The position numbers and the translations under genes are program-made. From positions 33,238-97,237 of the forward strand of contig CAYXSD010000002.1 of assembly GCA_964466335.1 (NCBI GenBank): a stretch of 64,000 bases of DNA. The letters are read 5' to 3'. Numbering within the stretch: position 1 is the first letter of the stretch; every line of letters begins with the position of its first letter. Of this stretch, positions 1-64,000 are shown piece after piece. This stretch comes from an uncultured Spirochaetales bacterium. Its GTDB lineage: Bacteria > Spirochaetota > Spirochaetia > SPDA01 > CAYXSD01. Under the pieces are notes generated by a model. It was not told the DNA's origin. It made no database searches and saw nothing but the letters and a program-made list of their open reading frames with translations.

Positions 1-414
1 TTTTTGAGAAGAGAGATATTCCGAAAAGGTTCCAAAATCGCTGAATTCCTTCGAGGCCGCGGTAGGGATATTGTAAGATTTCATAAAATCCTTTGAGAAA
101 GCCTTACTTGATTCCAGTTGGGCCGCCTCTCTGTGCGGACCTACCGTAGAAATTCCTTCTTCCCGAAGTGCGTCTGCCAAACCTTCCGCTAAGGGATCTT
201 CCGGACCAATGAAAGCGAAGTTTACCTGTTTTTCTCGACAGTAACGAATAACCTCTTCAGGATTGTGTATGTCCAGGTCTGGATTGTTTTCTCCTATTGC
301 TGCGGTTCCGGCGTTTCCCGGGGCTATGAATAAACCAGATAGGCGCTTACTTTTAGTGAATTTCCACGCAATAGTGTGCTCCCTTCCGCCGGAGCCTATT
401 ACAAGTACTTTCAA
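1..414 (-). CDS. purD: Phosphoribosylamine--glycine ligase, N-terminal part only (gene continues beyond the window start)
   Basis: Not in the ORF table because it has a TTG start. Reverse-complement translation from 414 gives LKVLVIGSGGREHTIAWK...FIAPGNAGTA...IGPEDPLAEGLADALREEGISTVGPHREAAQLESSKAFSKDFMKSYNIPTA, which is a classic PurD N-terminus. A GGAGGGG RBS lies 7 nt upstream of the TTG. It sits in a pur gene row with purN, purM and purF. Confidence 0.75.
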   Translation of the reverse strand, partial: MKVLVIGSGGREHTIAWKFTKSKRLSGLFIAPGNAGTAAIGENNPDLDIHNPEEVIRYCREKQVNFAFIGPEDPLAEGLADALREEGISTVGPHREAAQLESSKAFSKDFMKSYNIPTAASKEFSDFGTFSEYLSSQK

Positions 415-496
415 ACTTCCCCTCCTATAGACATGTAAAACATGAGAGACATGTGAGGTCCTTTCAAAATGATTTTTGAAAATAGATGATGTACCA

Positions 497-1075
497 CTAC
501 TCCTCCTCTCCAATGGAATCAAGTATATCCATTATAACCTTAGGGTAGTAGGTATGTTCAAGACGATGAATCATCTCTTCGATCTCTTCCAGGGGTTCCT
601 CTCCTCTCCGCTCAAAACTCTTCTGGAGGATGATAGGACCTGTGTCGAGCCCTGAGTCTACATAGTGAATAGTAATTCCTAATTCCCGATCTTCCGAAGC
701 ATAACTTTTCTCAATTCCCCTTTTTCCCGGGAATCGGGGGAGAAGAGAGGGATGAATATTGATAATTTTCCCCGGATATGCTTTTAGGAAATGGGGAGTG
801 AGTAGTTTCATAAAACCGGCAAGGACGATGAGCTGAGGAGAATACTTTTGAAGTATAGAGAGGATTTCCTCCTCCGCCTCTTCTCTTTGACGGCCCCTAT
901 ACGAAACATAGTATGCCGGAATGGCAAACTCTCTCGCCCGTTCGAGTACAGGGGCCCTCTCATCATTACAGATAAGGCAGCAAATGTGGTGGGGCCTCCC
1001 CTGAACTGTCTCGGCGATCCGTTGAAAGTTGCTTCCTCGGCCCGAGGCGAATACGGCGCATTCTGCCATTCTCAT
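497..1075 (-). CDS. purN: Phosphoribosylglycinamide formyltransferase
   Basis: 192 aa. The N-terminus (AVFASGRGSNFQ) and the overall Formyl_trans_N fold motifs fit PurN. Its start overlaps the purM stop by 4 nt. Confidence 0.8.
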   Translation of the reverse strand: MRMAECAVFASGRGSNFQRIAETVQGRPHHICCLICNDERAPVLERAREFAIPAYYVSYRGRQREEAEEEILSILQKYSPQLIVLAGFMKLLTPHFLKAYPGKIINIHPSLLPRFPGKRGIEKSYASEDRELGITIHYVDSGLDTGPIILQKSFERRGEEPLEEIEEMIHRLEHTYYPKVIMDILDSIGEEE

Positions 1076-2058
1076 TCTCCTTTTGCCCGTGTTTCTGTAG
1101 AACGATTTTCAACCCTCCCGATCTGGAAAAGACGGATCCCCTCTTCTTCCGCCACTGTAAAGAGGGAGTGTTTGTCTTCCTCTTTTGTTATTAGGGCCAA
1201 GCCGATTCCCATATTAAAAACTCGGCGCATCTCCTCTTCTTCGATTCCTCCCAGGTCACGTATAGCCTTGAAAATAGAGGGGAGTTCCCAATCCCACGTA
1301 AAGGAAGCGCTATGCTCCTTCGACAGGAGACGATGGACATTTCCGAATAACCCGCCGCCGGTAATATGGGCCGCTCCGCGGACCCAGCCATGTTGGAAGA
1401 GGGTCTTCCACTCACGGTAGTAAATCCTTGTTGGTGTAAGGAGTTTTCTGCGGAGGTCTTTCTCCTCCTTTGGAATCGCCTTGCGGGCAAGGGAGAGCCC
1501 GTTGGAGTGGATACCTGAAGAAGGAATTCCTAAAATGGGATCTCCCGCTGCAATAGCTTCTTTTTTAGGCAGAATTTCTCCCTTTTCCGCAATGCCCACA
1601 CAGAATCCGGCAAGGTCGAAATCTTCCTCGCTGTATACATCGGGCATTTCCGCGGTTTCACCGCCTGTTAAAGTGCATTGGGCAATTTCACATCCTTCCA
1701 CAATTCCTTTTACCAGATCTTGGAGGACCTTCTCTCTAAGGCTGCCGCAGGCGAGATAGTCTAAAAAGGATATGGGAGAGCAGTTGCATACCAGAAGATC
1801 GTTTACGCACATGGCCACCAAATCTATTCCTAAGGTATTGTAGGTCTCCATTTCTTTGGCCAAGAGCACCTTTGTACCCACTCCGTCCGTAGTGGAGAGG
1901 AGGACCGGTTCGCTGTACCGGGAGAGGGGGAGTTCTACACCGCCGGCGAAGCCTCCCAAACCGGAGGAGACCCATTTTGACGGAAGAGAACCTATAAAAC
2001 GGGCAAACCGGTCTCCTTTTTCTATGTCAACACCTGCTTCTCGGTATGATTTTGCCAT
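1072..2058 (-). CDS. purM: Phosphoribosylformylglycinamidine cyclo-ligase (AIR synthetase)
   Basis: 328 aa. It begins MAKSYREAGVDIEKGDRF and carries AIRS N- and C-domain motifs. It is translationally coupled to purN. Confidence 0.85.
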   Translation of the reverse strand: MAKSYREAGVDIEKGDRFARFIGSLPSKWVSSGLGGFAGGVELPLSRYSEPVLLSTTDGVGTKVLLAKEMETYNTLGIDLVAMCVNDLLVCNCSPISFLDYLACGSLREKVLQDLVKGIVEGCEIAQCTLTGGETAEMPDVYSEEDFDLAGFCVGIAEKGEILPKKEAIAAGDPILGIPSSGIHSNGLSLARKAIPKEEKDLRRKLLTPTRIYYREWKTLFQHGWVRGAAHITGGGLFGNVHRLLSKEHSASFTWDWELPSIFKAIRDLGGIEEEEMRRVFNMGIGLALITKEEDKHSLFTVAEEEGIRLFQIGRVENRSTETRAKGE

Positions 2059-2119
2059 AAAGAGCTCCTTTTACTTCTTCTCATCCCCGTTTTAAGCTTC
2101 TTGTTAATTGAGCTTCTCG

Positions 2120-3529
2120 TTACTTCTCTATCTTTTTGGGGTCCACCGGATAGTCTCCGCTGAAACAGGCAAAACAGTAATCATGCGGATGTGCAACGCA
2201 TTCCTTCAGTTTTTTAAGGGGGATGAATTTCACCGAATCTGCCCCAATAAAGCGGGCAATCTCGTCCGGGGACATTCTGTTAGATATAAGTTCCTCCCGA
2301 GTGGGAATATCTATTCCGTAGTAACAGGGATTGGTAATTTCCGGGGAGGACAACCGGAGGTGTACCTCCTTAGCTCCGGCTTCTTTTATTAAACGGACTA
2401 AGATACGGCTGGTGGTGCCCCGAACGAGGGAATCGTCTACCAGGATTACCCGCTTTCCCCGAATGGCCTCCTTAACCGGATGGAGTTTCATCCGAACTGC
2501 CAATTCCCTTTGGGCGGTGGTAGGAAGGATGAAAGAACGCCCGGCATAGTGGTTTCGGGTAAGGCTCATATCGAAGGGGATCCCCGAACGCTCGGCATAC
2601 CCTAAGGCCGCGATATTTCCGGAATCGGGTACAGGGACAACTACATCGCCGTCAAAAGAATCGCAATCCGCTAAGGCGGCACCTATTTTCTTTCTCATAA
2701 GGTGAACAGAAGTGTTAAAAACCTTTGAATCGGGTCTGGCGAAGTAGATGAGTTCAAAGACACATTGGCTCTTTCTCTTCGCGGATACCGGAGGAGGTAA
2801 TCGGTCGGACTTCATCCCTTCCCTATTAATGCGGATTATCTCCCCTGCTTCAACCTCTCGGTAGGTGTCGGTTTGGAGGATGTCTAAGGCGCAGGTTTCA
2901 GAAGCAGCCATGACCATCCCATCCTTCTCTCCGATATAGAGGGGGCGAAATCCCCAGGGGTCTCTCATAACGAGAAGGTCGGGACCATGGGCCATAACCA
3001 TACTATAGGCGCCCTCGAGCCGTTTTAGTGTATTGACAAGGGCGCTGTAGAAGTCTGTTTGATTTGACCGTGATATCATATGAAGAATGAGTTCGGTATC
3101 CGAGGTGGTCTGAAAGATCGACCCCTCCTCAAAGAGCTCCTGCTTTAGGATTTCCGTGTTGGAAATGTTACCGTTATGGGCAAGGGCGAGGTTTCCTTTG
3201 TTACAGGAAACCACAATAGGTTGGGCGTTTTCTAGTTTATTCCCCCCCCGAGTGGAGTATCTGACATGTCCTATCCCAACAGTAGTGGAGTGACTGTCCT
3301 TGAGGTATCTTGATAAAACCGAGGACACCATACCAAGGTCTTTATAGGCGACCAGGGTGTTTTCCTTTAGATAGGCTATTCCGGCGCTCTCCTGACCACG
3401 ATGCTGCAGAGCAAAGAGGCTGTAGAAGAGGTGCTCCGGAAGGTCTCTAGGTTCCTTCGAGTATATTCCAACTACTCCGCAGTGGTGTCCGGGAGAATCA
3501 ATAAAACTATTCACACCGATGTATATCAC
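2120..3529 (-). CDS. purF: Amidophosphoribosyltransferase
   Basis: 469 aa. The N-terminal CGVVGIY after Met marks an Ntn glutaminase domain, and a C-terminal PRTase motif (VILVDDSLVRGTTS) follows. A C-terminal Cys cluster suggests an Fe-S-type PurF. Confidence 0.85.
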   Translation of the reverse strand: MIYIGVNSFIDSPGHHCGVVGIYSKEPRDLPEHLFYSLFALQHRGQESAGIAYLKENTLVAYKDLGMVSSVLSRYLKDSHSTTVGIGHVRYSTRGGNKLENAQPIVVSCNKGNLALAHNGNISNTEILKQELFEEGSIFQTTSDTELILHMISRSNQTDFYSALVNTLKRLEGAYSMVMAHGPDLLVMRDPWGFRPLYIGEKDGMVMAASETCALDILQTDTYREVEAGEIIRINREGMKSDRLPPPVSAKRKSQCVFELIYFARPDSKVFNTSVHLMRKKIGAALADCDSFDGDVVVPVPDSGNIAALGYAERSGIPFDMSLTRNHYAGRSFILPTTAQRELAVRMKLHPVKEAIRGKRVILVDDSLVRGTTSRILVRLIKEAGAKEVHLRLSSPEITNPCYYGIDIPTREELISNRMSPDEIARFIGADSVKFIPLKKLKECVAHPHDYCFACFSGDYPVDPKKIEK

Positions 3530-3622
3530 CTCAGGTGTCTAAGGTCAAGTATTAACGGAGGCTGCGTCAAGGCGGAGGCCGCAGCGGAGTCGGTGCAGCG
3601 TAAAATTGGTTTTTCTAAAATG

Positions 3623-5368
3623 TTAGCGGGAACCGCCTGTGGCCATATCCCGCTCCAGCTTGTCCGCCTCTTCGGAGGCAAGGACCGGTCCTCCCGGCTG
3701 TGTCCTGGATTTTATAAAAACGAGGGGATCTCTTAACATACTATCTTCGTGGATTTCGAAATGTACATGTGGTCCGGTGCTGTAACCGGTGTTTCCCGAA
3801 AGGCCGATGGGTTCTCCCTTTTCTACCCAGTCCCCAAGGGAAACAAGGTGCTTGCTAAAGTGACCGTATCTGGTAAGAAGATTATTCTCATGTTCGATAA
3901 TTACCATCTTGCCCAGTCTATTGCTATACCCTGAGAAGATTACTGTACCCGCTTCATAGGCATGCACAGGAGTGCCAATGGGTATGCCAATATCAATTCC
4001 ATTGTGAAAGCGCCCCCATCTTGGACCGAAGAGGGAAGTAATAATCCCTATATCCGGTGGAAGGATTTGGGAGGAAATAAGGATATCATCGGGGGTCCGG
4101 TGGGTACCCCGGGTAACTACTGCTGTACGAGGCGTTTCTAATAGGCTCGTTTCTAGTATTTCCTCATCCAAAATTCTGCCATTTTCCGTTCTTACCCGTT
4201 CAACCACTTTTTCACTTCCGTGCTTTCCTGAAGTCTCAACAATGTATTCTGTCCGATAGAGGTCTTCATCGAATTGTATTATGGTTTTAAATGGGATGTA
4301 GCGTTTATACTCCCGGTTGTAGGTTGCCTGGAGTGTAAAAAAGGGTTTTGGGACAATGAGATTTAATACGTCTCCGGGGTAGATATAGTCAGGATCAATA
4401 TCTGGATTGGCTTTTATCATCTCTGCCATGGACATCTCGTATTTTCTGGAGATACCCCATATTGTTTCTCCGGTTTGGACGGTGTAGGTCTTCTCTTCCC
4501 TGGTCCCCTTTAGAAGGTAGAATAACGCCTCCTCAACACTGAGAATATTATCCGCGGCGGTAAGTCCCGGAACAATCTTAGGTTCTTCTTTGAAAGAGTG
4601 GGACACTGAAAGAATAATGGTCCCTTCTTTCTCCTCAGGCAGGTAGGTTTCAGCAATGGCATCGATTACCTTCTCCGCCTCTTCCAGAGAGGAGAGGGAG
4701 ATTAAAGGCCGTACTTCATTACAGATTTGAAATCCCCACCCGTAGCCGCCTAAATGTATCCTTAGGGCCTCTTTTGCCGCCTCCAGATTGAAGGGAAATC
4801 GTTCTGAGATAATTTCCCGCTCATAAAGGGTTACCGCGGATTGGAGGGTTCCGGTGTTTTGCAGCCAGGGGATATCTTTATCCAATTCATCGATAAGGAG
4901 GTGAAAAACCTCTTGGGAAGGCAGGGTGCAGAGGGTTTTTTCTTGGAAGGACACATCCACCACTTGCAGAGTCTGCGGTTTTTTCGGTTCCGGTTTGATA
5001 ACGATAGAGCTAAGAGCCGAAAGAAAAACCAGACTGAGGAGAATGTGCAGAGTAAAGGTAATAAAGAAAAAGAGATACCCCCTTTTCTGTCTCAACCTAT
5101 TGCCTATAGGCTTTATCGATTGTAAAGCTATTGCAAGCTGCGCAACCGTGTTAAAAATAGTCCGCCATGGGAGTATGGGTTTCCTGCCCGCGGCCCTTTT
5201 CCAGAAGAGGGATATTTTTCTTCGAGCCTCTGTTACGAGGAGTTTCAGGCGGAGAAAAGCGGCTTGAATGTTCGTGTGCAGATGTTTTCCCTGAAAGAGG
5301 AACCATCTTTTCAAGAATGGTCGAAAATGAAGGTTTTTTTTAATGAAAGAAAGAAATCTATCGACCAT
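3623..5368 (-). CDS. Membrane-anchored M23 family metallopeptidase with a LysM domain
   Basis: 581 aa. It has an N-terminal TM segment and a LysM motif (YTVQTGETIWGISRKY...GDVLNLIVP). The C-terminal M23 motifs are HNGIDIG...GNTGYSTGPHVHFEI. Confidence 0.75.
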   Translation of the reverse strand: MVDRFLSFIKKNLHFRPFLKRWFLFQGKHLHTNIQAAFLRLKLLVTEARRKISLFWKRAAGRKPILPWRTIFNTVAQLAIALQSIKPIGNRLRQKRGYLFFFITFTLHILLSLVFLSALSSIVIKPEPKKPQTLQVVDVSFQEKTLCTLPSQEVFHLLIDELDKDIPWLQNTGTLQSAVTLYEREIISERFPFNLEAAKEALRIHLGGYGWGFQICNEVRPLISLSSLEEAEKVIDAIAETYLPEEKEGTIILSVSHSFKEEPKIVPGLTAADNILSVEEALFYLLKGTREEKTYTVQTGETIWGISRKYEMSMAEMIKANPDIDPDYIYPGDVLNLIVPKPFFTLQATYNREYKRYIPFKTIIQFDEDLYRTEYIVETSGKHGSEKVVERVRTENGRILDEEILETSLLETPRTAVVTRGTHRTPDDILISSQILPPDIGIITSLFGPRWGRFHNGIDIGIPIGTPVHAYEAGTVIFSGYSNRLGKMVIIEHENNLLTRYGHFSKHLVSLGDWVEKGEPIGLSGNTGYSTGPHVHFEIHEDSMLRDPLVFIKSRTQPGGPVLASEEADKLERDMATGGSR

Positions 5369-5421
5369 AGTAAGCTCTTATAGATAAAGCATATCCGAAG
5401 TCTCTCTTGTAAGTCAAGAAA

Positions 5422-5457
5422 GCGCATATATAAAAACGTACGTTTTTATATATGCGC
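5422..5457. promoter_or_regulatory. Perfect 36-bp palindrome (GCGCATATATAAAAACGT|ACGTTTTTATATATGCGC)
   Basis: Seen directly in the sequence. It lies in the 148-bp gap between the zwf stop (5517) and the peptidase start (5368). It could be a bidirectional hairpin terminator for zwf or an operator for the peptidase gene. Confidence 0.5.
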
Positions 5458-5516
5458 AGCAAGACTTGGAGACCTAAGTAGTTTCTCCATGCCTCTTCAT
5501 GCTACTTAAGGCAATT

Positions 5517-6884
5517 CTAAGAACAGGATGCCTGGTAATTATCAAAATCTATCCAATCAACGTTGAGGCAGGAGTCCGGGACGCTCCCTTGGGGATAGGT
5601 CCCGCAGTCCGCTGTATCCAGTGCCGGGGCGATTTTTTTCCAGGCAAGTTCCGTTTCTTCCGAGCTTACGAAAAGGGTTTGGTCTCCCCGAAGCGCGTCA
5701 AGGAGGAGTTTTTGGTAAGCCTCTGGAATTTCTTCTTGAAAGGAGCTGCGGTAACAGAAATTCATCTGTGTAGTGGTAATGCCCATATCACTTCCAGGAA
5801 TTTTAGAAGATAGATCAACAATGATTCCTTCTGCCGGTTGAATTCTGAAGAGGATGATGTTGGGATTTAGCTTGTCTTCCTTATTAAAGAGAATTCGTGG
5901 AATTTTCTTAAAGCGTATCCCTATTTCCGTCCCCTTTCTTGGAAGGGCTTTCCCTGTCCTTATGTACACGGGCATTCCCGACCAAGTGTAGTTATTAATG
6001 TAGAGTTTTAGTTCAGCGTAGGTTTCGGTATTAGATTCCGGGTCCACCCCTTCAGTGTCCCGGTATCCCTCGTATTGGAGCCGCGTGGAAGAGTGGAGTT
6101 CCACTGCTCTCAGAAGGTTTTTTTTCTGCACCCTAATATCCTCTGCTTCCAAACTGACTGGAGGGTCCATAGTAACCAAAGCTAACATCTGAAGAAGATG
6201 GTTTTGCACCATGTCCCGTATTATTCCTGTTTTATCAAAATATTGACTCCTCTTTCCCACTCCCTCATCTTCAAAACCATTAATCTGGATGGATTCTATG
6301 TAGTTACTATTCCAAACAGGGTGAAACATAAGGTTGCCGAAGCGAAACACCAAAATATTTTGGACAGCCTCTTTCGCTAAATAGTGGTCTATCCGGTAGA
6401 GTTGACTTTCATCATAGTAGGTGAGGAGGGTTTTGTTTAGTTCCCGGGCAGATTCATAGTCTCTACCAAAGGGTTTTTCAATAATAAGGTTCGAATCTTC
6501 ACGAAATCCCTCATTGTAGATTTCTTTCGTTACCCCGGCATAGACCGAGGGGGGAAGGGCGAAAAAGAATATAAAACGATCAAAATTTCCAAGAGTCGTA
6601 ACGAATTTTCTTAGGCCTTGGATGTATCGATGATAGTGGAGAAAGGCCTTAAAATCCTTTCCAATACTGAACTTGCTGCGAAATTCCTCCGTACTGAAAT
6701 CACTTCGGCCTGAGCCTATAATAGCGACGGTGTCATCTATTTCGCCCTTTTTATAAAGGGTGTGTAAGGCGGGGATGAGTTTTTTTTCGGTAAGGTCTCC
6801 TGATGCTCCTAAAATAATAATAGCAGTGTTCTGTATCGGTTTCTTCATAGTTTCAAGCGTAATAGATTGGGTATGGGAAGGCAA
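5517..6884 (-). CDS. zwf: Glucose-6-phosphate 1-dehydrogenase
   Basis: 455 aa. The N-terminal Rossmann motif is IILGASGDLTEKKLIPAL and the active-site region is RIDHYLAKE. The G6PD C-domain is present. Confidence 0.85.
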   Translation of the reverse strand: MPSHTQSITLETMKKPIQNTAIIILGASGDLTEKKLIPALHTLYKKGEIDDTVAIIGSGRSDFSTEEFRSKFSIGKDFKAFLHYHRYIQGLRKFVTTLGNFDRFIFFFALPPSVYAGVTKEIYNEGFREDSNLIIEKPFGRDYESARELNKTLLTYYDESQLYRIDHYLAKEAVQNILVFRFGNLMFHPVWNSNYIESIQINGFEDEGVGKRSQYFDKTGIIRDMVQNHLLQMLALVTMDPPVSLEAEDIRVQKKNLLRAVELHSSTRLQYEGYRDTEGVDPESNTETYAELKLYINNYTWSGMPVYIRTGKALPRKGTEIGIRFKKIPRILFNKEDKLNPNIILFRIQPAEGIIVDLSSKIPGSDMGITTTQMNFCYRSSFQEEIPEAYQKLLLDALRGDQTLFVSSEETELAWKKIAPALDTADCGTYPQGSVPDSCLNVDWIDFDNYQASCS

Positions 6885-6976
6885 TAGCTAAAAATTGAAT
6901 AATCGAATAAGGTATTGACAGATAAAGAATTATTTGATAACGTCATGCTTCATAATGTTACAGGGGAGGTATTTCA

Positions 6977-7243
6977 TTGCCCACAAGTGTCAATGCCGCT
7001 AAACGAATGCGGCAGAACGAAAAACATCGGTTAAGGAATCGAAAAATAAAGAGCAGCCTTCGTACGGAAATTCGCAGATACCTGGAAGAGGTGCACAATA
7101 AAAATGCGGAAGCTGCCTCTACCCAGTATAAGATAGTCTCCGGCCTTTTAGATAAGGCAGCTGGTAAAGGTGTAATCCATAAAAATTTTGCGGCCCGAAA
7201 GAAATCGAGACTGCAAAAAAAACTCAATCATATAGAGGGTTAA
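6977..7243 (+). CDS. rpsT: 30S ribosomal protein S20
   Basis: 88 aa, basic, with AAKRMRQNEKHRLRNRK characteristic of S20. It has a TTG start and a GGGGAGG RBS 7 nt upstream. Confidence 0.85.
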   Translation: MPTSVNAAKRMRQNEKHRLRNRKIKSSLRTEIRRYLEEVHNKNAEAASTQYKIVSGLLDKAAGKGVIHKNFAARKKSRLQKKLNHIEG

Positions 7244-7353
7244 AAAGCCTAAAGCCTATTAAATAGCTTGCACTTACTATTGGCCGAGGTTCTTGCAGCA
7301 TTACAAAGGGAAAGGCCTCATTGTGGGGTAGAACTTTTTTAAAGGGGAGTTTA

Positions 7354-7677
7354 GTGAGCAAGGATAAACTCACCAAAGCGAAGATAATTGAACATATTTA
7401 CGAGAACATGGATTCTCAGACGAAGATTTCCCGTAAAGATATTCACAGTGTGCTAGATTGTTTTTTTAATGAGGTAGTAGGAGCATTAACCCAGGACAAG
7501 ATTATTGAACTTAGGGGCTTTGGGACCTTTGAAGTGCGCACCCGCAAGGGAAGGAAACGGGCCCGGAACCCAAAAACCGGCGAAATACTACCTGTGAATA
7601 CTCATGGTGTTGCCGCTTTCAGACCGGGTCGGGATTTGAAGAACCTCGTCTGGTCTGTTCGCGAACCTTCTCAATAG
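7354..7677 (+). CDS. HU/IHF family DNA-binding protein
   Basis: The ELRGFGTFEVRTRKGRKRARNPKTGE...VAAFRPGRDLK arm motif is typical of HU/IHF. The likely start is the GTG at 7354 after a GGGGAG RBS. The longer ORF from 7321 is probably an over-extension. Confidence 0.7.
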   Translation: MSKDKLTKAKIIEHIYENMDSQTKISRKDIHSVLDCFFNEVVGALTQDKIIELRGFGTFEVRTRKGRKRARNPKTGEILPVNTHGVAAFRPGRDLKNLVWSVREPSQ

Positions 7678-7685
7678 GGTCAGAT

Positions 7686-9314
7686 ATGAAAAAGACGGTA
7701 ACGCCTCTTAAAAATCCGAAAAAAGGGATTTTTCTCCGAGGTGTGCTGATTGAATTAGCCCTTCTTATCTCTGCCGCTCTCCTCTTTTCTCTGGCATTTC
7801 CCAATTATCTTTCCTCTTGGGGTTTTTTCCCGCTGGGGTTTATCTGTTTCATCCCCCTGGTCCCCCTTATACACCGGTCCGGTTGGGTGCGGGTGTGTAT
7901 CTATGGGTTTCTCTACGGTCTTTTTTCATATAGTCTCTTTAACTTCTGGCTTTTAAAATTCCATCCCCTGGCTATTTTTATCGTCCCCGTGATATACGCT
8001 TTTTATTTTCTCCTTCTCTTTCCCGTCTTCAAACTGGCGGATACCCTGTTTCCCCGCTGGGGATATATTGTTCAGTGCGTTATCTGGTTGGGGTATGAAT
8101 ACCTTAAAACTCGAGGATTTCTTGGATACTCATACGGCATCATTGGGTACTCCCAGTACCTCTTTCTTCCCCTGGTTAGATTCTCCACTTTGACCGGGAT
8201 CTGGGGGGTTAGTCTTATTACCCTTTATCCCTCTTTTTTTCTTGGATACGCCTGGAAGGCGGGATACTTCAAGAAAGGCGTTTCCGGTTTGGGGGAGTTT
8301 CTAAAGAGGCATCGGGCGGAATGGATACTATACGGGGTGGTTTTTATCGGGGTTTTAGGCTACGGAATTGCCTCAAAGGCCGACCTGGAAGGGGTAGAAA
8401 CCCGCAAAATGGCGCTTATTCAACACAATGTGGACCCCTGGAAGAGCGATTATGAAGCCTCGCTCAATCTTTTAACTGAATTGAGCAGCCAGGCCATGAA
8501 AGAGAATCCGGACATGGTGGTGTGGTCGGAAACCGCCTTTGTTCCCTCTATCGAGTATCATTCTAAACACCGATACAACAGAGAGATGTACGACTTGGTA
8601 CTCAGTTTAAAGGAGTTTCTATCGGAGCAACCGGTCCCATACGTTCTGGGAAACGACGATGGTCAACAGCGGCGAATTGGAGGAGATGAACGAATAGATT
8701 ACAATGCCGTTTTTCTCTACGATGGAGGGTTTGTGGAGAAATATTGGAAGATCCATCTTGTACCCTTCACCGAGAACTTCCCCTATCAGGACATTCTCCC
8801 CGGTATTTATAACGCCTTGAGGGCAACAGATACCCATTTCTGGGAAAAGGGTTCGGAATATACCGTTTTTGAGGCGGCCGGAATTAAATTCTCTACACCT
8901 ATTTGCTTTGAAGATACCTTTGGCTACCTTTCTCGGAAATTTGTCCGTCGGGGCGCGGAGGTAATAGTAAATCTTACTAACGATTCTTGGTCCTATTCCA
9001 CTGCTTCCATGATGCAGCACATGGCAATGTCTGTGTTTCGGGCCACGGAGAATAAGCGCTCTGTTGTTAGGTCCACGAACGGTGGTTTGACTTGTATTAT
9101 CTCTCCTAACGGAAAAATCCTCTACCGACTCCCAACCTTTACTGAGGGGTATCTGGTGGGAGATGTTCCCATCTATACAGAGGAGGACACCTTGTATACT
9201 CGCTTCGGAGATTATTTTGGAGCAGCGGCCCTCTTTATCGCCCTGGGACTTCTCCTTTTTGGTATTATCCGTTGGTCCGTAAATAACAAGTTTGCAATTA
9301 GGAAAGTAGAATAA
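7686..9314 (+). CDS. lnt: Apolipoprotein N-acyltransferase
   Basis: 542 aa with a multi-TM N-terminal half. The C-terminal CN-hydrolase domain carries an E/K/C triad in VVWSETAF, KIHLVPFTE and STPICFEDTF. Confidence 0.8.
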   Translation: MKKTVTPLKNPKKGIFLRGVLIELALLISAALLFSLAFPNYLSSWGFFPLGFICFIPLVPLIHRSGWVRVCIYGFLYGLFSYSLFNFWLLKFHPLAIFIVPVIYAFYFLLLFPVFKLADTLFPRWGYIVQCVIWLGYEYLKTRGFLGYSYGIIGYSQYLFLPLVRFSTLTGIWGVSLITLYPSFFLGYAWKAGYFKKGVSGLGEFLKRHRAEWILYGVVFIGVLGYGIASKADLEGVETRKMALIQHNVDPWKSDYEASLNLLTELSSQAMKENPDMVVWSETAFVPSIEYHSKHRYNREMYDLVLSLKEFLSEQPVPYVLGNDDGQQRRIGGDERIDYNAVFLYDGGFVEKYWKIHLVPFTENFPYQDILPGIYNALRATDTHFWEKGSEYTVFEAAGIKFSTPICFEDTFGYLSRKFVRRGAEVIVNLTNDSWSYSTASMMQHMAMSVFRATENKRSVVRSTNGGLTCIISPNGKILYRLPTFTEGYLVGDVPIYTEEDTLYTRFGDYFGAAALFIALGLLLFGIIRWSVNNKFAIRKVE

Positions 9315-9372
9315 TGTACCTACTGCTATATGCTGAATTGACAAGAAGTCGGATGTATAGGAAAATAAGCAC

Positions 9373-10119
9373 ATGGGGACGGAAATGGACAGTAAAACAA
9401 CTATTCTTATTGTAGATGATGAGCCCATAAACCTTGATTTTTTTGATGTAATGCTCACAAAACTAGGGTTTCAGGTTGAAATGGCGGAGGACGGGGAAGA
9501 GGCCTTGGAGAAGGTCCAGCTCCATAGGCCGGATCTCATTATTTTGGACAATATCATGCCCAAACTCTCCGGGTGGGAAGTTACCAGGATCCTGAAGAAC
9601 CACGAAGGATATAAAGAATACCGAAATGTTCCCATTATCATGTTTTCCGCCATGGACGATGTGAAAGATAAAGTGGAGGGATTTGACCTCGGCGTGGAGG
9701 ATTATATAACAAAGCCTTTCAACTTTTCTGAGGTGCTTGCAAGGATCCGGGCGGTCCTTCGAAATCAGGAGCTCTATAACCAGGTCCTTCAGCGGGAACG
9801 ACGTATTGCAATTGCTGAATCTCTTAATAATTCGCTTATGTATTTTACGCGGCATCTGAAGCAGCCGGTGGAAGCCCTGATTGAGCAGGCGAAGGTAGTG
9901 GAGGCTAAGGACCCGAAAAAGGTGGAGGAGTTCTCGGTTTTTGTTATTCAGGAATGTGAAGAGGTGTTAACAGGTTTAGGGGCCCTAGAGGATGAGATTG
10001 CCGAACTACAGAATAAGGATGAAAAAGAGAAGCAGTATCAGGTCCTTCTGGAAGAATTAGAAGAGAAATTTCAAAAAAAATTCGAAGCCTTGAATGAACA
10101 TTCCGACTGTAAGGGGTAA
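9373..10119 (+). CDS. Response regulator with a receiver domain and a C-terminal coiled-coil, no DNA-binding output domain
   Basis: REC motifs are present: DD at the N-terminus, the phospho-acceptor Asp in ILDNIMP, and S/T and K in FSAMDD and TKPF. The C-terminal 110 aa are coiled-coil-like. Confidence 0.7.
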   Translation: MGTEMDSKTTILIVDDEPINLDFFDVMLTKLGFQVEMAEDGEEALEKVQLHRPDLIILDNIMPKLSGWEVTRILKNHEGYKEYRNVPIIMFSAMDDVKDKVEGFDLGVEDYITKPFNFSEVLARIRAVLRNQELYNQVLQRERRIAIAESLNNSLMYFTRHLKQPVEALIEQAKVVEAKDPKKVEEFSVFVIQECEEVLTGLGALEDEIAELQNKDEKEKQYQVLLEELEEKFQKKFEALNEHSDCKG

Positions 10120-10123
10120 AACA

Positions 10124-10345
10124 ATGGTTACAGAGCAAAAAAAGGAAACTCTTAAGTGGTTTGCCGAGGGAAGAAAGAAATATAAACTGATGCAGTTTGA
10201 AGAAGCCAAAAAGTATTTTGCCCAGGCCCTTAAGGTCGATCCCGAAGACGGTCCTTCCGAGGTATATTTTGAACGGTGCAACATGTACATAGAGAACCCG
10301 CCGCCGGAAGATTGGGACGGGGTCTTTGTAATGACATCTAAATAA
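10124..10345 (+). CDS. Small TPR-like hypothetical protein
   Basis: 74 aa from the ATG at 10124, with an AAGGGG RBS. The 10094 start would overlap the upstream gene. It contains a TPR-like helix pair (FEEAKKYFAQALKVDPED). Confidence 0.4.
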   Translation: MVTEQKKETLKWFAEGRKKYKLMQFEEAKKYFAQALKVDPEDGPSEVYFERCNMYIENPPPEDWDGVFVMTSK

Positions 10346-10428
10346 CAGGGGAAGTATCCTCTTTTATCTGCCTTTGACGGAACCAAGGGGCAGCGTATAC
10401 TATAAATAGTGCAAAAAATGTAGATAAA

Positions 10429-10842
10429 ATGGCAAAAAATCTAGAAAACAAGACAAAAATTAAAGTAGCTACTACCCTAGGAAAAGAAACAATGTTTAAA
10501 GGTTCCATGAGATTTACCGAATCCCTTAAAATAGACGGTAGATTTGAAGGAGACATTCAATCTAACGGCTTTTTATATGTGGAGGAGGGGGCTGTAGTTA
10601 AGGCGGATATAAAGGTAGGGTCTATCGTTATTGGTGGAATTATCCATGGGAATGTGGAAGCCACAGAAAAGCTGGAGATGCTCGCCACCGGACAGGTCTT
10701 TGGAAATGTGCGTACTTCAAAACTCCGAATTGCCGATGGAGTGCTTTTCGAGGGAAAATGCGAAATGATAAAAGAGGCGGAGGACATAAATATTTTTTCT
10801 TCGCCCCGGGAACGAATCAAAAATGCAGTGGAAACTCTGTAA
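10429..10842 (+). CDS. Bactofilin (polymer-forming cytoskeletal protein)
   Basis: 137 aa with beta-helical repeats: GRFEGDIQSNGFLYVEEGAVVKADIKVGSIVIGGIIHGNVEATEKLEM. Confidence 0.75.
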   Translation: MAKNLENKTKIKVATTLGKETMFKGSMRFTESLKIDGRFEGDIQSNGFLYVEEGAVVKADIKVGSIVIGGIIHGNVEATEKLEMLATGQVFGNVRTSKLRIADGVLFEGKCEMIKEAEDINIFSSPRERIKNAVETL

Positions 10843-10921
10843 TGTTCTATACATTGAGGCTCTTTAAAATTACCTACTTTTTGGAAGCAGCTGAATTGAG
10901 AATGATAATACGTGCTGAACA

Positions 10922-11653
10922 GTGAAACACCATTTTTCTCTCTATTTGCAATCTCCGGCTGAGGTGAAAGGGTTTATCCGAGGTCCCGGGAAGCTCAAAA
11001 GAGGCGAATTGGAGTTTTCCCTTCGGGTGAATAAGTATTATATTTGTCTAGAGGCCGTTGGGAAAGGGTCTAAAGAGGAACAAACACCCTCGACGTTGCT
11101 GGACGAATTAAGGGAACATTTCGGAGGTCCAAATGTTGTATCCGGGGATATATCAGCCCGGGATTTGCTCTTTCAAGCGTTAAGGGACTTCCGCTATTCA
11201 ATAGTTTGTGCTGAATCTTGTACCGGGGGTGCTTTGGGTAAGCGGATAACCTCTGCTGCCGGTAGTTCGGAGGTGTTTTGGGGTTCTCTGGTTACCTACT
11301 CGGAGGCCGCAAAGACGAAAATAGTAAAAGTACCCCGGGAAATCATTGAAAAGCATGGCGCAGTGTCCTTGGAATGTGTACGTGCCATGGTAAAAGGGGC
11401 CATAGACGTTTCCGGAGCAGATGTTGCTCTCGGTGTTTCAGGGATAGCCGGTCCGGGAGGAGGCTCCGCAAGAAAACCGAGAGGAACAGTGTGGATCGGT
11501 GTAGCGGGCAGAGAGAGAGATTTTCAGGGATTTCATTTCCTTTTTTCCGGAGATCGGAAAGAGGTAAGAAGAAAAACAGTCATTGCCGGGCTACTCTACT
11601 GCTATTGGTACATCCTTAAGCCGTCAATGCTTAAAGAAAGCGATTCTATGTAG
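10922..11653 (+). CDS. CinA C-terminal domain protein (PncC-like nicotinamide-nucleotide amidohydrolase)
   Basis: The CinA_C motifs are SIVCAESCTGGALGKRIT...VSGIAGPGGGS. There is an N-terminal extension of about 80 aa, so the start codon is uncertain. Confidence 0.65.
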   Translation: MKHHFSLYLQSPAEVKGFIRGPGKLKRGELEFSLRVNKYYICLEAVGKGSKEEQTPSTLLDELREHFGGPNVVSGDISARDLLFQALRDFRYSIVCAESCTGGALGKRITSAAGSSEVFWGSLVTYSEAAKTKIVKVPREIIEKHGAVSLECVRAMVKGAIDVSGADVALGVSGIAGPGGGSARKPRGTVWIGVAGRERDFQGFHFLFSGDRKEVRRKTVIAGLLYCYWYILKPSMLKESDSM

Positions 11654-11669
11654 AATTGCTGTGGAACTC

Positions 11670-11698
11670 TTGACAGCTGATAATAAAGGACATATAGT
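11670..11698 (+). promoter_or_regulatory. Sigma-70-like promoter for rho (TTGACA, 17-nt spacer, TATAGT)
   Basis: Read directly from the sequence. It leaves a leader of about 115 nt before the rho ATG at 11814. Long rho leaders are typical of autoregulation. Confidence 0.55.
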
Positions 11699-11813
11699 TA
11701 TTGTGCTGCATTCGAACAACATTAATAAAATCAAATCCGCGACTTTTCTAAGGGCACATATCAAACAGGGAACAGTTTGTACAAGCAAATTTACATATAT
11801 CGGAGTTACATGA

Positions 11814-13547
11814 ATGGCGATTATTCGAAAGAAGCGAAGAAATCCTGATGAAACAGTCCAGGAGGAACTCGATTTTCCACATATGGACAACAGCACAGAA
11901 AAAAAAGAGAGAAATGCAGGAATACAGGAGGATACCGGAATGGAAGAATCTCCGGAAGTAAGGGGAGAAGATCGGCAAGATGGGGCCCGGATCCAAGAAG
12001 GGGAGAAGGCGCAGTACCCTGAAAAACCGGTAAAAAAAGGAAGAAAAAAGAAAATCAGGGTAGAACTTATAAAGGAACCCGCAGAAGAAGGGGTTAACGA
12101 AAAAGAAGAGAAAGAGAACAAGGACGACAAAGAGGAGGAGAAGGCGATGGGAAAAGATGAGAAAAATGAAGGGACCTCCTCTAATACTTCTACTTCTTCG
12201 AACAACGGCAACGGAAAAAGGTCTTCGAGAAATTCCCGTAAAAGGCGTAATACCCAGGAAGATCCCAATAATAAGATGAGCATTAATGAGCTTACCAGAG
12301 AGCAGATTCCTGAGCTGAGGGAGCTTGCGGAAAAAATGGGAAAAAGTGCTGAGGAACTGATTTCTCTGAAAAAACAGGACCTTATCTTCCAGATTTTGAA
12401 GATCCATACTAAAAACAACGGTGTCATTTATGCCTATGGTTCTCTGGAGATCCTTCCCGACGGCTACGGATTTTTGCGGTCCCCCCAGAATAGTTATCTT
12501 CCGGGTTCAGATGATATCTACATCTCTCCTTCCCAGATTCGGCTTTTCAATTTGAAGACCGGAGACACTGTGTATGGTCAGATTCGGCCCCCTAAGGAAG
12601 GAGAACGGTTCTTTGCCATGCTGAGGGTGGAGAAAGTCAATTTTGACGATCCGACCTCTGCACAGATGAGGATTCCCTTTGATAATCTCACACCCTTGTA
12701 TCCGGAGGTGAGGCTTAATATGGAGACAGGGGACGGTAATATTTCTACCAGAATGATAAATCTCTTCTGTCCTATCGGGAAAGGTCAGCGCGGTCTTATA
12801 GTAAGCCCCCCTCGGACAGGAAAAACCATTCTCTTACAGGAGGTGGCGAACGCCATTACGGCAAACCATTCCGAGGTTTCACTCATTGTTCTTCTTATAG
12901 ATGAACGACCGGAAGAGGTAACGGACATGCGGCGTAATGTCAAAGGAGAGGTAATAGCCTCGACTTTTGACGAACAAGCGACTCGCCATGTTCAGGTAGC
13001 GGAAATGGTTATTGAGAAGGCAAAACGGATGGTGGAACACAAGAAGGACGTGGTAATCCTCTTAGATTCTATTACCCGATTGGCCCGTGCTTATAACCAG
13101 ACGGTCCCTACTTCCGGCAAAATCCTCTCCGGAGGGGTCGATTCCAACGCACTCCACAAGCCGAAACGTTTTTTTGGAGCAGCTCGAAACATCGAGGAGG
13201 GGGGGAGTCTCACTATTGTAGCAACTGCCCTTATTGAAACGGGAAGCAGAATGGACGAGGTCATATTCGAAGAGTTCAAAGGGACTGGCAATATGGAAAT
13301 CAATTTAGACCGTAAGCTTTCAGACCGGAGGCTCTTCCCGGCAATCAATATTAAACGTTCGGGTACCCGGAAAGAGGAACTTCTCCTCACCGAAGAGGAG
13401 TTGAATAAGATGTGGGTCTTAAGAAAGGTCATCAACCCCATGGACGATGTGGAGATTATTGAGTTGCTTATTGACAGAATAAAGAAAACCAAGAATAATA
13501 AGGCTTTCCTGCAGTCCATGAATACTTCTGGTTCTGCGGATATGTAG
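11814..13547 (+). CDS. rho: Transcription termination factor Rho with a K/E-rich N-terminal insertion domain
   Basis: 577 aa. RNA-binding OB-domain motifs and a RecA-like ATPase ([29 protein letters not shown]) are present. The first 160 aa or so are low-complexity K/E/N-rich. Confidence 0.9.
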
Positions 13548-13619
13548 GGACAGGGAAGAGAATTAACAGGAAAGAGAATCAAAGAAAAGAGAATAGAGCG
13601 ATTTTATAGGGATAAACAT

Positions 13620-13823
13620 ATGAAAAAGGAAATACATCCGGGATATACCTTGACAAAAATTACCTGCGCCTGCGGCAATGTAATTGAAACACGTTCTACC
13701 GCAAAGGATATGGAAGTGGAAATTTGTTCCAATTGCCATCCCTTTTATACCGGTAAACAGAAATTAGTTGACACAGCCGGACGGGTTGAACGATTTAAGA
13801 GAAAATACGGTATTAAAGAGTAG
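13620..13823 (+). CDS. rpmE: 50S ribosomal protein L31
   Basis: 67 aa, beginning [10 protein letters not shown], with the CxxC...CxxC zinc ribbon of L31 type A. Confidence 0.85.
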
Positions 13824-14196
13824 TAATCTCGTACCTTCACTTCGGAAAAAGCAAATTCTTTCAATCTCTTTTATAAAAGTGCTTGCACTATTCTGTATTT
13901 TTTTTATACTTTTTGCAGGAGACCTAGGGAGAATCTTTATGAAAAGGGACCCCATATTTTTGAGACCGGGGGTATAAAGTGCTTTCCGGTAAGGCCCCTG
14001 TGTTAGTACATTAAAGAGATAATGTAATGACCTATGGTCAAAACAATGGTTTTAAACTGCCTTCTTCCCTGAAAGGAAATCTATGAAATATGGCAGTTTT
14101 AGGCCTCCGCCCATTGCGAAACGGCCATTTTCGACCGTTTCCGCAGTCGGCTTTAATACAACACCATTATACGGGGTAATATCCCTGGAGACGTAG

Positions 14197-15348
14197 ATGG
14201 ACGATATTGTTTCCCTCCACCGAGAAGAGTACGGTGTGAAGCCTGAAGTAATCGCGGAAGCGCCGGGAATTGTAAATATAATGGGCGAGCACACCGACTA
14301 CAATGAAGGGTTTGTGCTTCAAGCTGCTCTGGATAAAAAGATACGAGTTGCTGTTTCAAAGAGAAAGGACAACTCTCTTCGTTTTTACGATTCTGTGTTA
14401 GAGGAACGGAAGCGGACAACCATAACCAACCTGAAATATAAACGGGAAGACCGCTGGGCAAATTACTGTAAAGGCATTTTGGAGGGACTTTTAAAAAGAA
14501 ACTGCGCCATCAAGGGTATGGATTTTACCATTCAAGGAGATATCCCCCAGCGCATTGGCCTCGGCTCATCCTCCGCGCTCACCACCGCCTCTGCCTTGGC
14601 TTTGCGGAAGCTCTACAACTTTCGTATTAAAGACATGGAAATCATAAGTTTGGCCCTGGAGGCGGAACGGAAATTCTTAAAAGTGGACACCGAAATAAGC
14701 GACCATTTTACGTCCTTCGTGGCCACAAAAAACACATTTCTCTTTCTGGACCTTAGAGATATGTCCTACGAACAGGTAGCATTTAAATCTCGGGAGGCAG
14801 TAATTGTTATAACCGTGTCTAATGTTCCGGAGGTCTCCATTACCAGCGAACTGAAGCAGAGAAAAAAGGAGTGCCGGGAATGTGTGGATATCCTCAGCAA
14901 AAACAGTAAGCCCGGCACGGCCCTAAGGGACTACTCCTCGGAGGAGCTTTCGAATAGTATGGGAGCTATTCCGGAAAACATACGAAGAATATGCACCCAC
15001 GTAGTAGAGGAGAACCACCGGGTGTTGGAGACCCTTATGACCCTCCGTGACGAAGACATTCCCGGGCTGGGGAAGCTATTGAACCGGTCCCATGAAAGTC
15101 TGCGGGACAATTATGAAGTATCATGTCCCGAGCTGGACTGGTTGGTAAAACGGGCTTGTGAGTTGGATGGTGTGTACGGAGCGCGTATGACCGGCTCCGG
15201 TTTTGGCGGTTGTACCATAACACTAATCCGTAAAGATTCTCTGGAACTGTACAAGGAAAAATTGCTTGAATACGAGCGGATCTTCGGGTTTACTCCCGAG
15301 CTTTTGGAGTGTAACCCGTCCCAGGGCGCAAGAATCGTCTATTTCTAG
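14197..15348 (+). CDS. galK: Galactokinase (GHMP kinase family)
   Basis: The galactokinase signature is APGIVNIMGEHTDYNEGFVLQAA. The GHMP ATP motif is PQRIGLGSSSAL and the C-terminus carries MTGSGFGGC. Confidence 0.8.
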   Translation: MDDIVSLHREEYGVKPEVIAEAPGIVNIMGEHTDYNEGFVLQAALDKKIRVAVSKRKDNSLRFYDSVLEERKRTTITNLKYKREDRWANYCKGILEGLLKRNCAIKGMDFTIQGDIPQRIGLGSSSALTTASALALRKLYNFRIKDMEIISLALEAERKFLKVDTEISDHFTSFVATKNTFLFLDLRDMSYEQVAFKSREAVIVITVSNVPEVSITSELKQRKKECRECVDILSKNSKPGTALRDYSSEELSNSMGAIPENIRRICTHVVEENHRVLETLMTLRDEDIPGLGKLLNRSHESLRDNYEVSCPELDWLVKRACELDGVYGARMTGSGFGGCTITLIRKDSLELYKEKLLEYERIFGFTPELLECNPSQGARIVYF

Positions 15349-15372
15349 CCTTTACAGCGGAGGGAGGCGAAC

Positions 15373-16044
15373 GTGAAAGTGAGCAAGGAAAGAGGGAAGA
15401 AGCTCTACGAATCGAAACGCTACGAAAAGGCCATAGAGGAGTTACTTGCTCTGGATGAAGACCCCTCTGAGGACCCTGAGCTTAGTTATTACCTTGGTCT
15501 CTGTTACACTAAGTTGGAGCGTTGGGATGAGGCCCTGCTTTACCTTGAACAGGTGGTAACAAACGCGCCAAACATACTACTTATCTATCAAAGTCGTCTG
15601 ATCTTAAGCTATATTTACACTATTACCGGAAGATTACAGCTGGCAAAGTTCGAATTGGATGAACTCATGAAATCCGGATTCGAGAGTGTTCAGGTGTACT
15701 CTGTAATGGGGTATGTCCTCTATGAGCAGGGTGAGCCGGAAGAAGCAATCAATAACTTCAAAAAGGCCCTGGAAATGGATATGGGGAATGCCAATGCCCT
15801 CAACTCTATTGGCTATATTATGGCAGAGGAAGAAATGAATCCTCCTAAGTCTCTGGAGCTCTGTAAACGGGCCGTGGATAAAAAACCGAATAATCCGGCT
15901 TATCTCGATTCTTTAGGATGGGCTTTCTACAAAAATAAACGTTTCGAGGAAGCCCGAGGATATCTAAGGAAAGCCCTTAATTTGGCAAACGGACATAAAG
16001 TGATTGCCTCTCATCTGAAAGAGGTGCTAGAAAAAAAGGATTAA
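15373..16044 (+). CDS. TPR repeat protein
   Basis: 223 aa with several TPR-like helix pairs (AIEELLAL, YLGLCYTKLERWDEA, AINNFKKALEMD, ARGYLRKALNL). Confidence 0.6.
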   Translation: MKVSKERGKKLYESKRYEKAIEELLALDEDPSEDPELSYYLGLCYTKLERWDEALLYLEQVVTNAPNILLIYQSRLILSYIYTITGRLQLAKFELDELMKSGFESVQVYSVMGYVLYEQGEPEEAINNFKKALEMDMGNANALNSIGYIMAEEEMNPPKSLELCKRAVDKKPNNPAYLDSLGWAFYKNKRFEEARGYLRKALNLANGHKVIASHLKEVLEKKD

Positions 16045-16290
16045 TATTTCTACTCTCTATAGCCGATAATGTGAAATGGAGACTAGGCTATGAATGTGGA
16101 AATACCGGTTATCGGTCAAGAACAGTACATTCAACATCATCCTCAAAAAACTCAATCCACACTGATCGAAAGTAGGGACATTAAAGCCATACTCTATCTC
16201 GGAATTCGAGGGGAAATATCTCTTCCTATCGAAAAACATGAGGTAGATATTTTGGCGTAATGTGTATATACTTTTAGCTCAGTAGGTGCT

Positions 16291-18333
16291 ATGCGCGGTC
16301 GTGGATTTCTTCTTTTCATTTGTACGCTTATTTCAATTTCTTTTTTCTCAATACAATTGTCCTACGCCCAAGAAATAGATATGGACGCTGTTAAGGCAGA
16401 TGAGGAATTCCGTTGGGGGGTGGATGCCTTCCACAGTGGACTATTCAACAAGGCGGTCCTCTCCTTTGAAAAATCTCTTTCCCTCAAACCGGATAATCCT
16501 CTGACTCGGGAATGGTTGGGGAGGGCATATTTCAGGTCAGGGTTTGTGGAACCTGCTCTTACCCTCTGGAAAGGACTGATAGAAGAGGGACGAGCGACGG
16601 GGGTTATTCAGAATCGTGTGGAGATCCTGGAAGCCAGAAGAGGTCTGGTGGATGAGGTTACCGGGAAGGAAAAACGTTACATAAAGGCCCATGGAATTAC
16701 CGGTATCGAGGGTGAGATCACTCTCTTCAGGCGTCCTGCTTCTCTCTCTTTGGGGGGAGATGGATTCACCTATGTGGCCGCCTTCGGTTCTAATGAGGTC
16801 CTCCAGATGGATGTAAACGGCGGTATACAACGGAGATTCCGCGGCGGGTTCGACGGGTTCGATCATCCCTTCGATGTGCGTAAGACAGAGGGCGACCGTT
16901 ACTATATAAGCGAATTTGAAGGAGACAGGGTAGCGGTAACGGACGCTAATGGATTTGTGCGCTTTCACATCGGCGGGACCGGGACCGGAGATGGAAAACT
17001 CCTGGGACCGCAGTACCTCGCCCTGGATGATAGTGGATACCTCTATGTTACCGATTGGGGTAATAGAAGGGTCTGCAAGTACGACGATGAGGGCAACTTC
17101 ATCCTCAGCTTCAGAGGCAGGCCGGGGAGCGAGCAATTTTTGGGGCCCAGCGGTGTACTCGTGTTGAATAATAGGGTCTACGTTGCGGATTCTTTGCGGA
17201 AACATATTCAGGTTTTTGATGAAAGCGGAAACTATCTGGACACTCTGGGGGAGGGAATGTTCCACGGACCTGAGGGTCTGGCCATGTACGCGGAAGGAAT
17301 GCTTCTAGTGGCGGATACGGACCGGGTAGTCTCTTTCGACCCGAGGAAGGAGGTGGTAACCACTCTCTATAGCTCTGGAGAAGGGGATTCGAAGATAATG
17401 AAAGCGGAGCTCCACGATAATGGTGAATTAATTGTGAGTAACTTTAATAATAATAGTGTAAGCATCCTCACCGGGGTTTCAGATATGTATTCGGGCTTTT
17501 CCGTTCAAATCGACAGTGTACTATCAGAGGACTTTCCCCTTATCAAGGCGGCGGTGAATGTGAAAGATCGCTTCGGATCTCCCATTACTGGTTTGCGAAG
17601 TGTCAATTTCAGGCTTACGGAGTTTGGTCAATCAGTTGAAGAATACGAGTTTTTAGGAGCAGTGGGAGCATCAAATACAGCGGACATTACAATCCTCTTA
17701 GATAAATCCCCGCGGATGGCTCGATATATCTTAGACGGAAGAGAAGCGGTTGCTTCTATCATTGAAAGCGGCGGGGAGGGCCTTCTTTCTCGGGTGGTGT
17801 CTGCTGGAGAGAATCCAGTAAAGGAATCCTCAGTTTCGGGGGCTGCATCGGAAAAGATCGCGTCGGTAAACGAGACAGGGCTCTCCCCCGACTGGTCCTT
17901 CGATCGCGGACTTAGGTTTGCCGCTACGGAGCTTGTTCCCATAAAGAACAAGAGGGCTGTAGTATTCGTTACCCCCGGGACCTTGGGAGATACAGGATTT
18001 ACTACCTATGGACTTTTGGAAACTGCTGAGTATTTGAAGAACAACGGAATAACATTTTACTGTGTCACCCTAACTGCAGGGGAAATTGACGACGAACTCG
18101 AATACCTCTGCAGGAAGACCGGCGGGGCTGCGTACTATCTCTACAATCCTAAAGGAATTTCTCCATTGGTGGAGGGAATTTTGGACCAACCTTCAGGACT
18201 CTACCTCTTCCAGTATGTCTCCGGAAGGGAAACGGATTTTGGGCGGAGGTATCTGGAGATAGAGGCTGAAGCAGCGCTTTTCAACCGAAGCGGGAGGGAT
18301 GAGGCAGGCTACTTCGCGCCTCTGGAATTCTAA
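16291..18333 (+). CDS. Secreted NHL-repeat (beta-propeller) protein with an N-terminal TPR-like region and a C-terminal vWA-like domain
   Basis: Signal peptide MRGRGFLLFICTLISISFFSIQLSYAQ. NHL-like repeats include YVTDWGNRRVCKYDDEGNF and VYVADSLRKHIQVFDESGNY. The C-terminus (ITILLDKSP...AVVFVTPGTLGD) resembles a vWA/MIDAS region. Confidence 0.55.
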   Translation: MRGRGFLLFICTLISISFFSIQLSYAQEIDMDAVKADEEFRWGVDAFHSGLFNKAVLSFEKSLSLKPDNPLTREWLGRAYFRSGFVEPALTLWKGLIEEGRATGVIQNRVEILEARRGLVDEVTGKEKRYIKAHGITGIEGEITLFRRPASLSLGGDGFTYVAAFGSNEVLQMDVNGGIQRRFRGGFDGFDHPFDVRKTEGDRYYISEFEGDRVAVTDANGFVRFHIGGTGTGDGKLLGPQYLALDDSGYLYVTDWGNRRVCKYDDEGNFILSFRGRPGSEQFLGPSGVLVLNNRVYVADSLRKHIQVFDESGNYLDTLGEGMFHGPEGLAMYAEGMLLVADTDRVVSFDPRKEVVTTLYSSGEGDSKIMKAELHDNGELIVSNFNNNSVSILTGVSDMYSGFSVQIDSVLSEDFPLIKAAVNVKDRFGSPITGLRSVNFRLTEFGQSVEEYEFLGAVGASNTADITILLDKSPRMARYILDGREAVASIIESGGEGLLSRVVSAGENPVKESSVSGAASEKIASVNETGLSPDWSFDRGLRFAATELVPIKNKRAVVFVTPGTLGDTGFTTYGLLETAEYLKNNGITFYCVTLTAGEIDDELEYLCRKTGGAAYYLYNPKGISPLVEGILDQPSGLYLFQYVSGRETDFGRRYLEIEAEAALFNRSGRDEAGYFAPLEF

Positions 18334-18358
18334 GGGCGCGCTCTATCTAAGAAGGATG

Positions 18359-18727
18359 AAATTCAAACGAACCGGAATTGCCGGGATTCAACGTTTTCTC
18401 CGTCGTCGTCGTTGGAGGAAAAGGAAGAGGTGGGACAGCTACTGTAATAGATGTGGTATCTGTTGTTATGAAAAAAAGTGGGACCATCGTGGAAGAATGT
18501 ACATTGATTTTAATATCCCTTGCCGTTTTCTAGATAAAGAGAAGAATATATGTACCGTATTCCCTAGGAGGTTCAGTCTATGTGCCGACTGTTCCAGGGT
18601 GACCCTCTTTCATGCCCTTTTCGCGAGTTATCTTCCCCCCTCCTGCGGATACGTTACGCGATTTAGAAAACTGCGGCTATGTTCCAGGCCGTCTCTTTTT
18701 CGTCAAAAACAAAGTAGTAACCTCTAA
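18359..18727 (+). CDS. YkgJ/UPF0153-family putative Fe-S or zinc cluster protein
   Basis: CNRCGICCYEK plus downstream Cys (CxxCxxCC pattern). A start at 18359 (ATG after AAGAAGG) avoids overlap with the upstream gene. The 3' end overlaps the convergent lipoprotein gene by 65 nt, so boundaries are uncertain. Confidence 0.45.
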   Translation, partial: KFKRTGIAGIQRFLRRRRWRKRKRWDSYCNRCGICCYEKKWDHRGRMYIDFNIPCRFLDKEKNICTVFPRRFSLCADCSRVTLFHALFASYLPPSCGYVTRFRKLRLCSRPSLFRQKQSSNL

Positions 18728-19772
18728 AGGATTTCCAAAAGGGTATACTGTCCTCATCTGTGTCGCCCTTCAAGGTAACATACACCTTAAATATCCTCCC
18801 TGAAGGGTGGCTGTAGTCTTCAGCTGGGTCAATTTCCATGGAAACACTTACATCTCCTAGAGCAGTAACATCGTACTCTTCATAGTAGCCGAGAAATGTC
18901 ATGGCCAGTTCCTCTCTGCTTACGTAGGCGCCGAGAGGGACATTGTGGAAGGGATCGGTAAAGTATCCGGCGGCCTTGCCCGGACGTTTGTGAAGAAAAT
19001 GGTCTAGACAGGAGAGAAAGGCGTCTCCGATATACCGTTCAGGAAAGAGCACTACCTCACTTTTCTCCGGCAGCGCCCCGGCTGCAAAGATCAACCAGCT
19101 TGAGGCGTCGGGACGAAAGAAGAATTCTTGCCTTAATGAGTCTACGTTAATTGACTCATTAAGTCCTATTTCCGGTACATCTGTAATCTCCACAGAACCT
19201 TTCCAGAGATAGTCCGAAAGTTTCGAGATTTCAATGGTTTCTAAACGGATAAGATCACTGGGAGGCATTTTGTCAATAGGATACGCGTCAAATATGGTCG
19301 TTAGATATCCCTCTATTTCCTTTTCGGATACCCAGTCATCGATTGCATCTATGTAGACAGAAGAATCCAATACTTTTTTCATAACCTCAATATCTTCGGT
19401 AATGAAAGCCCTCAAAAAACGCGAGAACTGGTAAAGCACAAGGTTTTGATCGGGAGCGACGGAAGGCGGAGTCTTAGGGTAGCTTGGTTTCCAGCTTGTT
19501 TGGACCGATGTGGGGCGTTTTTGGGTCCTTTGCGGTTCACCAATGGCAGATGGGGTTAACCCTGGATAAATCTTATATGCCATATCAATAAAATCTTGGC
19601 CCTTTTTTGTTTTCCCTACCTGCTTATACTGTTCCCCAGCCATATAGTATGCTTCGGCCAGCTCTTTTCTCGATTCCTGGGAAAGGTCTGTATAGAATTC
19701 AGCCCATCCAAGACTTAATGCAAAACAGCTTACAAGAAGTATGGATATAATTAATGTGAATAATCGTTTCAA
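18663..19772 (-). CDS. Hypothetical lipoprotein
   Basis: N-terminal signal with a lipobox (ILLVSC). A TPR-like helix follows, and there is no recognisable catalytic motif. Confidence 0.5.
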   Translation of the reverse strand: MKRLFTLIISILLVSCFALSLGWAEFYTDLSQESRKELAEAYYMAGEQYKQVGKTKKGQDFIDMAYKIYPGLTPSAIGEPQRTQKRPTSVQTSWKPSYPKTPPSVAPDQNLVLYQFSRFLRAFITEDIEVMKKVLDSSVYIDAIDDWVSEKEIEGYLTTIFDAYPIDKMPPSDLIRLETIEISKLSDYLWKGSVEITDVPEIGLNESINVDSLRQEFFFRPDASSWLIFAAGALPEKSEVVLFPERYIGDAFLSCLDHFLHKRPGKAAGYFTDPFHNVPLGAYVSREELAMTFLGYYEEYDVTALGDVSVSMEIDPAEDYSHPSGRIFKVYVTLKGDTDEDSIPFWKSFRGYYFVFDEKETAWNIAAVF

Positions 19773-19849
19773 AGGTCACCTCCCGGTAGAGTACTACCCA
19801 TTCCTTATCTATAATAGTAGAGCAGCTTTTAAGAAAAATCAATAACAGC

Positions 19850-20074
19850 AATTCTAAAAGGTGAATTCTTTCAGACTTCACCTTTTAGAATTTGCCTCAA
19901 ACCCTTTGAATAATAAACAAATTCAAGGAAATTGAATACCAATTCTATTATGAAAGTAGGACTTTCATAATAGAATTGCTCAATCAATAAAGCAAACCCC
20001 AATACTACAAATTTGATAGAAATTTCATAAAAAGTCAAATCACAGCAGCAATTCTCATCTCTATATCTGAGAAT
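19850..20074. promoter_or_regulatory. Cluster of three palindromes sharing AATTCT...AGAATT termini in the divergent intergenic region
   Basis: IR1 spans 19850..19892 with 16-bp arms (AATTCTAAAAGGTGAA and TTCACCTTTTAGAATT) and an 11-nt loop. IR2 spans 19941..19977 with perfect 17-bp arms and a 3-nt loop. IR3 spans 20051..20074 (ATTCTCA-N10-TGAGAAT). All were read directly from the sequence. Confidence 0.5.
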
Positions 20075-20119
20075 GGGAACCAAAGAAAAGAAGTCCTTCA
20101 AAGAGAAGCCCTTCAAAGG

Positions 20120-20148
20120 TTGACTTCTCTTCGATATTTCAGTATAAT
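20120..20148 (+). promoter_or_regulatory. Near-consensus sigma-70 promoter for nadA (TTGACT, 17-nt spacer, TATAAT)
   Basis: Read directly from the sequence. It lies 30 nt upstream of the nadA ATG at 20178. Confidence 0.6.
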
Positions 20149-20177
20149 CTTCACAAAACTACTAGGAATTGTGAAGT

Positions 20178-21116
20178 ATGTATAAGGAAAAGAACAGCAG
20201 CGGGAATACAGAAGAGATTCTTAAGAACATTAATATGTTAAGAAAAGAAAAAAACGCAGTTATACTTGCCCATAGTTACCAGCCATTGGATGTACAGCAT
20301 GTGGCGGACTACATCGGGGACTCCCTTGGGCTCTGTATACAAGCCGGACAGACGGAAGCGGAGGTAATTGTCTTCTGCGGGGTCCACTTTATGGCGGAAA
20401 GCGCGAAGATCCTCAACCCAAAGAAGACGGTACTGCTACCGGTGAAAGAAGCCGGATGTCCCATGGCGGATATGGCCTCCGGCGGGGCCCTTCGGGAATT
20501 GAAGGCGAAACACCCTAAGGCGATGGTGGTCTGCTATGTAAACAGTACCGCTGAAGTAAAGGCGGAAAGCGATATCTGTTGTACTTCCTCTAACGCGGTG
20601 GAGATCATCCGGAGTATACCCCGGGACCGGGAGATTATTTTTGTTCCGGACCGGCATCTTGGGGAATTTGCTGCGGCCCAGGCAGAGCGTGATGTAGTCC
20701 TCTGGGACGGATACTGTCCGGTCCATCAGCGTATTACGGGAGATGACATCCAACGGGTCAAGGAAAAACATCCTGACGCGATAGTTATGGTGCATCCGGA
20801 ATGCTCTCGGGAAGTGCGAGAAATGGCAGATTATGTTGGGAGTACAACCAATATCTACAATAAGGCCGCCTCCAGCGCGGAACAGACGTTTATCATCGGT
20901 ACGGAAGAGGGAATAGTGCGGAGGATGCGGGAAGAGCTTCCCAATAAACTCTTCCTCTTACCGGACACGCCAGTGATATGCGCTGATATGAAGAAAATTT
21001 CCCTTCTGGATGTGGCGGAATCTCTAAGAAAAAATGAACCGGAAATCCGATTAGACCCCCAGATTGCCGCAAGGGCCTTAGATCCGGTAAAACGGATGCT
21101 GGAAAAGCGAGGGTAG
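20178..21116 (+). CDS. nadA: Quinolinate synthase A
   Basis: 312 aa. Conserved NadA tripartite repeats (ILAHSYQ, FCGVHFMAESAKIL, MVHPEC) and Fe-S Cys residues are present. Confidence 0.85.
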   Translation: MYKEKNSSGNTEEILKNINMLRKEKNAVILAHSYQPLDVQHVADYIGDSLGLCIQAGQTEAEVIVFCGVHFMAESAKILNPKKTVLLPVKEAGCPMADMASGGALRELKAKHPKAMVVCYVNSTAEVKAESDICCTSSNAVEIIRSIPRDREIIFVPDRHLGEFAAAQAERDVVLWDGYCPVHQRITGDDIQRVKEKHPDAIVMVHPECSREVREMADYVGSTTNIYNKAASSAEQTFIIGTEEGIVRRMREELPNKLFLLPDTPVICADMKKISLLDVAESLRKNEPEIRLDPQIAARALDPVKRMLEKRG

Positions 21117-21123
21117 GTGAAGA

Positions 21124-21570
21124 ATGTTCGAGGTGCCCAGTAGAGTACGGTATGCCTTGAGGGCCCTCACCGATATAGGGGAGGGTAAGAACGAGAAGGT
21201 ATCCATTCAAGAGATATCGAAGAACCAGGGAATATCCAAAAAATATCTTGAGAATATCTTCCACCAGCTGAAAAATGCGGGTATCCTATCCAGTGTCAGG
21301 GGACCAAATGGGGGATACCGTTTAGCGAAGGACCCGGAAAAGATCAGCATTTATGATATCGTTGAGGCCCTTGAAGGACCCGTGGATATGGTCCACTGTC
21401 TCGACAATGAGGGAAACTGTTCCCGGGTAAATACGTGCCCCAGCAGGTCCTTTTGGGGCGATCTGAGAAGAATAAACAGGGATTTTCTGTCCCACCAGAC
21501 TCTGGAAATGCTTGTTCAGATAAAGGAAGGAAAAGATGGAAGAAGGTATGAATCGGGTGTATCTGGATAA
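21124..21570 (+). CDS. Rrf2 family transcriptional regulator (IscR/NsrR-like), likely Fe-S-binding
   Basis: Winged HTH (ISKNQGISKKYLENIFHQLKNAGILSSVRGPNGGYRL). A three-Cys cluster (CLDNEGNCSRVNTC) is present as in cluster-binding Rrf2 proteins. The gene lies upstream of nifS/nifU. Confidence 0.75.
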   Translation: MFEVPSRVRYALRALTDIGEGKNEKVSIQEISKNQGISKKYLENIFHQLKNAGILSSVRGPNGGYRLAKDPEKISIYDIVEALEGPVDMVHCLDNEGNCSRVNTCPSRSFWGDLRRINRDFLSHQTLEMLVQIKEGKDGRRYESGVSG

Positions 21571-22732
21571 TAACGCCACCACTCCCTTGGACACGGAAGT
21601 GAAAGAAGCCCTTCGGGAAGCACTTGAACTCTACGCTAACGGGTCCAGCATGCACGAAGATGGACGTAAAGTAGGGGTTGCAATAGAGGCCGCCCGGGAG
21701 AAACTGGCACGATTGATAAACGCAGAGCCGGAAGAGATTGTTTTTACCTCCGGGGGTTCCGAATCGAATAATTCGATTTTTCATCTTCTCCGGTTTGAAA
21801 AAGACAAAGGCGGATTAGGAGCAAAAGGTTCTCTAACTTCCAAACGCCGAGTGGTCTCTTCCGTTATAGAGCATCCCAGTGTTCTCGGTCCTTTGGCGCA
21901 ATTGGAAAAAGAAGGGTTTCCCGTAACCTTGCTGCCGGTGGATAGGTACGGGCTCGTAGATCCAGCGTCCCTGGAGGAGGTCCTCAATGACGAGGTTGCC
22001 TTGGTTTCAATCATGCTTGCCAATAATGAAATCGGCACCATCCAGCCATTAGAAAAAATTTCAGAAATTGTCCATTCCCGGGGTATTCCACTCCATACAG
22101 ATGCTGTTCAAGGGCTTGGAAAGATGGAAGTGGACGCGAAGAAGCTATCTGTGGATTATCTTAGCTGTTCAGCCCATAAACTCTACGGCCCCAAGGGGGT
22201 GGGGTGTCTTTACATACGGAAGGGAAGTCCCTTTACTCCCTACCTTCTTGGCGGGCATCAGGAAGATGGCCGGCGTGCAGGGACATACAACAGCACCGGA
22301 ATTATAGGCTTCGGGAAGGCTGCTGAGAAAGCGGAAAGAGATATGCAAAAGGACGCTAAAAGGCTCTCGAAGCTTCGGGACCGTTTGGAGGAGAGAATAA
22401 TAAAGACGGTCCCGGATGTGACGGTTAACGGCCATCCGAAACAGCGGCTGCCCAATACCACAAATATAAGTTTCGCCGGTGCCGAGGGCGAATCCATTCT
22501 GCTCTATCTCGATTTAGCGGGTATTGATGTTTCCACGGGTTCTGCTTGCGCCACAGGCTCCTTAGATCCCTCCCATGTTCTTATGGCCACCAATATTGAT
22601 CCGGAGTATGCCCACGGGTCTATCCGTTTCAGTCTTGGGAGAATGACCACAGAGGAGGAAATTGATAGGGTCCTTAGGGTCCTGCCGGAGATTATAGGTA
22701 AAATTAGAAAGATGTCTACTCGTTATACATAA
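21536..22732 (+). CDS. nifS: Cysteine desulfurase (NifS/IscS, class V aminotransferase)
   Basis: PLP Lys motif SAHKLYGPKGVG and active-site Cys in GSACATGS. The start overlaps the Rrf2 stop. Confidence 0.85.
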   Translation: MEEGMNRVYLDNNATTPLDTEVKEALREALELYANGSSMHEDGRKVGVAIEAAREKLARLINAEPEEIVFTSGGSESNNSIFHLLRFEKDKGGLGAKGSLTSKRRVVSSVIEHPSVLGPLAQLEKEGFPVTLLPVDRYGLVDPASLEEVLNDEVALVSIMLANNEIGTIQPLEKISEIVHSRGIPLHTDAVQGLGKMEVDAKKLSVDYLSCSAHKLYGPKGVGCLYIRKGSPFTPYLLGGHQEDGRRAGTYNSTGIIGFGKAAEKAERDMQKDAKRLSKLRDRLEERIIKTVPDVTVNGHPKQRLPNTTNISFAGAEGESILLYLDLAGIDVSTGSACATGSLDPSHVLMATNIDPEYAHGSIRFSLGRMTTEEEIDRVLRVLPEIIGKIRKMSTRYT

Positions 22733-22795
22733 TAGCCCTCGTTCTTTTTAGAGGAGACTAGAGTAAAGGAAAGAAAGCTTAACGGAGGAGAAAGA

Positions 22796-23413
22796 ATGAA
22801 ACAAACATCCTGGACATACTCGGAAGTGGTAAAGGACCATTTTATGAACCCGAGAAATATTTTAGATAATGAAGATGAATATCCCGCCGACGGCAGGGGA
22901 GAGGTGGGAAACATACAGTGCGGAGATCAAATGCTGGTGGTAATACAGGTGGAGGATGATAGGATCGTTGATTGCAGATGGAAGACGTACGGCTGCGCCA
23001 GCGCCATAGCTTCTACATCCATCCTCTCCGAAATGGTTATAGGAAAGACCCTTTCCGAAGCCTACAAGATAGGTCCTAAGGATATCATTAGCGGTTTGGA
23101 AGGTCTCCCGGCTAACAAGATCCATTGCTCAGTCTTAGGCGACAAGGCGCTGCGGGCGGCCATTGAGGATTACTACCGCAGGACCGGACGGGAGGAGATG
23201 ATTCCCGAAGAGGAAGTACAGACGGTCTGCGAATGTCTGAAGGTTACCGACAAGGACATCGAGAAGGCGGTGAAAGAGGAGGGGGTGCGCACCTGGGAGG
23301 AATTGCAGAGTGTCACCAAAATTGGCACTGGCTGCGGTAGTTGCCAAGAGGAAGGGGAGGAGCTCCTTCATCAGTATGTACATCTTTACGGAGGTAATGA
23401 GAACGGGCAATGA
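22796..23413 (+). CDS. nifU: NifU-like Fe-S scaffold protein with an IscU-type N-domain and a BFD-like [2Fe-2S] domain, no Nfu C-domain
   Basis: IscU Cys residues are found in GDQMLV, YGCASAIA and HCSV. The BFD-like CxC...CGSC motif is VCECLKV...GTGCGSC. Confidence 0.75.
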   Translation: MKQTSWTYSEVVKDHFMNPRNILDNEDEYPADGRGEVGNIQCGDQMLVVIQVEDDRIVDCRWKTYGCASAIASTSILSEMVIGKTLSEAYKIGPKDIISGLEGLPANKIHCSVLGDKALRAAIEDYYRRTGREEMIPEEEVQTVCECLKVTDKDIEKAVKEEGVRTWEELQSVTKIGTGCGSCQEEGEELLHQYVHLYGGNENGQ

Positions 23414-23419
23414 GCAAAG

Positions 23420-25537
23420 CTATCGGCTTTGCATTTCCGGGGGAGCGCGGCGGACAATGAACTCCTTCTTCGGTGAAACAGCGGATATCTTTGCGTGCTG
23501 CACTGCCTTTTCGTGAAAGTACTCCTGAGCGCGGACACGTTTTTTTCCTTTTTCCGGTGTTCTTCGTTTGTAAGAACCGTCGCTCTGAAGAACAGATGCC
23601 TTAGAGTTATCGGAGAAATAGACGTTGAGACTTTCAATGAGTCTCTGTTTTAGTGTTGGGTTTTCAATGGGAAACATAAGCTCTACCCTTCTCTCCAAGT
23701 TTCTGGGCATCCAGTCCGCGGAGGAGAGGAACACTTCCGTCTGCCCCCCGTTATGGAAGTAGAAAATTCTGCTGTGTTCCAAATACCTGTCGATAATACT
23801 TACCACGGAAATGTTTTTACTTAATCCGGAAACCCCGGGGACCAGCATACAAATCCCGCGGACATTAAGGGTAATCTGGATTCCCGCGTTGGATGCTCGG
23901 TAAAGGGCTTCTATTACCTGTGGGTCGGCAAGGGAGTTCATTTTTGCCATTATCCGACCGGGGGCATCGGGAAGGTTTTTCTCGATTTCCCTCTCAATGA
24001 GACTTAACAGTCTCGTTTTCAGGTTGCTTGGTGCCATAACCAGCTTCTGCAGGTTCGGGATGGAGGAATAGCCGGTAATGGCGTTGAAAAAGAGGACTGT
24101 ATCAAAGGTTATCTTCTCATTTGTGGTAAGAAAGCCGAAATCGGTGTAGAGTTTTGCAGTGGAATCATTGTAATTGCCTGTACCGAGATGAACATATCGT
24201 CGAACTCCCTCAGGTTCTCTTCGAACAATGAGGGTTGACTTAGAGTGGACCTTTAAATGCGCGATTCCGTATACAACAATCACCCCTGCTCTTTCCAATT
24301 GATACGCCCAGTGTATATTTCTTTCCTCATCGAAACGGGCCTTCAATTCAACTACAGCGGTGACTTGTTTCCCGTTTTTCGCGGCTTTCCCTAAGGCCTT
24401 TATAATGGGACTATCTCCGCTTGTCCTGTAGAGTGTCATCTTTATGGCGATAACATCTGGATCATCGGCGGCTTTATTAATAAGGTCCACCACCGGAGTA
24501 AAGGATTCGTAAGGATGATGGAGAAGAATATCCTGATGCTTTAGATTCTCCCATATGGACATGTCTTCCTCAATGGCCGGAGTGGGCTGGGGTTTCCAAT
24601 CCTCATAGCGTAATTCGTCGAAGCCTTTGGTGAAGGCGAGATCCATAATTCCCTTTAAGTCCAGTGGGCCTGTAATAAGGTAGACCCAGGAAGAATCAAT
24701 GGCAAGACGATTAAGGATGAGGTTCTTTAGCTTTTCACTGTGCCTGCTTATCTCCAAGCGAATGGGATAACTGTACTGCCGATTTACAATAACCTCCTCC
24801 ATCGCTTCCAAATAATCTTCGTCTCTTTCTTCATCTACGCTAAGGTCGGCGTCTCTGGTAACTCGGAAGAGAAGGTATTCCTTAATTGCGTATCCGGGAA
24901 AGAGTTTCGCCCCGTTTGAAACAATAATGTCCTCCAATAGAGTAAAACAGCTGTTTTTTTCCTCTGCCGGAAGCCACCAAATCCTATCTAGAGAAGGAGG
25001 TATCTGGACCATAGTGTAAAGAGGCCCCGTTTTTTCATTTTCCGGTTTCAAAGGAACCAGCTCAAACAGAACATGGAGTCTTAGAGATGTGGTAAAAGGA
25101 AAATCATTTCCCTCTTCTATTCTTACAGGAGTAAGGGTGTGAAAAATGTCGCGGTTAAAGATATCTTTAATAAAGATGGTCTGGGATTCTGAATAACTGT
25201 TCGAATCCCGATAGTTGAGTCTGTTTTTCGCGAGTTCGGTAAGCAGTACGTTGTTAAAATAATCGTACTGCTTGGCAATTATATCTCTAACACGCTTTTC
25301 AATTTCCTCAAGCTGGGTCGAAGGGGCCATTCCCGAAGGACAATGGACATGGTCCCCCTTTCGCATTTGTCTTCGAACTGTTGCCACTCGTACCATAAAG
25401 AACTCGTCGAAATTGGCGCTAACAATAGAGAGGAACTTCAGGCGCTCCAAGGGCGGGTTGATGGGATCAATTCCCTGCCATAATACTCTTCTGTTAAATT
25501 CGATCCAACTCAACTCTCTGTTAAAAAATTCAGCCAT
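23420..25537 (-). CDS. ppk: Polyphosphate kinase 1
   Basis: 705 aa. It begins MAEFFNRELSWIEFNRRVL and carries the PLD-like tandem C-domains of PPK1. Confidence 0.9.
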   Translation of the reverse strand: MAEFFNRELSWIEFNRRVLWQGIDPINPPLERLKFLSIVSANFDEFFMVRVATVRRQMRKGDHVHCPSGMAPSTQLEEIEKRVRDIIAKQYDYFNNVLLTELAKNRLNYRDSNSYSESQTIFIKDIFNRDIFHTLTPVRIEEGNDFPFTTSLRLHVLFELVPLKPENEKTGPLYTMVQIPPSLDRIWWLPAEEKNSCFTLLEDIIVSNGAKLFPGYAIKEYLLFRVTRDADLSVDEERDEDYLEAMEEVIVNRQYSYPIRLEISRHSEKLKNLILNRLAIDSSWVYLITGPLDLKGIMDLAFTKGFDELRYEDWKPQPTPAIEEDMSIWENLKHQDILLHHPYESFTPVVDLINKAADDPDVIAIKMTLYRTSGDSPIIKALGKAAKNGKQVTAVVELKARFDEERNIHWAYQLERAGVIVVYGIAHLKVHSKSTLIVRREPEGVRRYVHLGTGNYNDSTAKLYTDFGFLTTNEKITFDTVLFFNAITGYSSIPNLQKLVMAPSNLKTRLLSLIEREIEKNLPDAPGRIMAKMNSLADPQVIEALYRASNAGIQITLNVRGICMLVPGVSGLSKNISVVSIIDRYLEHSRIFYFHNGGQTEVFLSSADWMPRNLERRVELMFPIENPTLKQRLIESLNVYFSDNSKASVLQSDGSYKRRTPEKGKKRVRAQEYFHEKAVQHAKISAVSPKKEFIVRRAPPEMQSR

Positions 25538-27057
25538 TACACTATTACCACCTTCAGTCCGTATACTTCTTCAAAAAGGTTTCCTTTATAATCCAGTGCC
25601 ATCCGTTCCAGAGATATGTCCCCCTGATACTCGCAGTTTAGCACTACTTCCGTTTCTCTCTGCTCAATGGTAAATTCGCTAATTCGCTGTGAGTGTGCCC
25701 TGTCCAGGGCGTCAGCGACCCTAAGGAGAGCGGCAAGCTTCATGACGAGGACCCTCTCTTTTCGAGAGAGGGAGATGTAGCTCCTATGGGAGGGTTGCGG
25801 CAGGGATTTCCGATGATATCGAAGAACGTTGGAAACAATGATAATATCGTCCCGGTGAAGCCCGAAAATTTCAGAGTTGGAAACGAGGTATTGACTGTGC
25901 TTATGATGGCCGCTGGTATTTACGAATGAACCTATATCGTGGAGGATCGCTGAAATATGGAGCAGAAGCCGCGCGTGCTGGTCTAGTCCGTGTTCCTCCA
26001 TAAGGGAATCGAAGAGACTAAGGGAAAGTTTGGTTACATGGTTCGCGTGTTCCTCGTCGTAGTGGTATTTTCTTCCCAATCCCTTGGCAGAGGCAACCAC
26101 CTGGGAGACAAAATTCTGTTTTGTTACCGGGTCCGGGCCGGAGGCTACACTGAGAAGGACCCCCTCTCTAATACTTACGCTGGGGACAATGAGCCGCTCT
26201 GCCGAAGTCCTTTCGAGAAAGAGAAAGTATATAAACAGTCCGGGAAGGAGCATCTCCGCGTCGGTGTAGGGAATTTGAAGTTCCTGCACTATCTGGTCCA
26301 AGGTCCAATTCTGAAGCTGATGAACAAATGCGGCAAAATCCTCTTTTTCTATAATGGAATAATTCTCGTGTATAACCCTTCCTATTTGCTGTGCGGCGAT
26401 TCTGGCATCCCCCCCTACCGCAATAAAGTATTTTAGGCCTAACATCTTCACCTCAGTTTCCAACATCTCGCACATTGTATTGACGCGTTCGTGGAGGAAC
26501 CGCTGGAGGTTATAATTCTGGCCGGAGGTGGAAGTTATCTGCTGGTCCATGCGAACAGTACCAATGTTTAAAGAGTGGGCGGCAGCCATTTTTCCCCGAT
26601 GGAGGACCATGACTTCGGTGCTGCCGCCGCCTACCTCAATAATTATTGAGTTTGACCGGGAGATGCTCCCCTTTAGTTCTTGGATTGCCCACTGGACCGC
26701 CATATAGGTGAGACGGTTTTCCTCAATTCCTTCGGCTATTGAGATTTTCAATCCTGTTTTCACCGCTACTCTGTCTATGAAATTGTCCCGGTTTCTTGCC
26801 TCCCGAATGGCGCTTGTTGCAATTACCTGGATGTTTTCTTCCTCGATTTGCCATCCCTTAAGGATTTCCCGAAATCCGCCTAGAATTTGCAGGGACTGCA
26901 TCATGGAATTCCGACTGATCTTGCCGTTTACAAATACGTCCCTTCCCAGCGAAACCGGTTTTTCTGCCCGGTCAACGATACGCCAACTCCCCTCCGAAAA
27001 AATTTCAGCTACAACCATCCTGATTGCTGTGGATCCAATATCGATAACTGCCGTCAT
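25537..27057 (-). CDS. ppx: Exopolyphosphatase / guanosine pentaphosphate phosphohydrolase (Ppx/GppA) with a C-terminal HD domain
   Basis: The N-terminal actin-like ATPase fold begins IDIGSTAIRMVVAE. The C-terminal HD motif is HDIGSF...H. The start overlaps the ppk stop by 1 nt. Confidence 0.8.
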   Translation of the reverse strand: MTAVIDIGSTAIRMVVAEIFSEGSWRIVDRAEKPVSLGRDVFVNGKISRNSMMQSLQILGGFREILKGWQIEEENIQVIATSAIREARNRDNFIDRVAVKTGLKISIAEGIEENRLTYMAVQWAIQELKGSISRSNSIIIEVGGGSTEVMVLHRGKMAAAHSLNIGTVRMDQQITSTSGQNYNLQRFLHERVNTMCEMLETEVKMLGLKYFIAVGGDARIAAQQIGRVIHENYSIIEKEDFAAFVHQLQNWTLDQIVQELQIPYTDAEMLLPGLFIYFLFLERTSAERLIVPSVSIREGVLLSVASGPDPVTKQNFVSQVVASAKGLGRKYHYDEEHANHVTKLSLSLFDSLMEEHGLDQHARLLLHISAILHDIGSFVNTSGHHKHSQYLVSNSEIFGLHRDDIIIVSNVLRYHRKSLPQPSHRSYISLSRKERVLVMKLAALLRVADALDRAHSQRISEFTIEQRETEVVLNCEYQGDISLERMALDYKGNLFEEVYGLKVVIV

Positions 27058-28019
27058 TTTAGGGTCTCCTCCAGGGCAATGCCCGCCGCACCGAGGACAG
27101 CAGCGTCGTCGCCAAGCTCCGCCGGTTTGACCTCCACTCCTTCTACAAGAGCGGCCATGGCATGGTGCTTCATAGATTCCCTCGCCCTGCTTATGAAATA
27201 ATCCCCCAATTTCTCAACCAGCCCTCCACCCAGGATAATAAGCTCGGGATTAAAAATATTAACGCAGTTGGCCATACCGATCCCAAGAAAATAGGCGGCC
27301 CGATCAATCACCTCCACCACTGGACGTTCATCTTTTTCCAGGGCCTTCTCGTAGACCCTGCTTTTATAGTTTTTAAAATCCGTACTCGCTTCTTTAAGCG
27401 TAAAAGGGGCCTTCCCTGAGGAGGTGAGAGCGATTGTTTCCTTCGTTATGGCGGTCCGGCTGGCCAAGGATTCTAAACAGCCCTGTTGACCGCATCCACA
27501 GCGGGGGCCCTCGGTTTGAATAATCATATGACCAATTTCTCCGGCATTTCCCGAGGCACCACGGTAAAGACGCCCGTTGAGAATGATCCCTCCACCGATA
27601 CCGGTACCGGGAAACAGGGCAATTACGTGGTTATATCCCCGGGCGGCTCCGCTTATGAACTCGCCGTAGGTACCCGCGTTTACGTCGTTTTCCAGAAAGA
27701 TGGGGAAGGGGAAATGGTTTTTCAGCATGGAGACGAGAGGAAAATCGACGAACCCCAGGTTTGGGGTCTTGACGAGAGTGCCCGTTCTTAGGTCAATAGG
27801 GCCGGGAACGGCGAGACAAACCCCGCCGCATTCGGATTTCTTTACGCCCCCTTTTTTGAGCGTTTCTGTTATGGTCTCAACAATCCCTTGAGCTACCGCT
27901 TCTTGGCCCTTCTCGGCCTTTGTTTTCTCTTTAATCTTCTCAACAATGTTGCCTTCATACACCAGGGCGCTCAACATTTTTGTTCCGCCCAAATCGAAGC
28001 CTATAACAGGTGTTCCCAC
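27054..28019 (-). CDS. ROK family glucokinase
   Basis: N-terminal IGFDLGGTK and the ROK zinc motif CGCGQQGCLE. The stop overlaps the ppx start (ATGA). Confidence 0.75.
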   Translation of the reverse strand: MGTPVIGFDLGGTKMLSALVYEGNIVEKIKEKTKAEKGQEAVAQGIVETITETLKKGGVKKSECGGVCLAVPGPIDLRTGTLVKTPNLGFVDFPLVSMLKNHFPFPIFLENDVNAGTYGEFISGAARGYNHVIALFPGTGIGGGIILNGRLYRGASGNAGEIGHMIIQTEGPRCGCGQQGCLESLASRTAITKETIALTSSGKAPFTLKEASTDFKNYKSRVYEKALEKDERPVVEVIDRAAYFLGIGMANCVNIFNPELIILGGGLVEKLGDYFISRARESMKHHAMAALVEGVEVKPAELGDDAAVLGAAGIALEETLK

Positions 28020-28188
28020 TTTTTTCTCCCTCTATAGGTCAATACTAATACGGGGGTGGTGAAAAATCAATGAATCCTTTTTTTGTGTTAGAGCAACATT
28101 GAAACTCTGAAACACGGAGGAATACTATGAAGGAAATACTATGAAGGAAATTCTTGAAAAAGTAAGGAAAAATTCGTAGTATTACACT

Positions 28189-28512
28189 ATGGCAAATGGG
28201 CCTGGATTGGACAGCGGCATAGATGAATCTGTTTTGGAAGAAGTAGAGGAGGAGTTGAAGGAACCGGACATGTACCGGGTCCTGCTCCATAACGACCACT
28301 ATACCACTATGGATTTCGTGGTGGAGATCCTCCAGAAGGTGTTTCATAAATCGATAATAGAGGCTACCAAGATCATGCTGGATGTCCATAAAAAGGGAAT
28401 GGGAAATGTGGGGGTGTACACCTACGACATTGCCGCTACTAAAGTAGCCCAGGTCCGTCGGTTGGCAAAAAGCCGAGAATTCCCTCTAAAGTGCACCATG
28501 GAGAAAGCATGA
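28189..28512 (+). CDS. clpS: ATP-dependent Clp protease adaptor ClpS
   Basis: 107 aa with the ClpS core PDMYRVLLHNDHYTTMDFVVEIL. It lies upstream of clpA. Confidence 0.85.
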   Translation: MANGPGLDSGIDESVLEEVEEELKEPDMYRVLLHNDHYTTMDFVVEILQKVFHKSIIEATKIMLDVHKKGMGNVGVYTYDIAATKVAQVRRLAKSREFPLKCTMEKA

Positions 28513-30848
28513 AAATACAGGATGATGTCCAAGCGGTATTAAACGCCGCTTACATGGACGCCCGAGACAGAAAACATGAATACCTTACCCCTGAGCATAT
28601 TCTTTTTGCGGCTCTTCACTTTGAGGAGACCCGGGAGATTGTGGAGGCTGCCGACGCGGACCCGGACAAGCTTCTAAAGGAGATAGAAGGACACCTCTCC
28701 GAGAAGGTCCCGGTAATTAAAAAGGGAGAACCGGTTCAAACTTTGGGGTTTCAGGAGGTTATTGAGAGGGCTGTAATCCACACTCAGTCCGCCCAAAAGG
28801 GCGAGGTGGATATGGGTGATGTACTGGTATCTATCCTGGATTCTGATCAATCCCACGCTTCTTATTTTATGAAAAAACTTGGTATTACCCGGCTCCGCCT
28901 TTTAGAGGCCATCTCCCATGAAGTGAAGAAAAGAGACGGGCAAGAACCGGTGCCAGCGGAAGGACCTGAAGCAGAGGAAGCAGAGAATGCTGATGGATTG
29001 GAAAAAGAGGGAAGAAAGAAAAAGGACAAGTACCTGGAGTCTTTTACCATAAACCTTACACAACGCGCCAGGGAGGGAAAGTTGGAACCCCTTATCGGAA
29101 GGGAAAACATCTTGGAACGAATTGTCCAAGTCCTCTGCAGAAGGATGAAAAACAATCCTGTCTTGGTTGGAGACCCCGGTGTTGGAAAAACCGCGATGGC
29201 GGAGGGTCTGGCCCAGAGGATCGCCGACGGCAAGGTCCCCGGGCTTTTGAAAGATTTCTCTCTTTATGCCCTGGATATGGGAAGCATGGTAGCCGGCACC
29301 CGTTTTAGGGGTGATTTTGAGGAACGGATGAAGCGGGTTTTAGGAGAGCTGGAGAAGAAGGAAAAGGTCGTTCTCTTTATAGACGAAATTCACACTGTAA
29401 TCGGCGCGGGAGCGGTAAGCGGCGGGGCTATGGACGCTTCCAACCTTCTGAAGCCGGCCCTCGCAACGGGAAAGCTTCGGTGTATCGGTTCTACCACCTA
29501 CGATGAGCTGAAGAAGTTTTTTGAAAAGGACAGGGCACTCTCCCGTCGATTTCAGAAAATAGAGATACCCGAGACCAATCGGGAGGAAACGGTAGCGATT
29601 CTTCAGGGACTGAAGGAACGTTACGAGGAATACCACAACGTCTTTTTTTCCAATGAAGCGGTGGAAACAACGGTAGACCTCTCTATTCAGTATATCAATG
29701 ATAGATTTCTCCCGGACAAAGCCATCGATGTAATGGATGAAGCGGGGGCCTATATAAGAATCCTTAATTTTCGTGAGGACAAGGAAGAGAGCGAACAAGT
29801 ACCCGTGGAAGCGGAGGTCATTGAGTCGGTGGTCTCAAAGATGGCCAATGTTCCGGTGAAGTCGGTAACGGTGAACGAGAAAGACCGTCTTAAGAGCTTG
29901 GAAGAAGATTTAAGGCGATACGTATACGGCCAGGATGAAGCCGTAAAAGAAGTGACTTCGGCGGTGAAGCGCTCCAGGGCCGGATTTAGAGAGCCGGACA
30001 AACCGGTGGCAAGTTTTCTCTTCGTTGGACCGACCGGAGTGGGAAAAACGGAGTTGGCCCGCCAGCTGGCCTCTACCTTGGATGTGGCCCTGCATCGGTT
30101 CGATATGAGTGAGTACCAGGAAAAGCACACCGTTGCCCGCCTTATCGGTTCCCCGCCGGGCTATGTCGGGTACGAGGAGGGAGGGCTCTTGACCGACACT
30201 ATTCGTAAAACTCCCCACGCTGTTCTCCTTCTCGACGAAATCGAAAAGGCACATCAGGATGTGTACAATGTTCTCCTCCAGATGATGGATTATGCAACCG
30301 TGACAGATAATACCGGAAGAAAGGCGGATTTTAGAAACGTTATTATTATTATGACCTCCAATGCCGGGGCCAGGGACCTTGGGAAAGCGATGATAGGTTT
30401 CGGTGATACTACTATTTCCGCGGACGGTGTTCAGCGGGAGGTGGAACGGATTTTTTCTCCCGAGTTTAGAAATCGCTTGGATAAAATTGTTGCTTTTTCC
30501 AGGTTGAACAATGAAATCGTCCTTCAGATTGTGGCTAAAGAGATCAGGGCCTTTCAGATGCAGTTGGCCGAGAAGGGAGTCTCTCTGGAGGTCACCCCTG
30601 CTATGCGTCAGTGGCTTGCCGAGGAGGGATATTCTTCTGAGTTCGGTGCTCGGAACGTCTCCCGGCTCATTCAGGACAAGGTCAAGTCCTACTTCGTAGA
30701 TGCCGTTCTTTTCGGTGAGCTGAGCAACGGCGGAAGTGCTCGGGTGGATGTAAAAGACGGCGAGGTCATATTCGAGACCGAAGGAAAATCCCGGACCGAG
30801 GAAAAACCGGAACGTACTAAGGAAGCCGAATCACCAGAGGCGGAATAA
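28491..30848 (+). CDS. clpA: ATP-dependent Clp protease ATP-binding subunit ClpA
   Basis: Clp N-domain followed by two AAA+ modules (GDPGVGKTA and GPTGVGKTE Walker A; LDEIEKAH sensor). The true start may be M at 28509. Confidence 0.85.
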   Translation: MHHGESMKIQDDVQAVLNAAYMDARDRKHEYLTPEHILFAALHFEETREIVEAADADPDKLLKEIEGHLSEKVPVIKKGEPVQTLGFQEVIERAVIHTQSAQKGEVDMGDVLVSILDSDQSHASYFMKKLGITRLRLLEAISHEVKKRDGQEPVPAEGPEAEEAENADGLEKEGRKKKDKYLESFTINLTQRAREGKLEPLIGRENILERIVQVLCRRMKNNPVLVGDPGVGKTAMAEGLAQRIADGKVPGLLKDFSLYALDMGSMVAGTRFRGDFEERMKRVLGELEKKEKVVLFIDEIHTVIGAGAVSGGAMDASNLLKPALATGKLRCIGSTTYDELKKFFEKDRALSRRFQKIEIPETNREETVAILQGLKERYEEYHNVFFSNEAVETTVDLSIQYINDRFLPDKAIDVMDEAGAYIRILNFREDKEESEQVPVEAEVIESVVSKMANVPVKSVTVNEKDRLKSLEEDLRRYVYGQDEAVKEVTSAVKRSRAGFREPDKPVASFLFVGPTGVGKTELARQLASTLDVALHRFDMSEYQEKHTVARLIGSPPGYVGYEEGGLLTDTIRKTPHAVLLLDEIEKAHQDVYNVLLQMMDYATVTDNTGRKADFRNVIIIMTSNAGARDLGKAMIGFGDTTISADGVQREVERIFSPEFRNRLDKIVAFSRLNNEIVLQIVAKEIRAFQMQLAEKGVSLEVTPAMRQWLAEEGYSSEFGARNVSRLIQDKVKSYFVDAVLFGELSNGGSARVDVKDGEVIFETEGKSRTEEKPERTKEAESPEAE

Positions 30849-30855
30849 ATCCCCC

Positions 30856-31596
30856 ATGGACCCATTTTTTCTTCCCCCTCAATTCCCCTATTTAGATCTT
30901 AACGAAGGTTTCCCCTTTCCCCATTACTCGAAAAGCAGCCCCGAAGGAATTCTGGTGGTGGGGGGGAACACCAGTCCGGGTATGCTCCTCTCCGCCTACA
31001 GTCAGGGGATCTTCCCTTGGTATTCCCCTGGTCAGCCCATCCTATGGTGGTCGCCGGACCCGCGGTTTGTTCTTTTCCCCGGGGAACTCCACATTCCCAA
31101 GAGAATGAAGAGGAGTATGGGCCAACGGCCTTTTCGCGTTACTATGGATATGGATTTCCGCGGGGTCATTCGTTCCTGTGCTGAAACCCCGAGACAGCAC
31201 GAAACGGGGACCTGGATCACCGAAGAGATGATAGAGGGGTACATTCGTTTCCATGAGCTGGGCTACGCCCACAGTGTGGAGGCCTGGAGCGAGGAGGAAC
31301 TGGTCGGCGGTGTATACGGGGTCTCCTTAGGGAGGTGTTTTTTTGGTGAGTCTATGTTTACCCGGAAATCCAACGCGTCGAAAATTGCCCTTTTTACACT
31401 GGTGGAAGTGCTTGAGAATGAGGGGTTTCATATAGTGGACTGTCAGGTTTATACGGAAAATTTGGAACGTTTCGGCGCCAGGGATATCTCCCGGCCGCGA
31501 TTCTATGAGCATTTGGCCGTGGGTATGCAGGGTGAAACCCTAAGAGGTAAATGGAACTACAATTTCGAAACTAAGCGCATCAGTATCGGCCGATGA
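30856..31596 (+). CDS. aat: Leucyl/phenylalanyl-tRNA--protein transferase
   Basis: The Aat motifs are GIFPWYSPGQPILWWSPDPR and GESMFTR. It forms a classic clpS-clpA-aat N-end-rule cluster. Confidence 0.8.
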   Translation: MDPFFLPPQFPYLDLNEGFPFPHYSKSSPEGILVVGGNTSPGMLLSAYSQGIFPWYSPGQPILWWSPDPRFVLFPGELHIPKRMKRSMGQRPFRVTMDMDFRGVIRSCAETPRQHETGTWITEEMIEGYIRFHELGYAHSVEAWSEEELVGGVYGVSLGRCFFGESMFTRKSNASKIALFTLVEVLENEGFHIVDCQVYTENLERFGARDISRPRFYEHLAVGMQGETLRGKWNYNFETKRISIGR

Positions 31597-32717
31597 ATGG
31601 AGACCGCATTCTCCGGACAGAGTTCCTGACAGCAGAAACAGCGTATACATCCCTTTAGATCTACCTCCGGCCGATTGTTAACCATGCTAATAACCCCCGC
31701 CGGGCAGTCTCTCGCACAGACACCGCAGCCGATGCAGGTATCGTGGTGGAAAACCGGCTTCGGCCGAAGCAGGGAATTAACAATTTTCCCCGCCCGTTTT
31801 CCTCCGAGCATGTTGATCGAGTTCGACGGAGGCATTGTGTAGTTGTTCTGAACATAGGAGCTCAGGGGTTCACCCACAATGTGGAGGGACTCCGGGGAGC
31901 TTTTAGCGAGCCCCCGATCTTCCGCCAACCGGATGGAAGGTACATTGGATGGGTCCATCCCCATAATGGCGGCGGCGGCCACATCTAAGTGAAAAGGGCT
32001 TGGTGAAGCAAGGACCACTCCCACCTCCCGGGGCTCTCCCCCGGAGGGTCCCGCGCCCTCCATCCCGATAATGCCGTCCATAAAGGAGAGAACCGGAGGC
32101 GCCGCCAGGCAGATATCGATGAGGGCGTCGGAAAAATCCTCTACCCGCTGCATTTTAAAGTGATACTCCGCCTTTTGTACCCCCGGCACCACACCAAACA
32201 TATTTTTCACCGCCCCGGTCATTGTGGTAAGCGAGTGGGTCTTGAGTTTGGCAACGGATATGATTTTATCAGCTTCCCTTGCAAAGGATGCCATAGTAAG
32301 CTGTTTTAAGGCCCGGGCTTTCTCATTTTTCACCTCTTCCATCTCTGTGTTGAAGTTCAGTTCAGCCCCTGTCTCCTCGGCTACGGCAGTTATTCCGCAG
32401 CCGTTGTATACGAGTTTGAGCATGTTCTTGCTGAAAGGACCTCCCGGGCTGTCCCCTAAAATGACTCGAGCGCCGTATTCAATCAACACTTCTGCCAGTA
32501 CCTTTACAAAGGTCGGGTGGGTGGTGACCGCGGCTTCCGGCTTCTTTCTCATTAATAAATTGAGTTTTAAGAGGACCTTCTCTCCCGGTTTTATGTATTG
32601 CTCTATTCCGCCAAGGTTGGTAAAACTCTTTTCTACAGCACTTCTAAGTTGGTACTCCTCATAGGCGGGACATCCTTCAAGGGAGACTACAGGGCCCTGG
32701 GTGGTTTGTTTTTTCAT
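31557..32717 (-). CDS. DUF362-domain protein with a C-terminal 2x[4Fe-4S] ferredoxin domain
   Basis: The C-terminus carries CIGCGVCARDCP and CIRCFCCQELCP. The N-terminal 300 aa have a DUF362-like architecture. Confidence 0.5.
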   Translation of the reverse strand: MKKQTTQGPVVSLEGCPAYEEYQLRSAVEKSFTNLGGIEQYIKPGEKVLLKLNLLMRKKPEAAVTTHPTFVKVLAEVLIEYGARVILGDSPGGPFSKNMLKLVYNGCGITAVAEETGAELNFNTEMEEVKNEKARALKQLTMASFAREADKIISVAKLKTHSLTTMTGAVKNMFGVVPGVQKAEYHFKMQRVEDFSDALIDICLAAPPVLSFMDGIIGMEGAGPSGGEPREVGVVLASPSPFHLDVAAAAIMGMDPSNVPSIRLAEDRGLAKSSPESLHIVGEPLSSYVQNNYTMPPSNSINMLGGKRAGKIVNSLLRPKPVFHHDTCIGCGVCARDCPAGVISMVNNRPEVDLKGCIRCFCCQELCPENAVSIHRPILMRLVSKL

Positions 32718-32818
32718 ATGCTTTTTATTCTCCTTTCCTTTCCATAGCGGGGGGTATGAGGGGCCCGCTTGACGGTTCGGCCAAGTATTATAGTTAGTCT
32801 AATCTAATATAGTCTAAT

Positions 32819-34480
32819 CTAGTACTTAAACCAGCTGTCTCCGATGAATTCCCTCAGAATAGAGTCATCCGGAACGTACTTCGCCGGGATCGGATTGAAG
32901 TTGTTGAGGAAGTCCATCAGCCTCACCGCCTCGGTGTACTCCTGGTTATAGGGTTTTACCGATTTCAAAAGCGGCTCGGCATAGACTTGGAGCACCGCCA
33001 GCTCGTAATCCAGGGCAGAGTTGAAAGCGGAATCCGCGTTGTTCTGAAAGGGGAAGATGTTCTTCTTTTCTCCCCTCCGAACGGAGGCCCACATAGAGAG
33101 AGTGTTTAAAGCGGTGTGTCCTCGAAAATTGTAGTCCCGTACCATTCGTCTTAGAAGCCGGTTGTCCGTAGTGGGGATCCGGTTCTGGTCGTCCAGGTTC
33201 AGTTGGGTCAAAGCGGAAACGTAGATCTTGTACTTTTTTTCCTCCGGTACTTGGGGAGTCAGACTGGGATTGAGACCGTGAATGCCCTCAAGCAGGAGGA
33301 TAGATCGATTGCCCATTTTTAGGGGTTTCCCTTCGCCAATCCTGGTACCTGTAATGAAATCAAAACTGGGAATGTACACTTCCTCGCCCTGAAAGAGGGC
33401 CATAAGGTGCTTATTGAGGAGGTCCACATCAATGGCTTTTATATTCTCAAAGTCATAATCTCCGTTTTCATCTCTCGGCGTTAGGTTTCGGGTAACGAAG
33501 TAGTCGTCCAATGAAATCACCACAGGGTTGAACCCGATTACCCGAAGCTGAATGGCCAGCTTTTTTGTAAAGGTTGTTTTCCCGGAGGAGGAAGGCCCGG
33601 CAATGAGCACCACCCCCAGGGTGCCTTTCCTGGTAAGGATTTTATCGGCGATCTCCGCGATTTTCTTGTTGTGAAGGGCCTCGGCCACGCGAATAAATTC
33701 TCTCAGTTTCGGTGTGCGGCTTATCTCATTGAGCTTTCCCGCGGAGTTGAGGTTAAGGATCTTTCCCCAGGCCTTGTACTCCTGGTATACCGAAAAGAGG
33801 ACCGGGTTGTCTTCGAAGGGTTTTACATGGTAGGGAGACTGCTTTTCCGGGTAGCGGAGGAGGAACCCCGGCGGATACTCGATAATTTCGTAGGTGGATA
33901 GGGTCCCTGTGGAGGGCACCAGGGGGCCATGGGCGATATCGAGGAAGTCATTACACTGATAGGTGGGAATTCTACTTTCATTTCGGTGTTTCAGCAGGAG
34001 GGCGGTGTCTATGTGCCGGCTCTTTTCAAAGTAATCTAGGGCTTCCTGGTAGGAAATAACTTTTCGTTGGATGGGAATATCCGATTCTACCAATCTTCCC
34101 ATCTCTTCCTTAAGGAGTTGAATGTCTTCGCTGCTTGCGCCGGTGCTGTCATCAAAGTAGAAATAATATCCATCCCCTAATGAGTGTCCTATAATAAGCC
34201 GCCTCTCGGGGAAGACCTTTTTCGCGACCATAGAGACGAGAAAGCTCAACGATCTTCGGTAAATTCCCGCCCCCTGATCACTGTTTAAAAGGACTGGTTT
34301 TACAGTACAATTTATCTCTACCTTGTAGGTTATACTGGTAAGGTTGTAGTCCACTAGGGCACCCACAATGGGATAAGGGGGGTCTTGGAATTCCTTATCT
34401 TTAAGGATGTCCTTTACTCGGGTGCCGTAGGGGTATGCCTTTTTTTTGCCTGAAGGGAGGGTTACGGTAACATTGTTCAT
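32819..34480 (-). CDS. TGS-domain / uridine kinase (PRK/Udk family) fusion protein
   Basis: The N-terminal TGS-like beta-grasp begins MNNVTVTLPSGKKKAYPYGTRV. The Walker A motif is GPSSSGKTTFTKKLA, followed by ISLDDYF as in uridine/cytidine kinases. Confidence 0.6.
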   Translation of the reverse strand: MNNVTVTLPSGKKKAYPYGTRVKDILKDKEFQDPPYPIVGALVDYNLTSITYKVEINCTVKPVLLNSDQGAGIYRRSLSFLVSMVAKKVFPERRLIIGHSLGDGYYFYFDDSTGASSEDIQLLKEEMGRLVESDIPIQRKVISYQEALDYFEKSRHIDTALLLKHRNESRIPTYQCNDFLDIAHGPLVPSTGTLSTYEIIEYPPGFLLRYPEKQSPYHVKPFEDNPVLFSVYQEYKAWGKILNLNSAGKLNEISRTPKLREFIRVAEALHNKKIAEIADKILTRKGTLGVVLIAGPSSSGKTTFTKKLAIQLRVIGFNPVVISLDDYFVTRNLTPRDENGDYDFENIKAIDVDLLNKHLMALFQGEEVYIPSFDFITGTRIGEGKPLKMGNRSILLLEGIHGLNPSLTPQVPEEKKYKIYVSALTQLNLDDQNRIPTTDNRLLRRMVRDYNFRGHTALNTLSMWASVRRGEKKNIFPFQNNADSAFNSALDYELAVLQVYAEPLLKSVKPYNQEYTEAVRLMDFLNNFNPIPAKYVPDDSILREFIGDSWFKY

Positions 34481-34515
34481 AGTGTTCTCTCGTTATTGTT
34501 AGATTCTTTGAAGAC

Positions 34516-35685
34516 TTACTTTCCGCTTAGTTCTTGAATTTCCTTCTGTGTAAGGGGCCTGGCAATCTCGATCTCCCCGCCCTTTTGTGTATGGAGAATC
34601 GGTCTTTCTCGTATTAAGGCCCCCTTTTCGTCCATGAGGAGCCGTACGGTCGGATGTCTGGGGTCTTCTGAATTTGTCTCGGTTACCACGGCACGACTTC
34701 CGTTGGAGAGAAGGACGTAGGTCCCAAGGGGATAGAGACTCAGGGTAAAAACCAAAATCCTTATAATCTGTTCATCGAATTGGTGTCCAGTGTTTTTTAG
34801 GAGGTCCATAATTCCTGTATGTCCGTCTGAGGCCTCTCTGTAGGGACGATCGGAAACAATAGCCACATAGCTTCCCGCCACGGCAATGAGTTTTGCGTAA
34901 AAGGATATCTTTTCATTGGCGATTCCCCGAGGGTATCCGGAGCCATCGATCTTTTCTTGATGCTCTAACACGGCCCTGCAGACATTCATGGGGAACCCAA
35001 GACCCTTTAGGATCCTAAAACCCAAAATTGGATAGGCGGTAATGGCCTTCCTCTCCTGCGCTGTGAGGGCGTTTCCGCTCTGATATATTTGAGGAGGAAT
35101 TCTCAGCATTCCGATCTTGTGAAGGATGCCTGCAATACCAATTTCGATTTGTTTAAAGAGGGGGATTTTCATTACCTCACTGAGAATCAGGACCATAAAG
35201 GTGGTCTTTATCGATTGGGATGTCAGGTAGGATTCGGTATCTGTTTTAAGGTCATTGAAACGGAGGAAGTATTTTTTGTTTTCCTTCAATTTAGCTATGA
35301 TCTCTTTAATCTTGTCGGCAATTTCATCGATCTTACAGTCATTTTTCTGGATGTACCGATCAAAAACAGTGGAAAGCCAGGCGCATGTATCCTGGTAAAA
35401 CCGGATTGACTCGTCTCTCTTTTTCTGTTCCTCGATACCGCTCTCCAGGGTGGCGGTCCCTTCACCTGAATCTTCCGCATCCATGGCAGGGATGGGGCCC
35501 TCCGGAGGTTCCTCAGATGGGGTCCCGTCGCTTAATACCTTGGGTATGTCCCACTCCTGAAGGCGTTTTTTTAGCTCTTCTGTGACGGGAATATCCGGGG
35601 AGAGGAGGATGTATTTATCATCCAAATAGACAGGTTGGTCGATATAGTAGCCTTCCGGCAGGTTTTGTACGCTGATTTCTTTCAT
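34516..35685 (-). CDS. HD-GYP domain protein (putative c-di-GMP phosphodiesterase)
   Basis: HD motif (GILHKIG...H) and a GYP motif in HQEKIDGSGYPRG. Confidence 0.7.
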   Translation of the reverse strand: MKEISVQNLPEGYYIDQPVYLDDKYILLSPDIPVTEELKKRLQEWDIPKVLSDGTPSEEPPEGPIPAMDAEDSGEGTATLESGIEEQKKRDESIRFYQDTCAWLSTVFDRYIQKNDCKIDEIADKIKEIIAKLKENKKYFLRFNDLKTDTESYLTSQSIKTTFMVLILSEVMKIPLFKQIEIGIAGILHKIGMLRIPPQIYQSGNALTAQERKAITAYPILGFRILKGLGFPMNVCRAVLEHQEKIDGSGYPRGIANEKISFYAKLIAVAGSYVAIVSDRPYREASDGHTGIMDLLKNTGHQFDEQIIRILVFTLSLYPLGTYVLLSNGSRAVVTETNSEDPRHPTVRLLMDEKGALIRERPILHTQKGGEIEIARPLTQKEIQELSGK

Positions 35686-35768
35686 TAGATAAATCGTTGA
35701 CCTCTTAGTTTAAATAAAATACACTTCTTATACAGCCGCTTTCAAGATTACCCGAACCAATTTAAAAA

Positions 35769-36677
35769 TTGGTTGATTTGAAAGCGGCCCTACCTATTAT
35801 TATAGGAGAATTAGGTGTGAAATTTAAGACTATTTTCATTTTGTTTAATGTGGTTATCCTCATCTCCTTTCTTTTCATCTATTTAATGCCCCTTTTCATG
35901 CTGGGCTGGGAGTTTACCACAATCTTCTGGCAAAAGAATTGGGTGCTTCCTGTTATTTTCATTATAGTTCTTATTGGACTAAATGTCTATTTCGCCTATA
36001 ACAGAAAACTCTTTCAGCTCTTGGAGAAGGAAGATTGGGTGGGATTGTTGGAATACCTGGAGGAGGAGATCTATCAGAAACAGCGAATAACAAAACAGAA
36101 GGTCCGAGTTCTTATAAACGCCACTTTAGTACTCTCCAAACCCTACGAGATCTATCGTTTAGAAACCTTTCTTCAGGATAAAAAACCCCAATATCGAAGG
36201 GATTTTGCCCTCTCTTTGGGGGTGCCCTATCTACTGGAGAACAACCCTCAAAAGATGGAGCTCTTCTTTAAGGAATTTCTGGACCTCTCCGGAGTCGAGG
36301 GGCTCTGGGTCCGCTGGGATTACGGATTTGCCCTTCTTCTGGGTGGGAAACGAGAGGAATCCCGCAAAGAACTTATGAAGGTCTCAGAGAGAGCTAAAGA
36401 GCCTGTCCTTCTTACTCTTACCGGCTATCTATTAGAGTCCTTTGCAGAGGAGAGTGAGGAGGCTGTGGAACGGGTAAGGAGCATCCGGGACCGGGTAAAG
36501 AAAGGGTATACGAAGTGCCGCTTTGAGAAGGAGATTGAAAAGAGCAAGGCCAACGTACAGGCGGTAATCCTTATTCGACTGATTCAGGATGCTACTAAGT
36601 GGCTCTACGGCGAGGAGACTGAGGAGACAGAAATACCTTTAGAAGAGGCCAGTGGCGGGGAACTTACCCAAGAATAA
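35769..36677 (+). CDS. Hypothetical membrane protein with two N-terminal TM helices and a cytoplasmic alpha-helical domain
   Basis: Hydrophobic N-terminus and a charged, helical C-terminus. No recognisable motif. Confidence 0.4.
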   Translation: MVDLKAALPIIIGELGVKFKTIFILFNVVILISFLFIYLMPLFMLGWEFTTIFWQKNWVLPVIFIIVLIGLNVYFAYNRKLFQLLEKEDWVGLLEYLEEEIYQKQRITKQKVRVLINATLVLSKPYEIYRLETFLQDKKPQYRRDFALSLGVPYLLENNPQKMELFFKEFLDLSGVEGLWVRWDYGFALLLGGKREESRKELMKVSERAKEPVLLTLTGYLLESFAEESEEAVERVRSIRDRVKKGYTKCRFEKEIEKSKANVQAVILIRLIQDATKWLYGEETEETEIPLEEASGGELTQE

Positions 36678-36811
36678 AACCGGCAGGGGAGTATCTCCTA
36701 AGGGAGTATCTCCTATGAGGGTTATGGAAAAAAGTGCTTTCCTTTTGGTTGTAAAATCACTCTTTTTTCGTAATACTATCTAGGGTGGCTTTATCTGCGT
36801 AGGAGGCAGAC

Positions 36812-38131
36812 ATGTTTAAAATAGTATTCTCGGTTCTTGTTGTACTTTCCGCGGTCCTTTCGCTTTTTATCTATCCCTGGGTCCTCTCAATTACCACCGT
36901 TGTACTGGGAGGACTCTTAGTAATGCTCCATATCTGGGAGGCGATAGATAAGAGAGGTCCTTCGAGTATTCCTGGGGGGGAAGAGGAGAGTGAAACCGGG
37001 ATAACGGTGTATGAAGCTAATGAGGAACAGGAAGCATTGAAGCAGGAGATTTCCAAGTTGGAGGAACAGCTTGAGGCGAAAGACAATTTTCAAGGTAATG
37101 CTTTCCTCGGGTTTAAACGCTTCGCTTTTTCCATACCCATTGTAGAAAAACTAGGTGAAATTATTATTAAAAAGAGTGAGAATTCCACTGTAGAAGTGAC
37201 TAACTCCATCTTTTCCATAGCTGAGCAGAGTAAGGAGGTTGGGCAAAACATAGAGGATATGCTGAACAGACTCACCAGCGGCAGCACGGGACTTCAGAAT
37301 GTCACCGATGAGCTTATGGAAGGGGTCAAGAACTTTCAGGACCTTATAGGCAGGTTTAAATCCATTAGCCGAAGCTACCATGAGGATATGGGAGTAATTG
37401 AAGAGACGGTGGGACAGATTAACAATTTCACCGAGGATATTACCGATTTGGCAGACCAGACCAGTATTTTGGCAATTAATGCATCTATTGAAGCTGCCAG
37501 GGTTGGAGAGAAGGGGAAGGGATTCGCTGTTATTGCGGGGGAGGTCCAGGAACTATCGAGAAAATCAAAGAATATTGCCGATCAGATCAACGATAGGATC
37601 AAAGAAACGGCAGTTACCGTAGATGAATCCTTTACCAAACAATCGGAACACATTCAAAGTGCCATACAGGTAATGGAAGAGTCTCAGAGTTCCCTGCATA
37701 GAGTTTCGGAGATTATCCTAAAGCAGACACAGACCGTAACGGATTCCACCAAAGAGACGGAGAAGCTGTCAGGCACTGTCACGGAGAGCCTTAATAAGGT
37801 GATTACCTCTCTCCAGTTCCAGGACATTATTCGCCAGGTCACAGAACATATTATGGAAGTCCTGAAAGAGGCGGAAAGGAATTGTGAAAAAACCTTTCAG
37901 GGTTTACAATTAGAGAACACCCTGGATTCTGAAATGGTAAAAGAGGAAGTAAGAAAACAAGCATCCTCCTACTTTTCAGTGAAGGAGGAGTGGGAAGCTC
38001 TGGATATGGGAATTGATGAAGATCAGACGCAGGGGACCCAGGAAAGGGAGGACGAGGAATCGGGGATCGAGGAATTGGAAACGGAGGAATCGAAAAGGAA
38101 GGACCTCCAAGGAGATGTTACGTTATTTTAA
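36812..38131 (+). CDS. Methyl-accepting chemotaxis protein with an N-terminal TM hairpin and no periplasmic sensor domain
   Basis: The MCP signalling-domain core is ADQTSILAINASIEAARVGEKGKGFAVIAGEVQELS. A short TM hairpin occupies residues 1-45. Confidence 0.8.
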   Translation: MFKIVFSVLVVLSAVLSLFIYPWVLSITTVVLGGLLVMLHIWEAIDKRGPSSIPGGEEESETGITVYEANEEQEALKQEISKLEEQLEAKDNFQGNAFLGFKRFAFSIPIVEKLGEIIIKKSENSTVEVTNSIFSIAEQSKEVGQNIEDMLNRLTSGSTGLQNVTDELMEGVKNFQDLIGRFKSISRSYHEDMGVIEETVGQINNFTEDITDLADQTSILAINASIEAARVGEKGKGFAVIAGEVQELSRKSKNIADQINDRIKETAVTVDESFTKQSEHIQSAIQVMEESQSSLHRVSEIILKQTQTVTDSTKETEKLSGTVTESLNKVITSLQFQDIIRQVTEHIMEVLKEAERNCEKTFQGLQLENTLDSEMVKEEVRKQASSYFSVKEEWEALDMGIDEDQTQGTQEREDEESGIEELETEESKRKDLQGDVTLF

Positions 38132-38230
38132 CTTCAATGCCGATGGCAGAGGTAATAAGAATAAAACGTGAGGTTCTTGCAAAATTGCTTAATTTTGAAA
38201 GCGGCTGACGTGAAAGAAGAGGAGCTATAA

Positions 38231-38596
38231 ATGAGTAAGAAAGTAATGTGTGTTGATGACAGTTCTACCATACGAATGCTTGTAAAAAAAGCCCTGGAAC
38301 CGGAAGGATTCGAAATCGTTGAAGCTGAAAACGGTCAGGACGGGTTGGACAAGCTCTCCGGTCAGGATATTAGTGTTTTTATCGTCGATGTAAACATGCC
38401 GGTGATGGACGGATTTGACTTTGTAAAGGAAATTCGCGGAAAGAGCGATTTCGCCTCCACGCCCATTGTGTTTCTTACTACTGAAAGCTCGGCCCAAAAG
38501 AAACAGATGGGAAAGGAACTTGGTGTGAATGGATGGATAGTCAAACCCTTCGACCCTCCCTCGCTGGTGAAGGTTGTCAACATGTTGGTTGGCTGA
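38231..38596 (+). CDS. cheY: Chemotaxis response regulator CheY
   Basis: 121 aa single REC domain (DD, D in IVDVNMP, T in LTTE, K in VKPF). It sits immediately upstream of cheA. Confidence 0.8.
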   Translation: MSKKVMCVDDSSTIRMLVKKALEPEGFEIVEAENGQDGLDKLSGQDISVFIVDVNMPVMDGFDFVKEIRGKSDFASTPIVFLTTESSAQKKQMGKELGVNGWIVKPFDPPSLVKVVNMLVG

Positions 38597-38616
38597 GGGG
38601 TATAGGCTGAAAAGCA

Positions 38617-41193
38617 ATGAATGAACAGGTAGAACAACTCTATACAGCCTTGAAAGATTTCACCCCTGGTGATCTGGTGGGAACAATAGAGATACAGGAA
38701 CAAATACAGACTATCCTTCAGGAGGCACCCCTCTCGCCTCAGCAGAAGGACCTGATAAAGAAAACCGATTCCTATCTCCAGGCAATGATAAAGAATGGAG
38801 CTGAAGAAGACGCTCTAAAAAAGATAGAAGGTATTGTCCAGGAGATGGAATCCCTCTTTAGTCCTCCCGCACCCAAGGAGGAGAAGGCCTCTGAAAAGGA
38901 GGAGCAGCAGGCGGTGGACGAGAGTGACCTGGAGGTCCTCTCTTCTTTCATGCTGGAGTCCAGAGACCATCTGGAAAATATCGAGGAAAAGATCCTCAAC
39001 CTGGAGAATGGGGAGGAACCCGATCTAGTAAATGATATTTTCCGTTCCATGCACACTATAAAGGGGGTGGCCTCATTTATAGGGCTTCATAAAATAAAAT
39101 CCCTCAGTCATTCCATGGAATCTGTTCTGGACAAACTCCGGGACAATGAAATAGAGATAAGTACGGACTTGGTGGACCTTCTTCTCTCCGGAGTTGATCT
39201 GCTCAATAAGATGCTTGCTGAACTGGACATACTCTCCCAGAAGGTACGATCTGAACCTGGAACTGTTAAAACCCTGGATTCCTCTCTGGATATCGAAGAG
39301 GTTGTCGGCCAGTTGGACACCATCTTTTACAAGGCAGAAGAGGGGGAGAGCTCCGTAGCCTTAGGCGAGGACGGTCAGGAACTTTTTACCCCGGAGATGC
39401 TGGAAAAATTTGTAGCGGAATCCTCGGACCTTCTCGATGCGGCAGAGGAGGCGGTCCTCGAACTGGAAAAGACACCGGAGGACCTTAGCCACATCGACAA
39501 TGCCTTTAGAAATATCCATACCATTAAAGGAAACGCCGGTTTCTTCGGCTATTCCTCCATAGAACGGCTCAGTATGGATATTGAGTCGGTAATGGACACG
39601 TTGCGAAAAAGAGAGAAGAAGGTAGAGCAGAATGTTATTACCGTCATTCTTGAAAGCATAGATGCCGTAAGGAAGGCATTACAGCATATCGGTCAACCTG
39701 AAGAAGCCGGCACGGAAACAGCGGAAGTGGAAGGCGAAGAAGGCATTACCGCTGAAACAGGCGCACCGGCAGCGGAGACCGGTGCCGTGTCAGCGAAGAA
39801 GAAGGCCCAAATAGATACTGATTATAGACCTTTAGGAGAGACCCTGGTGGAGATGGGGACTGTTAGTGAAGAAATGGTAGAAAAAGCCCTGCAGCGCCAG
39901 CAGAGACGGCTGGGAGAAATTTTGGTGGACCAGGGAGCGGTAAGCAAGGAAGATTTAACCTCCGCTTTAGCACAGCAGGGGAAGAAAAAGCCTGGTGAGG
40001 CAGATCAGTTTACCAATTACAAAACCACCCGCAAGGACATCCGGGTAGATACAGAGAAGTTGGATAGGCTCTTCGATCTTATGGGTGAGCTTATTACCTC
40101 CGAGGCTATGGTAATAGATAATCCGGATTTAGAAAATCACGATTTTGAAGGATTCAATACAGCAACGAACAACCTTTCAAAAATTACCAGAGAGATGCAG
40201 GAAATTACCATGACCATCCGGATGATTCCCCTGGAAGGACTCTTTAACAAGATGAGACGGCTTACCAGAGATCTCTCAAGGAAATTCGAAAAAAAGATCA
40301 ACTTGCATATACACGGCGCGGAAACCGAGATGGATAGGAATGTTATGGAAGAGATATCCGATCCTCTCGTTCATATTATTCGAAACTCCATTGACCATGG
40401 CATTGAACCACCCAAGACAAGAGAGGAGCGCGGGAAAGAAGAAGCGGGCAATATTTGGCTTTCCGCGAAATACGAGGGAAATGAGATCTGGATTACCATT
40501 CAGGATGATGGAGGAGGCCTGAAAAAAGAGAAGATACTTAAAAAGGCAGAGACCCAGGGAATCTTGAAGAGCGATCCCGCTTCCATGTCGGATAAGGAGA
40601 TCTGGAACCTCATTTTCGAACCTGGATTTTCTACGGCGGACAAGGTGTCCGAAATTTCCGGCAGGGGAGTGGGAATGGATGTGGTGAAGCGAAACATCGA
40701 GAAGCTTCGGGGAAAGATCGACATATCTTCGGAAGAAGCAAAGGGTACCGCGATCATCTTGAGAATCCCTCTAACATTGGCAATCATAGACGGAATTTCG
40801 CTAAAAGTAGGAAAACAACTCTTTGCTCTCCCCATAAACGATGTTATCGAGTTCTATAAAGCCGCGGCGGACCAGATTACAAAGACAGACAAGCAGGCTG
40901 AGGTCCTCACCCTGAGAAAGGAAATCCTTCCAGTGGTAAAGCTATTTAATGTCTACAGTTTGAAAACGGAAGTTACCTCAGTTTCTGAGGGTATTATGAT
41001 TGTAGCTTTTGCTGATGGTAAAAAGGCGGCCCTGATGGCGGATGAAATTGTTGGGTACCAACAGTTGGTGGTGAAGGCTCTGCCGGAGTACATGGGAGAT
41101 ATGAACGCCATATCCGGTTGCAGCATTATGGGCAACGGAGATGTCAATCTCATCATCGACACCAATGCTCTTGTGCAGCAGGTATTGGGATAA
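38617..41193 (+). CDS. cheA: Chemotaxis histidine kinase CheA with two tandem HPt (P1) domains
   Basis: Two HPt motifs are present: FRSMHTIKGVASFIG and FRNIHTIKGNAGFFG. A dimerisation domain follows. The HATPase_c motif is GNIWLSAKYEGNEIWITIQDDGGGL, and a C-terminal CheW-like P5 domain completes the protein. Confidence 0.85.
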   Translation: MNEQVEQLYTALKDFTPGDLVGTIEIQEQIQTILQEAPLSPQQKDLIKKTDSYLQAMIKNGAEEDALKKIEGIVQEMESLFSPPAPKEEKASEKEEQQAVDESDLEVLSSFMLESRDHLENIEEKILNLENGEEPDLVNDIFRSMHTIKGVASFIGLHKIKSLSHSMESVLDKLRDNEIEISTDLVDLLLSGVDLLNKMLAELDILSQKVRSEPGTVKTLDSSLDIEEVVGQLDTIFYKAEEGESSVALGEDGQELFTPEMLEKFVAESSDLLDAAEEAVLELEKTPEDLSHIDNAFRNIHTIKGNAGFFGYSSIERLSMDIESVMDTLRKREKKVEQNVITVILESIDAVRKALQHIGQPEEAGTETAEVEGEEGITAETGAPAAETGAVSAKKKAQIDTDYRPLGETLVEMGTVSEEMVEKALQRQQRRLGEILVDQGAVSKEDLTSALAQQGKKKPGEADQFTNYKTTRKDIRVDTEKLDRLFDLMGELITSEAMVIDNPDLENHDFEGFNTATNNLSKITREMQEITMTIRMIPLEGLFNKMRRLTRDLSRKFEKKINLHIHGAETEMDRNVMEEISDPLVHIIRNSIDHGIEPPKTREERGKEEAGNIWLSAKYEGNEIWITIQDDGGGLKKEKILKKAETQGILKSDPASMSDKEIWNLIFEPGFSTADKVSEISGRGVGMDVVKRNIEKLRGKIDISSEEAKGTAIILRIPLTLAIIDGISLKVGKQLFALPINDVIEFYKAAADQITKTDKQAEVLTLRKEILPVVKLFNVYSLKTEVTSVSEGIMIVAFADGKKAALMADEIVGYQQLVVKALPEYMGDMNAISGCSIMGNGDVNLIIDTNALVQQVLG

Positions 41194-41251
41194 ATTAAGA
41201 ATTACTCGGGATAGAATTGATTTCTTTCCCCGGGATGGCTATTTTCTGGGT

Positions 41252-44170
41252 ATGAAAAGACTGAACAGTAAAAGGATTCTCATAGTATTTACCATAACGG
41301 TGACTATCTTTTTCTCCACCGGGACTTCCACACTTTTTGCCGGAGGGAGACCGGAACCAGGTCTTTCCGCCCTCTCTTTTTCACAGAGTGGGTCTTCTTC
41401 GGAGGAGAGGGACAGACAGGAGAGTTTAGAACAGAAGATCCCCTTCCACTCCGACGTGGTAAAGGGTACCCTCGATAATGGTCTTACCTACTATGTACGA
41501 AACAACAATAAACCCCAGGGAAGACTGTTTCTTCGTTTGGTAATCGATGCCGGATCTATCCTGGAGAGGGATGGCCAGCGGGGTTTGGCCCATTTTACCG
41601 AACACATGGCCTTTAACGGAACAAAGAATTTCGAGAAAAAAGAACTTATCGATTACCTTGAATCGCTTGGTATGCGTTTTGGGCCGGATGTTAACGCTTA
41701 TACCGGATTCGATGAGACTGTGTATATGATCCAGGTCCCTGTGGATGAAGAGGGGGCGGTGGAAAATGCATTCCAGGTAATTAAGGATTGGGCAAGGGAC
41801 ATCAGTTTCGATGAAGAGGAGATCGAAAAGGAGCGGGGGGTCATTATTGAGGAGTGGCGTCAGGGGAGAGGAGCAGCAGCCCGTATGCGGGACAGTTACT
41901 TTCCCATTCTGTTTAAAAACTCCCGTTACGCGGAGCGGCTTCCCATCGGAAAAATGGATGTTATAAAAAATTTTGAGCCTGCCCTGTTGAAAGATTTTTA
42001 CAATACATGGTATCGCCCCAATCTAATGGCGGTGATGGTGGTAGGAGATCTCGGGTCCCGGGGATTAAATGGGATGGAGAATACAATAAGACAAACTTTT
42101 TCCTCCATTACGCTTCAGGAAACTGTAAAAGAACGACCTTACTACGAGGTCCCCGACCACAATGAAACATACTACGCCTTAGTCCAGGACCCGGAAACCC
42201 CAAATACCATTGTGCAGATTCTCTACAAGCACGATGTGAAGGCCCAAACTACCTATGGGGAATATCGCCGGGGAATGCTGATACGGCTGTTTAACTATAT
42301 GTTGAATCGACGACTCATGGAAAGGACAAAAGAGGAGGACCCGCCCTTTCTCTACGGATTTGCCGGCATGGGAAGGATGGTGAGAACAAAGTCGGTTTTC
42401 TCTCTCGGCGCTATGACTCCCGAGGGAGGAACTTTAAGGGGCTTGGAAGCTCTATCGGAAGAGGCGGAAAGGGCATTCCGTTTTGGGTTTACTCAAGGGG
42501 AATTGGAGAGGGGAAAGAAAGCACTCCTAAGTGCCGTGGAAGGTGCCTATAAGGACAGGGAAAACACCGAATCAATATCCCTGGCAAAGGAGTACACGAG
42601 AAATTATCTGGAAAATGAACCGGTGCCTGGAATTGAATGGGAGTATCGGTTCTATCAGAAATACCTCCCCCAGGTCAATCTCAAGGAGGTTGCCAAGCTT
42701 GGCACCTCCCTTATAACTGAGGAGAACAGAGTAGTTTTGGTGATGGGGCCTCAGAAAGAAGGATTTAAGCTTCCAACAGAGAAGGAATGTGCCTCAGTCT
42801 TGAAAGATGTGGAGGACCGGAAGATTCAACCCTATAAGGAAGACGACTCTCAAGGGGCCCTTCTACATGAAAAACCGGTTTCCTCAGCGGTGGTAAAGGA
42901 GAAAAGCTATCCAGAGATCGGTGTAACTGAATGGCAGCTGGAAAATGGAGCGACGGTTATTGTTAAATCTACCGATTTTAAGAATGATGAAATCCTCTTT
43001 TCAGCCTTTAGCCCCGGCGGAACTTCCGTGGTAGAGAAAGAGGAGTATATTTCTGCCGATCTCTCTCCCGGGCTGATAGAGGAGAGTGGTTTAAACGGCT
43101 TCAATGCCCTTGAATTGGAACGAAAGCTCAGTGGCGAGCGGGTTTCCTTGAATTCTTATATCTCAGGATTAACCGAGGGGTTTTCCGGAAAGGCCGCACC
43201 GGAGGACCTGGAAGTTCTCCTGTCCCTTCTCTATCTTCATTTTACCGATCCAAGAGAGGACAGGTCTGCTTTTAGAAACTATAAAAACAGATTAGTGGAA
43301 CTGATTAAGAATAGAAAGTCCCAACCGCAAACCGTCTTTCAGGACACCCTCAACGCCCTTCTAAGCGGAGACCATTACAGAAGCCGCCCCCTTAATGAAG
43401 AACGGCTTAAGGAATTTGAATTCGATAAAGCGTACAGCCTGTACAGAGATCGGTTCTCCGACGCTTCGGATTTTACCTTTTTCTTCGTAGGGAACCTGAA
43501 TCTCCATATCCTGCGTCCTTTAGTGGAACGTTATATCGGCGGCTTGCCTTCGGAACAGAGGAAAGAGCAGTGGAGAGATTTGGATATTGATCCCCCACAG
43601 GGTATCCTAAAGGAAACCATAGAGAAGGGAATAGAACCTAAAAGTCGGGTAGCGGTGGTTTTTCATGGGGAGCGAAAGTGGGCGAGAGAGGAGTCCTTTA
43701 CCCTTTCCGCTTTGGCGGAGGTTCTGGAAATTCGACTTCGGGAGGTTATCCGGGAGGAAGAGGGGGGGACCTACCATGTAGCCTCCCAGTCTTCTTTTTC
43801 GAAGTATCCTCAGGGGAGCTACTTTCTCTCTCTATCGTTTTCCTGCGATCCATCGCGGGTAGAAGAGTTAAAATCCAGGCTTTTTTCAACTCTGAGCTCT
43901 CTTAAGGAAAATGGACCTAATGGTACTATTCTGGAAAAGGTACGCGCCGCTTTTTCCCGGACCTTGGAGGAAAACCAGCGGAAAAACTCATATTGGCTTG
44001 GAGAATTGGAAAGGGCTTACCTTTACGATTTGTCTCCCGAGTCTCTTCTTGAGCGGAAGGAGTTTATTCAAGATCTCAGTGTGGATACAATAAAAAATGC
44101 CGCGGCTGAATATATACATATGGACCGTTATGTAGAGTTGGTCCTCTACCCGGAGAAAAAGGAAGAATAG
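41252..44170 (+). CDS. Secreted M16 family zinc peptidase with fused active and inactive halves (pitrilysin-like)
   Basis: The inverzincin motif HFTEHMAFNGT lies in the first half. A signal peptide follows M at 41252. The ORF-table start at 41141 overlaps cheA and is probably an over-extension. Confidence 0.7.
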   Translation: MKRLNSKRILIVFTITVTIFFSTGTSTLFAGGRPEPGLSALSFSQSGSSSEERDRQESLEQKIPFHSDVVKGTLDNGLTYYVRNNNKPQGRLFLRLVIDAGSILERDGQRGLAHFTEHMAFNGTKNFEKKELIDYLESLGMRFGPDVNAYTGFDETVYMIQVPVDEEGAVENAFQVIKDWARDISFDEEEIEKERGVIIEEWRQGRGAAARMRDSYFPILFKNSRYAERLPIGKMDVIKNFEPALLKDFYNTWYRPNLMAVMVVGDLGSRGLNGMENTIRQTFSSITLQETVKERPYYEVPDHNETYYALVQDPETPNTIVQILYKHDVKAQTTYGEYRRGMLIRLFNYMLNRRLMERTKEEDPPFLYGFAGMGRMVRTKSVFSLGAMTPEGGTLRGLEALSEEAERAFRFGFTQGELERGKKALLSAVEGAYKDRENTESISLAKEYTRNYLENEPVPGIEWEYRFYQKYLPQVNLKEVAKLGTSLITEENRVVLVMGPQKEGFKLPTEKECASVLKDVEDRKIQPYKEDDSQGALLHEKPVSSAVVKEKSYPEIGVTEWQLENGATVIVKSTDFKNDEILFSAFSPGGTSVVEKEEYISADLSPGLIEESGLNGFNALELERKLSGERVSLNSYISGLTEGFSGKAAPEDLEVLLSLLYLHFTDPREDRSAFRNYKNRLVELIKNRKSQPQTVFQDTLNALLSGDHYRSRPLNEERLKEFEFDKAYSLYRDRFSDASDFTFFFVGNLNLHILRPLVERYIGGLPSEQRKEQWRDLDIDPPQGILKETIEKGIEPKSRVAVVFHGERKWAREESFTLSALAEVLEIRLREVIREEEGGTYHVASQSSFSKYPQGSYFLSLSFSCDPSRVEELKSRLFSTLSSLKENGPNGTILEKVRAAFSRTLEENQRKNSYWLGELERAYLYDLSPESLLERKEFIQDLSVDTIKNAAAEYIHMDRYVELVLYPEKKEE

Positions 44171-44239
44171 AGGGTCTTTTACCAAGGATGGCAATTAGAA
44201 TGAGGCATTGTTGGGAATTCTGTACAACCTATAGTATTA

Positions 44240-46114
44240 ATGGTATATCTATGGTCAATGGCTAAAACAACATCAGCTAAGACAAAAACTGCTAGTAAAG
44301 CAAGCCCAAAAAAGTCATCGACAAAAACTGCTTCCAACGAATACGATGAGAGCAAAATAAAGACTTTAAGCTCTCTGGAGCATATTCGCCTGCGTACGGG
44401 AATGTACATTGGACGGCTGGGGGACGGCACCAATTTCGATGACGGGATCTATGTCCTTCTAAAGGAAGTAATCGATAACAGTATCGACGAATTCATAATG
44501 GGGCATGGTAAACAGATCCATGTCCAGGTTTCGGGAGATCTGGTAAAGGTAAGGGATTTTGGCAGGGGAATCCCCCTGGGGAAGGTTATTGAATGTGTTT
44601 CCATTATCAATACCGGGGCAAAGTACAACGACGATGTTTTCCAGTTTAGCGTAGGACTTAACGGTGTGGGTACAAAGGCGGTAAACGCCCTTTCTTCTAA
44701 GTTCCGAATCTTGAGTTTCCGGGATGGAAAGTACTTTGAATCGGTATTCCAGCAAGGCACCTTGAAGTCGAAACGAAACGGGAGGACATCTAAAGAGAAG
44801 GACGGGACCTACGTGGAGTTCCAGCCGGACCCGGAGATTTTTGGAGAATTTTCTTTTAATCCCGAGTTCATAGAACAGCGCCTCTGGAACTATGCGTACT
44901 TAAACAGCGGTTTAATCCTCTACTTCAACAAGCAGAAAATTGTTTCCCAAAACGGCCTTTACGATCTTCTCTACTCCGAGGTGGGAGATGATACCATTTA
45001 CGATATCGGTTTCTGCCGTCGGGAGCATCTGGAGTTTTCCTTTACCCATACCAGGAACTACGGAGAGTCCTACTTTTCCTTTGTAAACGGCCAGTTTACC
45101 AGCGACGGCGGGACCCACTTAAGCGCCTTTAAGGAGGGAATCCTTAAAGGAATCAATGAGTTCTTTAAGAAAAATTACGCCGCTATGGACGTTCGCGAAG
45201 GAATTGCCGGGGCCATTTCGGTTAAGCTGAAATCCCCCATCTTTGAAAGCCAGACGAAAAACAAATTGGGAAACACGGAGATCAGAAGTTGGATTGTTCA
45301 GGAAGTCCGTTCAGGGTTTGTCGATTTTTTGCACAAGAACAAAGAGGCTGCAAAGAAGCTGGAAGACAAGATAATTAACAACGAAAAGCTTAGGAAAGAA
45401 CTCAACGCGGTGAAGAAGGAGGCTAGGGAGGCAGCGAAAAAGATAGCAATAAAAATTCCCAACCTTAAGGACTGCAAATACCATCTCGGGGATAAAGACG
45501 GCGAGAATAGTATGATCTTTATAACCGAAGGCCAATCCGCCTCGGGGTCCATGGTCTCCAGCAGAGATGTCTACACTCAGGCGATCTTTTCATTACGGGG
45601 GAAGCCGCAAAACGTTTATGGAAAAAAACTCTCAGCCCTCTACAAGAACGAAGAGCTCTACAATATGATGATGGCCCTAGGGATCGAGAATGAAATTGAA
45701 AACCTCCGATACGGAAAGATCATTATTGCCACCGACGCGGATCATGACGGGTTTCACATCCGTAATCTCCTGCTTACCTTTTTCCTTAACTATTTCGAAG
45801 AGCTGGTCCTCGCCGGACGGATCTACATTCTGGAAACACCCCTGTTCAGGGTGCGGAACAAAAAGGAGACACGCTACTGTTACAACATTACCGAGCGGAA
45901 CGAGGCGGTAGAAGCCCTTTCCTCTCCTGAGGTAACTCGATTCAAGGGGCTCGGGGAAATATCCCCGAAAGAGTTCGGACAGTTCATTGGGGAAGATATG
46001 AGGCTTGTAGAGGTGAACGTGCGGTCTATTAAGCGAATGCAAAATACTCTGGAATTTTTCATGGGAAGAAACACTCCAGAGAGGCGAGAGTTTATTATGG
46101 AGAACCTTATCTAA
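44240..46114 (+). CDS. parE: Type IIA topoisomerase ATPase subunit, probably topoisomerase IV subunit B (ParE), with a Lys/Ser/Thr-rich N-terminal tail
   Basis: GHKL and transducer motifs (LRTGMYIG, DNSIDE) and a Toprim motif (ITEGQSASGS, DADHDG) are present. At 624 aa it is short, as in spirochaete ParE. Confidence 0.65.
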   Translation: MVYLWSMAKTTSAKTKTASKASPKKSSTKTASNEYDESKIKTLSSLEHIRLRTGMYIGRLGDGTNFDDGIYVLLKEVIDNSIDEFIMGHGKQIHVQVSGDLVKVRDFGRGIPLGKVIECVSIINTGAKYNDDVFQFSVGLNGVGTKAVNALSSKFRILSFRDGKYFESVFQQGTLKSKRNGRTSKEKDGTYVEFQPDPEIFGEFSFNPEFIEQRLWNYAYLNSGLILYFNKQKIVSQNGLYDLLYSEVGDDTIYDIGFCRREHLEFSFTHTRNYGESYFSFVNGQFTSDGGTHLSAFKEGILKGINEFFKKNYAAMDVREGIAGAISVKLKSPIFESQTKNKLGNTEIRSWIVQEVRSGFVDFLHKNKEAAKKLEDKIINNEKLRKELNAVKKEAREAAKKIAIKIPNLKDCKYHLGDKDGENSMIFITEGQSASGSMVSSRDVYTQAIFSLRGKPQNVYGKKLSALYKNEELYNMMMALGIENEIENLRYGKIIIATDADHDGFHIRNLLLTFFLNYFEELVLAGRIYILETPLFRVRNKKETRYCYNITERNEAVEALSSPEVTRFKGLGEISPKEFGQFIGEDMRLVEVNVRSIKRMQNTLEFFMGRNTPERREFIMENLI

Positions 46115-46115
46115 C

Positions 46116-48173
46116 ATGGCTTACGCGAAAAAACTCTTTCATACAAATTTTATAGAGTACGCCTCCTATGTTATTAAAGACCGGGCCATCCCCCATGTGG
46201 ATGACGGACTTAAACCGGTACAGCGGAGGATCCTTCATACACTCTTCGAGGTGGACGATGGAAAGTTTCACAAGGTAGCAAACGTGGTGGGGCATTGCAT
46301 GAAGTACCATCCCCACGGGGACGCATCCATATTTTCCGCCTTGGTGGTAGTAGCGAATAAGGAGTACTTTATTGACAAACAGGGAAACTTCGGAAATATA
46401 CTCACCGGAGACCAGCCCTCCGCGGCACGATATATCGAATGTCGTGTAAAACCTCTTGCGAAAACAGTACTGTACAATCCGGAGCTCACCGAATTTGACG
46501 CCTCCTACGACGGAAGGAATAAGGAACCTGTTACCTTTCCGGCAAAGATTCCGGTGGTCCTTATTCAAGGAGCGGAGGGGATCGCGGTAGGCATGTCCAC
46601 CCGGATCCTTCCCCACAACTTTAACGAGGTCCTAAACGCCATGATCGCGGCCTTAAAGGGAGAAGAATTTACCCTCTATCCAGATTTTGCTTCCGGAGGG
46701 TCACTGGATGTTTCGGAATACAAGGACGGGATGGGGAAGGTCCTGGTAAGAGCAAAACTGGACACATCAGATGAAAAACGAATTGTTATCCGGGAAGTCC
46801 CCTATAGTACCACAACAGAGAGCCTTATTAACTCCATTGAGGCGGCGGCGAAAAAGAATAAAATTAGGATAGCGGAGATAAACGACTATACCTCGGATGA
46901 AGTGGAAATTGAGATAAAACTTGCCCGCGGTATTTACTCCCAGGAGGTGGTGGACGCGCTTTACGCCTTTACCGACTGTGAGGTTTCCATATCGGTGAAT
47001 CTCCTGGTAATAAAAGAGACCAAACCCACATCCATGACGGTAACGGAGGTGGTGGAATATCACGCGGACCGACTGATGGAGATCCTTAAAAAGGAACTCC
47101 GTTTGGAGGAGGGACACCTCAAGGACAAACTCCATGCCCGCACCTTAGAGCGGATCTTTGTTGAAGAGAGAATTTACAAAGCCATCGAGGAGATGGACAC
47201 TCAGGAAAAGGTCCACAAGGCTGTTCTGGAGGGGTTTAAGCCCTTTGAAAAGGAGATCAAGAGGGAGATAACGGAGGAAGATCTGGAGCGGCTTTTAAGA
47301 ATTCCTATAAGACGAATTTCCCTCTACGATATTAATAAAGCTCGAAAGGAAATCGAAGAGATAGAAAATCGGCTAAAGGAAATCCGAAAACACCTAAAAA
47401 ACATCCTCGACTACGCTGTGGGGTTTCTAGGGGAGGTCAAGGAAGTATACGGGGATGCCTACCCGCGGAATACGAAGATCGTCTCTTTCGAGAAGGTCGA
47501 CGCGCGCGAGGCGGCTCAGCGGAACCTGACCCTTCGATACGATGGGCAAACCGGCTATTTGGGGTATGGTCTTAGCGGCGGAAAGGCCCTCTTTGAGGTT
47601 TCTCCCTACGACAGGGTGCTGGTTATCCGGAAAAACGGTATCTACTCGGTGATAGACGTACCGGAGAAACTCTTTGTAGATCGGGGTATGCTCTCCTGCG
47701 GATTAGCGGACAAGGAGAATCTGGATAAAACGATTTTTACGGTGGTCTACTTGGAAAAGGATACGAAGTTTCTCTATCTGAAGCGATGTAAGATCGAACA
47801 GTTTATTTTGGACAAGACATACCCCATTATCCCGGACCCTGAAAAATCAAAGATAGTTAAACTTACAACCCAGCAGAATATCGACTTAGAGGTGACGTAT
47901 AAGCCAAAGCCTCGAATCAAGGTATTGGAGGAGCGGTTTCATCTTCCCGATTTTATGATAAAGGGAGTAAAAGCCCAGGGGGTGAGGCTCTCTACCAAAG
48001 AAGTGGAGTCTGTTACTATCCAGTCTCCCAGAACAAAATCCTCTTCCCAAAGGCCATCGGAAAAGAAGGGAAGCAGCAGGGGAAAGTCCGGCAGCACCAA
48101 GTCCTGGGGCAGCAAGTCCGGCAGCACCAGGCCGAGGTCGAGTCGCAGCAAAAAGAAGAGCAAAGAGAAATAG
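46116..48173 (+). CDS. parC: Type IIA topoisomerase subunit A, probably ParC, with a reduced C-terminal domain and a basic S/K/R-rich tail
   Basis: The N-terminus reads DGLKPVQRRILHTLF. The active-site region around AARYIECRV includes the catalytic Tyr. It is only 685 aa and ends in a roughly 50-aa basic low-complexity tail. Confidence 0.65.
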   Translation: MAYAKKLFHTNFIEYASYVIKDRAIPHVDDGLKPVQRRILHTLFEVDDGKFHKVANVVGHCMKYHPHGDASIFSALVVVANKEYFIDKQGNFGNILTGDQPSAARYIECRVKPLAKTVLYNPELTEFDASYDGRNKEPVTFPAKIPVVLIQGAEGIAVGMSTRILPHNFNEVLNAMIAALKGEEFTLYPDFASGGSLDVSEYKDGMGKVLVRAKLDTSDEKRIVIREVPYSTTTESLINSIEAAAKKNKIRIAEINDYTSDEVEIEIKLARGIYSQEVVDALYAFTDCEVSISVNLLVIKETKPTSMTVTEVVEYHADRLMEILKKELRLEEGHLKDKLHARTLERIFVEERIYKAIEEMDTQEKVHKAVLEGFKPFEKEIKREITEEDLERLLRIPIRRISLYDINKARKEIEEIENRLKEIRKHLKNILDYAVGFLGEVKEVYGDAYPRNTKIVSFEKVDAREAAQRNLTLRYDGQTGYLGYGLSGGKALFEVSPYDRVLVIRKNGIYSVIDVPEKLFVDRGMLSCGLADKENLDKTIFTVVYLEKDTKFLYLKRCKIEQFILDKTYPIIPDPEKSKIVKLTTQQNIDLEVTYKPKPRIKVLEERFHLPDFMIKGVKAQGVRLSTKEVESVTIQSPRTKSSSQRPSEKKGSSRGKSGSTKSWGSKSGSTRPRSSRSKKKSKEK

Positions 48174-48190
48174 AGTAATAAAGGTGGTGT

Positions 48191-49084
48191 ATGAGCGTTG
48201 GCGGAATGGTAGTAACCGATATGGATGGTACGCTATTAGACGGCTCCTCCCGGTTAGGAGAGAGAGCTCGTGAAACGCTGGCCTTCTGTAAGGAGGAAGG
48301 AATCCTCCGTGCCGTTGCAACGGGAAGGAACCTCTACTCTGCCAGGAAGGTAATGGACCTTCGTTTTCCCGTGGATTACCTTATTTTCTCCTCCGGAGCG
48401 GGAATCATCCGCTGGGAGGACCAGCAGTTGATACACTCCGTCTCTCTGGAAGGAAAAGAAGTGGAGGAGATTTACTCTGTTCTTAGAGCGATAGGGCATG
48501 ATTTTATGGTCCATCATGCAGTACCGGAAAACCATCGGTTCTTTTATAGTAGGGCTGAAGAACGAAAATTTGAGGAGAATGATGATTTTTTCCGCAGGGT
48601 AGGGCATTACGCGGAATTTGCCTCTCCCCTGGATACCTTGGGACCTCCTAATGAAACAAGGCTCCCCCCTTCAGCAAGTCAATTCCTTGCTGTCTGTCCG
48701 CCTAAGGGGGACGGCAGGTACGATATGGACTACGAGAAACTTGTAGAAACCATACAAGAACACCTACCGAAATATACCGTAATCCGTACGACCTCACCTA
48801 TGGACCATGCATCACTATGGATCGAAATCTTTCCGGGGAAGGTTTCCAAAGGGCATGGGGCGGAATGGCTCCGTAATCTCCGGGGAATTGAAAAACATGC
48901 AACCCTGGGAATTGGAAACGACTATAACGATCTTCACCTTTTAGAGTGGGCCGCGACAGCCTATGTGGTGAAAAACGCACCGGCATCTCTTAAGGACCAG
49001 TATTCCGTAGTTGCTTCTAACGAGGAGGATGGTTTCGCCGATGCCGTTTCCCGCTGGCTGGTTGGGATGAAAAAGGACGGATGA
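48191..49084 (+). CDS. HAD superfamily hydrolase (Cof-like, subfamily IIB)
   Basis: N-terminal DxD motif VVTDMDGTLLD and C-terminal GIGNDYNDLHLLEWA. Confidence 0.65.
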   Translation: MSVGGMVVTDMDGTLLDGSSRLGERARETLAFCKEEGILRAVATGRNLYSARKVMDLRFPVDYLIFSSGAGIIRWEDQQLIHSVSLEGKEVEEIYSVLRAIGHDFMVHHAVPENHRFFYSRAEERKFEENDDFFRRVGHYAEFASPLDTLGPPNETRLPPSASQFLAVCPPKGDGRYDMDYEKLVETIQEHLPKYTVIRTTSPMDHASLWIEIFPGKVSKGHGAEWLRNLRGIEKHATLGIGNDYNDLHLLEWAATAYVVKNAPASLKDQYSVVASNEEDGFADAVSRWLVGMKKDG

Positions 49085-49132
49085 AAAACGAGTAATTGAC
49101 AGATTTCATAGGCGGGATTAATATAAAAATCC

Positions 49133-51124
49133 ATGGAGTATAAAAGCGAGGTACTCGCGTTACTAAAATTGTACACGAAGCGTAATCGGAGTGCTAATCT
49201 CAATTTTACTGATTTTCTCGAATTTGTTGGAAAGTATGTTCAACAATACGCACAAAAACGACCGAAACTCGCCGCCCTTAAAGAAAACACCTCCCTGCAG
49301 GTAACGGTGGAATTGGAAGAGATGGCCACTCAAGGCATCTGCACCCTTACGTACGATGATAAGGGGAAGCTCTCCTCTCTCCATTTTCCCGGCTATTTCA
49401 AGTCGGTGGTGGAGCAATACTATGTAACAATGAAGGAAGACCCGGAAATGCTCTTTCCCGATGAGGAAAGGTTGAAGTTGGAGGTCCCGGGGGATTTGAA
49501 GACGGTATTAGACGTCAAAAACGATTTTCTCAACTTTCTTGGTTCCATGTCTTTGGACGATGAGAACAAAGTAATAAAAATTACCTTCCCGGAAGATTTG
49601 AAATCCATGATTATTACGCTTCCGGTAATGCGGGAAATGCTGCTTCAGCTCTGTGTAAAGAAAATGTCCCTCTTTTTTAACAAACAGAAAAATTTAAATT
49701 ACTACAGGAACAGACTCTATTCAGTGTTTGGAAATAAGAATATTACTGTTCAGGACCTCATTACCGGAATCGTTCAGGACCAGTCCAGGGTATACGATAC
49801 CTTTCGTTCCCCCAACGATTTTCAGTTTCGATTTTGGACAACCCTTTCAAATTTGATTATTAAAGATTACAAAGATAAAGCCAATAAACTCGAGGAGGAA
49901 CATGAGATTTGCCAGGCCTGTTACCTTTTGGGGTTCTACTGCGTATATTTTAGAAAGATGGAACAGAAGGAGAAGGAGGCGGAGGGGAGTTTAAGGGAAG
50001 TGGAGCGCCTCTTTCGAAAGGAGCCGTTCCTCTACACTCTTTCCGATATATACGGGTGCAAGGACAGTAAAGGCCTGCCCGTATTAAAGAACGTTTCAAG
50101 AGAGAGGATCGACACCTTTATATCGGAGAGGAGCTCAAAACAGGAGAAGGACAAACTTCCGGAAATTGTAAGGCTTAGGACCCCGGATAAAAAAGAATAC
50201 TATGTGAGAAAAGAAGCACTCTTAGGTATATTTGTCAATCGCCGAAAAGAAATGATCCAGAAGCTTAAAAGTAAATTCCTTCAGCGATGGGTAGGGGTCC
50301 TAAAGGAACACTCCACCTTAAAGGAGATGAAGGAGGAGAGGGCCTTTACGCAGAGCATCGATCAGGCCGTTAAAGAAGAGGACCCCATATTCTACAGTAT
50401 GCTCAATTTTAGTCTCCTTTTTCTGCTTAAAGATGAGGTAAATACCAGCTACAGTGTGGACCAGGAGTTGGAACAGGTCTTGGATCTTAAGAAACAGGAC
50501 CTCGTTTCCATCCCTCAGCTTTTTCAGCTTAACCGGGAGAAGCTCTATGCTGAAGCAAGGTCCCATCTCCCCTTTATGGAAACATTGCCCGTTATTGGGG
50601 GAATCGTAGTCTTTTTGAAAAGACTCTTTGGAGGGGGCAAAAAAAAGGGAAAGAAAGGTAAGACAGGTCCTTCAGAGAAAAATGGAACTGTCTCAGCTTT
50701 TGGCGGGAATGTAATTATGGGGGAAGGAAAGCCTATGGGAGGGGGAGAAAAAGGTACTGTTAATGTTAGGGCGACGGCAAAGAAGAACCGGGCGGAATAC
50801 ACAAAGCGTGTAGCCGAATTAAAGGTACATTTCGTAGGCAAGTCGACTCCCTTGGATCAGAGGCTTCAAGAACTCATTGACAAGTGGAACCATTTGATCG
50901 ATCCCACTGCCCGAGAGCATCTCGTGGAGGATGTCAACTCAGCGGTAAGGGCGTTTTTAAGAAGGAACAACTGGGGTTCCTCCAGCCGCACTCCTTCGGT
51001 GGAGGAGATCCAGAAAATGGCAATGAGATTGGCAGAAGACAGCATGTTTACCCAGATAAAGCGGAAAGATCCATTTTGGCGTTACCTTGAGGTGTACATT
51101 GTGAGGGTACTCTCAGAAAAATAG
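49133..51124 (+). CDS. Hypothetical protein, 663 aa, one internal hydrophobic segment followed by a Gly/Lys-rich stretch
   Basis: A long ORF with coding-like composition and no motif I can recognise. Confidence 0.4.
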   Translation: MEYKSEVLALLKLYTKRNRSANLNFTDFLEFVGKYVQQYAQKRPKLAALKENTSLQVTVELEEMATQGICTLTYDDKGKLSSLHFPGYFKSVVEQYYVTMKEDPEMLFPDEERLKLEVPGDLKTVLDVKNDFLNFLGSMSLDDENKVIKITFPEDLKSMIITLPVMREMLLQLCVKKMSLFFNKQKNLNYYRNRLYSVFGNKNITVQDLITGIVQDQSRVYDTFRSPNDFQFRFWTTLSNLIIKDYKDKANKLEEEHEICQACYLLGFYCVYFRKMEQKEKEAEGSLREVERLFRKEPFLYTLSDIYGCKDSKGLPVLKNVSRERIDTFISERSSKQEKDKLPEIVRLRTPDKKEYYVRKEALLGIFVNRRKEMIQKLKSKFLQRWVGVLKEHSTLKEMKEERAFTQSIDQAVKEEDPIFYSMLNFSLLFLLKDEVNTSYSVDQELEQVLDLKKQDLVSIPQLFQLNREKLYAEARSHLPFMETLPVIGGIVVFLKRLFGGGKKKGKKGKTGPSEKNGTVSAFGGNVIMGEGKPMGGGEKGTVNVRATAKKNRAEYTKRVAELKVHFVGKSTPLDQRLQELIDKWNHLIDPTAREHLVEDVNSAVRAFLRRNNWGSSSRTPSVEEIQKMAMRLAEDSMFTQIKRKDPFWRYLEVYIVRVLSEK

Positions 51125-51149
51125 GAGTTGTTCGAATAAAAAATCTGGA

Positions 51150-51716
51150 TTATTCTACTTTTCTATTTATTAAGTGAAGAAATTCTTGACGAGTAGTAAG
51201 ACTGCGCTTGAAGTTTCCCAGCACCGAGGAGGTGGTCATTACGGAATTCTGCTTCTCCACCCCCCGCATCATCATACAGAGATGGCGGCATTCCATAACA
51301 ACCCCTACTCCTTGGGCATCGGCCGTTTTTAGCACCGTCTCCGCGATTTCCGCGGTAAGGCGTTCCTGGATCTGCAGGCGCCTGCTGTACATATCAACAA
51401 TCCGAGCGATCTTTGAGACCCCTAACACCTGGTTTTCCGCAATGTACCCTATATGACACCTTCCGTAGAAGGGCAGCATATGGTGTTCACAGAGACTGTA
51501 CACCTCAATGTCCCGCACAATGATCATGTTGTTGGCTTCCGATTCAAAGACGGCGTCGTTTACAATATCATCTAGGTCCATCCTGTAACCGCTGGTAAGA
51601 AAATTCCAGGCTTTAGCCACCCTGTCGGGCGTGTTCTGAAGACCCTCCCTCTTAGGATCTTCGCCAAGTTCAATCAAAAGTTCGCGGATCAGTCTTTTTA
51701 CCTTTTCATGGTCCAT
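51150..51716 (-). CDS. folE: GTP cyclohydrolase I
   Basis: 188 aa with the FolE active-site region [18 protein letters not shown]. Confidence 0.85.
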
Positions 51717-51855
51717 AATGCTTCCTCTGTTTTTTGTCTCTGTTCCTTATGTGAGGGCTGTCCCCGTTAAGATGGAGAGAAATTGTATTCTGTCCTTATC
51801 CGATCGTAAAGTAAGAATAATCGGTACCCGGGATCAACCAATAATGCCTGCCGTG

Positions 51856-54546
51856 TTAGGCTTTTTCGACCTTCACTGCACAGACCTTGAACTCCGGTAT
51901 CTTCGCAATCGGGTCCAAGGCGTCATTGGTGAGGATGTTCGCGGCAGCCTCCTTGAAGTGGAACGCCATAAAGACGGAGCCCGGTCTCGATCGCTTTGTT
52001 ACCACCGCCCGGGCGGTAACGGTACCGCGGCGGGAGGAGATTCGTGCGTTTTCCCCATCTGATATTGCCAAGGCTTCCGCGTCGACGGGGTGAATTTCTA
52101 CAAACCCGTCGGGCCTTACTTCATCCAGTCCCTCTGACCTTCTTGACATAGTACCGGTGTGGAAGTGATAGAGGATTCTCCCTGTGGTGAGAGCATAGGG
52201 ATACTCCTCGTCGGGAAGTTCCGCCGGATCGATGAAGTCCACAGCACTAAACAGCCCCTTCCCTCTGGCAAAAGCGTCCTTATGGAGGTAGGGAGTGCCC
52301 GGGTGGTCCTTTGTGGGGCAGGGCCACTGGAGGCCCATCCTTTCAATCCGTTTGTGTGTTATTCCGCCGTAGATCGGCATAACCGAGTTAATTTCCTCCA
52401 TGATGTGACTGGTACTGTCGTAGCGCATAGGATACCCCATTCTGCTGCTCACATCGCAGAGAATTTCCCAGTCCAGGCGTGCTTCTCCCGGGGCGGGCCG
52501 AATCTCCCGAAGGAGTTGGACCCTTCGTTCAGTGTTGGTAAAGGTTCCGTCCTTTTCGGCAAAACTCGCGGCGGGGAGTACTACATCAGCATACTCAGCT
52601 GTATCAGAGAGAAAGATATCCTGAACAACAATGAACTCCATTGCCTCCAGGTCCTTCTTGACCCTGTTTATGTTGGGATCGCTTAGGAAGGGGTTTTCAC
52701 CCATGATATACATACCTCGTATGGAGCCGTCCTCTGCTCCATGAAGCATCTCTACCACCGTCAATCCCAGATCGGGCGAGAGCGAAGTCTTCCAGGCCTC
52801 CTCGAATTTCTTTTGAAGCATTTCGTCCGTGACCTTCTGGTATCCCGGATACACATTGGGAAGGGCCCCTAAGTCGCAGGCCCCCTGAACGTTGTTCTGG
52901 CCCCTTAAAGGATTCACCCCGGTGTGTTTTTTCCCAATATTCCCGGTGAGCATCGCTAAGTTAGCCAGACTCAAGACATTGTCCGTGCCCGTGGTGTGTT
53001 GGGTAATCCCCATGCTGTAAACGATAGAGGCGGTCCCGGCGGTCGCGTACATCCTAGCCGCTTTTACAATGTCCTCCGCCGGTACACCGCTAATCTCCGA
53101 GGCACGTTTCGGTTCGTACTTCAGAACAACTTCGCGGAACTGTTCATAGTTTTCCGTCCTCTCGGCGATAAACTCCTCATCCGCCAATCCCTCGTTGATG
53201 ATAACATTCATGATGCCGTTAAAAAGGGCAACATCAGTTCCCGATTTATGCCTCAACCAAAGGTCGGCGAAAGGGACCAGCCCGATCCGTCTGGGGTCCG
53301 CTACTATGAGGTTCCCCCCGTTTTTCTCCACTGCTGCTTTAATGTCCAAGGCAATAATGGGATGGGCCTCGGTAGTGTTGGACCCTGTAACCAAAATACA
53401 GTCGGCGTTCCTCAGTTCCGCCATGGAGTTGGTCATTGCGCCGGAGCCGAAGGCCCTGGCGAGACCGGTAACGGTGGAAGAGTGGCAGAGTCTGGCGCAG
53501 TGGTCCACATTGTTCGTGCCGATACAGGCGCGGATGAATTTCTGAAAAATGTAGTTTTCTTCGTTGGTGCACTTCGCGCTGGAAAGTCCGCCAATGGCGT
53601 TGGGGCCGTATTTTTCCTTGATCTTGGTAAGATTTTCCGCCGTGTAGCTTAAAGCCTCTTCCCAGGATGTTTCCTCGAAGGATCCGTTTCGTTTTATCAG
53701 GGGCTTCGTTAACCGTTCCGGATGATCGATGAATTCGGTACCGAATTTACCCTTCACACAGAGGTTCCCGTTATTGACAGTGTTTTTGTCCGGGGTGGTA
53801 ACCTTAACCAGTTTGTTCTCTTTGGTGTGCATCTCCAGGGTACAGCCGCAACCGCAGTAGGGGCAGATCGTTTTTTCGCTTGTAAGTTCCCACTCTCTCC
53901 CCTTACCGATACGGTTTTTCTCAATAAGCGCACCAACGGGGCAAACGCTTATACAACGTCCGCAGGAAACACAGGTGGTATCTTGGAGTTTTCGGTCGAA
54001 AGCAGTGGCAATGGTAGCGGGAAATCCCCGGGCTCCGATGTTTATAGCCCGATCGAATTGGACTTCATTGCAGACATAAACGCAGCGACCGCAGAGGATA
54101 CACTTGTCGTAATCCCGGACAATAAAGGGATCATCATCTCTGATACCCCTTTCATTTCGTTCACCCTCGAAGGAGGGGCGGGTAATACCGAATTCGTAGG
54201 CGTACTTTTCCAGGAGACAGGTACCGCTTTTTTCACAGGTAATGCAGTCCACCTTGTGGTCCGAGAGGATCAACTCCAGGTTGAAGCGTCTCGCGTTACG
54301 GACGCGTTCCGTATCTGTATGTACCACCATTCCCTCGGCGGCCGCGTGAGAACAGGATGCGGCGAGGGACCTCATTCCTTCTACCTCTACCACACAAAGG
54401 CGGCAGGAGCTCATGGGGGGGAGGTCTTCACCGTAACAGAGGTGGGGTATTTCCACACCGGCCTTTTTAGCTGCCCAGTAGAGGGTCACTCCATTCTGTA
54501 CTGAAATTTTCTTTCCGTCTATTGTTAATGTAATATTGCTGCTCAT
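51856..54546 (-). CDS. fdhA: Molybdopterin-containing formate dehydrogenase alpha subunit (FdsA/FdhA type, NuoG-like N-terminus fused to a MopB catalytic domain), Cys-type
   Basis: N-terminal plant-type [2Fe-2S] motif. A His-Cys3 [4Fe-4S] motif (HKVDCITCEKSGTC), two CxxCxxCxxxCP ferredoxin motifs and the MopB cluster CPYCGCGC follow. CARLCHSST aligns to the FdhF RVUHGPS active site with Cys in place of Sec. There is no in-frame TGA. Confidence 0.6.
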   Translation of the reverse strand: MSSNITLTIDGKKISVQNGVTLYWAAKKAGVEIPHLCYGEDLPPMSSCRLCVVEVEGMRSLAASCSHAAAEGMVVHTDTERVRNARRFNLELILSDHKVDCITCEKSGTCLLEKYAYEFGITRPSFEGERNERGIRDDDPFIVRDYDKCILCGRCVYVCNEVQFDRAINIGARGFPATIATAFDRKLQDTTCVSCGRCISVCPVGALIEKNRIGKGREWELTSEKTICPYCGCGCTLEMHTKENKLVKVTTPDKNTVNNGNLCVKGKFGTEFIDHPERLTKPLIKRNGSFEETSWEEALSYTAENLTKIKEKYGPNAIGGLSSAKCTNEENYIFQKFIRACIGTNNVDHCARLCHSSTVTGLARAFGSGAMTNSMAELRNADCILVTGSNTTEAHPIIALDIKAAVEKNGGNLIVADPRRIGLVPFADLWLRHKSGTDVALFNGIMNVIINEGLADEEFIAERTENYEQFREVVLKYEPKRASEISGVPAEDIVKAARMYATAGTASIVYSMGITQHTTGTDNVLSLANLAMLTGNIGKKHTGVNPLRGQNNVQGACDLGALPNVYPGYQKVTDEMLQKKFEEAWKTSLSPDLGLTVVEMLHGAEDGSIRGMYIMGENPFLSDPNINRVKKDLEAMEFIVVQDIFLSDTAEYADVVLPAASFAEKDGTFTNTERRVQLLREIRPAPGEARLDWEILCDVSSRMGYPMRYDSTSHIMEEINSVMPIYGGITHKRIERMGLQWPCPTKDHPGTPYLHKDAFARGKGLFSAVDFIDPAELPDEEYPYALTTGRILYHFHTGTMSRRSEGLDEVRPDGFVEIHPVDAEALAISDGENARISSRRGTVTARAVVTKRSRPGSVFMAFHFKEAAANILTNDALDPIAKIPEFKVCAVKVEKA

Positions 54547-54572
54547 GGTAACTTCCTTTTAACCTACTAGGA

Positions 54573-56366
54573 TCATGAAACTTTAATGGCATCGAAGCGG
54601 CATGTGCTTAGACACATTCCACACTTAATACACTTATCCTGATCAATGACATGGACCTGCTTCGCCTCCCCGCTGATTGCGTCGACGGGACAGGCCTTAA
54701 AACAGGCATGACATCCGGTACAGTTCTCTTCAACTACGGTGTACTGGATGAGGTTTTTACAGACCCCCGCGGGACAGCGTTTTTCTTTGATATGCGCGTC
54801 ATACTCATGACGGAAATACTTCAATGTGGTGAGCACAGGATTTGGGGCGGTCTGCCCAAGGGCACAGAGGGCGGAGTCCTTAATAGCGTAGGCGGCGTTT
54901 TCCAGGATCTCGATGTCTTTTTCCGTTCCCCGTCCTTCGCAGATTGCCGTTAAGGTTTCCAGCATGCGTTTGGTACCGATCCTGCAGGGGACACATTTTC
55001 CGCAGGACTCCTCCTGGGTAAAGGAAAGAAAGTAACGGGCCACCTCTACCATGCATGTGGTTTCGTCCATAACGATCATTCCGCCTGAGCCCATAATACA
55101 ACCGGCTTTTATAAGCGACTCGAAATCTACGGTGATGTCCAAAAGAGATTCGGGAATACAGCCCCCGGAGGGCCCCCCGGTCTGGACAGCCTTAAATTTT
55201 TTGCCGTTAGGAATACCGCCGCCAATGTCGTAGATAATCTCCTTCAAGGTTATTCCCATGGGGACCTCTACCAAACCGGTATTGTTGACTTTTCCCACTA
55301 GTGAAAAAACTTTGGTGCCTTTACTGGTTTCTGTTCCGATGGATGAGAACATCTCAGCTCCGTGGTGAATGATTCGCGGAACATTGGCGAAGGTTTCTAC
55401 ATTATTGATATTAGTGGGTTTTCCCATATAACCGGCTTGGGCGGGGTAGGGCGGTTTTACCCGCGGCTGGGGCAGTCGGCCTTCCAGGGAGTTAATAAGG
55501 GAGGTTTCCTCTCCGCACACGAAAGCCCCCGCTCCGCGATGGACAGAGAGATCAAAGTTGAAACCGCTTCCGAGGATGTCCTCTCCTAAGAGACCGTAAT
55601 CCCTCGCCTGGTCAATGGCTAAAAGGACCCTCTTCAATGCCAGGGGATATTCGTTTCTAATATAGATAAATCCCTCATGAGCACCAATAGCCCTGGCCCC
55701 GATAATCATTCCTTCTAAGACCGCATGGGGATCGGATTCCACGATGGACCGGTCCATAAAGGCACCGGGGTCCCCCTCGTCGGCGTTACAAATAATATAC
55801 TTCTCTTCGCCTGGCTGGTCTTTACAGATCTTCCACTTTCTTCCAGTGGGAAACCCGGCCCCGCCCCGGCCTCGGAGGCCCGAGTTAAGTATTTCCTCTA
55901 CTATATCATCCGGAGTCATCTGGGTAAGTGCTTTTGCCAGGGCTTTGTAGCCCTCGCGGCCTATGTACTCGTCGATACTTTCAGGGTCGACAATCCCCCG
56001 GTTTGCCAGGGCGATAAGGCGCTGTTTCTTGAAGAAACCGATATCGCTCATTTTGGGGATCGGGGCTTCCTCCTTGGAAGGAGTGTACATGAGTTTTGGA
56101 ACAGGCCTCCCTTTTAGGAAATGTTCTTCCACCAAATAGGGGATGACCTCCTCAGTGAGGAGTTGATAGAAAATTCCATCCGGCTGGACTACCACAATAG
56201 GACCGTTGGCGCAGAAACCGTTACAGCCGGTAGTAACCACTTGGATTTCATTTTCCAATTTATGCTTTTTTAGTTCTTTTTCCAGGGTCTCTTTGATCTC
56301 AAAGGCGCCGTTGGAAACACAACCGGTACCAGTGCAGACCATTAGGTTCATTCTATAACGTGCCAT
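54573..56366 (-). CDS. NuoF-like NAD(P)H-binding flavoprotein subunit (HydB/HndC/FdhB type) with an N-terminal [2Fe-2S] and C-terminal 2x[4Fe-4S]
   Basis: GRGGAGFPTGRKW supplies the FMN/NADH motifs and ESCGKCVPCRIG the [4Fe-4S]. The N-terminal thioredoxin-like Cys motif is MVCTGTGC...GCNGFC. The C-terminus carries CTGCHACFKACP and CIKCGMCLSTC. Confidence 0.8.
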   Translation of the reverse strand: MARYRMNLMVCTGTGCVSNGAFEIKETLEKELKKHKLENEIQVVTTGCNGFCANGPIVVVQPDGIFYQLLTEEVIPYLVEEHFLKGRPVPKLMYTPSKEEAPIPKMSDIGFFKKQRLIALANRGIVDPESIDEYIGREGYKALAKALTQMTPDDIVEEILNSGLRGRGGAGFPTGRKWKICKDQPGEEKYIICNADEGDPGAFMDRSIVESDPHAVLEGMIIGARAIGAHEGFIYIRNEYPLALKRVLLAIDQARDYGLLGEDILGSGFNFDLSVHRGAGAFVCGEETSLINSLEGRLPQPRVKPPYPAQAGYMGKPTNINNVETFANVPRIIHHGAEMFSSIGTETSKGTKVFSLVGKVNNTGLVEVPMGITLKEIIYDIGGGIPNGKKFKAVQTGGPSGGCIPESLLDITVDFESLIKAGCIMGSGGMIVMDETTCMVEVARYFLSFTQEESCGKCVPCRIGTKRMLETLTAICEGRGTEKDIEILENAAYAIKDSALCALGQTAPNPVLTTLKYFRHEYDAHIKEKRCPAGVCKNLIQYTVVEENCTGCHACFKACPVDAISGEAKQVHVIDQDKCIKCGMCLSTCRFDAIKVS

Positions 56367-56746
56367 TACGATATCCTTTCGCTTCCGATTGCCAGCGCGT
56401 AGTCTTCAACGATTTCTCCGCCCAATACATGTCCGGAGAAGATTTTCTTTACCTTATCGCTGTTTAAATCGATGTATTTTACCGGGGCGGAACCTTGAAT
56501 TTCAATAGTTGCCATAGGTTCTTTGCTGCAAAGCCCGGCACATCCGGAAGTGGTAAGAATAATGTCCTTGGCGTCCACATTCTCGATTTCATTCATAAAG
56601 GTGGTAAGGATTTCCCTCGCTCCCGAGGCAATGCCGCAGGTCCCCATGTGGACTGTAATCTTTACTCTTCCAGCTCCCTCGCGAAGCTGGGTGGTCGATC
56701 TCATATTCTGGCTTATTTTGTCCAGGTCTTCCGGTTTTAGCTTCAT
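56366..56746 (-). CDS. Small HndB/HydD-like thioredoxin-fold ferredoxin-like subunit
   Basis: 126 aa, translationally coupled (ATGA overlap) to the nuoF-like gene. Only three Cys are present (TCGIASG, SGCAGLC). The assignment rests on size and position. Confidence 0.45.
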   Translation of the reverse strand: MKLKPEDLDKISQNMRSTTQLREGAGRVKITVHMGTCGIASGAREILTTFMNEIENVDAKDIILTTSGCAGLCSKEPMATIEIQGSAPVKYIDLNSDKVKKIFSGHVLGGEIVEDYALAIGSERIS

Positions 56747-56750
56747 ACCA

Positions 56751-57194
56751 TTACTCCTTTTCCTCTTTATTGGTGTCCCTTGTATTCCTATATCTATAGA
56801 TAAACGAAATCTCCGGATGTGTGAACTCCATTACCCGGATTGTTTCGGCTAAATCCCCCATCGGTTTGCGGTCCGGGTGGCTCCACTTGAAAGTCGCTAT
56901 GAGGCGGGTCCCGCCACCTGTTTTGGATTCTACAACAAGTTTGCCTTCGGCGTCACGTGCCGATTGGGCCAATAGGGGGACCCCCAACCCGATTCGCTTG
57001 TTTTCCTTGGAGCTAAAGAAGGGATCGGTTACATTTTTCATTGTGGTCTCGTCCATACCTTCACCGTCGTCTATTATCTCCAATTTGAGGATGTCCGTTT
57101 CCTGGTCCTCTGTAACATCGATGGTGATGTTCTCCGCCCCGGCCCGGATCGAATTATCCACAATGTCCAGAATATGCAATGATATGTCCTCCAT
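56751..57194 (-). CDS. Stand-alone GHKL (histidine-kinase-like) ATPase domain protein
   Basis: 147 aa with HATPase_c N-, G1- and G2-box-like motifs (LDIVDNSIRAG, IIDDGEGMD, GLGVPL). There is no HisKA or DHp domain. Confidence 0.65.
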   Translation of the reverse strand: MEDISLHILDIVDNSIRAGAENITIDVTEDQETDILKLEIIDDGEGMDETTMKNVTDPFFSSKENKRIGLGVPLLAQSARDAEGKLVVESKTGGGTRLIATFKWSHPDRKPMGDLAETIRVMEFTHPEISFIYRYRNTRDTNKEEKE

Positions 57195-57202
57195 ACCTCT
57201 CC

Positions 57203-57949
57203 CTAAAACTGAATTGATGAAAGGATTCTCCTTCCTTCTTGTTCTTTCACCGCTAATTGAAGTTCTCGGACCGTTGGGGTTTTCAGGAGGAACTCCGTTT
57301 TTGTCGTTCCGATGTCTCTTGGCTCATGGGCATCGGAGAAGGTGACAAAGGGGAAGCCCAGCCCCTTAAACTGGAAGGGGGAATGGTTATAGTTTCTCGA
57401 AAGTTCCAAGGCGTCCAAGGCCGTGTCCTCCGGGATAATACCCAACTGGCTTATGATTCCGTAGGCCTCCCTGTCAATATGGGATGCAATAGCGATTCCG
57501 CCGAATTCGTGAATTTTGGTAACGATTGTTTCAAGTTCTAAATCTGTTGCTCCAATAAGAAGATGTTCGTTCAATCCCGTTATGTAATCCTCATGGTCTA
57601 CGATGTACTGAGGCCCGAAAATGTCAGGATTGTTATCGCCGGGAAGATGAGAATAAATAATCCTCTGCATTTCTTCCAAGCCTTCTGCATGATCGAAATC
57701 AAAGATCCCGAGGAGATGTATTTCAGACTGAGTGGTTATCTCCATTCCACCTAGCACGGTCAGGGACGTTCCCTCCGCCGCCCTCCGTACTGCCTGCCAG
57801 TTCTCCGAGGCATTGTGGTCGCAGATGGCAATGGCCTGAAGTCCAGCTTTCAGAGCAGCGGCTACAATAGTGGTGGGGACACTTTTAGAGGCGCCGCAGG
57901 GGGAAAGGCAGGTGTGAATGTGCAAGTCCATGGAGAACCTCTTAAGCAT
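57203..57949 (-). CDS. PHP-domain phosphoesterase
   Basis: MDLHIHTCLSPCG...AICDHN is the PHP metal-binding His motif. The start is set at M(LKRF) at 57949. The ORF-table start at 57997 overlaps the upstream gene by 56 nt. Confidence 0.6.
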   Translation of the reverse strand: MLKRFSMDLHIHTCLSPCGASKSVPTTIVAAALKAGLQAIAICDHNASENWQAVRRAAEGTSLTVLGGMEITTQSEIHLLGIFDFDHAEGLEEMQRIIYSHLPGDNNPDIFGPQYIVDHEDYITGLNEHLLIGATDLELETIVTKIHEFGGIAIASHIDREAYGIISQLGIIPEDTALDALELSRNYNHSPFQFKGLGFPFVTFSDAHEPRDIGTTKTEFLLKTPTVRELQLAVKEQEGRRILSSIQF

Positions 57950-58292
57950 CCTTCTGTCCGGGGAGCCCGGCTTTGTAGAGCCTTCCTGCCATCTCAAAGG
58001 CCGGGAGCCGGCTTACCAGTAGGGGCATCTTTTCCGATTTTGCCTTTTCCAGGGTCGCCTCTTCCGGCCTTCTGCCTCCAATAAGAACGATCCCGCTGAG
58101 TTCCTTCATTAGGGCTACAGCGACAATATTAATATGGATCTGCAGAGTAATCCAAAGATCGTCTTTTTGGGCGTTGCCTATGACGTCGCTTAAAAGATCG
58201 CTGGCGTATCCGCATCGCACTTCCCGATCGAGATCGGATTCACCGGACAGTACTTCCAGATCGAATTGTTCCACGATATCACTCAGTTTCAT
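57942..58292 (-). CDS. DRTGG-domain protein
   Basis: 116 aa. It resembles the DRTGG domain seen with CBS domains and phosphotransacetylase N-termini (LLSDVIGN...IVLIGGRRP...LLVSRL). It overlaps the CBS/GHKL gene by 4 nt. Confidence 0.5.
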   Translation of the reverse strand: MKLSDIVEQFDLEVLSGESDLDREVRCGYASDLLSDVIGNAQKDDLWITLQIHINIVAVALMKELSGIVLIGGRRPEEATLEKAKSEKMPLLVSRLPAFEMAGRLYKAGLPGQKDA

Positions 58293-59209
58293 GGTCCCTC
58301 CAGGGGAATTGTGCTCCTTAGGGTGGTCCCCTCTCCTACCATAGAGGTAATGGAGAATTCTTCGGAGTTTTTCTTGATGTTTGGCAAACCCATTCCTGCT
58401 CCGAACCCCAATTCCCTAATCCAGTCCGGTGCAGTGGAGTATCCCGGCATCATTACCTTTTCTATATCCTCAATACCGGGGCCCTTGTCGGTTATTTCTA
58501 TCAGAATCTTTTCCTTGTCGAGCTTTGCTTTAATTTTTCCTCCTCCCCCGTAGAGTATACAGTTCATCTCCGCCTCGTAAAACACTATGGACGCTCGAGT
58601 TACAATGTCGGGATGGATATTCAGATAGGAGAGATTTTTGCGGAATTTACTGGAAATTTCTCCTCCCACTTCGATCTTTCCCCCGGGTACGGAGTAAGAG
58701 AAGGAGAGTTCTGTGTGGTCCGAGACTACTTCATGAAAGAAGTGGAATTTGCTGAAATCTTCCATTTCTTTCTGATAGAAATCGATATCCAAGGCCTTTA
58801 ATAGGCAGATAATAACATCGAATTTGGTAATAACCCCAATAAGCAACCCGGTTTCTCGTTCTATTACCGGAAATTCATAGAACCGGTACTGTTCGAAATG
58901 TCTGATGGCTTCTACCAGGGGTTCATCGTCGAAGAGGGTCACCACATCCTTTGACATCCGGTGGGTCACCTCCACTTCTTCCTTCCCGTTCTGAAGCCAG
59001 TTAATGTAGTCTTCTACACTGATGATCCCTATGAGGTGTTTATCCTCAATCACCGGTGCGGCGGTGATCTTTTGGCTCCGCAGTATAGACCGGACCTCGC
59101 TCATTTTGGTGTCCTTGGAAATGGTGCAAACATCCAGCTCCACAGCGTCCCGTAATTTTAATTCGTAAAACAATTCCTGGACCTTGTGGATATGCTGTAG
59201 ACGCTTCAT
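58289..59209 (-). CDS. CBS-pair plus GHKL ATPase domain protein
   Basis: Two CBS-like motifs in the N-terminal half (ITAAPVIEDKHLIGIISVEDY, EFPVIERETGLLIGVITKFD). A C-terminal HATPase_c follows (ITDKGPGIED...GFGAGMGLPN...GEGTTL). Confidence 0.65.
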   Translation of the reverse strand: MKRLQHIHKVQELFYELKLRDAVELDVCTISKDTKMSEVRSILRSQKITAAPVIEDKHLIGIISVEDYINWLQNGKEEVEVTHRMSKDVVTLFDDEPLVEAIRHFEQYRFYEFPVIERETGLLIGVITKFDVIICLLKALDIDFYQKEMEDFSKFHFFHEVVSDHTELSFSYSVPGGKIEVGGEISSKFRKNLSYLNIHPDIVTRASIVFYEAEMNCILYGGGGKIKAKLDKEKILIEITDKGPGIEDIEKVMMPGYSTAPDWIRELGFGAGMGLPNIKKNSEEFSITSMVGEGTTLRSTIPLEGP

Positions 59210-59592
59210 GGAGTGCTGCTATAGTCCTTATTTCCGGTACAACCGACCATGCCGGCGCAGTAGAGCCTTCCACAGGCATCGAAAAGAGAGTAATCCGTTC
59301 TTATAAGGGGGACCTGGTTTTTCGTTGCCAATTCCATTGTTTCTTTGGGCGGGACCTTCCCGAAGACAAAACAGACAGCCGCAATTTCTACCATCTCCGC
59401 GGTCCTAATTGTTTGCGGATTGGTCAGTCCTGTAAGAAGGAGGGATTTTCGTTTGCTACTGGAGAGTATATCACTCATTAAATCGGAGGCATTAACGGAG
59501 GAAATAGGATGGGTAAGCCAGTTGTTGTCTATTAGTACCTCGGCGTCTAAAATCTCAAGGATGTTTTCCCAACTAAAGGACCTCTGCTGCAT
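59206..59592 (-). CDS. DRTGG-domain protein (second copy)
   Basis: 128 aa and similar to the 57942..58292 product (LMSDILSS...LLLTGLTNPQ...PLIRTDY). It overlaps the downstream gene by 4 nt. Confidence 0.5.
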   Translation of the reverse strand: MQQRSFSWENILEILDAEVLIDNNWLTHPISSVNASDLMSDILSSSKRKSLLLTGLTNPQTIRTAEMVEIAAVCFVFGKVPPKETMELATKNQVPLIRTDYSLFDACGRLYCAGMVGCTGNKDYSSTP

Positions 59593-59598
59593 AGGCTG

Positions 59599-60051
59599 TT
59601 AATCCTTATACTGTTTGAGGAGTCTTGAGACCTTTTTGGGATCGAGTTTTCCATGATACTCCCCGTCTATTACGGCCAGCGGCCCCAGGGCGCAGGCGCC
59701 CACGCAGTTGACTGTTTCCAGGGTAAATTTCCCGTCCTCTGTTGTCTCTCCCGCTTTAATTCCCAGGTTCCGTTCAATTTCTTCCACTACCTGAGCGGCC
59801 CCCCGAACGTGACAGGCCGTACCTACGCAGACAGCACAGTAGTGTTCTCCCATAGGTTCTAATCTCAGGGAAGCATAAAAAGTACAGAGGCTGTAGAGCT
59901 TGCTTAGAGGGACCTTCGTTTCCTCGGAGACTGTTTCGAGTTTGTCCTCCGGGATATATCCGTATTCCGAGGACATGTCCTGAAGAAGACCAATAAGCGA
60001 TGTTTTTCCAGATGTATAACCCTCTATAATTGTGTCAAGTGTGTCCGCCAT
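59599..60051 (-). CDS. NuoE-like thioredoxin-fold [2Fe-2S] subunit (HydC/HoxE/FdhG type)
   Basis: The Cys pattern is CAVCVGTAC...C(x4)C in VNCVGACALGP. A GGAGGA RBS lies 9 nt upstream of the ATG. It is the first gene of the operon. Confidence 0.75.
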   Translation of the reverse strand: MADTLDTIIEGYTSGKTSLIGLLQDMSSEYGYIPEDKLETVSEETKVPLSKLYSLCTFYASLRLEPMGEHYCAVCVGTACHVRGAAQVVEEIERNLGIKAGETTEDGKFTLETVNCVGACALGPLAVIDGEYHGKLDPKKVSRLLKQYKD

Positions 60052-60102
60052 TCTGCCTTATCCTCCATATGTAGTGATTAGCCTAAGGGCTAGACTCCAA
60101 TT

Positions 60103-60157
60103 TGTCAAGTTTCATTTTCTTTTCAGTCTCTTTCAAAATTAACCAATTTTGAAAGAG
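60103..60157 (-). promoter_or_regulatory. Putative promoter and upstream palindrome of the formate dehydrogenase operon
   Basis: On the minus strand there is a TTGACA (60103..60108) with a weak -10 (TAGGCT) 17 nt downstream. A perfect 13-bp inverted repeat, CTCTTTCAAAATT-N4-AATTTTGAAAGAG, spans 60128..60157 and is centred near -62. Confidence 0.35.
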
Positions 60158-60178
60158 GCTGATCCGCAAAGATAATAT

Positions 60179-61444
60179 TTATTTTTTTACCACCGGTTTT
60201 AAGTAGGCGCTCCAGTAACTCATTCCAACGAATAGTCCTCCTCCAATGATATTGCCTAGGGTCACGGGTATAAGATTGGCCGCTATGAAACTTCCCCAGT
60301 TTAATGCCCCGGCATCGTAGGCCGCCGGTGCGGCAACACCACCTAGGGTCTTAAGGATAATTCCCATGGGGATGAAGTACATATTGGCAATGCTGTGTTC
60401 AAAACCAATGGCTACGAAGGCCATAACAGGGAAGATCATAGCAAAGATCTTTCCAACCACCTGCCTTGAGGCAAGTGCCATCCACACGGCAAGGCAGACC
60501 AACCAGTTACATCCGATGGCCCGCGTGAGGGCTTCCACAAAGGAGAGAGATACCTTTCCGTAGGCAATATTCATAGCGGAGGCAGCTATGGCGTTTCCCC
60601 CGGTTTCCCAGAGTCCTGAAAAGAAGTAGAGCATGACGATAAATATCGACCCTATAAAGTTGGCCACATACACCACGCCCCAACGGGCTGCCATCTTTCC
60701 CAAAGTGATTTCTCCGGTCATGACACTGGAAATCATGAGGTTGTTTCCAGTAAAGAGTTCCGCTCCCGCAATGACCACGAGAATTAGTCCTAAACTGAAG
60801 ACGCTTCCACTCATGAACTTGGTAAATCCTGTCCCGAAATGGGAAGCCATGTCGAAGGTCACTGTGGTTGCCAGTACCCCCGCGAAGGCAATATAAGCCC
60901 CGGCAAGGACGGCAAGTACGAAAACGGACATCCAAGGGGAGGTAGTTTTACCGACTCCCACTTTTTGGGCTACCGTTTCGGCGATGGTTTTAGGAGAGTT
61001 GTCCTCCAGAGAGGGGGTGGGAAAGGAGACGGAACCGATCATGGATTTGGCCCGGTCTAGTTCTTTTTTCTCGTTTTCTATCTTCTTCTTTTGGGCCTTT
61101 TGTACCGCCTGGGTAATCTCCACCGGTGAAAAGGGCTTAGCAATGAAGTCTAAGGCGCCCCGCTTCATAGCCTCTGTCGCCCGGTCCACCGAGGGATAGC
61201 CGCTTATCATTACCACTGTTGATTCGGGAGAGCGGGTTTCAATTTCGGTAACCACATCCATGCCGTTAAATTCGGGCATCTGCCAATCGCAGAGAATAAC
61301 ATCGTAGAACGACTCCCCAATGAGTTTTAAGCCCTCCGTTGGGCTAGTGGTCGTAACGACTTCAAAGCCTTCGGCAGTAAAAATTTTGGAACATGAATCC
61401 AGCACTACCTGTTCGTCGTCGATAATCAACATCTTTTCTTTCAT
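60179..61444 (-). CDS. Response-regulator receiver domain fused to a formate/nitrite transporter (FocA/NirC family) channel
   Basis: The canonical REC motifs at residues 1-120 are DD, the acceptor Asp in ILCDWQMP, S in VMISGY and K in AKPF. Residues 170-421 carry FNT signatures (GAELFTGNN, GFEHSIANM, NLIPVTLGNIIGGGLFVG) and six hydrophobic helices. Confidence 0.8.
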   Translation of the reverse strand: MKEKMLIIDDEQVVLDSCSKIFTAEGFEVVTTTSPTEGLKLIGESFYDVILCDWQMPEFNGMDVVTEIETRSPESTVVMISGYPSVDRATEAMKRGALDFIAKPFSPVEITQAVQKAQKKKIENEKKELDRAKSMIGSVSFPTPSLEDNSPKTIAETVAQKVGVGKTTSPWMSVFVLAVLAGAYIAFAGVLATTVTFDMASHFGTGFTKFMSGSVFSLGLILVVIAGAELFTGNNLMISSVMTGEITLGKMAARWGVVYVANFIGSIFIVMLYFFSGLWETGGNAIAASAMNIAYGKVSLSFVEALTRAIGCNWLVCLAVWMALASRQVVGKIFAMIFPVMAFVAIGFEHSIANMYFIPMGIILKTLGGVAAPAAYDAGALNWGSFIAANLIPVTLGNIIGGGLFVGMSYWSAYLKPVVKK

Positions 61445-61540
61445 TTTTTGCTCCTCTTTGCTATCCCTGTAGTGTATGGTACAACCCTGCTTTTTCGGGC
61501 ATGGGTTATAAACTGATGTCCGTTTTGTCTTATTGCAGTG

Positions 61541-62164
61541 TTACCAAATTTCGGCGCTTAACTTCTGATTAAACCAGCGGCGCTGAACATCCGATAGAGG
61601 ACCTGTGTAACTTTCAATCCACTTCTGGTCCCCCGTTAGAAGGGCAAGCTTCTCTTGGGTGGTAAGATCATAGGGATCGAGGGCATCCACCTTTTTAGAG
61701 AATATTTCCTCTTCAAATATCGGGTCGGTGCCGAGCCGATCGAGGATGGAGAGGACTTCATCCTTATGTACCAGACCCTGCTTTTCCTGGGGTGTATCAG
61801 TTATTTTTGCTGTTGCCTTTTCAATTCTGGATAAAAGATCATCCGGGGAGAATGGTTTTTCTACGTAATCGGCGGCGCCCAACTTCATAGACTGCACTGC
61901 CGTATCAACGGAGGAGTACCCGGTAATAATTATGACCGGCAAGCCCGGCTTTTCCTTCTTAATTTCCCTAAGCACCTTCATACCACCGATTTCGGGCATA
62001 CGGATGTCCGAGAGCACCAAAGAGAATTCTTCCTTCAGCACCTGCTTAAGACCCTCCTTAGGGCTAAGAGAGGTGTGGACTTCGAAATCTCTCGATGTGA
62101 GGATCTTTTTTACACTGTCCAGAATAATCTGATCGTCATCTATTACCATTATTTTTCTAGCCAA
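61541..62164 (-). CDS. Response regulator with a receiver domain and an 85-aa C-terminal domain of unknown type
   Basis: The REC motifs are DDD, D in LSDIRMP, T in IITGY and K in EKPF. This REC is closely similar to that of the REC-FNT fusion. The C-terminal domain has no recognisable motif. Confidence 0.7.
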   Translation of the reverse strand: MARKIMVIDDDQIILDSVKKILTSRDFEVHTSLSPKEGLKQVLKEEFSLVLSDIRMPEIGGMKVLREIKKEKPGLPVIIITGYSSVDTAVQSMKLGAADYVEKPFSPDDLLSRIEKATAKITDTPQEKQGLVHKDEVLSILDRLGTDPIFEEEIFSKKVDALDPYDLTTQEKLALLTGDQKWIESYTGPLSDVQRRWFNQKLSAEIW

Positions 62165-62178
62165 GGATATATCCCTCC

Positions 62179-62556
62179 TTATGTATTTGTGTTTTCTTTG
62201 TGATTGTTAAGAATGTTATTGATAGCGTTTATTAGTTCTTCGGGAGTAAAGGGTTTTGGAATGTATTTCTCCGCTCCCGTGGACAAGCTGTGTCGAATGG
62301 TCTCTTCTGTGGAATAACCGCTTATTACCAATATGGGGATATGGGGAAAACGTTTCTTGCAGATAGAAATCAAATAGAGCCCGTCCTTTTCCGGCATTTT
62401 TATGTCCGCAATAATTAAACCTATTGAATGGTTCTCTAAGTTTTCCAGGGCCTCATCCACCGAGGAGGTGTAAAGGGATTCGAATTCAGTGTCCCGGAGG
62501 ATTCTCTTACAGCTTTCGATTACAATGGGATCATCATCGACAATAAGAATTTTCAT
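62179..62556 (-). CDS. Stand-alone receiver domain protein (CheY-like single-domain response regulator)
   Basis: 125 aa. The REC motifs are DDD, D in IADIKMP, S in ISGY and K in PKPF. Confidence 0.75.
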   Translation of the reverse strand: MKILIVDDDPIVIESCKRILRDTEFESLYTSSVDEALENLENHSIGLIIADIKMPEKDGLYLISICKKRFPHIPILVISGYSTEETIRHSLSTGAEKYIPKPFTPEELINAINNILNNHKENTNT

Positions 62557-64000
62557 GTAGTATCATCCTCCAAGGGCAGCCAGATGGTGAAGGTGCTTCC
62601 CTCTCCGACTTGACTCTTTACGTGAATGGATCCTCCGTGTCTTTCTATTATACCATAGGAAACGGACAAACCAAGGCCCGTACCTTTTCCAACTTCCTTG
62701 GTGGTAAAGAAAGGATCAAAGAGTTTTTTTAGATTTTCCTCCGGAATTCCGCATCCTGTATCGGCAATGGTTATTTCTATACCCCGCTTACTCTCCTTCT
62801 CGGTCGAAACGGCGATCCCGGTTCTTACATTAATATGCCCACCGTTGTCTACACTGTCTATTGCGTTAATGAGAACGTTGATTAGTACCGATTGAATTTG
62901 GTTTCTGTCCAGGGTTCGGGTGGGAAGGTTTTCTTTTAGATCGAAGCAGAGGATAGCCCCCTTCACCAGGGCCTGATTCTCGATAAGGGATATAGTGTCT
63001 CTAATAAGTTCGTTTATGTCCGTTTCCACTGGGGTAATTTCGGTTTGTCTTGAAAAGTCGAGTAACCCTTTTACAATATCCCGGACTCTCTCGGTAGCTT
63101 TGGAAATAGTCCGAAGGTCCTCCACAACATCTTCGGGAAGGTCTTCCCGTTTTAAAAGCATGTGGGTAAAGGTAAGCACTCCGGTTAAAGGGTTGTTTAT
63201 CTCGTGAGCTACCCCCGCTGCCAGTCTTCCCACACTGGCCTGCTTCTCCGACTGAAGAAGTTTTATTTCGCTTACCTCCCGCTGTCTGCGGTCCCTCTCC
63301 CGCAGGGAGGTTAGCATTTCCATAAAGGTCCGCTGGAGTATTCCAATTTCATCCTTGGAAATAGGGGCAATTTTGGGACTGAGGTCTCCCTCTGAAACCC
63401 GATGACTTGCCTCAATAAGCTGGTGCATAGGATGTAAGAGTTTTTTCCCCAAAAGAAAGGCGAAAGTTCCCGCTATGACCATTCCCGCCAGGGTTATAAG
63501 GAGGAAGAGTATGAAGGTGTTTTCCCGGATGTCTTGGTATTTCTCTTCGGTTATGCCGACATTGAGCATTCCCACACGCTTGTTGAAGATGTCGTATATA
63601 GGCTCATAGGCAGTGAGGAACCACCCGCTTACTACAAAAGCTCTTCCGCTCCAACGTTCACCCTGGAGAAGAACACTGTTTCGTACCTCCTTGGAGGCTC
63701 GCGTTCCGACTGCCCTGTGTCCTTCCCAGGCAAGGACATTGGTGGATATTCTGATGTCCTCTAAAAAGATGGTGGAATTTCCTACACTCTCTCCTCTATA
63801 GGTTTCTCCTCGGAAGACCGTCTCCTTCACCCTGTCTACTATAGAGTTGTCCTTATTAATAAGGACCCCGCCGTAGAGTATACCCACAAAAGTCTGGTCC
63901 TTGTAGAGAGGAACTGCAGAGGAGATGGTCATGCCCCTGGTTTCCCGGTCCTTATCGGAGGGCTCGGATCTTGGTGTATCTTTAACTTCTATGGCTGCTT
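62553..64000 (-). CDS. Membrane sensor histidine kinase, N-terminus beyond the window end, with extracytoplasmic sensor, TM, HAMP, HisKA and HATPase_c
   Basis: The HisKA H-box is [13 protein letters not shown]. The HATPase_c motifs include DTGCGIPEE and [12 protein letters not shown] helix and HAMP-like linker precede them, and the sensor region is Cache-like. The reading frame probably continues past 63932 to the window edge. Confidence 0.75.

Follow-up and report, generated by a model that had tools for sequence, protein, structure and literature searches.

Gene organization of the cluster

Analysis of the window, that is, the whole stretch of 64,000 nucleotides, reveals at its far end four co-directional genes, whose positions and common orientation, as given in the earlier note, are confirmed by the ORF list, all four lying on the minus strand. 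In the direction of transcription they encode a Cache-HAMP histidine kinase (HK, from 62553 to beyond 64000, identified as an ORF and by Pfam), a stand-alone receiver of 125 residues (REC1, 62179–62556, with Response_reg as its only match, 96.8 bits), a receiver of 207 residues with a C-terminal domain (REC2, 61541–62164, Response_reg over residues 5–115, 105 bits) and a receiver-channel fusion of 421 residues (REC-FNT, 60179–61444, Response_reg over residues 6–115, 95.9 bits, and Form_Nir_trans over residues 160–411, 264 bits). All domains and residues mapped in these proteins likewise lie on the minus strand. Two overlaps, of 4 nt and 14 nt, had been proposed for this cluster. The first exists, the ATG of REC1 overlapping the kinase stop codon (ATGA), and it involves the sole overlapping pair; the second is in fact a 14-nt spacer between REC1 and REC2 (62165–62178, minus strand), where inspection of the sequence shows a ribosome-binding site (GGAGGG) upstream of the TTG start of REC2. 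This start is supported by homologues that begin at the equivalent position, M-x-x-K-V-L-V-I-D-D. The remaining gaps measure 96 nt (REC2 to REC-FNT) and 127 nt (REC-FNT to the next gene).

Directly downstream of REC-FNT and on the same strand lies an NAD-linked formate dehydrogenase operon (51856–60051). Its genes, called from ORFs, from Pfam and from Pfam matches on an identical contig (L001), encode in succession NuoE-like (59599–60051), DRTGG-like (59206–59592), CBS+HATPase (58289–59209), DRTGG (57942–58292), PHP (57203–57997), HATPase (56751–57194), 2Fe-2S-like (56366–56746) and NuoF-like (54573–56366) proteins, followed by a NuoG/FdhA-type molybdopterin formate dehydrogenase (51856–54546), all on the minus strand.

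Sensor kinase and receivers

The reading frame of the kinase is open up to the window end, so that only its C-terminal 481 residues (168–648 of 648) are encoded here (62553–64000), the N-terminus and first transmembrane helix lying beyond. As the earlier note had proposed, the N-terminus was recovered: the full 648-residue protein is present on the identical contig L001 (6002–7948). Hydropathy analysis of the full protein places transmembrane helices at residues 12–30 and 329–347 (the second at 63459–63515), and the Cache domain (sCache_3_3 in Pfam, 63522–63863) is part of an extracytoplasmic sensor region that spans about 300 residues. HAMP (63297–63455), HisKA (63042–63230, 58 bits) and HATPase_c (62568–62909, 96 bits) domains follow. 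The phospho-acceptor His432 (63204–63206) lies in the H-box AHEINNP, and the HExxN phosphatase motif is present; with its DHp His box and HATPase_c catalytic domain, the protein is a two-component kinase. Within NCBIfam the catalytic core is nearest to AtoS (228 bits) and ZraS (185 bits), both scores being far under the equivalog cut-offs, and it matches the ZraS structure 9jfj with an E-value of 2.5e-41.

The receiver domain of REC2 comprises residues 1–122 (61799–62164) and that of REC-FNT, hereafter REC3, residues 1–118 (61091–61444). Their phospho-acceptor, Asp53 in both, is encoded at 62006–62008 and 61286–61288, respectively, and residue mapping places that of REC1, Asp51, at 62404–62406. 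The acidic pair, the phospho-acceptor Asp, the Thr/Ser, the Lys and the Tyr/Phe switch residue are intact in all three receivers (DDD7–9, D51, S79, Y98 and K101 in REC1; D9–11, D53, T81, Y100 and K103 in REC2; DDE9–11, D53, S81, F100 and K103 in REC3). The whole-protein AF2 model of REC2 has a pLDDT of 88 and a pTM of 0.86, and the solved structures nearest to REC3 are the NtrC1 and DctD receivers. Pfam and NCBIfam searches detected no DNA-binding domain in any of the three proteins, in agreement with the earlier note; neither a sigma-54 AAA+ domain nor a Fis-type HTH was found in these searches, the receiver part alone matching the NtrC family. With the same two collections no Hpt domain was found in the four cluster proteins, and the sole Hpt of the window belongs to CheA (38617–41193). 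The cluster is therefore not a His-Asp-His-Asp relay, and a multi-step phosphorelay was rejected.

The three receivers had been described as clearly paralogous. This holds for REC2 and REC3, which share 44–45% identity, whereas paralogy is marginal for REC1 (31–36%), since unrelated receivers of the window already reach 23–32%. Similarly, the motif GYSSVD..A...G...KPF(S/T)P quoted for all three is a good fit for REC2 and REC3 but a loose one for REC1 (GYSTEE...KPFTP), and its KPF part is generic to receivers. Comparison across relatives gives 53–72% identity within each class, 35–41% between classes and 25–27% to unrelated receivers; on these sequence identities, the three classes are old paralogues. 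Fusions of REC1 with REC2 also exist (P0124, P0126, P0358). The alpha-1 helix of receivers normally sets kinase specificity. Its consensus is nearly identical in all three classes, x(I/V)VL(D/E)S(C/V)(R/K)(R/K)(I/V)(L/F), and the two remaining receivers encoded in the window have a different helix; this pattern is consistent with one kinase that feeds several receivers.

The receiver-channel fusion

Residues 157–421 of REC-FNT (with the stop codon, 60179–60976) form a FocA-type transporter domain, as delimited by Pfam, TIGR00790 and the alignment with FocA. It belongs to the FNT family (PF01226, 264 bits against a cut-off of 34.6; TIGR00790 fnt, 249.7 against 232.3) and aligns with residues 17–280 of the E. 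coli FocA structure 3kcu (phmmer E-value 3e-54), residue 157 falling on FocA residue 17. The scores lie below the cut-offs of the formate-specific FocA equivalogs (TIGR04060, 242 bits against 290.1; NF008069, 209.8 against 440), but FocA is still the top-scoring subfamily, NirC reaching 110 bits. Both pore residues of FocA, T91 and H209, are kept: Thr232 in GAELFTG (60749–60751) and His350 in GFEHSIANM (60395–60397). Between receiver and channel, a linker (residues 119–156, 60977–61090) replaces the first 16 residues of E. coli FocA. Among REC-FNT homologues down to 45% identity, the stretch equivalent to residues 119–165 is 46 residues long in 38 of 49 (range 41–49).

E. coli FocA, a member of the same channel family, is regulated at its cytoplasmic N-terminus, which is the very point where the receiver is attached in REC-FNT. 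FocA carries a short N-terminal peptide of about 30 residues and is controlled by enzyme binding, whereas in REC-FNT a full phospho-receiver replaces this peptide. The partner enzyme differs as well: no pflB lies near the cluster, where the partner is the cytoplasmic NAD-linked formate dehydrogenase instead of PflB. According to entries 66–67 in the reference list of PMC11841067, the N-terminal domain of FocA gates the channel and binds PflB.

The C-terminal domain of REC2

The C-terminal part of REC2, some 85 residues, has no match in Pfam. The earlier note had called it an unknown domain and perhaps a new output; it is indeed an undescribed output domain of response regulators, but its fold is not wholly unknown. 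Residues 126–207 (82 residues; 61541–61789 with the stop codon) form a five-helix domain with the helical fold of the LigA/NHLP/Franean1_4349 superfamily (PF07746, PF14407), the similarity being remote (Foldseek E-values of 0.87 or worse). The gathering thresholds of PF07746 and PF14407 are not reached, the domain of the window itself having no hit; PF14407 matches 9 of 22 homologues, with a best E-value of 0.0023 and scores far under the gathering threshold, and a stand-alone relative scores 29.5 bits against a cut-off of 48. The domain ends with the signature EKLAxLTGDxxWIE...G.L...W...AE.W. Unlike the LigA/NHLP families, it always occupies the very C-terminal end of its protein, with an invariant Trp as the final residue, and is joined to receivers or FNT. 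Compared with LigA of protocatechuate 4,5-dioxygenase, DesB and the RiPP leader domains (SonA, Os1348, PF14407), the LigB, methyltransferase and RiPP machinery is missing here. No LigB dioxygenase or RiPP-modifying enzyme was found in the cluster or in related loci, where LigA-like genes have kinases, receivers, FNT and Acs/GNAT as neighbours.

The family is small, 1.84 billion representatives yielding 288 clusters. Of 18 loci picked via REC-FNT alone, about 13 have REC-LigA as the gene immediately upstream of the fusion. The domain is also fused to the C-terminus of FNT in more than 120 Chloroflexota clusters, with a stand-alone LigA-like gene directly upstream of FNT-LigA fusions, and in a Phycisphaerae MAG a stand-alone LigA-like gene overlaps a plain FNT gene by 4 nt. 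Judged by gene order and fusion, at least three further arrangements thus link the domain genetically to FNT channels, and we regard it as a remote LigA/NHLP-like domain associated with these channels. The FNT-fused copy might still merely recruit the free one. REC2-LigA also occurs with no FNT nearby, adjoining a GNAT acetyltransferase and an acetyl-CoA synthetase (L157, L162, L101, L139); in L161 and L125 a REC3-type receiver is unfused and followed by Acs, L125 also encoding a YaaH/SatP acetate channel. The LigA-like domain may therefore bind other things than FNT, or just oligomerize.

Conservation among relatives

The order HK, REC1, REC2-LigA, REC-FNT, with the channel gene complete, is found on at least 22 independent metagenome contigs, and about 10 further examples are truncated by a contig edge; the order also recurs in MAGs of several phyla. 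Since it is seen in dozens of independent contigs, the four-gene cluster is more than a chance assembly. Of 50 co-directional cassettes, about 44 have a REC1 orthologue in the position between kinase and REC2. At an identity of 65% or above, more than 120 protein clusters contain the REC-FNT fusion, which is present in MAGs of Desulfobacterales, Spirochaetes, Planctomycetota/Phycisphaerae and Myxococcota. Some REC-FNT loci have no REC2 (L005, L008, L085), and counts from metagenome loci L087–L166, which were chosen via the LigA-like domain, are biased towards its presence. Co-occurrence with fdh, which the earlier note had suggested examining, is seen in 7 of the 27 REC-FNT loci that have 8 kb or more of flanking sequence, so that the linkage exists elsewhere but is not universal. 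A literature search found no description of the cassette.

Proposed mode of action

On balance, we lean towards a reading in which the cassette is the signalling and transport front end of the cytoplasmic NAD-linked fdh operon and has the channel, not a promoter, as its output. Control of formate flow would then probably act on the proteins themselves and not through gene expression. The Cache domain would sense an external small carboxylate, most likely formate, and the kinase would phosphorylate all three receivers, which have one alpha-1 specificity helix in common. The N-terminal segment of E. coli FocA gates bidirectional formate passage and is the docking site of PflB. In REC-FNT, phosphorylated REC3 may shift the corresponding channel segment in such a way that the pore opens, closes or changes direction. 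REC2 could be a phospho-switched adaptor whose LigA-like domain attaches to the cytoplasmic side of the channel, or to a partner located there, to provide a second gate or a coupling device. We thus infer that phosphorylation gates or tunes the channel in cis via the fused receiver and in trans via REC2. REC1 would compete for phosphoryl groups and thereby set gain and timing, although this role as a sink is a guess. The net effect would be a formate flux matched within seconds to the downstream formate dehydrogenase.

Several known systems offer comparisons. In GlnK-AmtB, a co-operonic PII protein that is covalently switched plugs an ammonium channel, which resembles the role proposed for REC2-LigA in logic alone, the families being unrelated and the modification being uridylylation or adenylylation as against Asp phosphorylation. 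Furthermore, GlnK and AmtB are both trimers of matching symmetry, while the interaction predicted here would set a receiver against a pentamer. Receivers usually dimerize and FNT is a pentamer, a symmetry mismatch that counts against gating. One kinase likewise serves several single-domain or non-DNA-binding receivers with post-translational output in the CheA to CheY/CheB pathway, the Sinorhizobium CheY1/CheY2 phosphate sink and Myxococcus RedCDEF. In contrast to these pathways, the present kinase is a transmembrane HisKA protein and not a CheA, the cluster has no Hpt, CheW or MCP coupling, one receiver is covalently part of a channel, and the sink behaviour is putative. AtoS/AtoC and ZraS/ZraR are the top matches of the kinase core and the receivers in NCBIfam and the PDB, and AtoSC likewise handles short-chain acids; in contrast to AtoC and ZraR, the receivers here have no sigma-54 AAA+ and HTH_8 domains, and the sensor is a Cache domain.

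This kinship bears on a mainly transcriptional alternative, which we consider unlikely: the chief partner of the kinase would be an NtrC-type regulator elsewhere in the genome, the receivers would act as sinks or competitors, and the channel receiver would tether phosphate-buffering capacity to the membrane. Indeed, the kinase core and the three receivers are of AtoS/ZraS and NtrC lineage, and in Planctomycetota and Myxococcota (L011, L013, L014, L016, L018) the orthologous Cache-HAMP kinase shares an operon with an NtrC-type sigma-54 activator (REC-sigma54-AAA-HTH_8), beside REC-LigA and REC-FNT; an NtrC-type regulator is also found near the L086 and L125 cassettes. Relatives thus possess a transcriptional branch, and another part of this genome could encode one as well. 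On the other hand, no NtrC-type regulator is encoded in the 6 kb preceding or the 10 kb following the cluster, no sigma-54 promoter consensus was found in its intergenic regions, and the fixed-length linker together with the wide conservation of the REC-FNT fusion argues that the channel is itself an output. The earlier proposal of a post-translational rather than transcriptional system therefore survives as regards the receivers, which carry no DNA-binding domain, but not as a strict alternative, since the relatives' kinase is paired with a sigma-54 activator; the transcriptional and channel-output readings are compatible and not mutually exclusive.

Quite unlikely, in our estimate, is that the LigA-like domain only self-associates and that REC2, with no channel contact, is dimerized by it or paired with other LigA-like domains so as to assemble a metabolon or regulate enzymes such as FDH, Acs or GNAT. 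Two REC-LigA paralogues in L007, L009, L020, L090 and L092, the pairing of a stand-alone with an FNT-fused copy, a tandem LigA-like pair on an Fe-S protein (P0251) and the REC-LigA genes beside GNAT and Acs point in this direction, but the window holds a single LigA-like copy, and in two phyla the C-terminal FNT fusions and overlapping FNT/LigA genes give the domain a physical connection with the channel. It is very unlikely that the FNT works as a transceptor whose occupancy or flux state is signalled via its receiver and REC2 to the kinase, with an output elsewhere such as the DRTGG, CBS-HATPase and PHP proteins of the fdh operon, because, despite the established co-sensing of C4-dicarboxylates, in which the transporters DctA and DcuB shape DcuS signalling, the allosteric regulation of kinases by single-domain receivers of the DivK type and a second signalling-type gene set within the operon (56751–59592), the receivers retain every residue needed for accepting phosphate, the kinase owns a large extracytoplasmic Cache sensor, and we know of no precedent for a receiver relaying a signal back from a channel.

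The channel-output reading can be extended beyond formate, at somewhat less than even confidence. In this extension the kinase would directly gate an anion channel, the phosphorylated Asp of an N-terminal receiver switching formate passage through the pentameric FNT, and REC2 would bring a channel-binding LigA-like domain in trans. The receiver set would be a general 'small-carboxylate gate' reused for acetate (Acs with a YaaH/SatP channel) in related organisms, and the LigA-like domain would be a previously unrecognized FNT regulatory subunit in at least five phyla.

How FNT channels switch between formate export and uptake is still debated, and to our knowledge the only studied control is the interaction of PflB with the N-terminus in enterobacteria. 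If the proposal is true, a channel with a built-in N-terminal phospho-switch would allow clean on/off control in structural and flux studies, by means of phospho-mimic and phospho-dead variants of REC-FNT. A membrane channel and a new small domain would join the known response-regulator outputs, and the cluster would be a compact example of one kinase feeding three receivers. Interspecies electron transfer in sediments and microbial mats, from which the cassettes come, uses formate as a main currency; fast, sensor-driven formate control beside a cytoplasmic NAD-linked formate dehydrogenase would bear on how such organisms switch between producer and consumer.

Gene organization of the cassette

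The cassette is encoded on the minus strand and begins with the sensor histidine kinase HK (62553 to beyond 64000; Pfam sCache_3_3, HAMP, HisKA and HATPase_c), the frame of which is open at the window end. It is followed by the lone receiver REC1 (62179–62556, 125 residues, Pfam Response_reg alone), by REC2 (61541–62164, 207 residues, TTG start), in which Response_reg covers residues 5–115 and nothing is matched beyond, and by REC-FNT (60179–61444, 421 residues), which joins Response_reg to Form_Nir_trans. The 4-nt overlap of HK and REC1 described in the earlier note is borne out, kinase stop and REC1 start forming ATGA; the 14-nt overlap described for REC1 and REC2 proves to be a 14-nt spacer, with GGAGGG well placed before the TTG start. 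Gaps of 96 nt and 127 nt separate REC2 from REC-FNT and REC-FNT from the next gene, respectively. Searching for exact matches showed that this DNA is also present on metagenome contigs, some from microbial mats and some from other samples. Sequence comparison revealed no difference between the contig L001 and the window over the shared part, and L001 supplied the missing 167 residues of the kinase N-terminus. The complete protein of 648 residues contains transmembrane helices at 12–30 and 329–347, an extracytoplasmic sensor region of approximately 300 residues, and His432 within AHEINNP. Just past the window end, upstream of HK, L001:5711–6001 is a 290-nt AT-rich divergent intergenic region with two long palindromes, TTATAATTCATTATAAT/ATAATGAATTATAA and CACTTTCAAAAT...ATTTTGAAAGTG, which are candidate operator sites; the gene divergent from HK encodes an NTP_transf_3 (MobA-like) protein.

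Directly downstream of the cassette, also on the minus strand, lies an NAD-linked formate dehydrogenase (fdh) operon with NuoE-like, NuoF-like and NuoG/FdhA-like genes and, between them, DRTGG, CBS-HATPase, PHP and HATPase genes. The six small genes located between the NuoE-like and NuoF-like genes (56366–59592, minus; DRTGG-like, CBS+HATPase, DRTGG, PHP, HATPase_c and 2Fe-2S-like) resemble a second, kinase-like regulatory layer, and the same set precedes the formate dehydrogenase in an Atribacteria locus (L083). A 663-residue ORF without significant Pfam match (49133–51124, plus) is flanked by a HAD hydrolase gene on one side and by the end of the fdh operon on the other.

The receiver-channel fusion

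The channel part of REC-FNT aligns with residues 17–280 of E. coli FocA (E 3e-54) and keeps the pore residues T232 and H350, corresponding to T91 and H209 of FocA; the protein scores above the fnt subfamily cut-off and below the FocA equivalog cut-off. The first 16 residues of FocA are replaced by the receiver and a linker. The cytoplasmic N-terminal domain of FocA is reported to gate the passage of formate in both directions and to serve as a binding site for PflB (PMC11841067). Among 49 full-length homologues, with identity down to 45%, the stretch from the receiver to the first transmembrane helix (residues 119–165 here) measures 46 residues in 38 and ranges from 41 to 49. This nearly fixed length suggests that a structured coupling, and not a loose tether, connects receiver and channel. 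The architecture is common: both Pfam domains are present in every one of more than 120 clusters with at least 65% identity, and full-length versions occur in metagenome-assembled genomes (MAGs) of Desulfobacterales, Spirochaetes, Planctomycetota/Phycisphaerae and Myxococcota. An uncultured Planctomycetaceae MAG with a REC-FNT gene also encodes, in the same cluster (L012:4405–6702), a 765-residue fusion of a receiver with NuoE-like and NuoF-like modules (2Fe-2S_thioredx, Complex1_51K, NADH_4Fe-4S), which would correspond to a receiver joined straight to the flavoprotein module of a formate dehydrogenase or hydrogenase.

Receivers and kinase

REC1, REC2 and REC3 (the receiver domain of REC-FNT) retain the pair of acidic residues, the Asp phospho-acceptor, Thr/Ser, Lys and the aromatic switch residue, and by these signatures none of the three is a pseudo-receiver. 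The earlier note considered all three clearly paralogous. This holds for REC2 and REC3, which share 44–45% identity. REC1 is 31–36% identical to either, and since two unrelated receivers from other parts of the window reach 23–32% with the cassette receivers, overall similarity proves close paralogy for REC2 and REC3 only. The α1 helix, which according to work of Skerker/Laub and Casino/Marina reportedly holds most of the kinase-specificity residues, reads PIVIESCKRIL, QIILDSVKKIL and QVVLDSCSKIF in the three cassette receivers, and STIRMLVKKAL and PINLDFFDVML in the two others; a nearly identical α1 consensus is found across 54, 90 and 54 orthologues of the three receiver classes. A neighbor-joining tree of the receiver domains did not yield clean monophyly of the three classes, the automatic class labels being imperfect for distant Planctomycetota, and the class argument therefore rests on group mean identities: 53–72% within a class, 35–41% between classes and 25–27% against outgroups. 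On these values REC1, REC2 and REC3 are three old paralogues, each conserved separately. A recent tandem duplication is rejected, because each class is closer to its own orthologues than to its neighbors. The window also holds a chemotaxis set unrelated to the cassette (36812–41193, plus), used as a receiver control, with an MCP, a CheY-like receiver (38231–38596) and a CheA in which two Hpt stretches accompany a CheW domain. In a 248-residue response regulator (9373–10119, plus; receiver at residues 11–126) the approximately 120 residues after the receiver have no Pfam match at E up to 1e-5.

The nearest solved relatives of the receivers are those of NtrC1 and DctD, and the HK core is nearest to ZraS and AtoS. 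By descent, the cassette groups with AtoS/ZraS-NtrC systems and with FNT channels. NtrC regulators, however, possess AAA+ and HTH domains; the cassette receivers do not and hence fall outside that family. As Pfam detects no Hpt domain in the cluster, the cassette is not a phosphorelay. An alternative is that the system is mainly transcriptional, its regulator being encoded elsewhere; in Planctomycetota and Myxococcota the kinase indeed shares a divergent operon with a sigma-54 activator of the NtrC type. The sigma-54 consensus TGGCAC-N5-TTGC, with no more than 2 mismatches allowed, was matched 27 times against 32 expected, and nowhere in the intergenic regions of the cluster. Scanning 59500–64000 for sigma-70 promoters and intrinsic terminators gave chance-level results, with nothing in the minus-strand gaps, and thus speaks neither for nor against co-transcription. 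Rfam gave no match at E up to 0.1 over 50000–64000, hence no Moco or other riboswitch in this region.

The C-terminal domain of REC2

The REC2 architecture, 207–208 residues in length, is kept end to end among the homologues found, and its C-terminal 82 residues contain 21 invariant positions, including EKLAxLTGDxxWIE and a Trp as the last residue. AlphaFold2 confidently models the entire protein, with a pLDDT of 88 and a pTM of 0.86, and the C-terminal domain alone as a five-helix bundle (pLDDT 85). Pfam gave no match for the isolated domain even at E up to 10, in agreement with the earlier description of the domain as unknown; that description needs qualification, since a profile search of the PDB gave LigA-domain chains (LigA/SonA) at a non-significant E of about 1.6 and PF14407 is matched by 9 of 22 family members. 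These weak matches point in the same direction, towards a remote LigA/NHLP-like domain lying outside both the LigA and PF14407 families by sequence thresholds. It is not a known DNA-binding fold, so that the earlier note's post-translational reading is not refuted on this count. A PDB match to PDCD10 (E 0.006, non-significant, 38 residues only) was judged spurious. A RiPP-precursor reading of the domain is dismissed because of its C-terminal position, the lack of a core peptide and the lack of modifying enzymes encoded nearby.

Out of 1.84 billion representative proteins, the LigA-like profile retrieved just 288 clusters, with the domain at the extreme C-terminus in every case. Its architectures comprise stand-alone proteins of 76–145 residues, REC-LigA, REC-REC-LigA, an Fe-S protein with two copies, and FNT-LigA, in which the domain forms the C-terminus of a formate/nitrite transporter (P0344, Dehalococcoidales). 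FNT-LigA is a large family of Chloroflexota origin (more than 120 clusters at 67% identity or above, 445–462 residues), many members being already annotated with PF14407 and PF01226. In three independent Chloroflexota/Dehalococcoidales loci (L168, L169:7674–9380 and L170:7691–9383; channels of approximately 455 residues) a stand-alone copy of 76–95 residues lies directly upstream of FNT-LigA; the family is annotated there as formate/nitrite transporter only. In a Phycisphaerae MAG a 76-residue stand-alone gene overlaps a plain FNT gene by 4 nt. As the metagenome loci were retrieved with the LigA-like domain as query, their counts overstate its presence; among loci picked via REC-FNT only, REC-LigA adjoins REC-FNT in about 13 of 18. 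Fusions and gene neighborhood thus tie the domain to FNT channels in four arrangements, and it probably works physically with them. The 513-residue metagenome protein P0251 combines a 4Fe-4S dicluster (Fer4_22) with two tandem C-terminal LigA-like domains, which shows that redox proteins carry the domain as well.

Conservation of the cassette in other organisms

The earlier note left open whether the whole set is conserved; the order HK, REC1, REC2-LigA, REC-FNT recurs, with the channel gene complete, in at least 22 contigs, and in about 10 more it is truncated by the contig end. Variants carry two REC-LigA paralogues (L007, L009, L020, L090, L092), lack REC1 (about 6 of 50) or REC2 (L005, L008, L085), fuse REC1 to REC2 (P0124, P0126, P0358), or have a kinase without Cache domain with Rex ahead (L086). 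The suggested co-occurrence with fdh is frequent, not obligatory: fdh lies within 10 kb of REC-FNT in 7 of 27 loci with at least 8 kb of flank. In an acetate variant (L125:5317–13089, L161:5316–10387), HK, REC1 and REC-LigA are followed by an unfused REC3-type receiver and acetyl-CoA synthetase; L125 continues with a GPR1/FUN34/YaaH (SatP-type) channel and a Rex-like repressor. In L157:754–5551 and L162:3–5186 the genes after REC-LigA encode GNAT, Acs, a PAS kinase and a receiver; the context is the same in L101 and L139, and none of the four has an FNT nearby. This context may reflect control of Acs acetylation. The case against FNT as the exclusive partner of the LigA-like domain rests most strongly on the Acs/GNAT contexts. 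A further alternative is that the domain is merely an oligomerization or scaffold module.

Proposed mechanism

The sequence establishes the domain architectures, the integrity of catalytic and pore residues, their conservation and that of the cassette, and the links by fusion and neighborhood. Beyond this, a mechanism can be outlined to which, as a whole, we give slightly better than even chances. The Cache sensor would read an external small carboxylate, probably formate, and HK would phosphorylate REC1, REC2 and REC3; REC3, the channel's own receiver, would shift the N-terminal gate, REC2 would bring the LigA-like domain to the channel or take it away, and REC1 would shape the kinetics. That REC1 acts as a sink, as the earlier note suggested for the system, appears doubtful. 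Signaling might also run in reverse, from channel to kinase. In its logic the proposed scheme resembles FocA/PflB gating, GlnK/AmtB plugging and branched multi-receiver pathways.

In the open-access full texts searched, as distinct from other literature, neither a REC-FNT fusion nor a LigA-like output of a response regulator turned up. Databases give these proteins no other labels than 'formate/nitrite transporter' and the incorrect 'DNA-binding NtrC family response regulator'. Judging from sequence, we rate the cassette as a two-component system with a putative channel output and an undescribed, channel-associated response-regulator domain.
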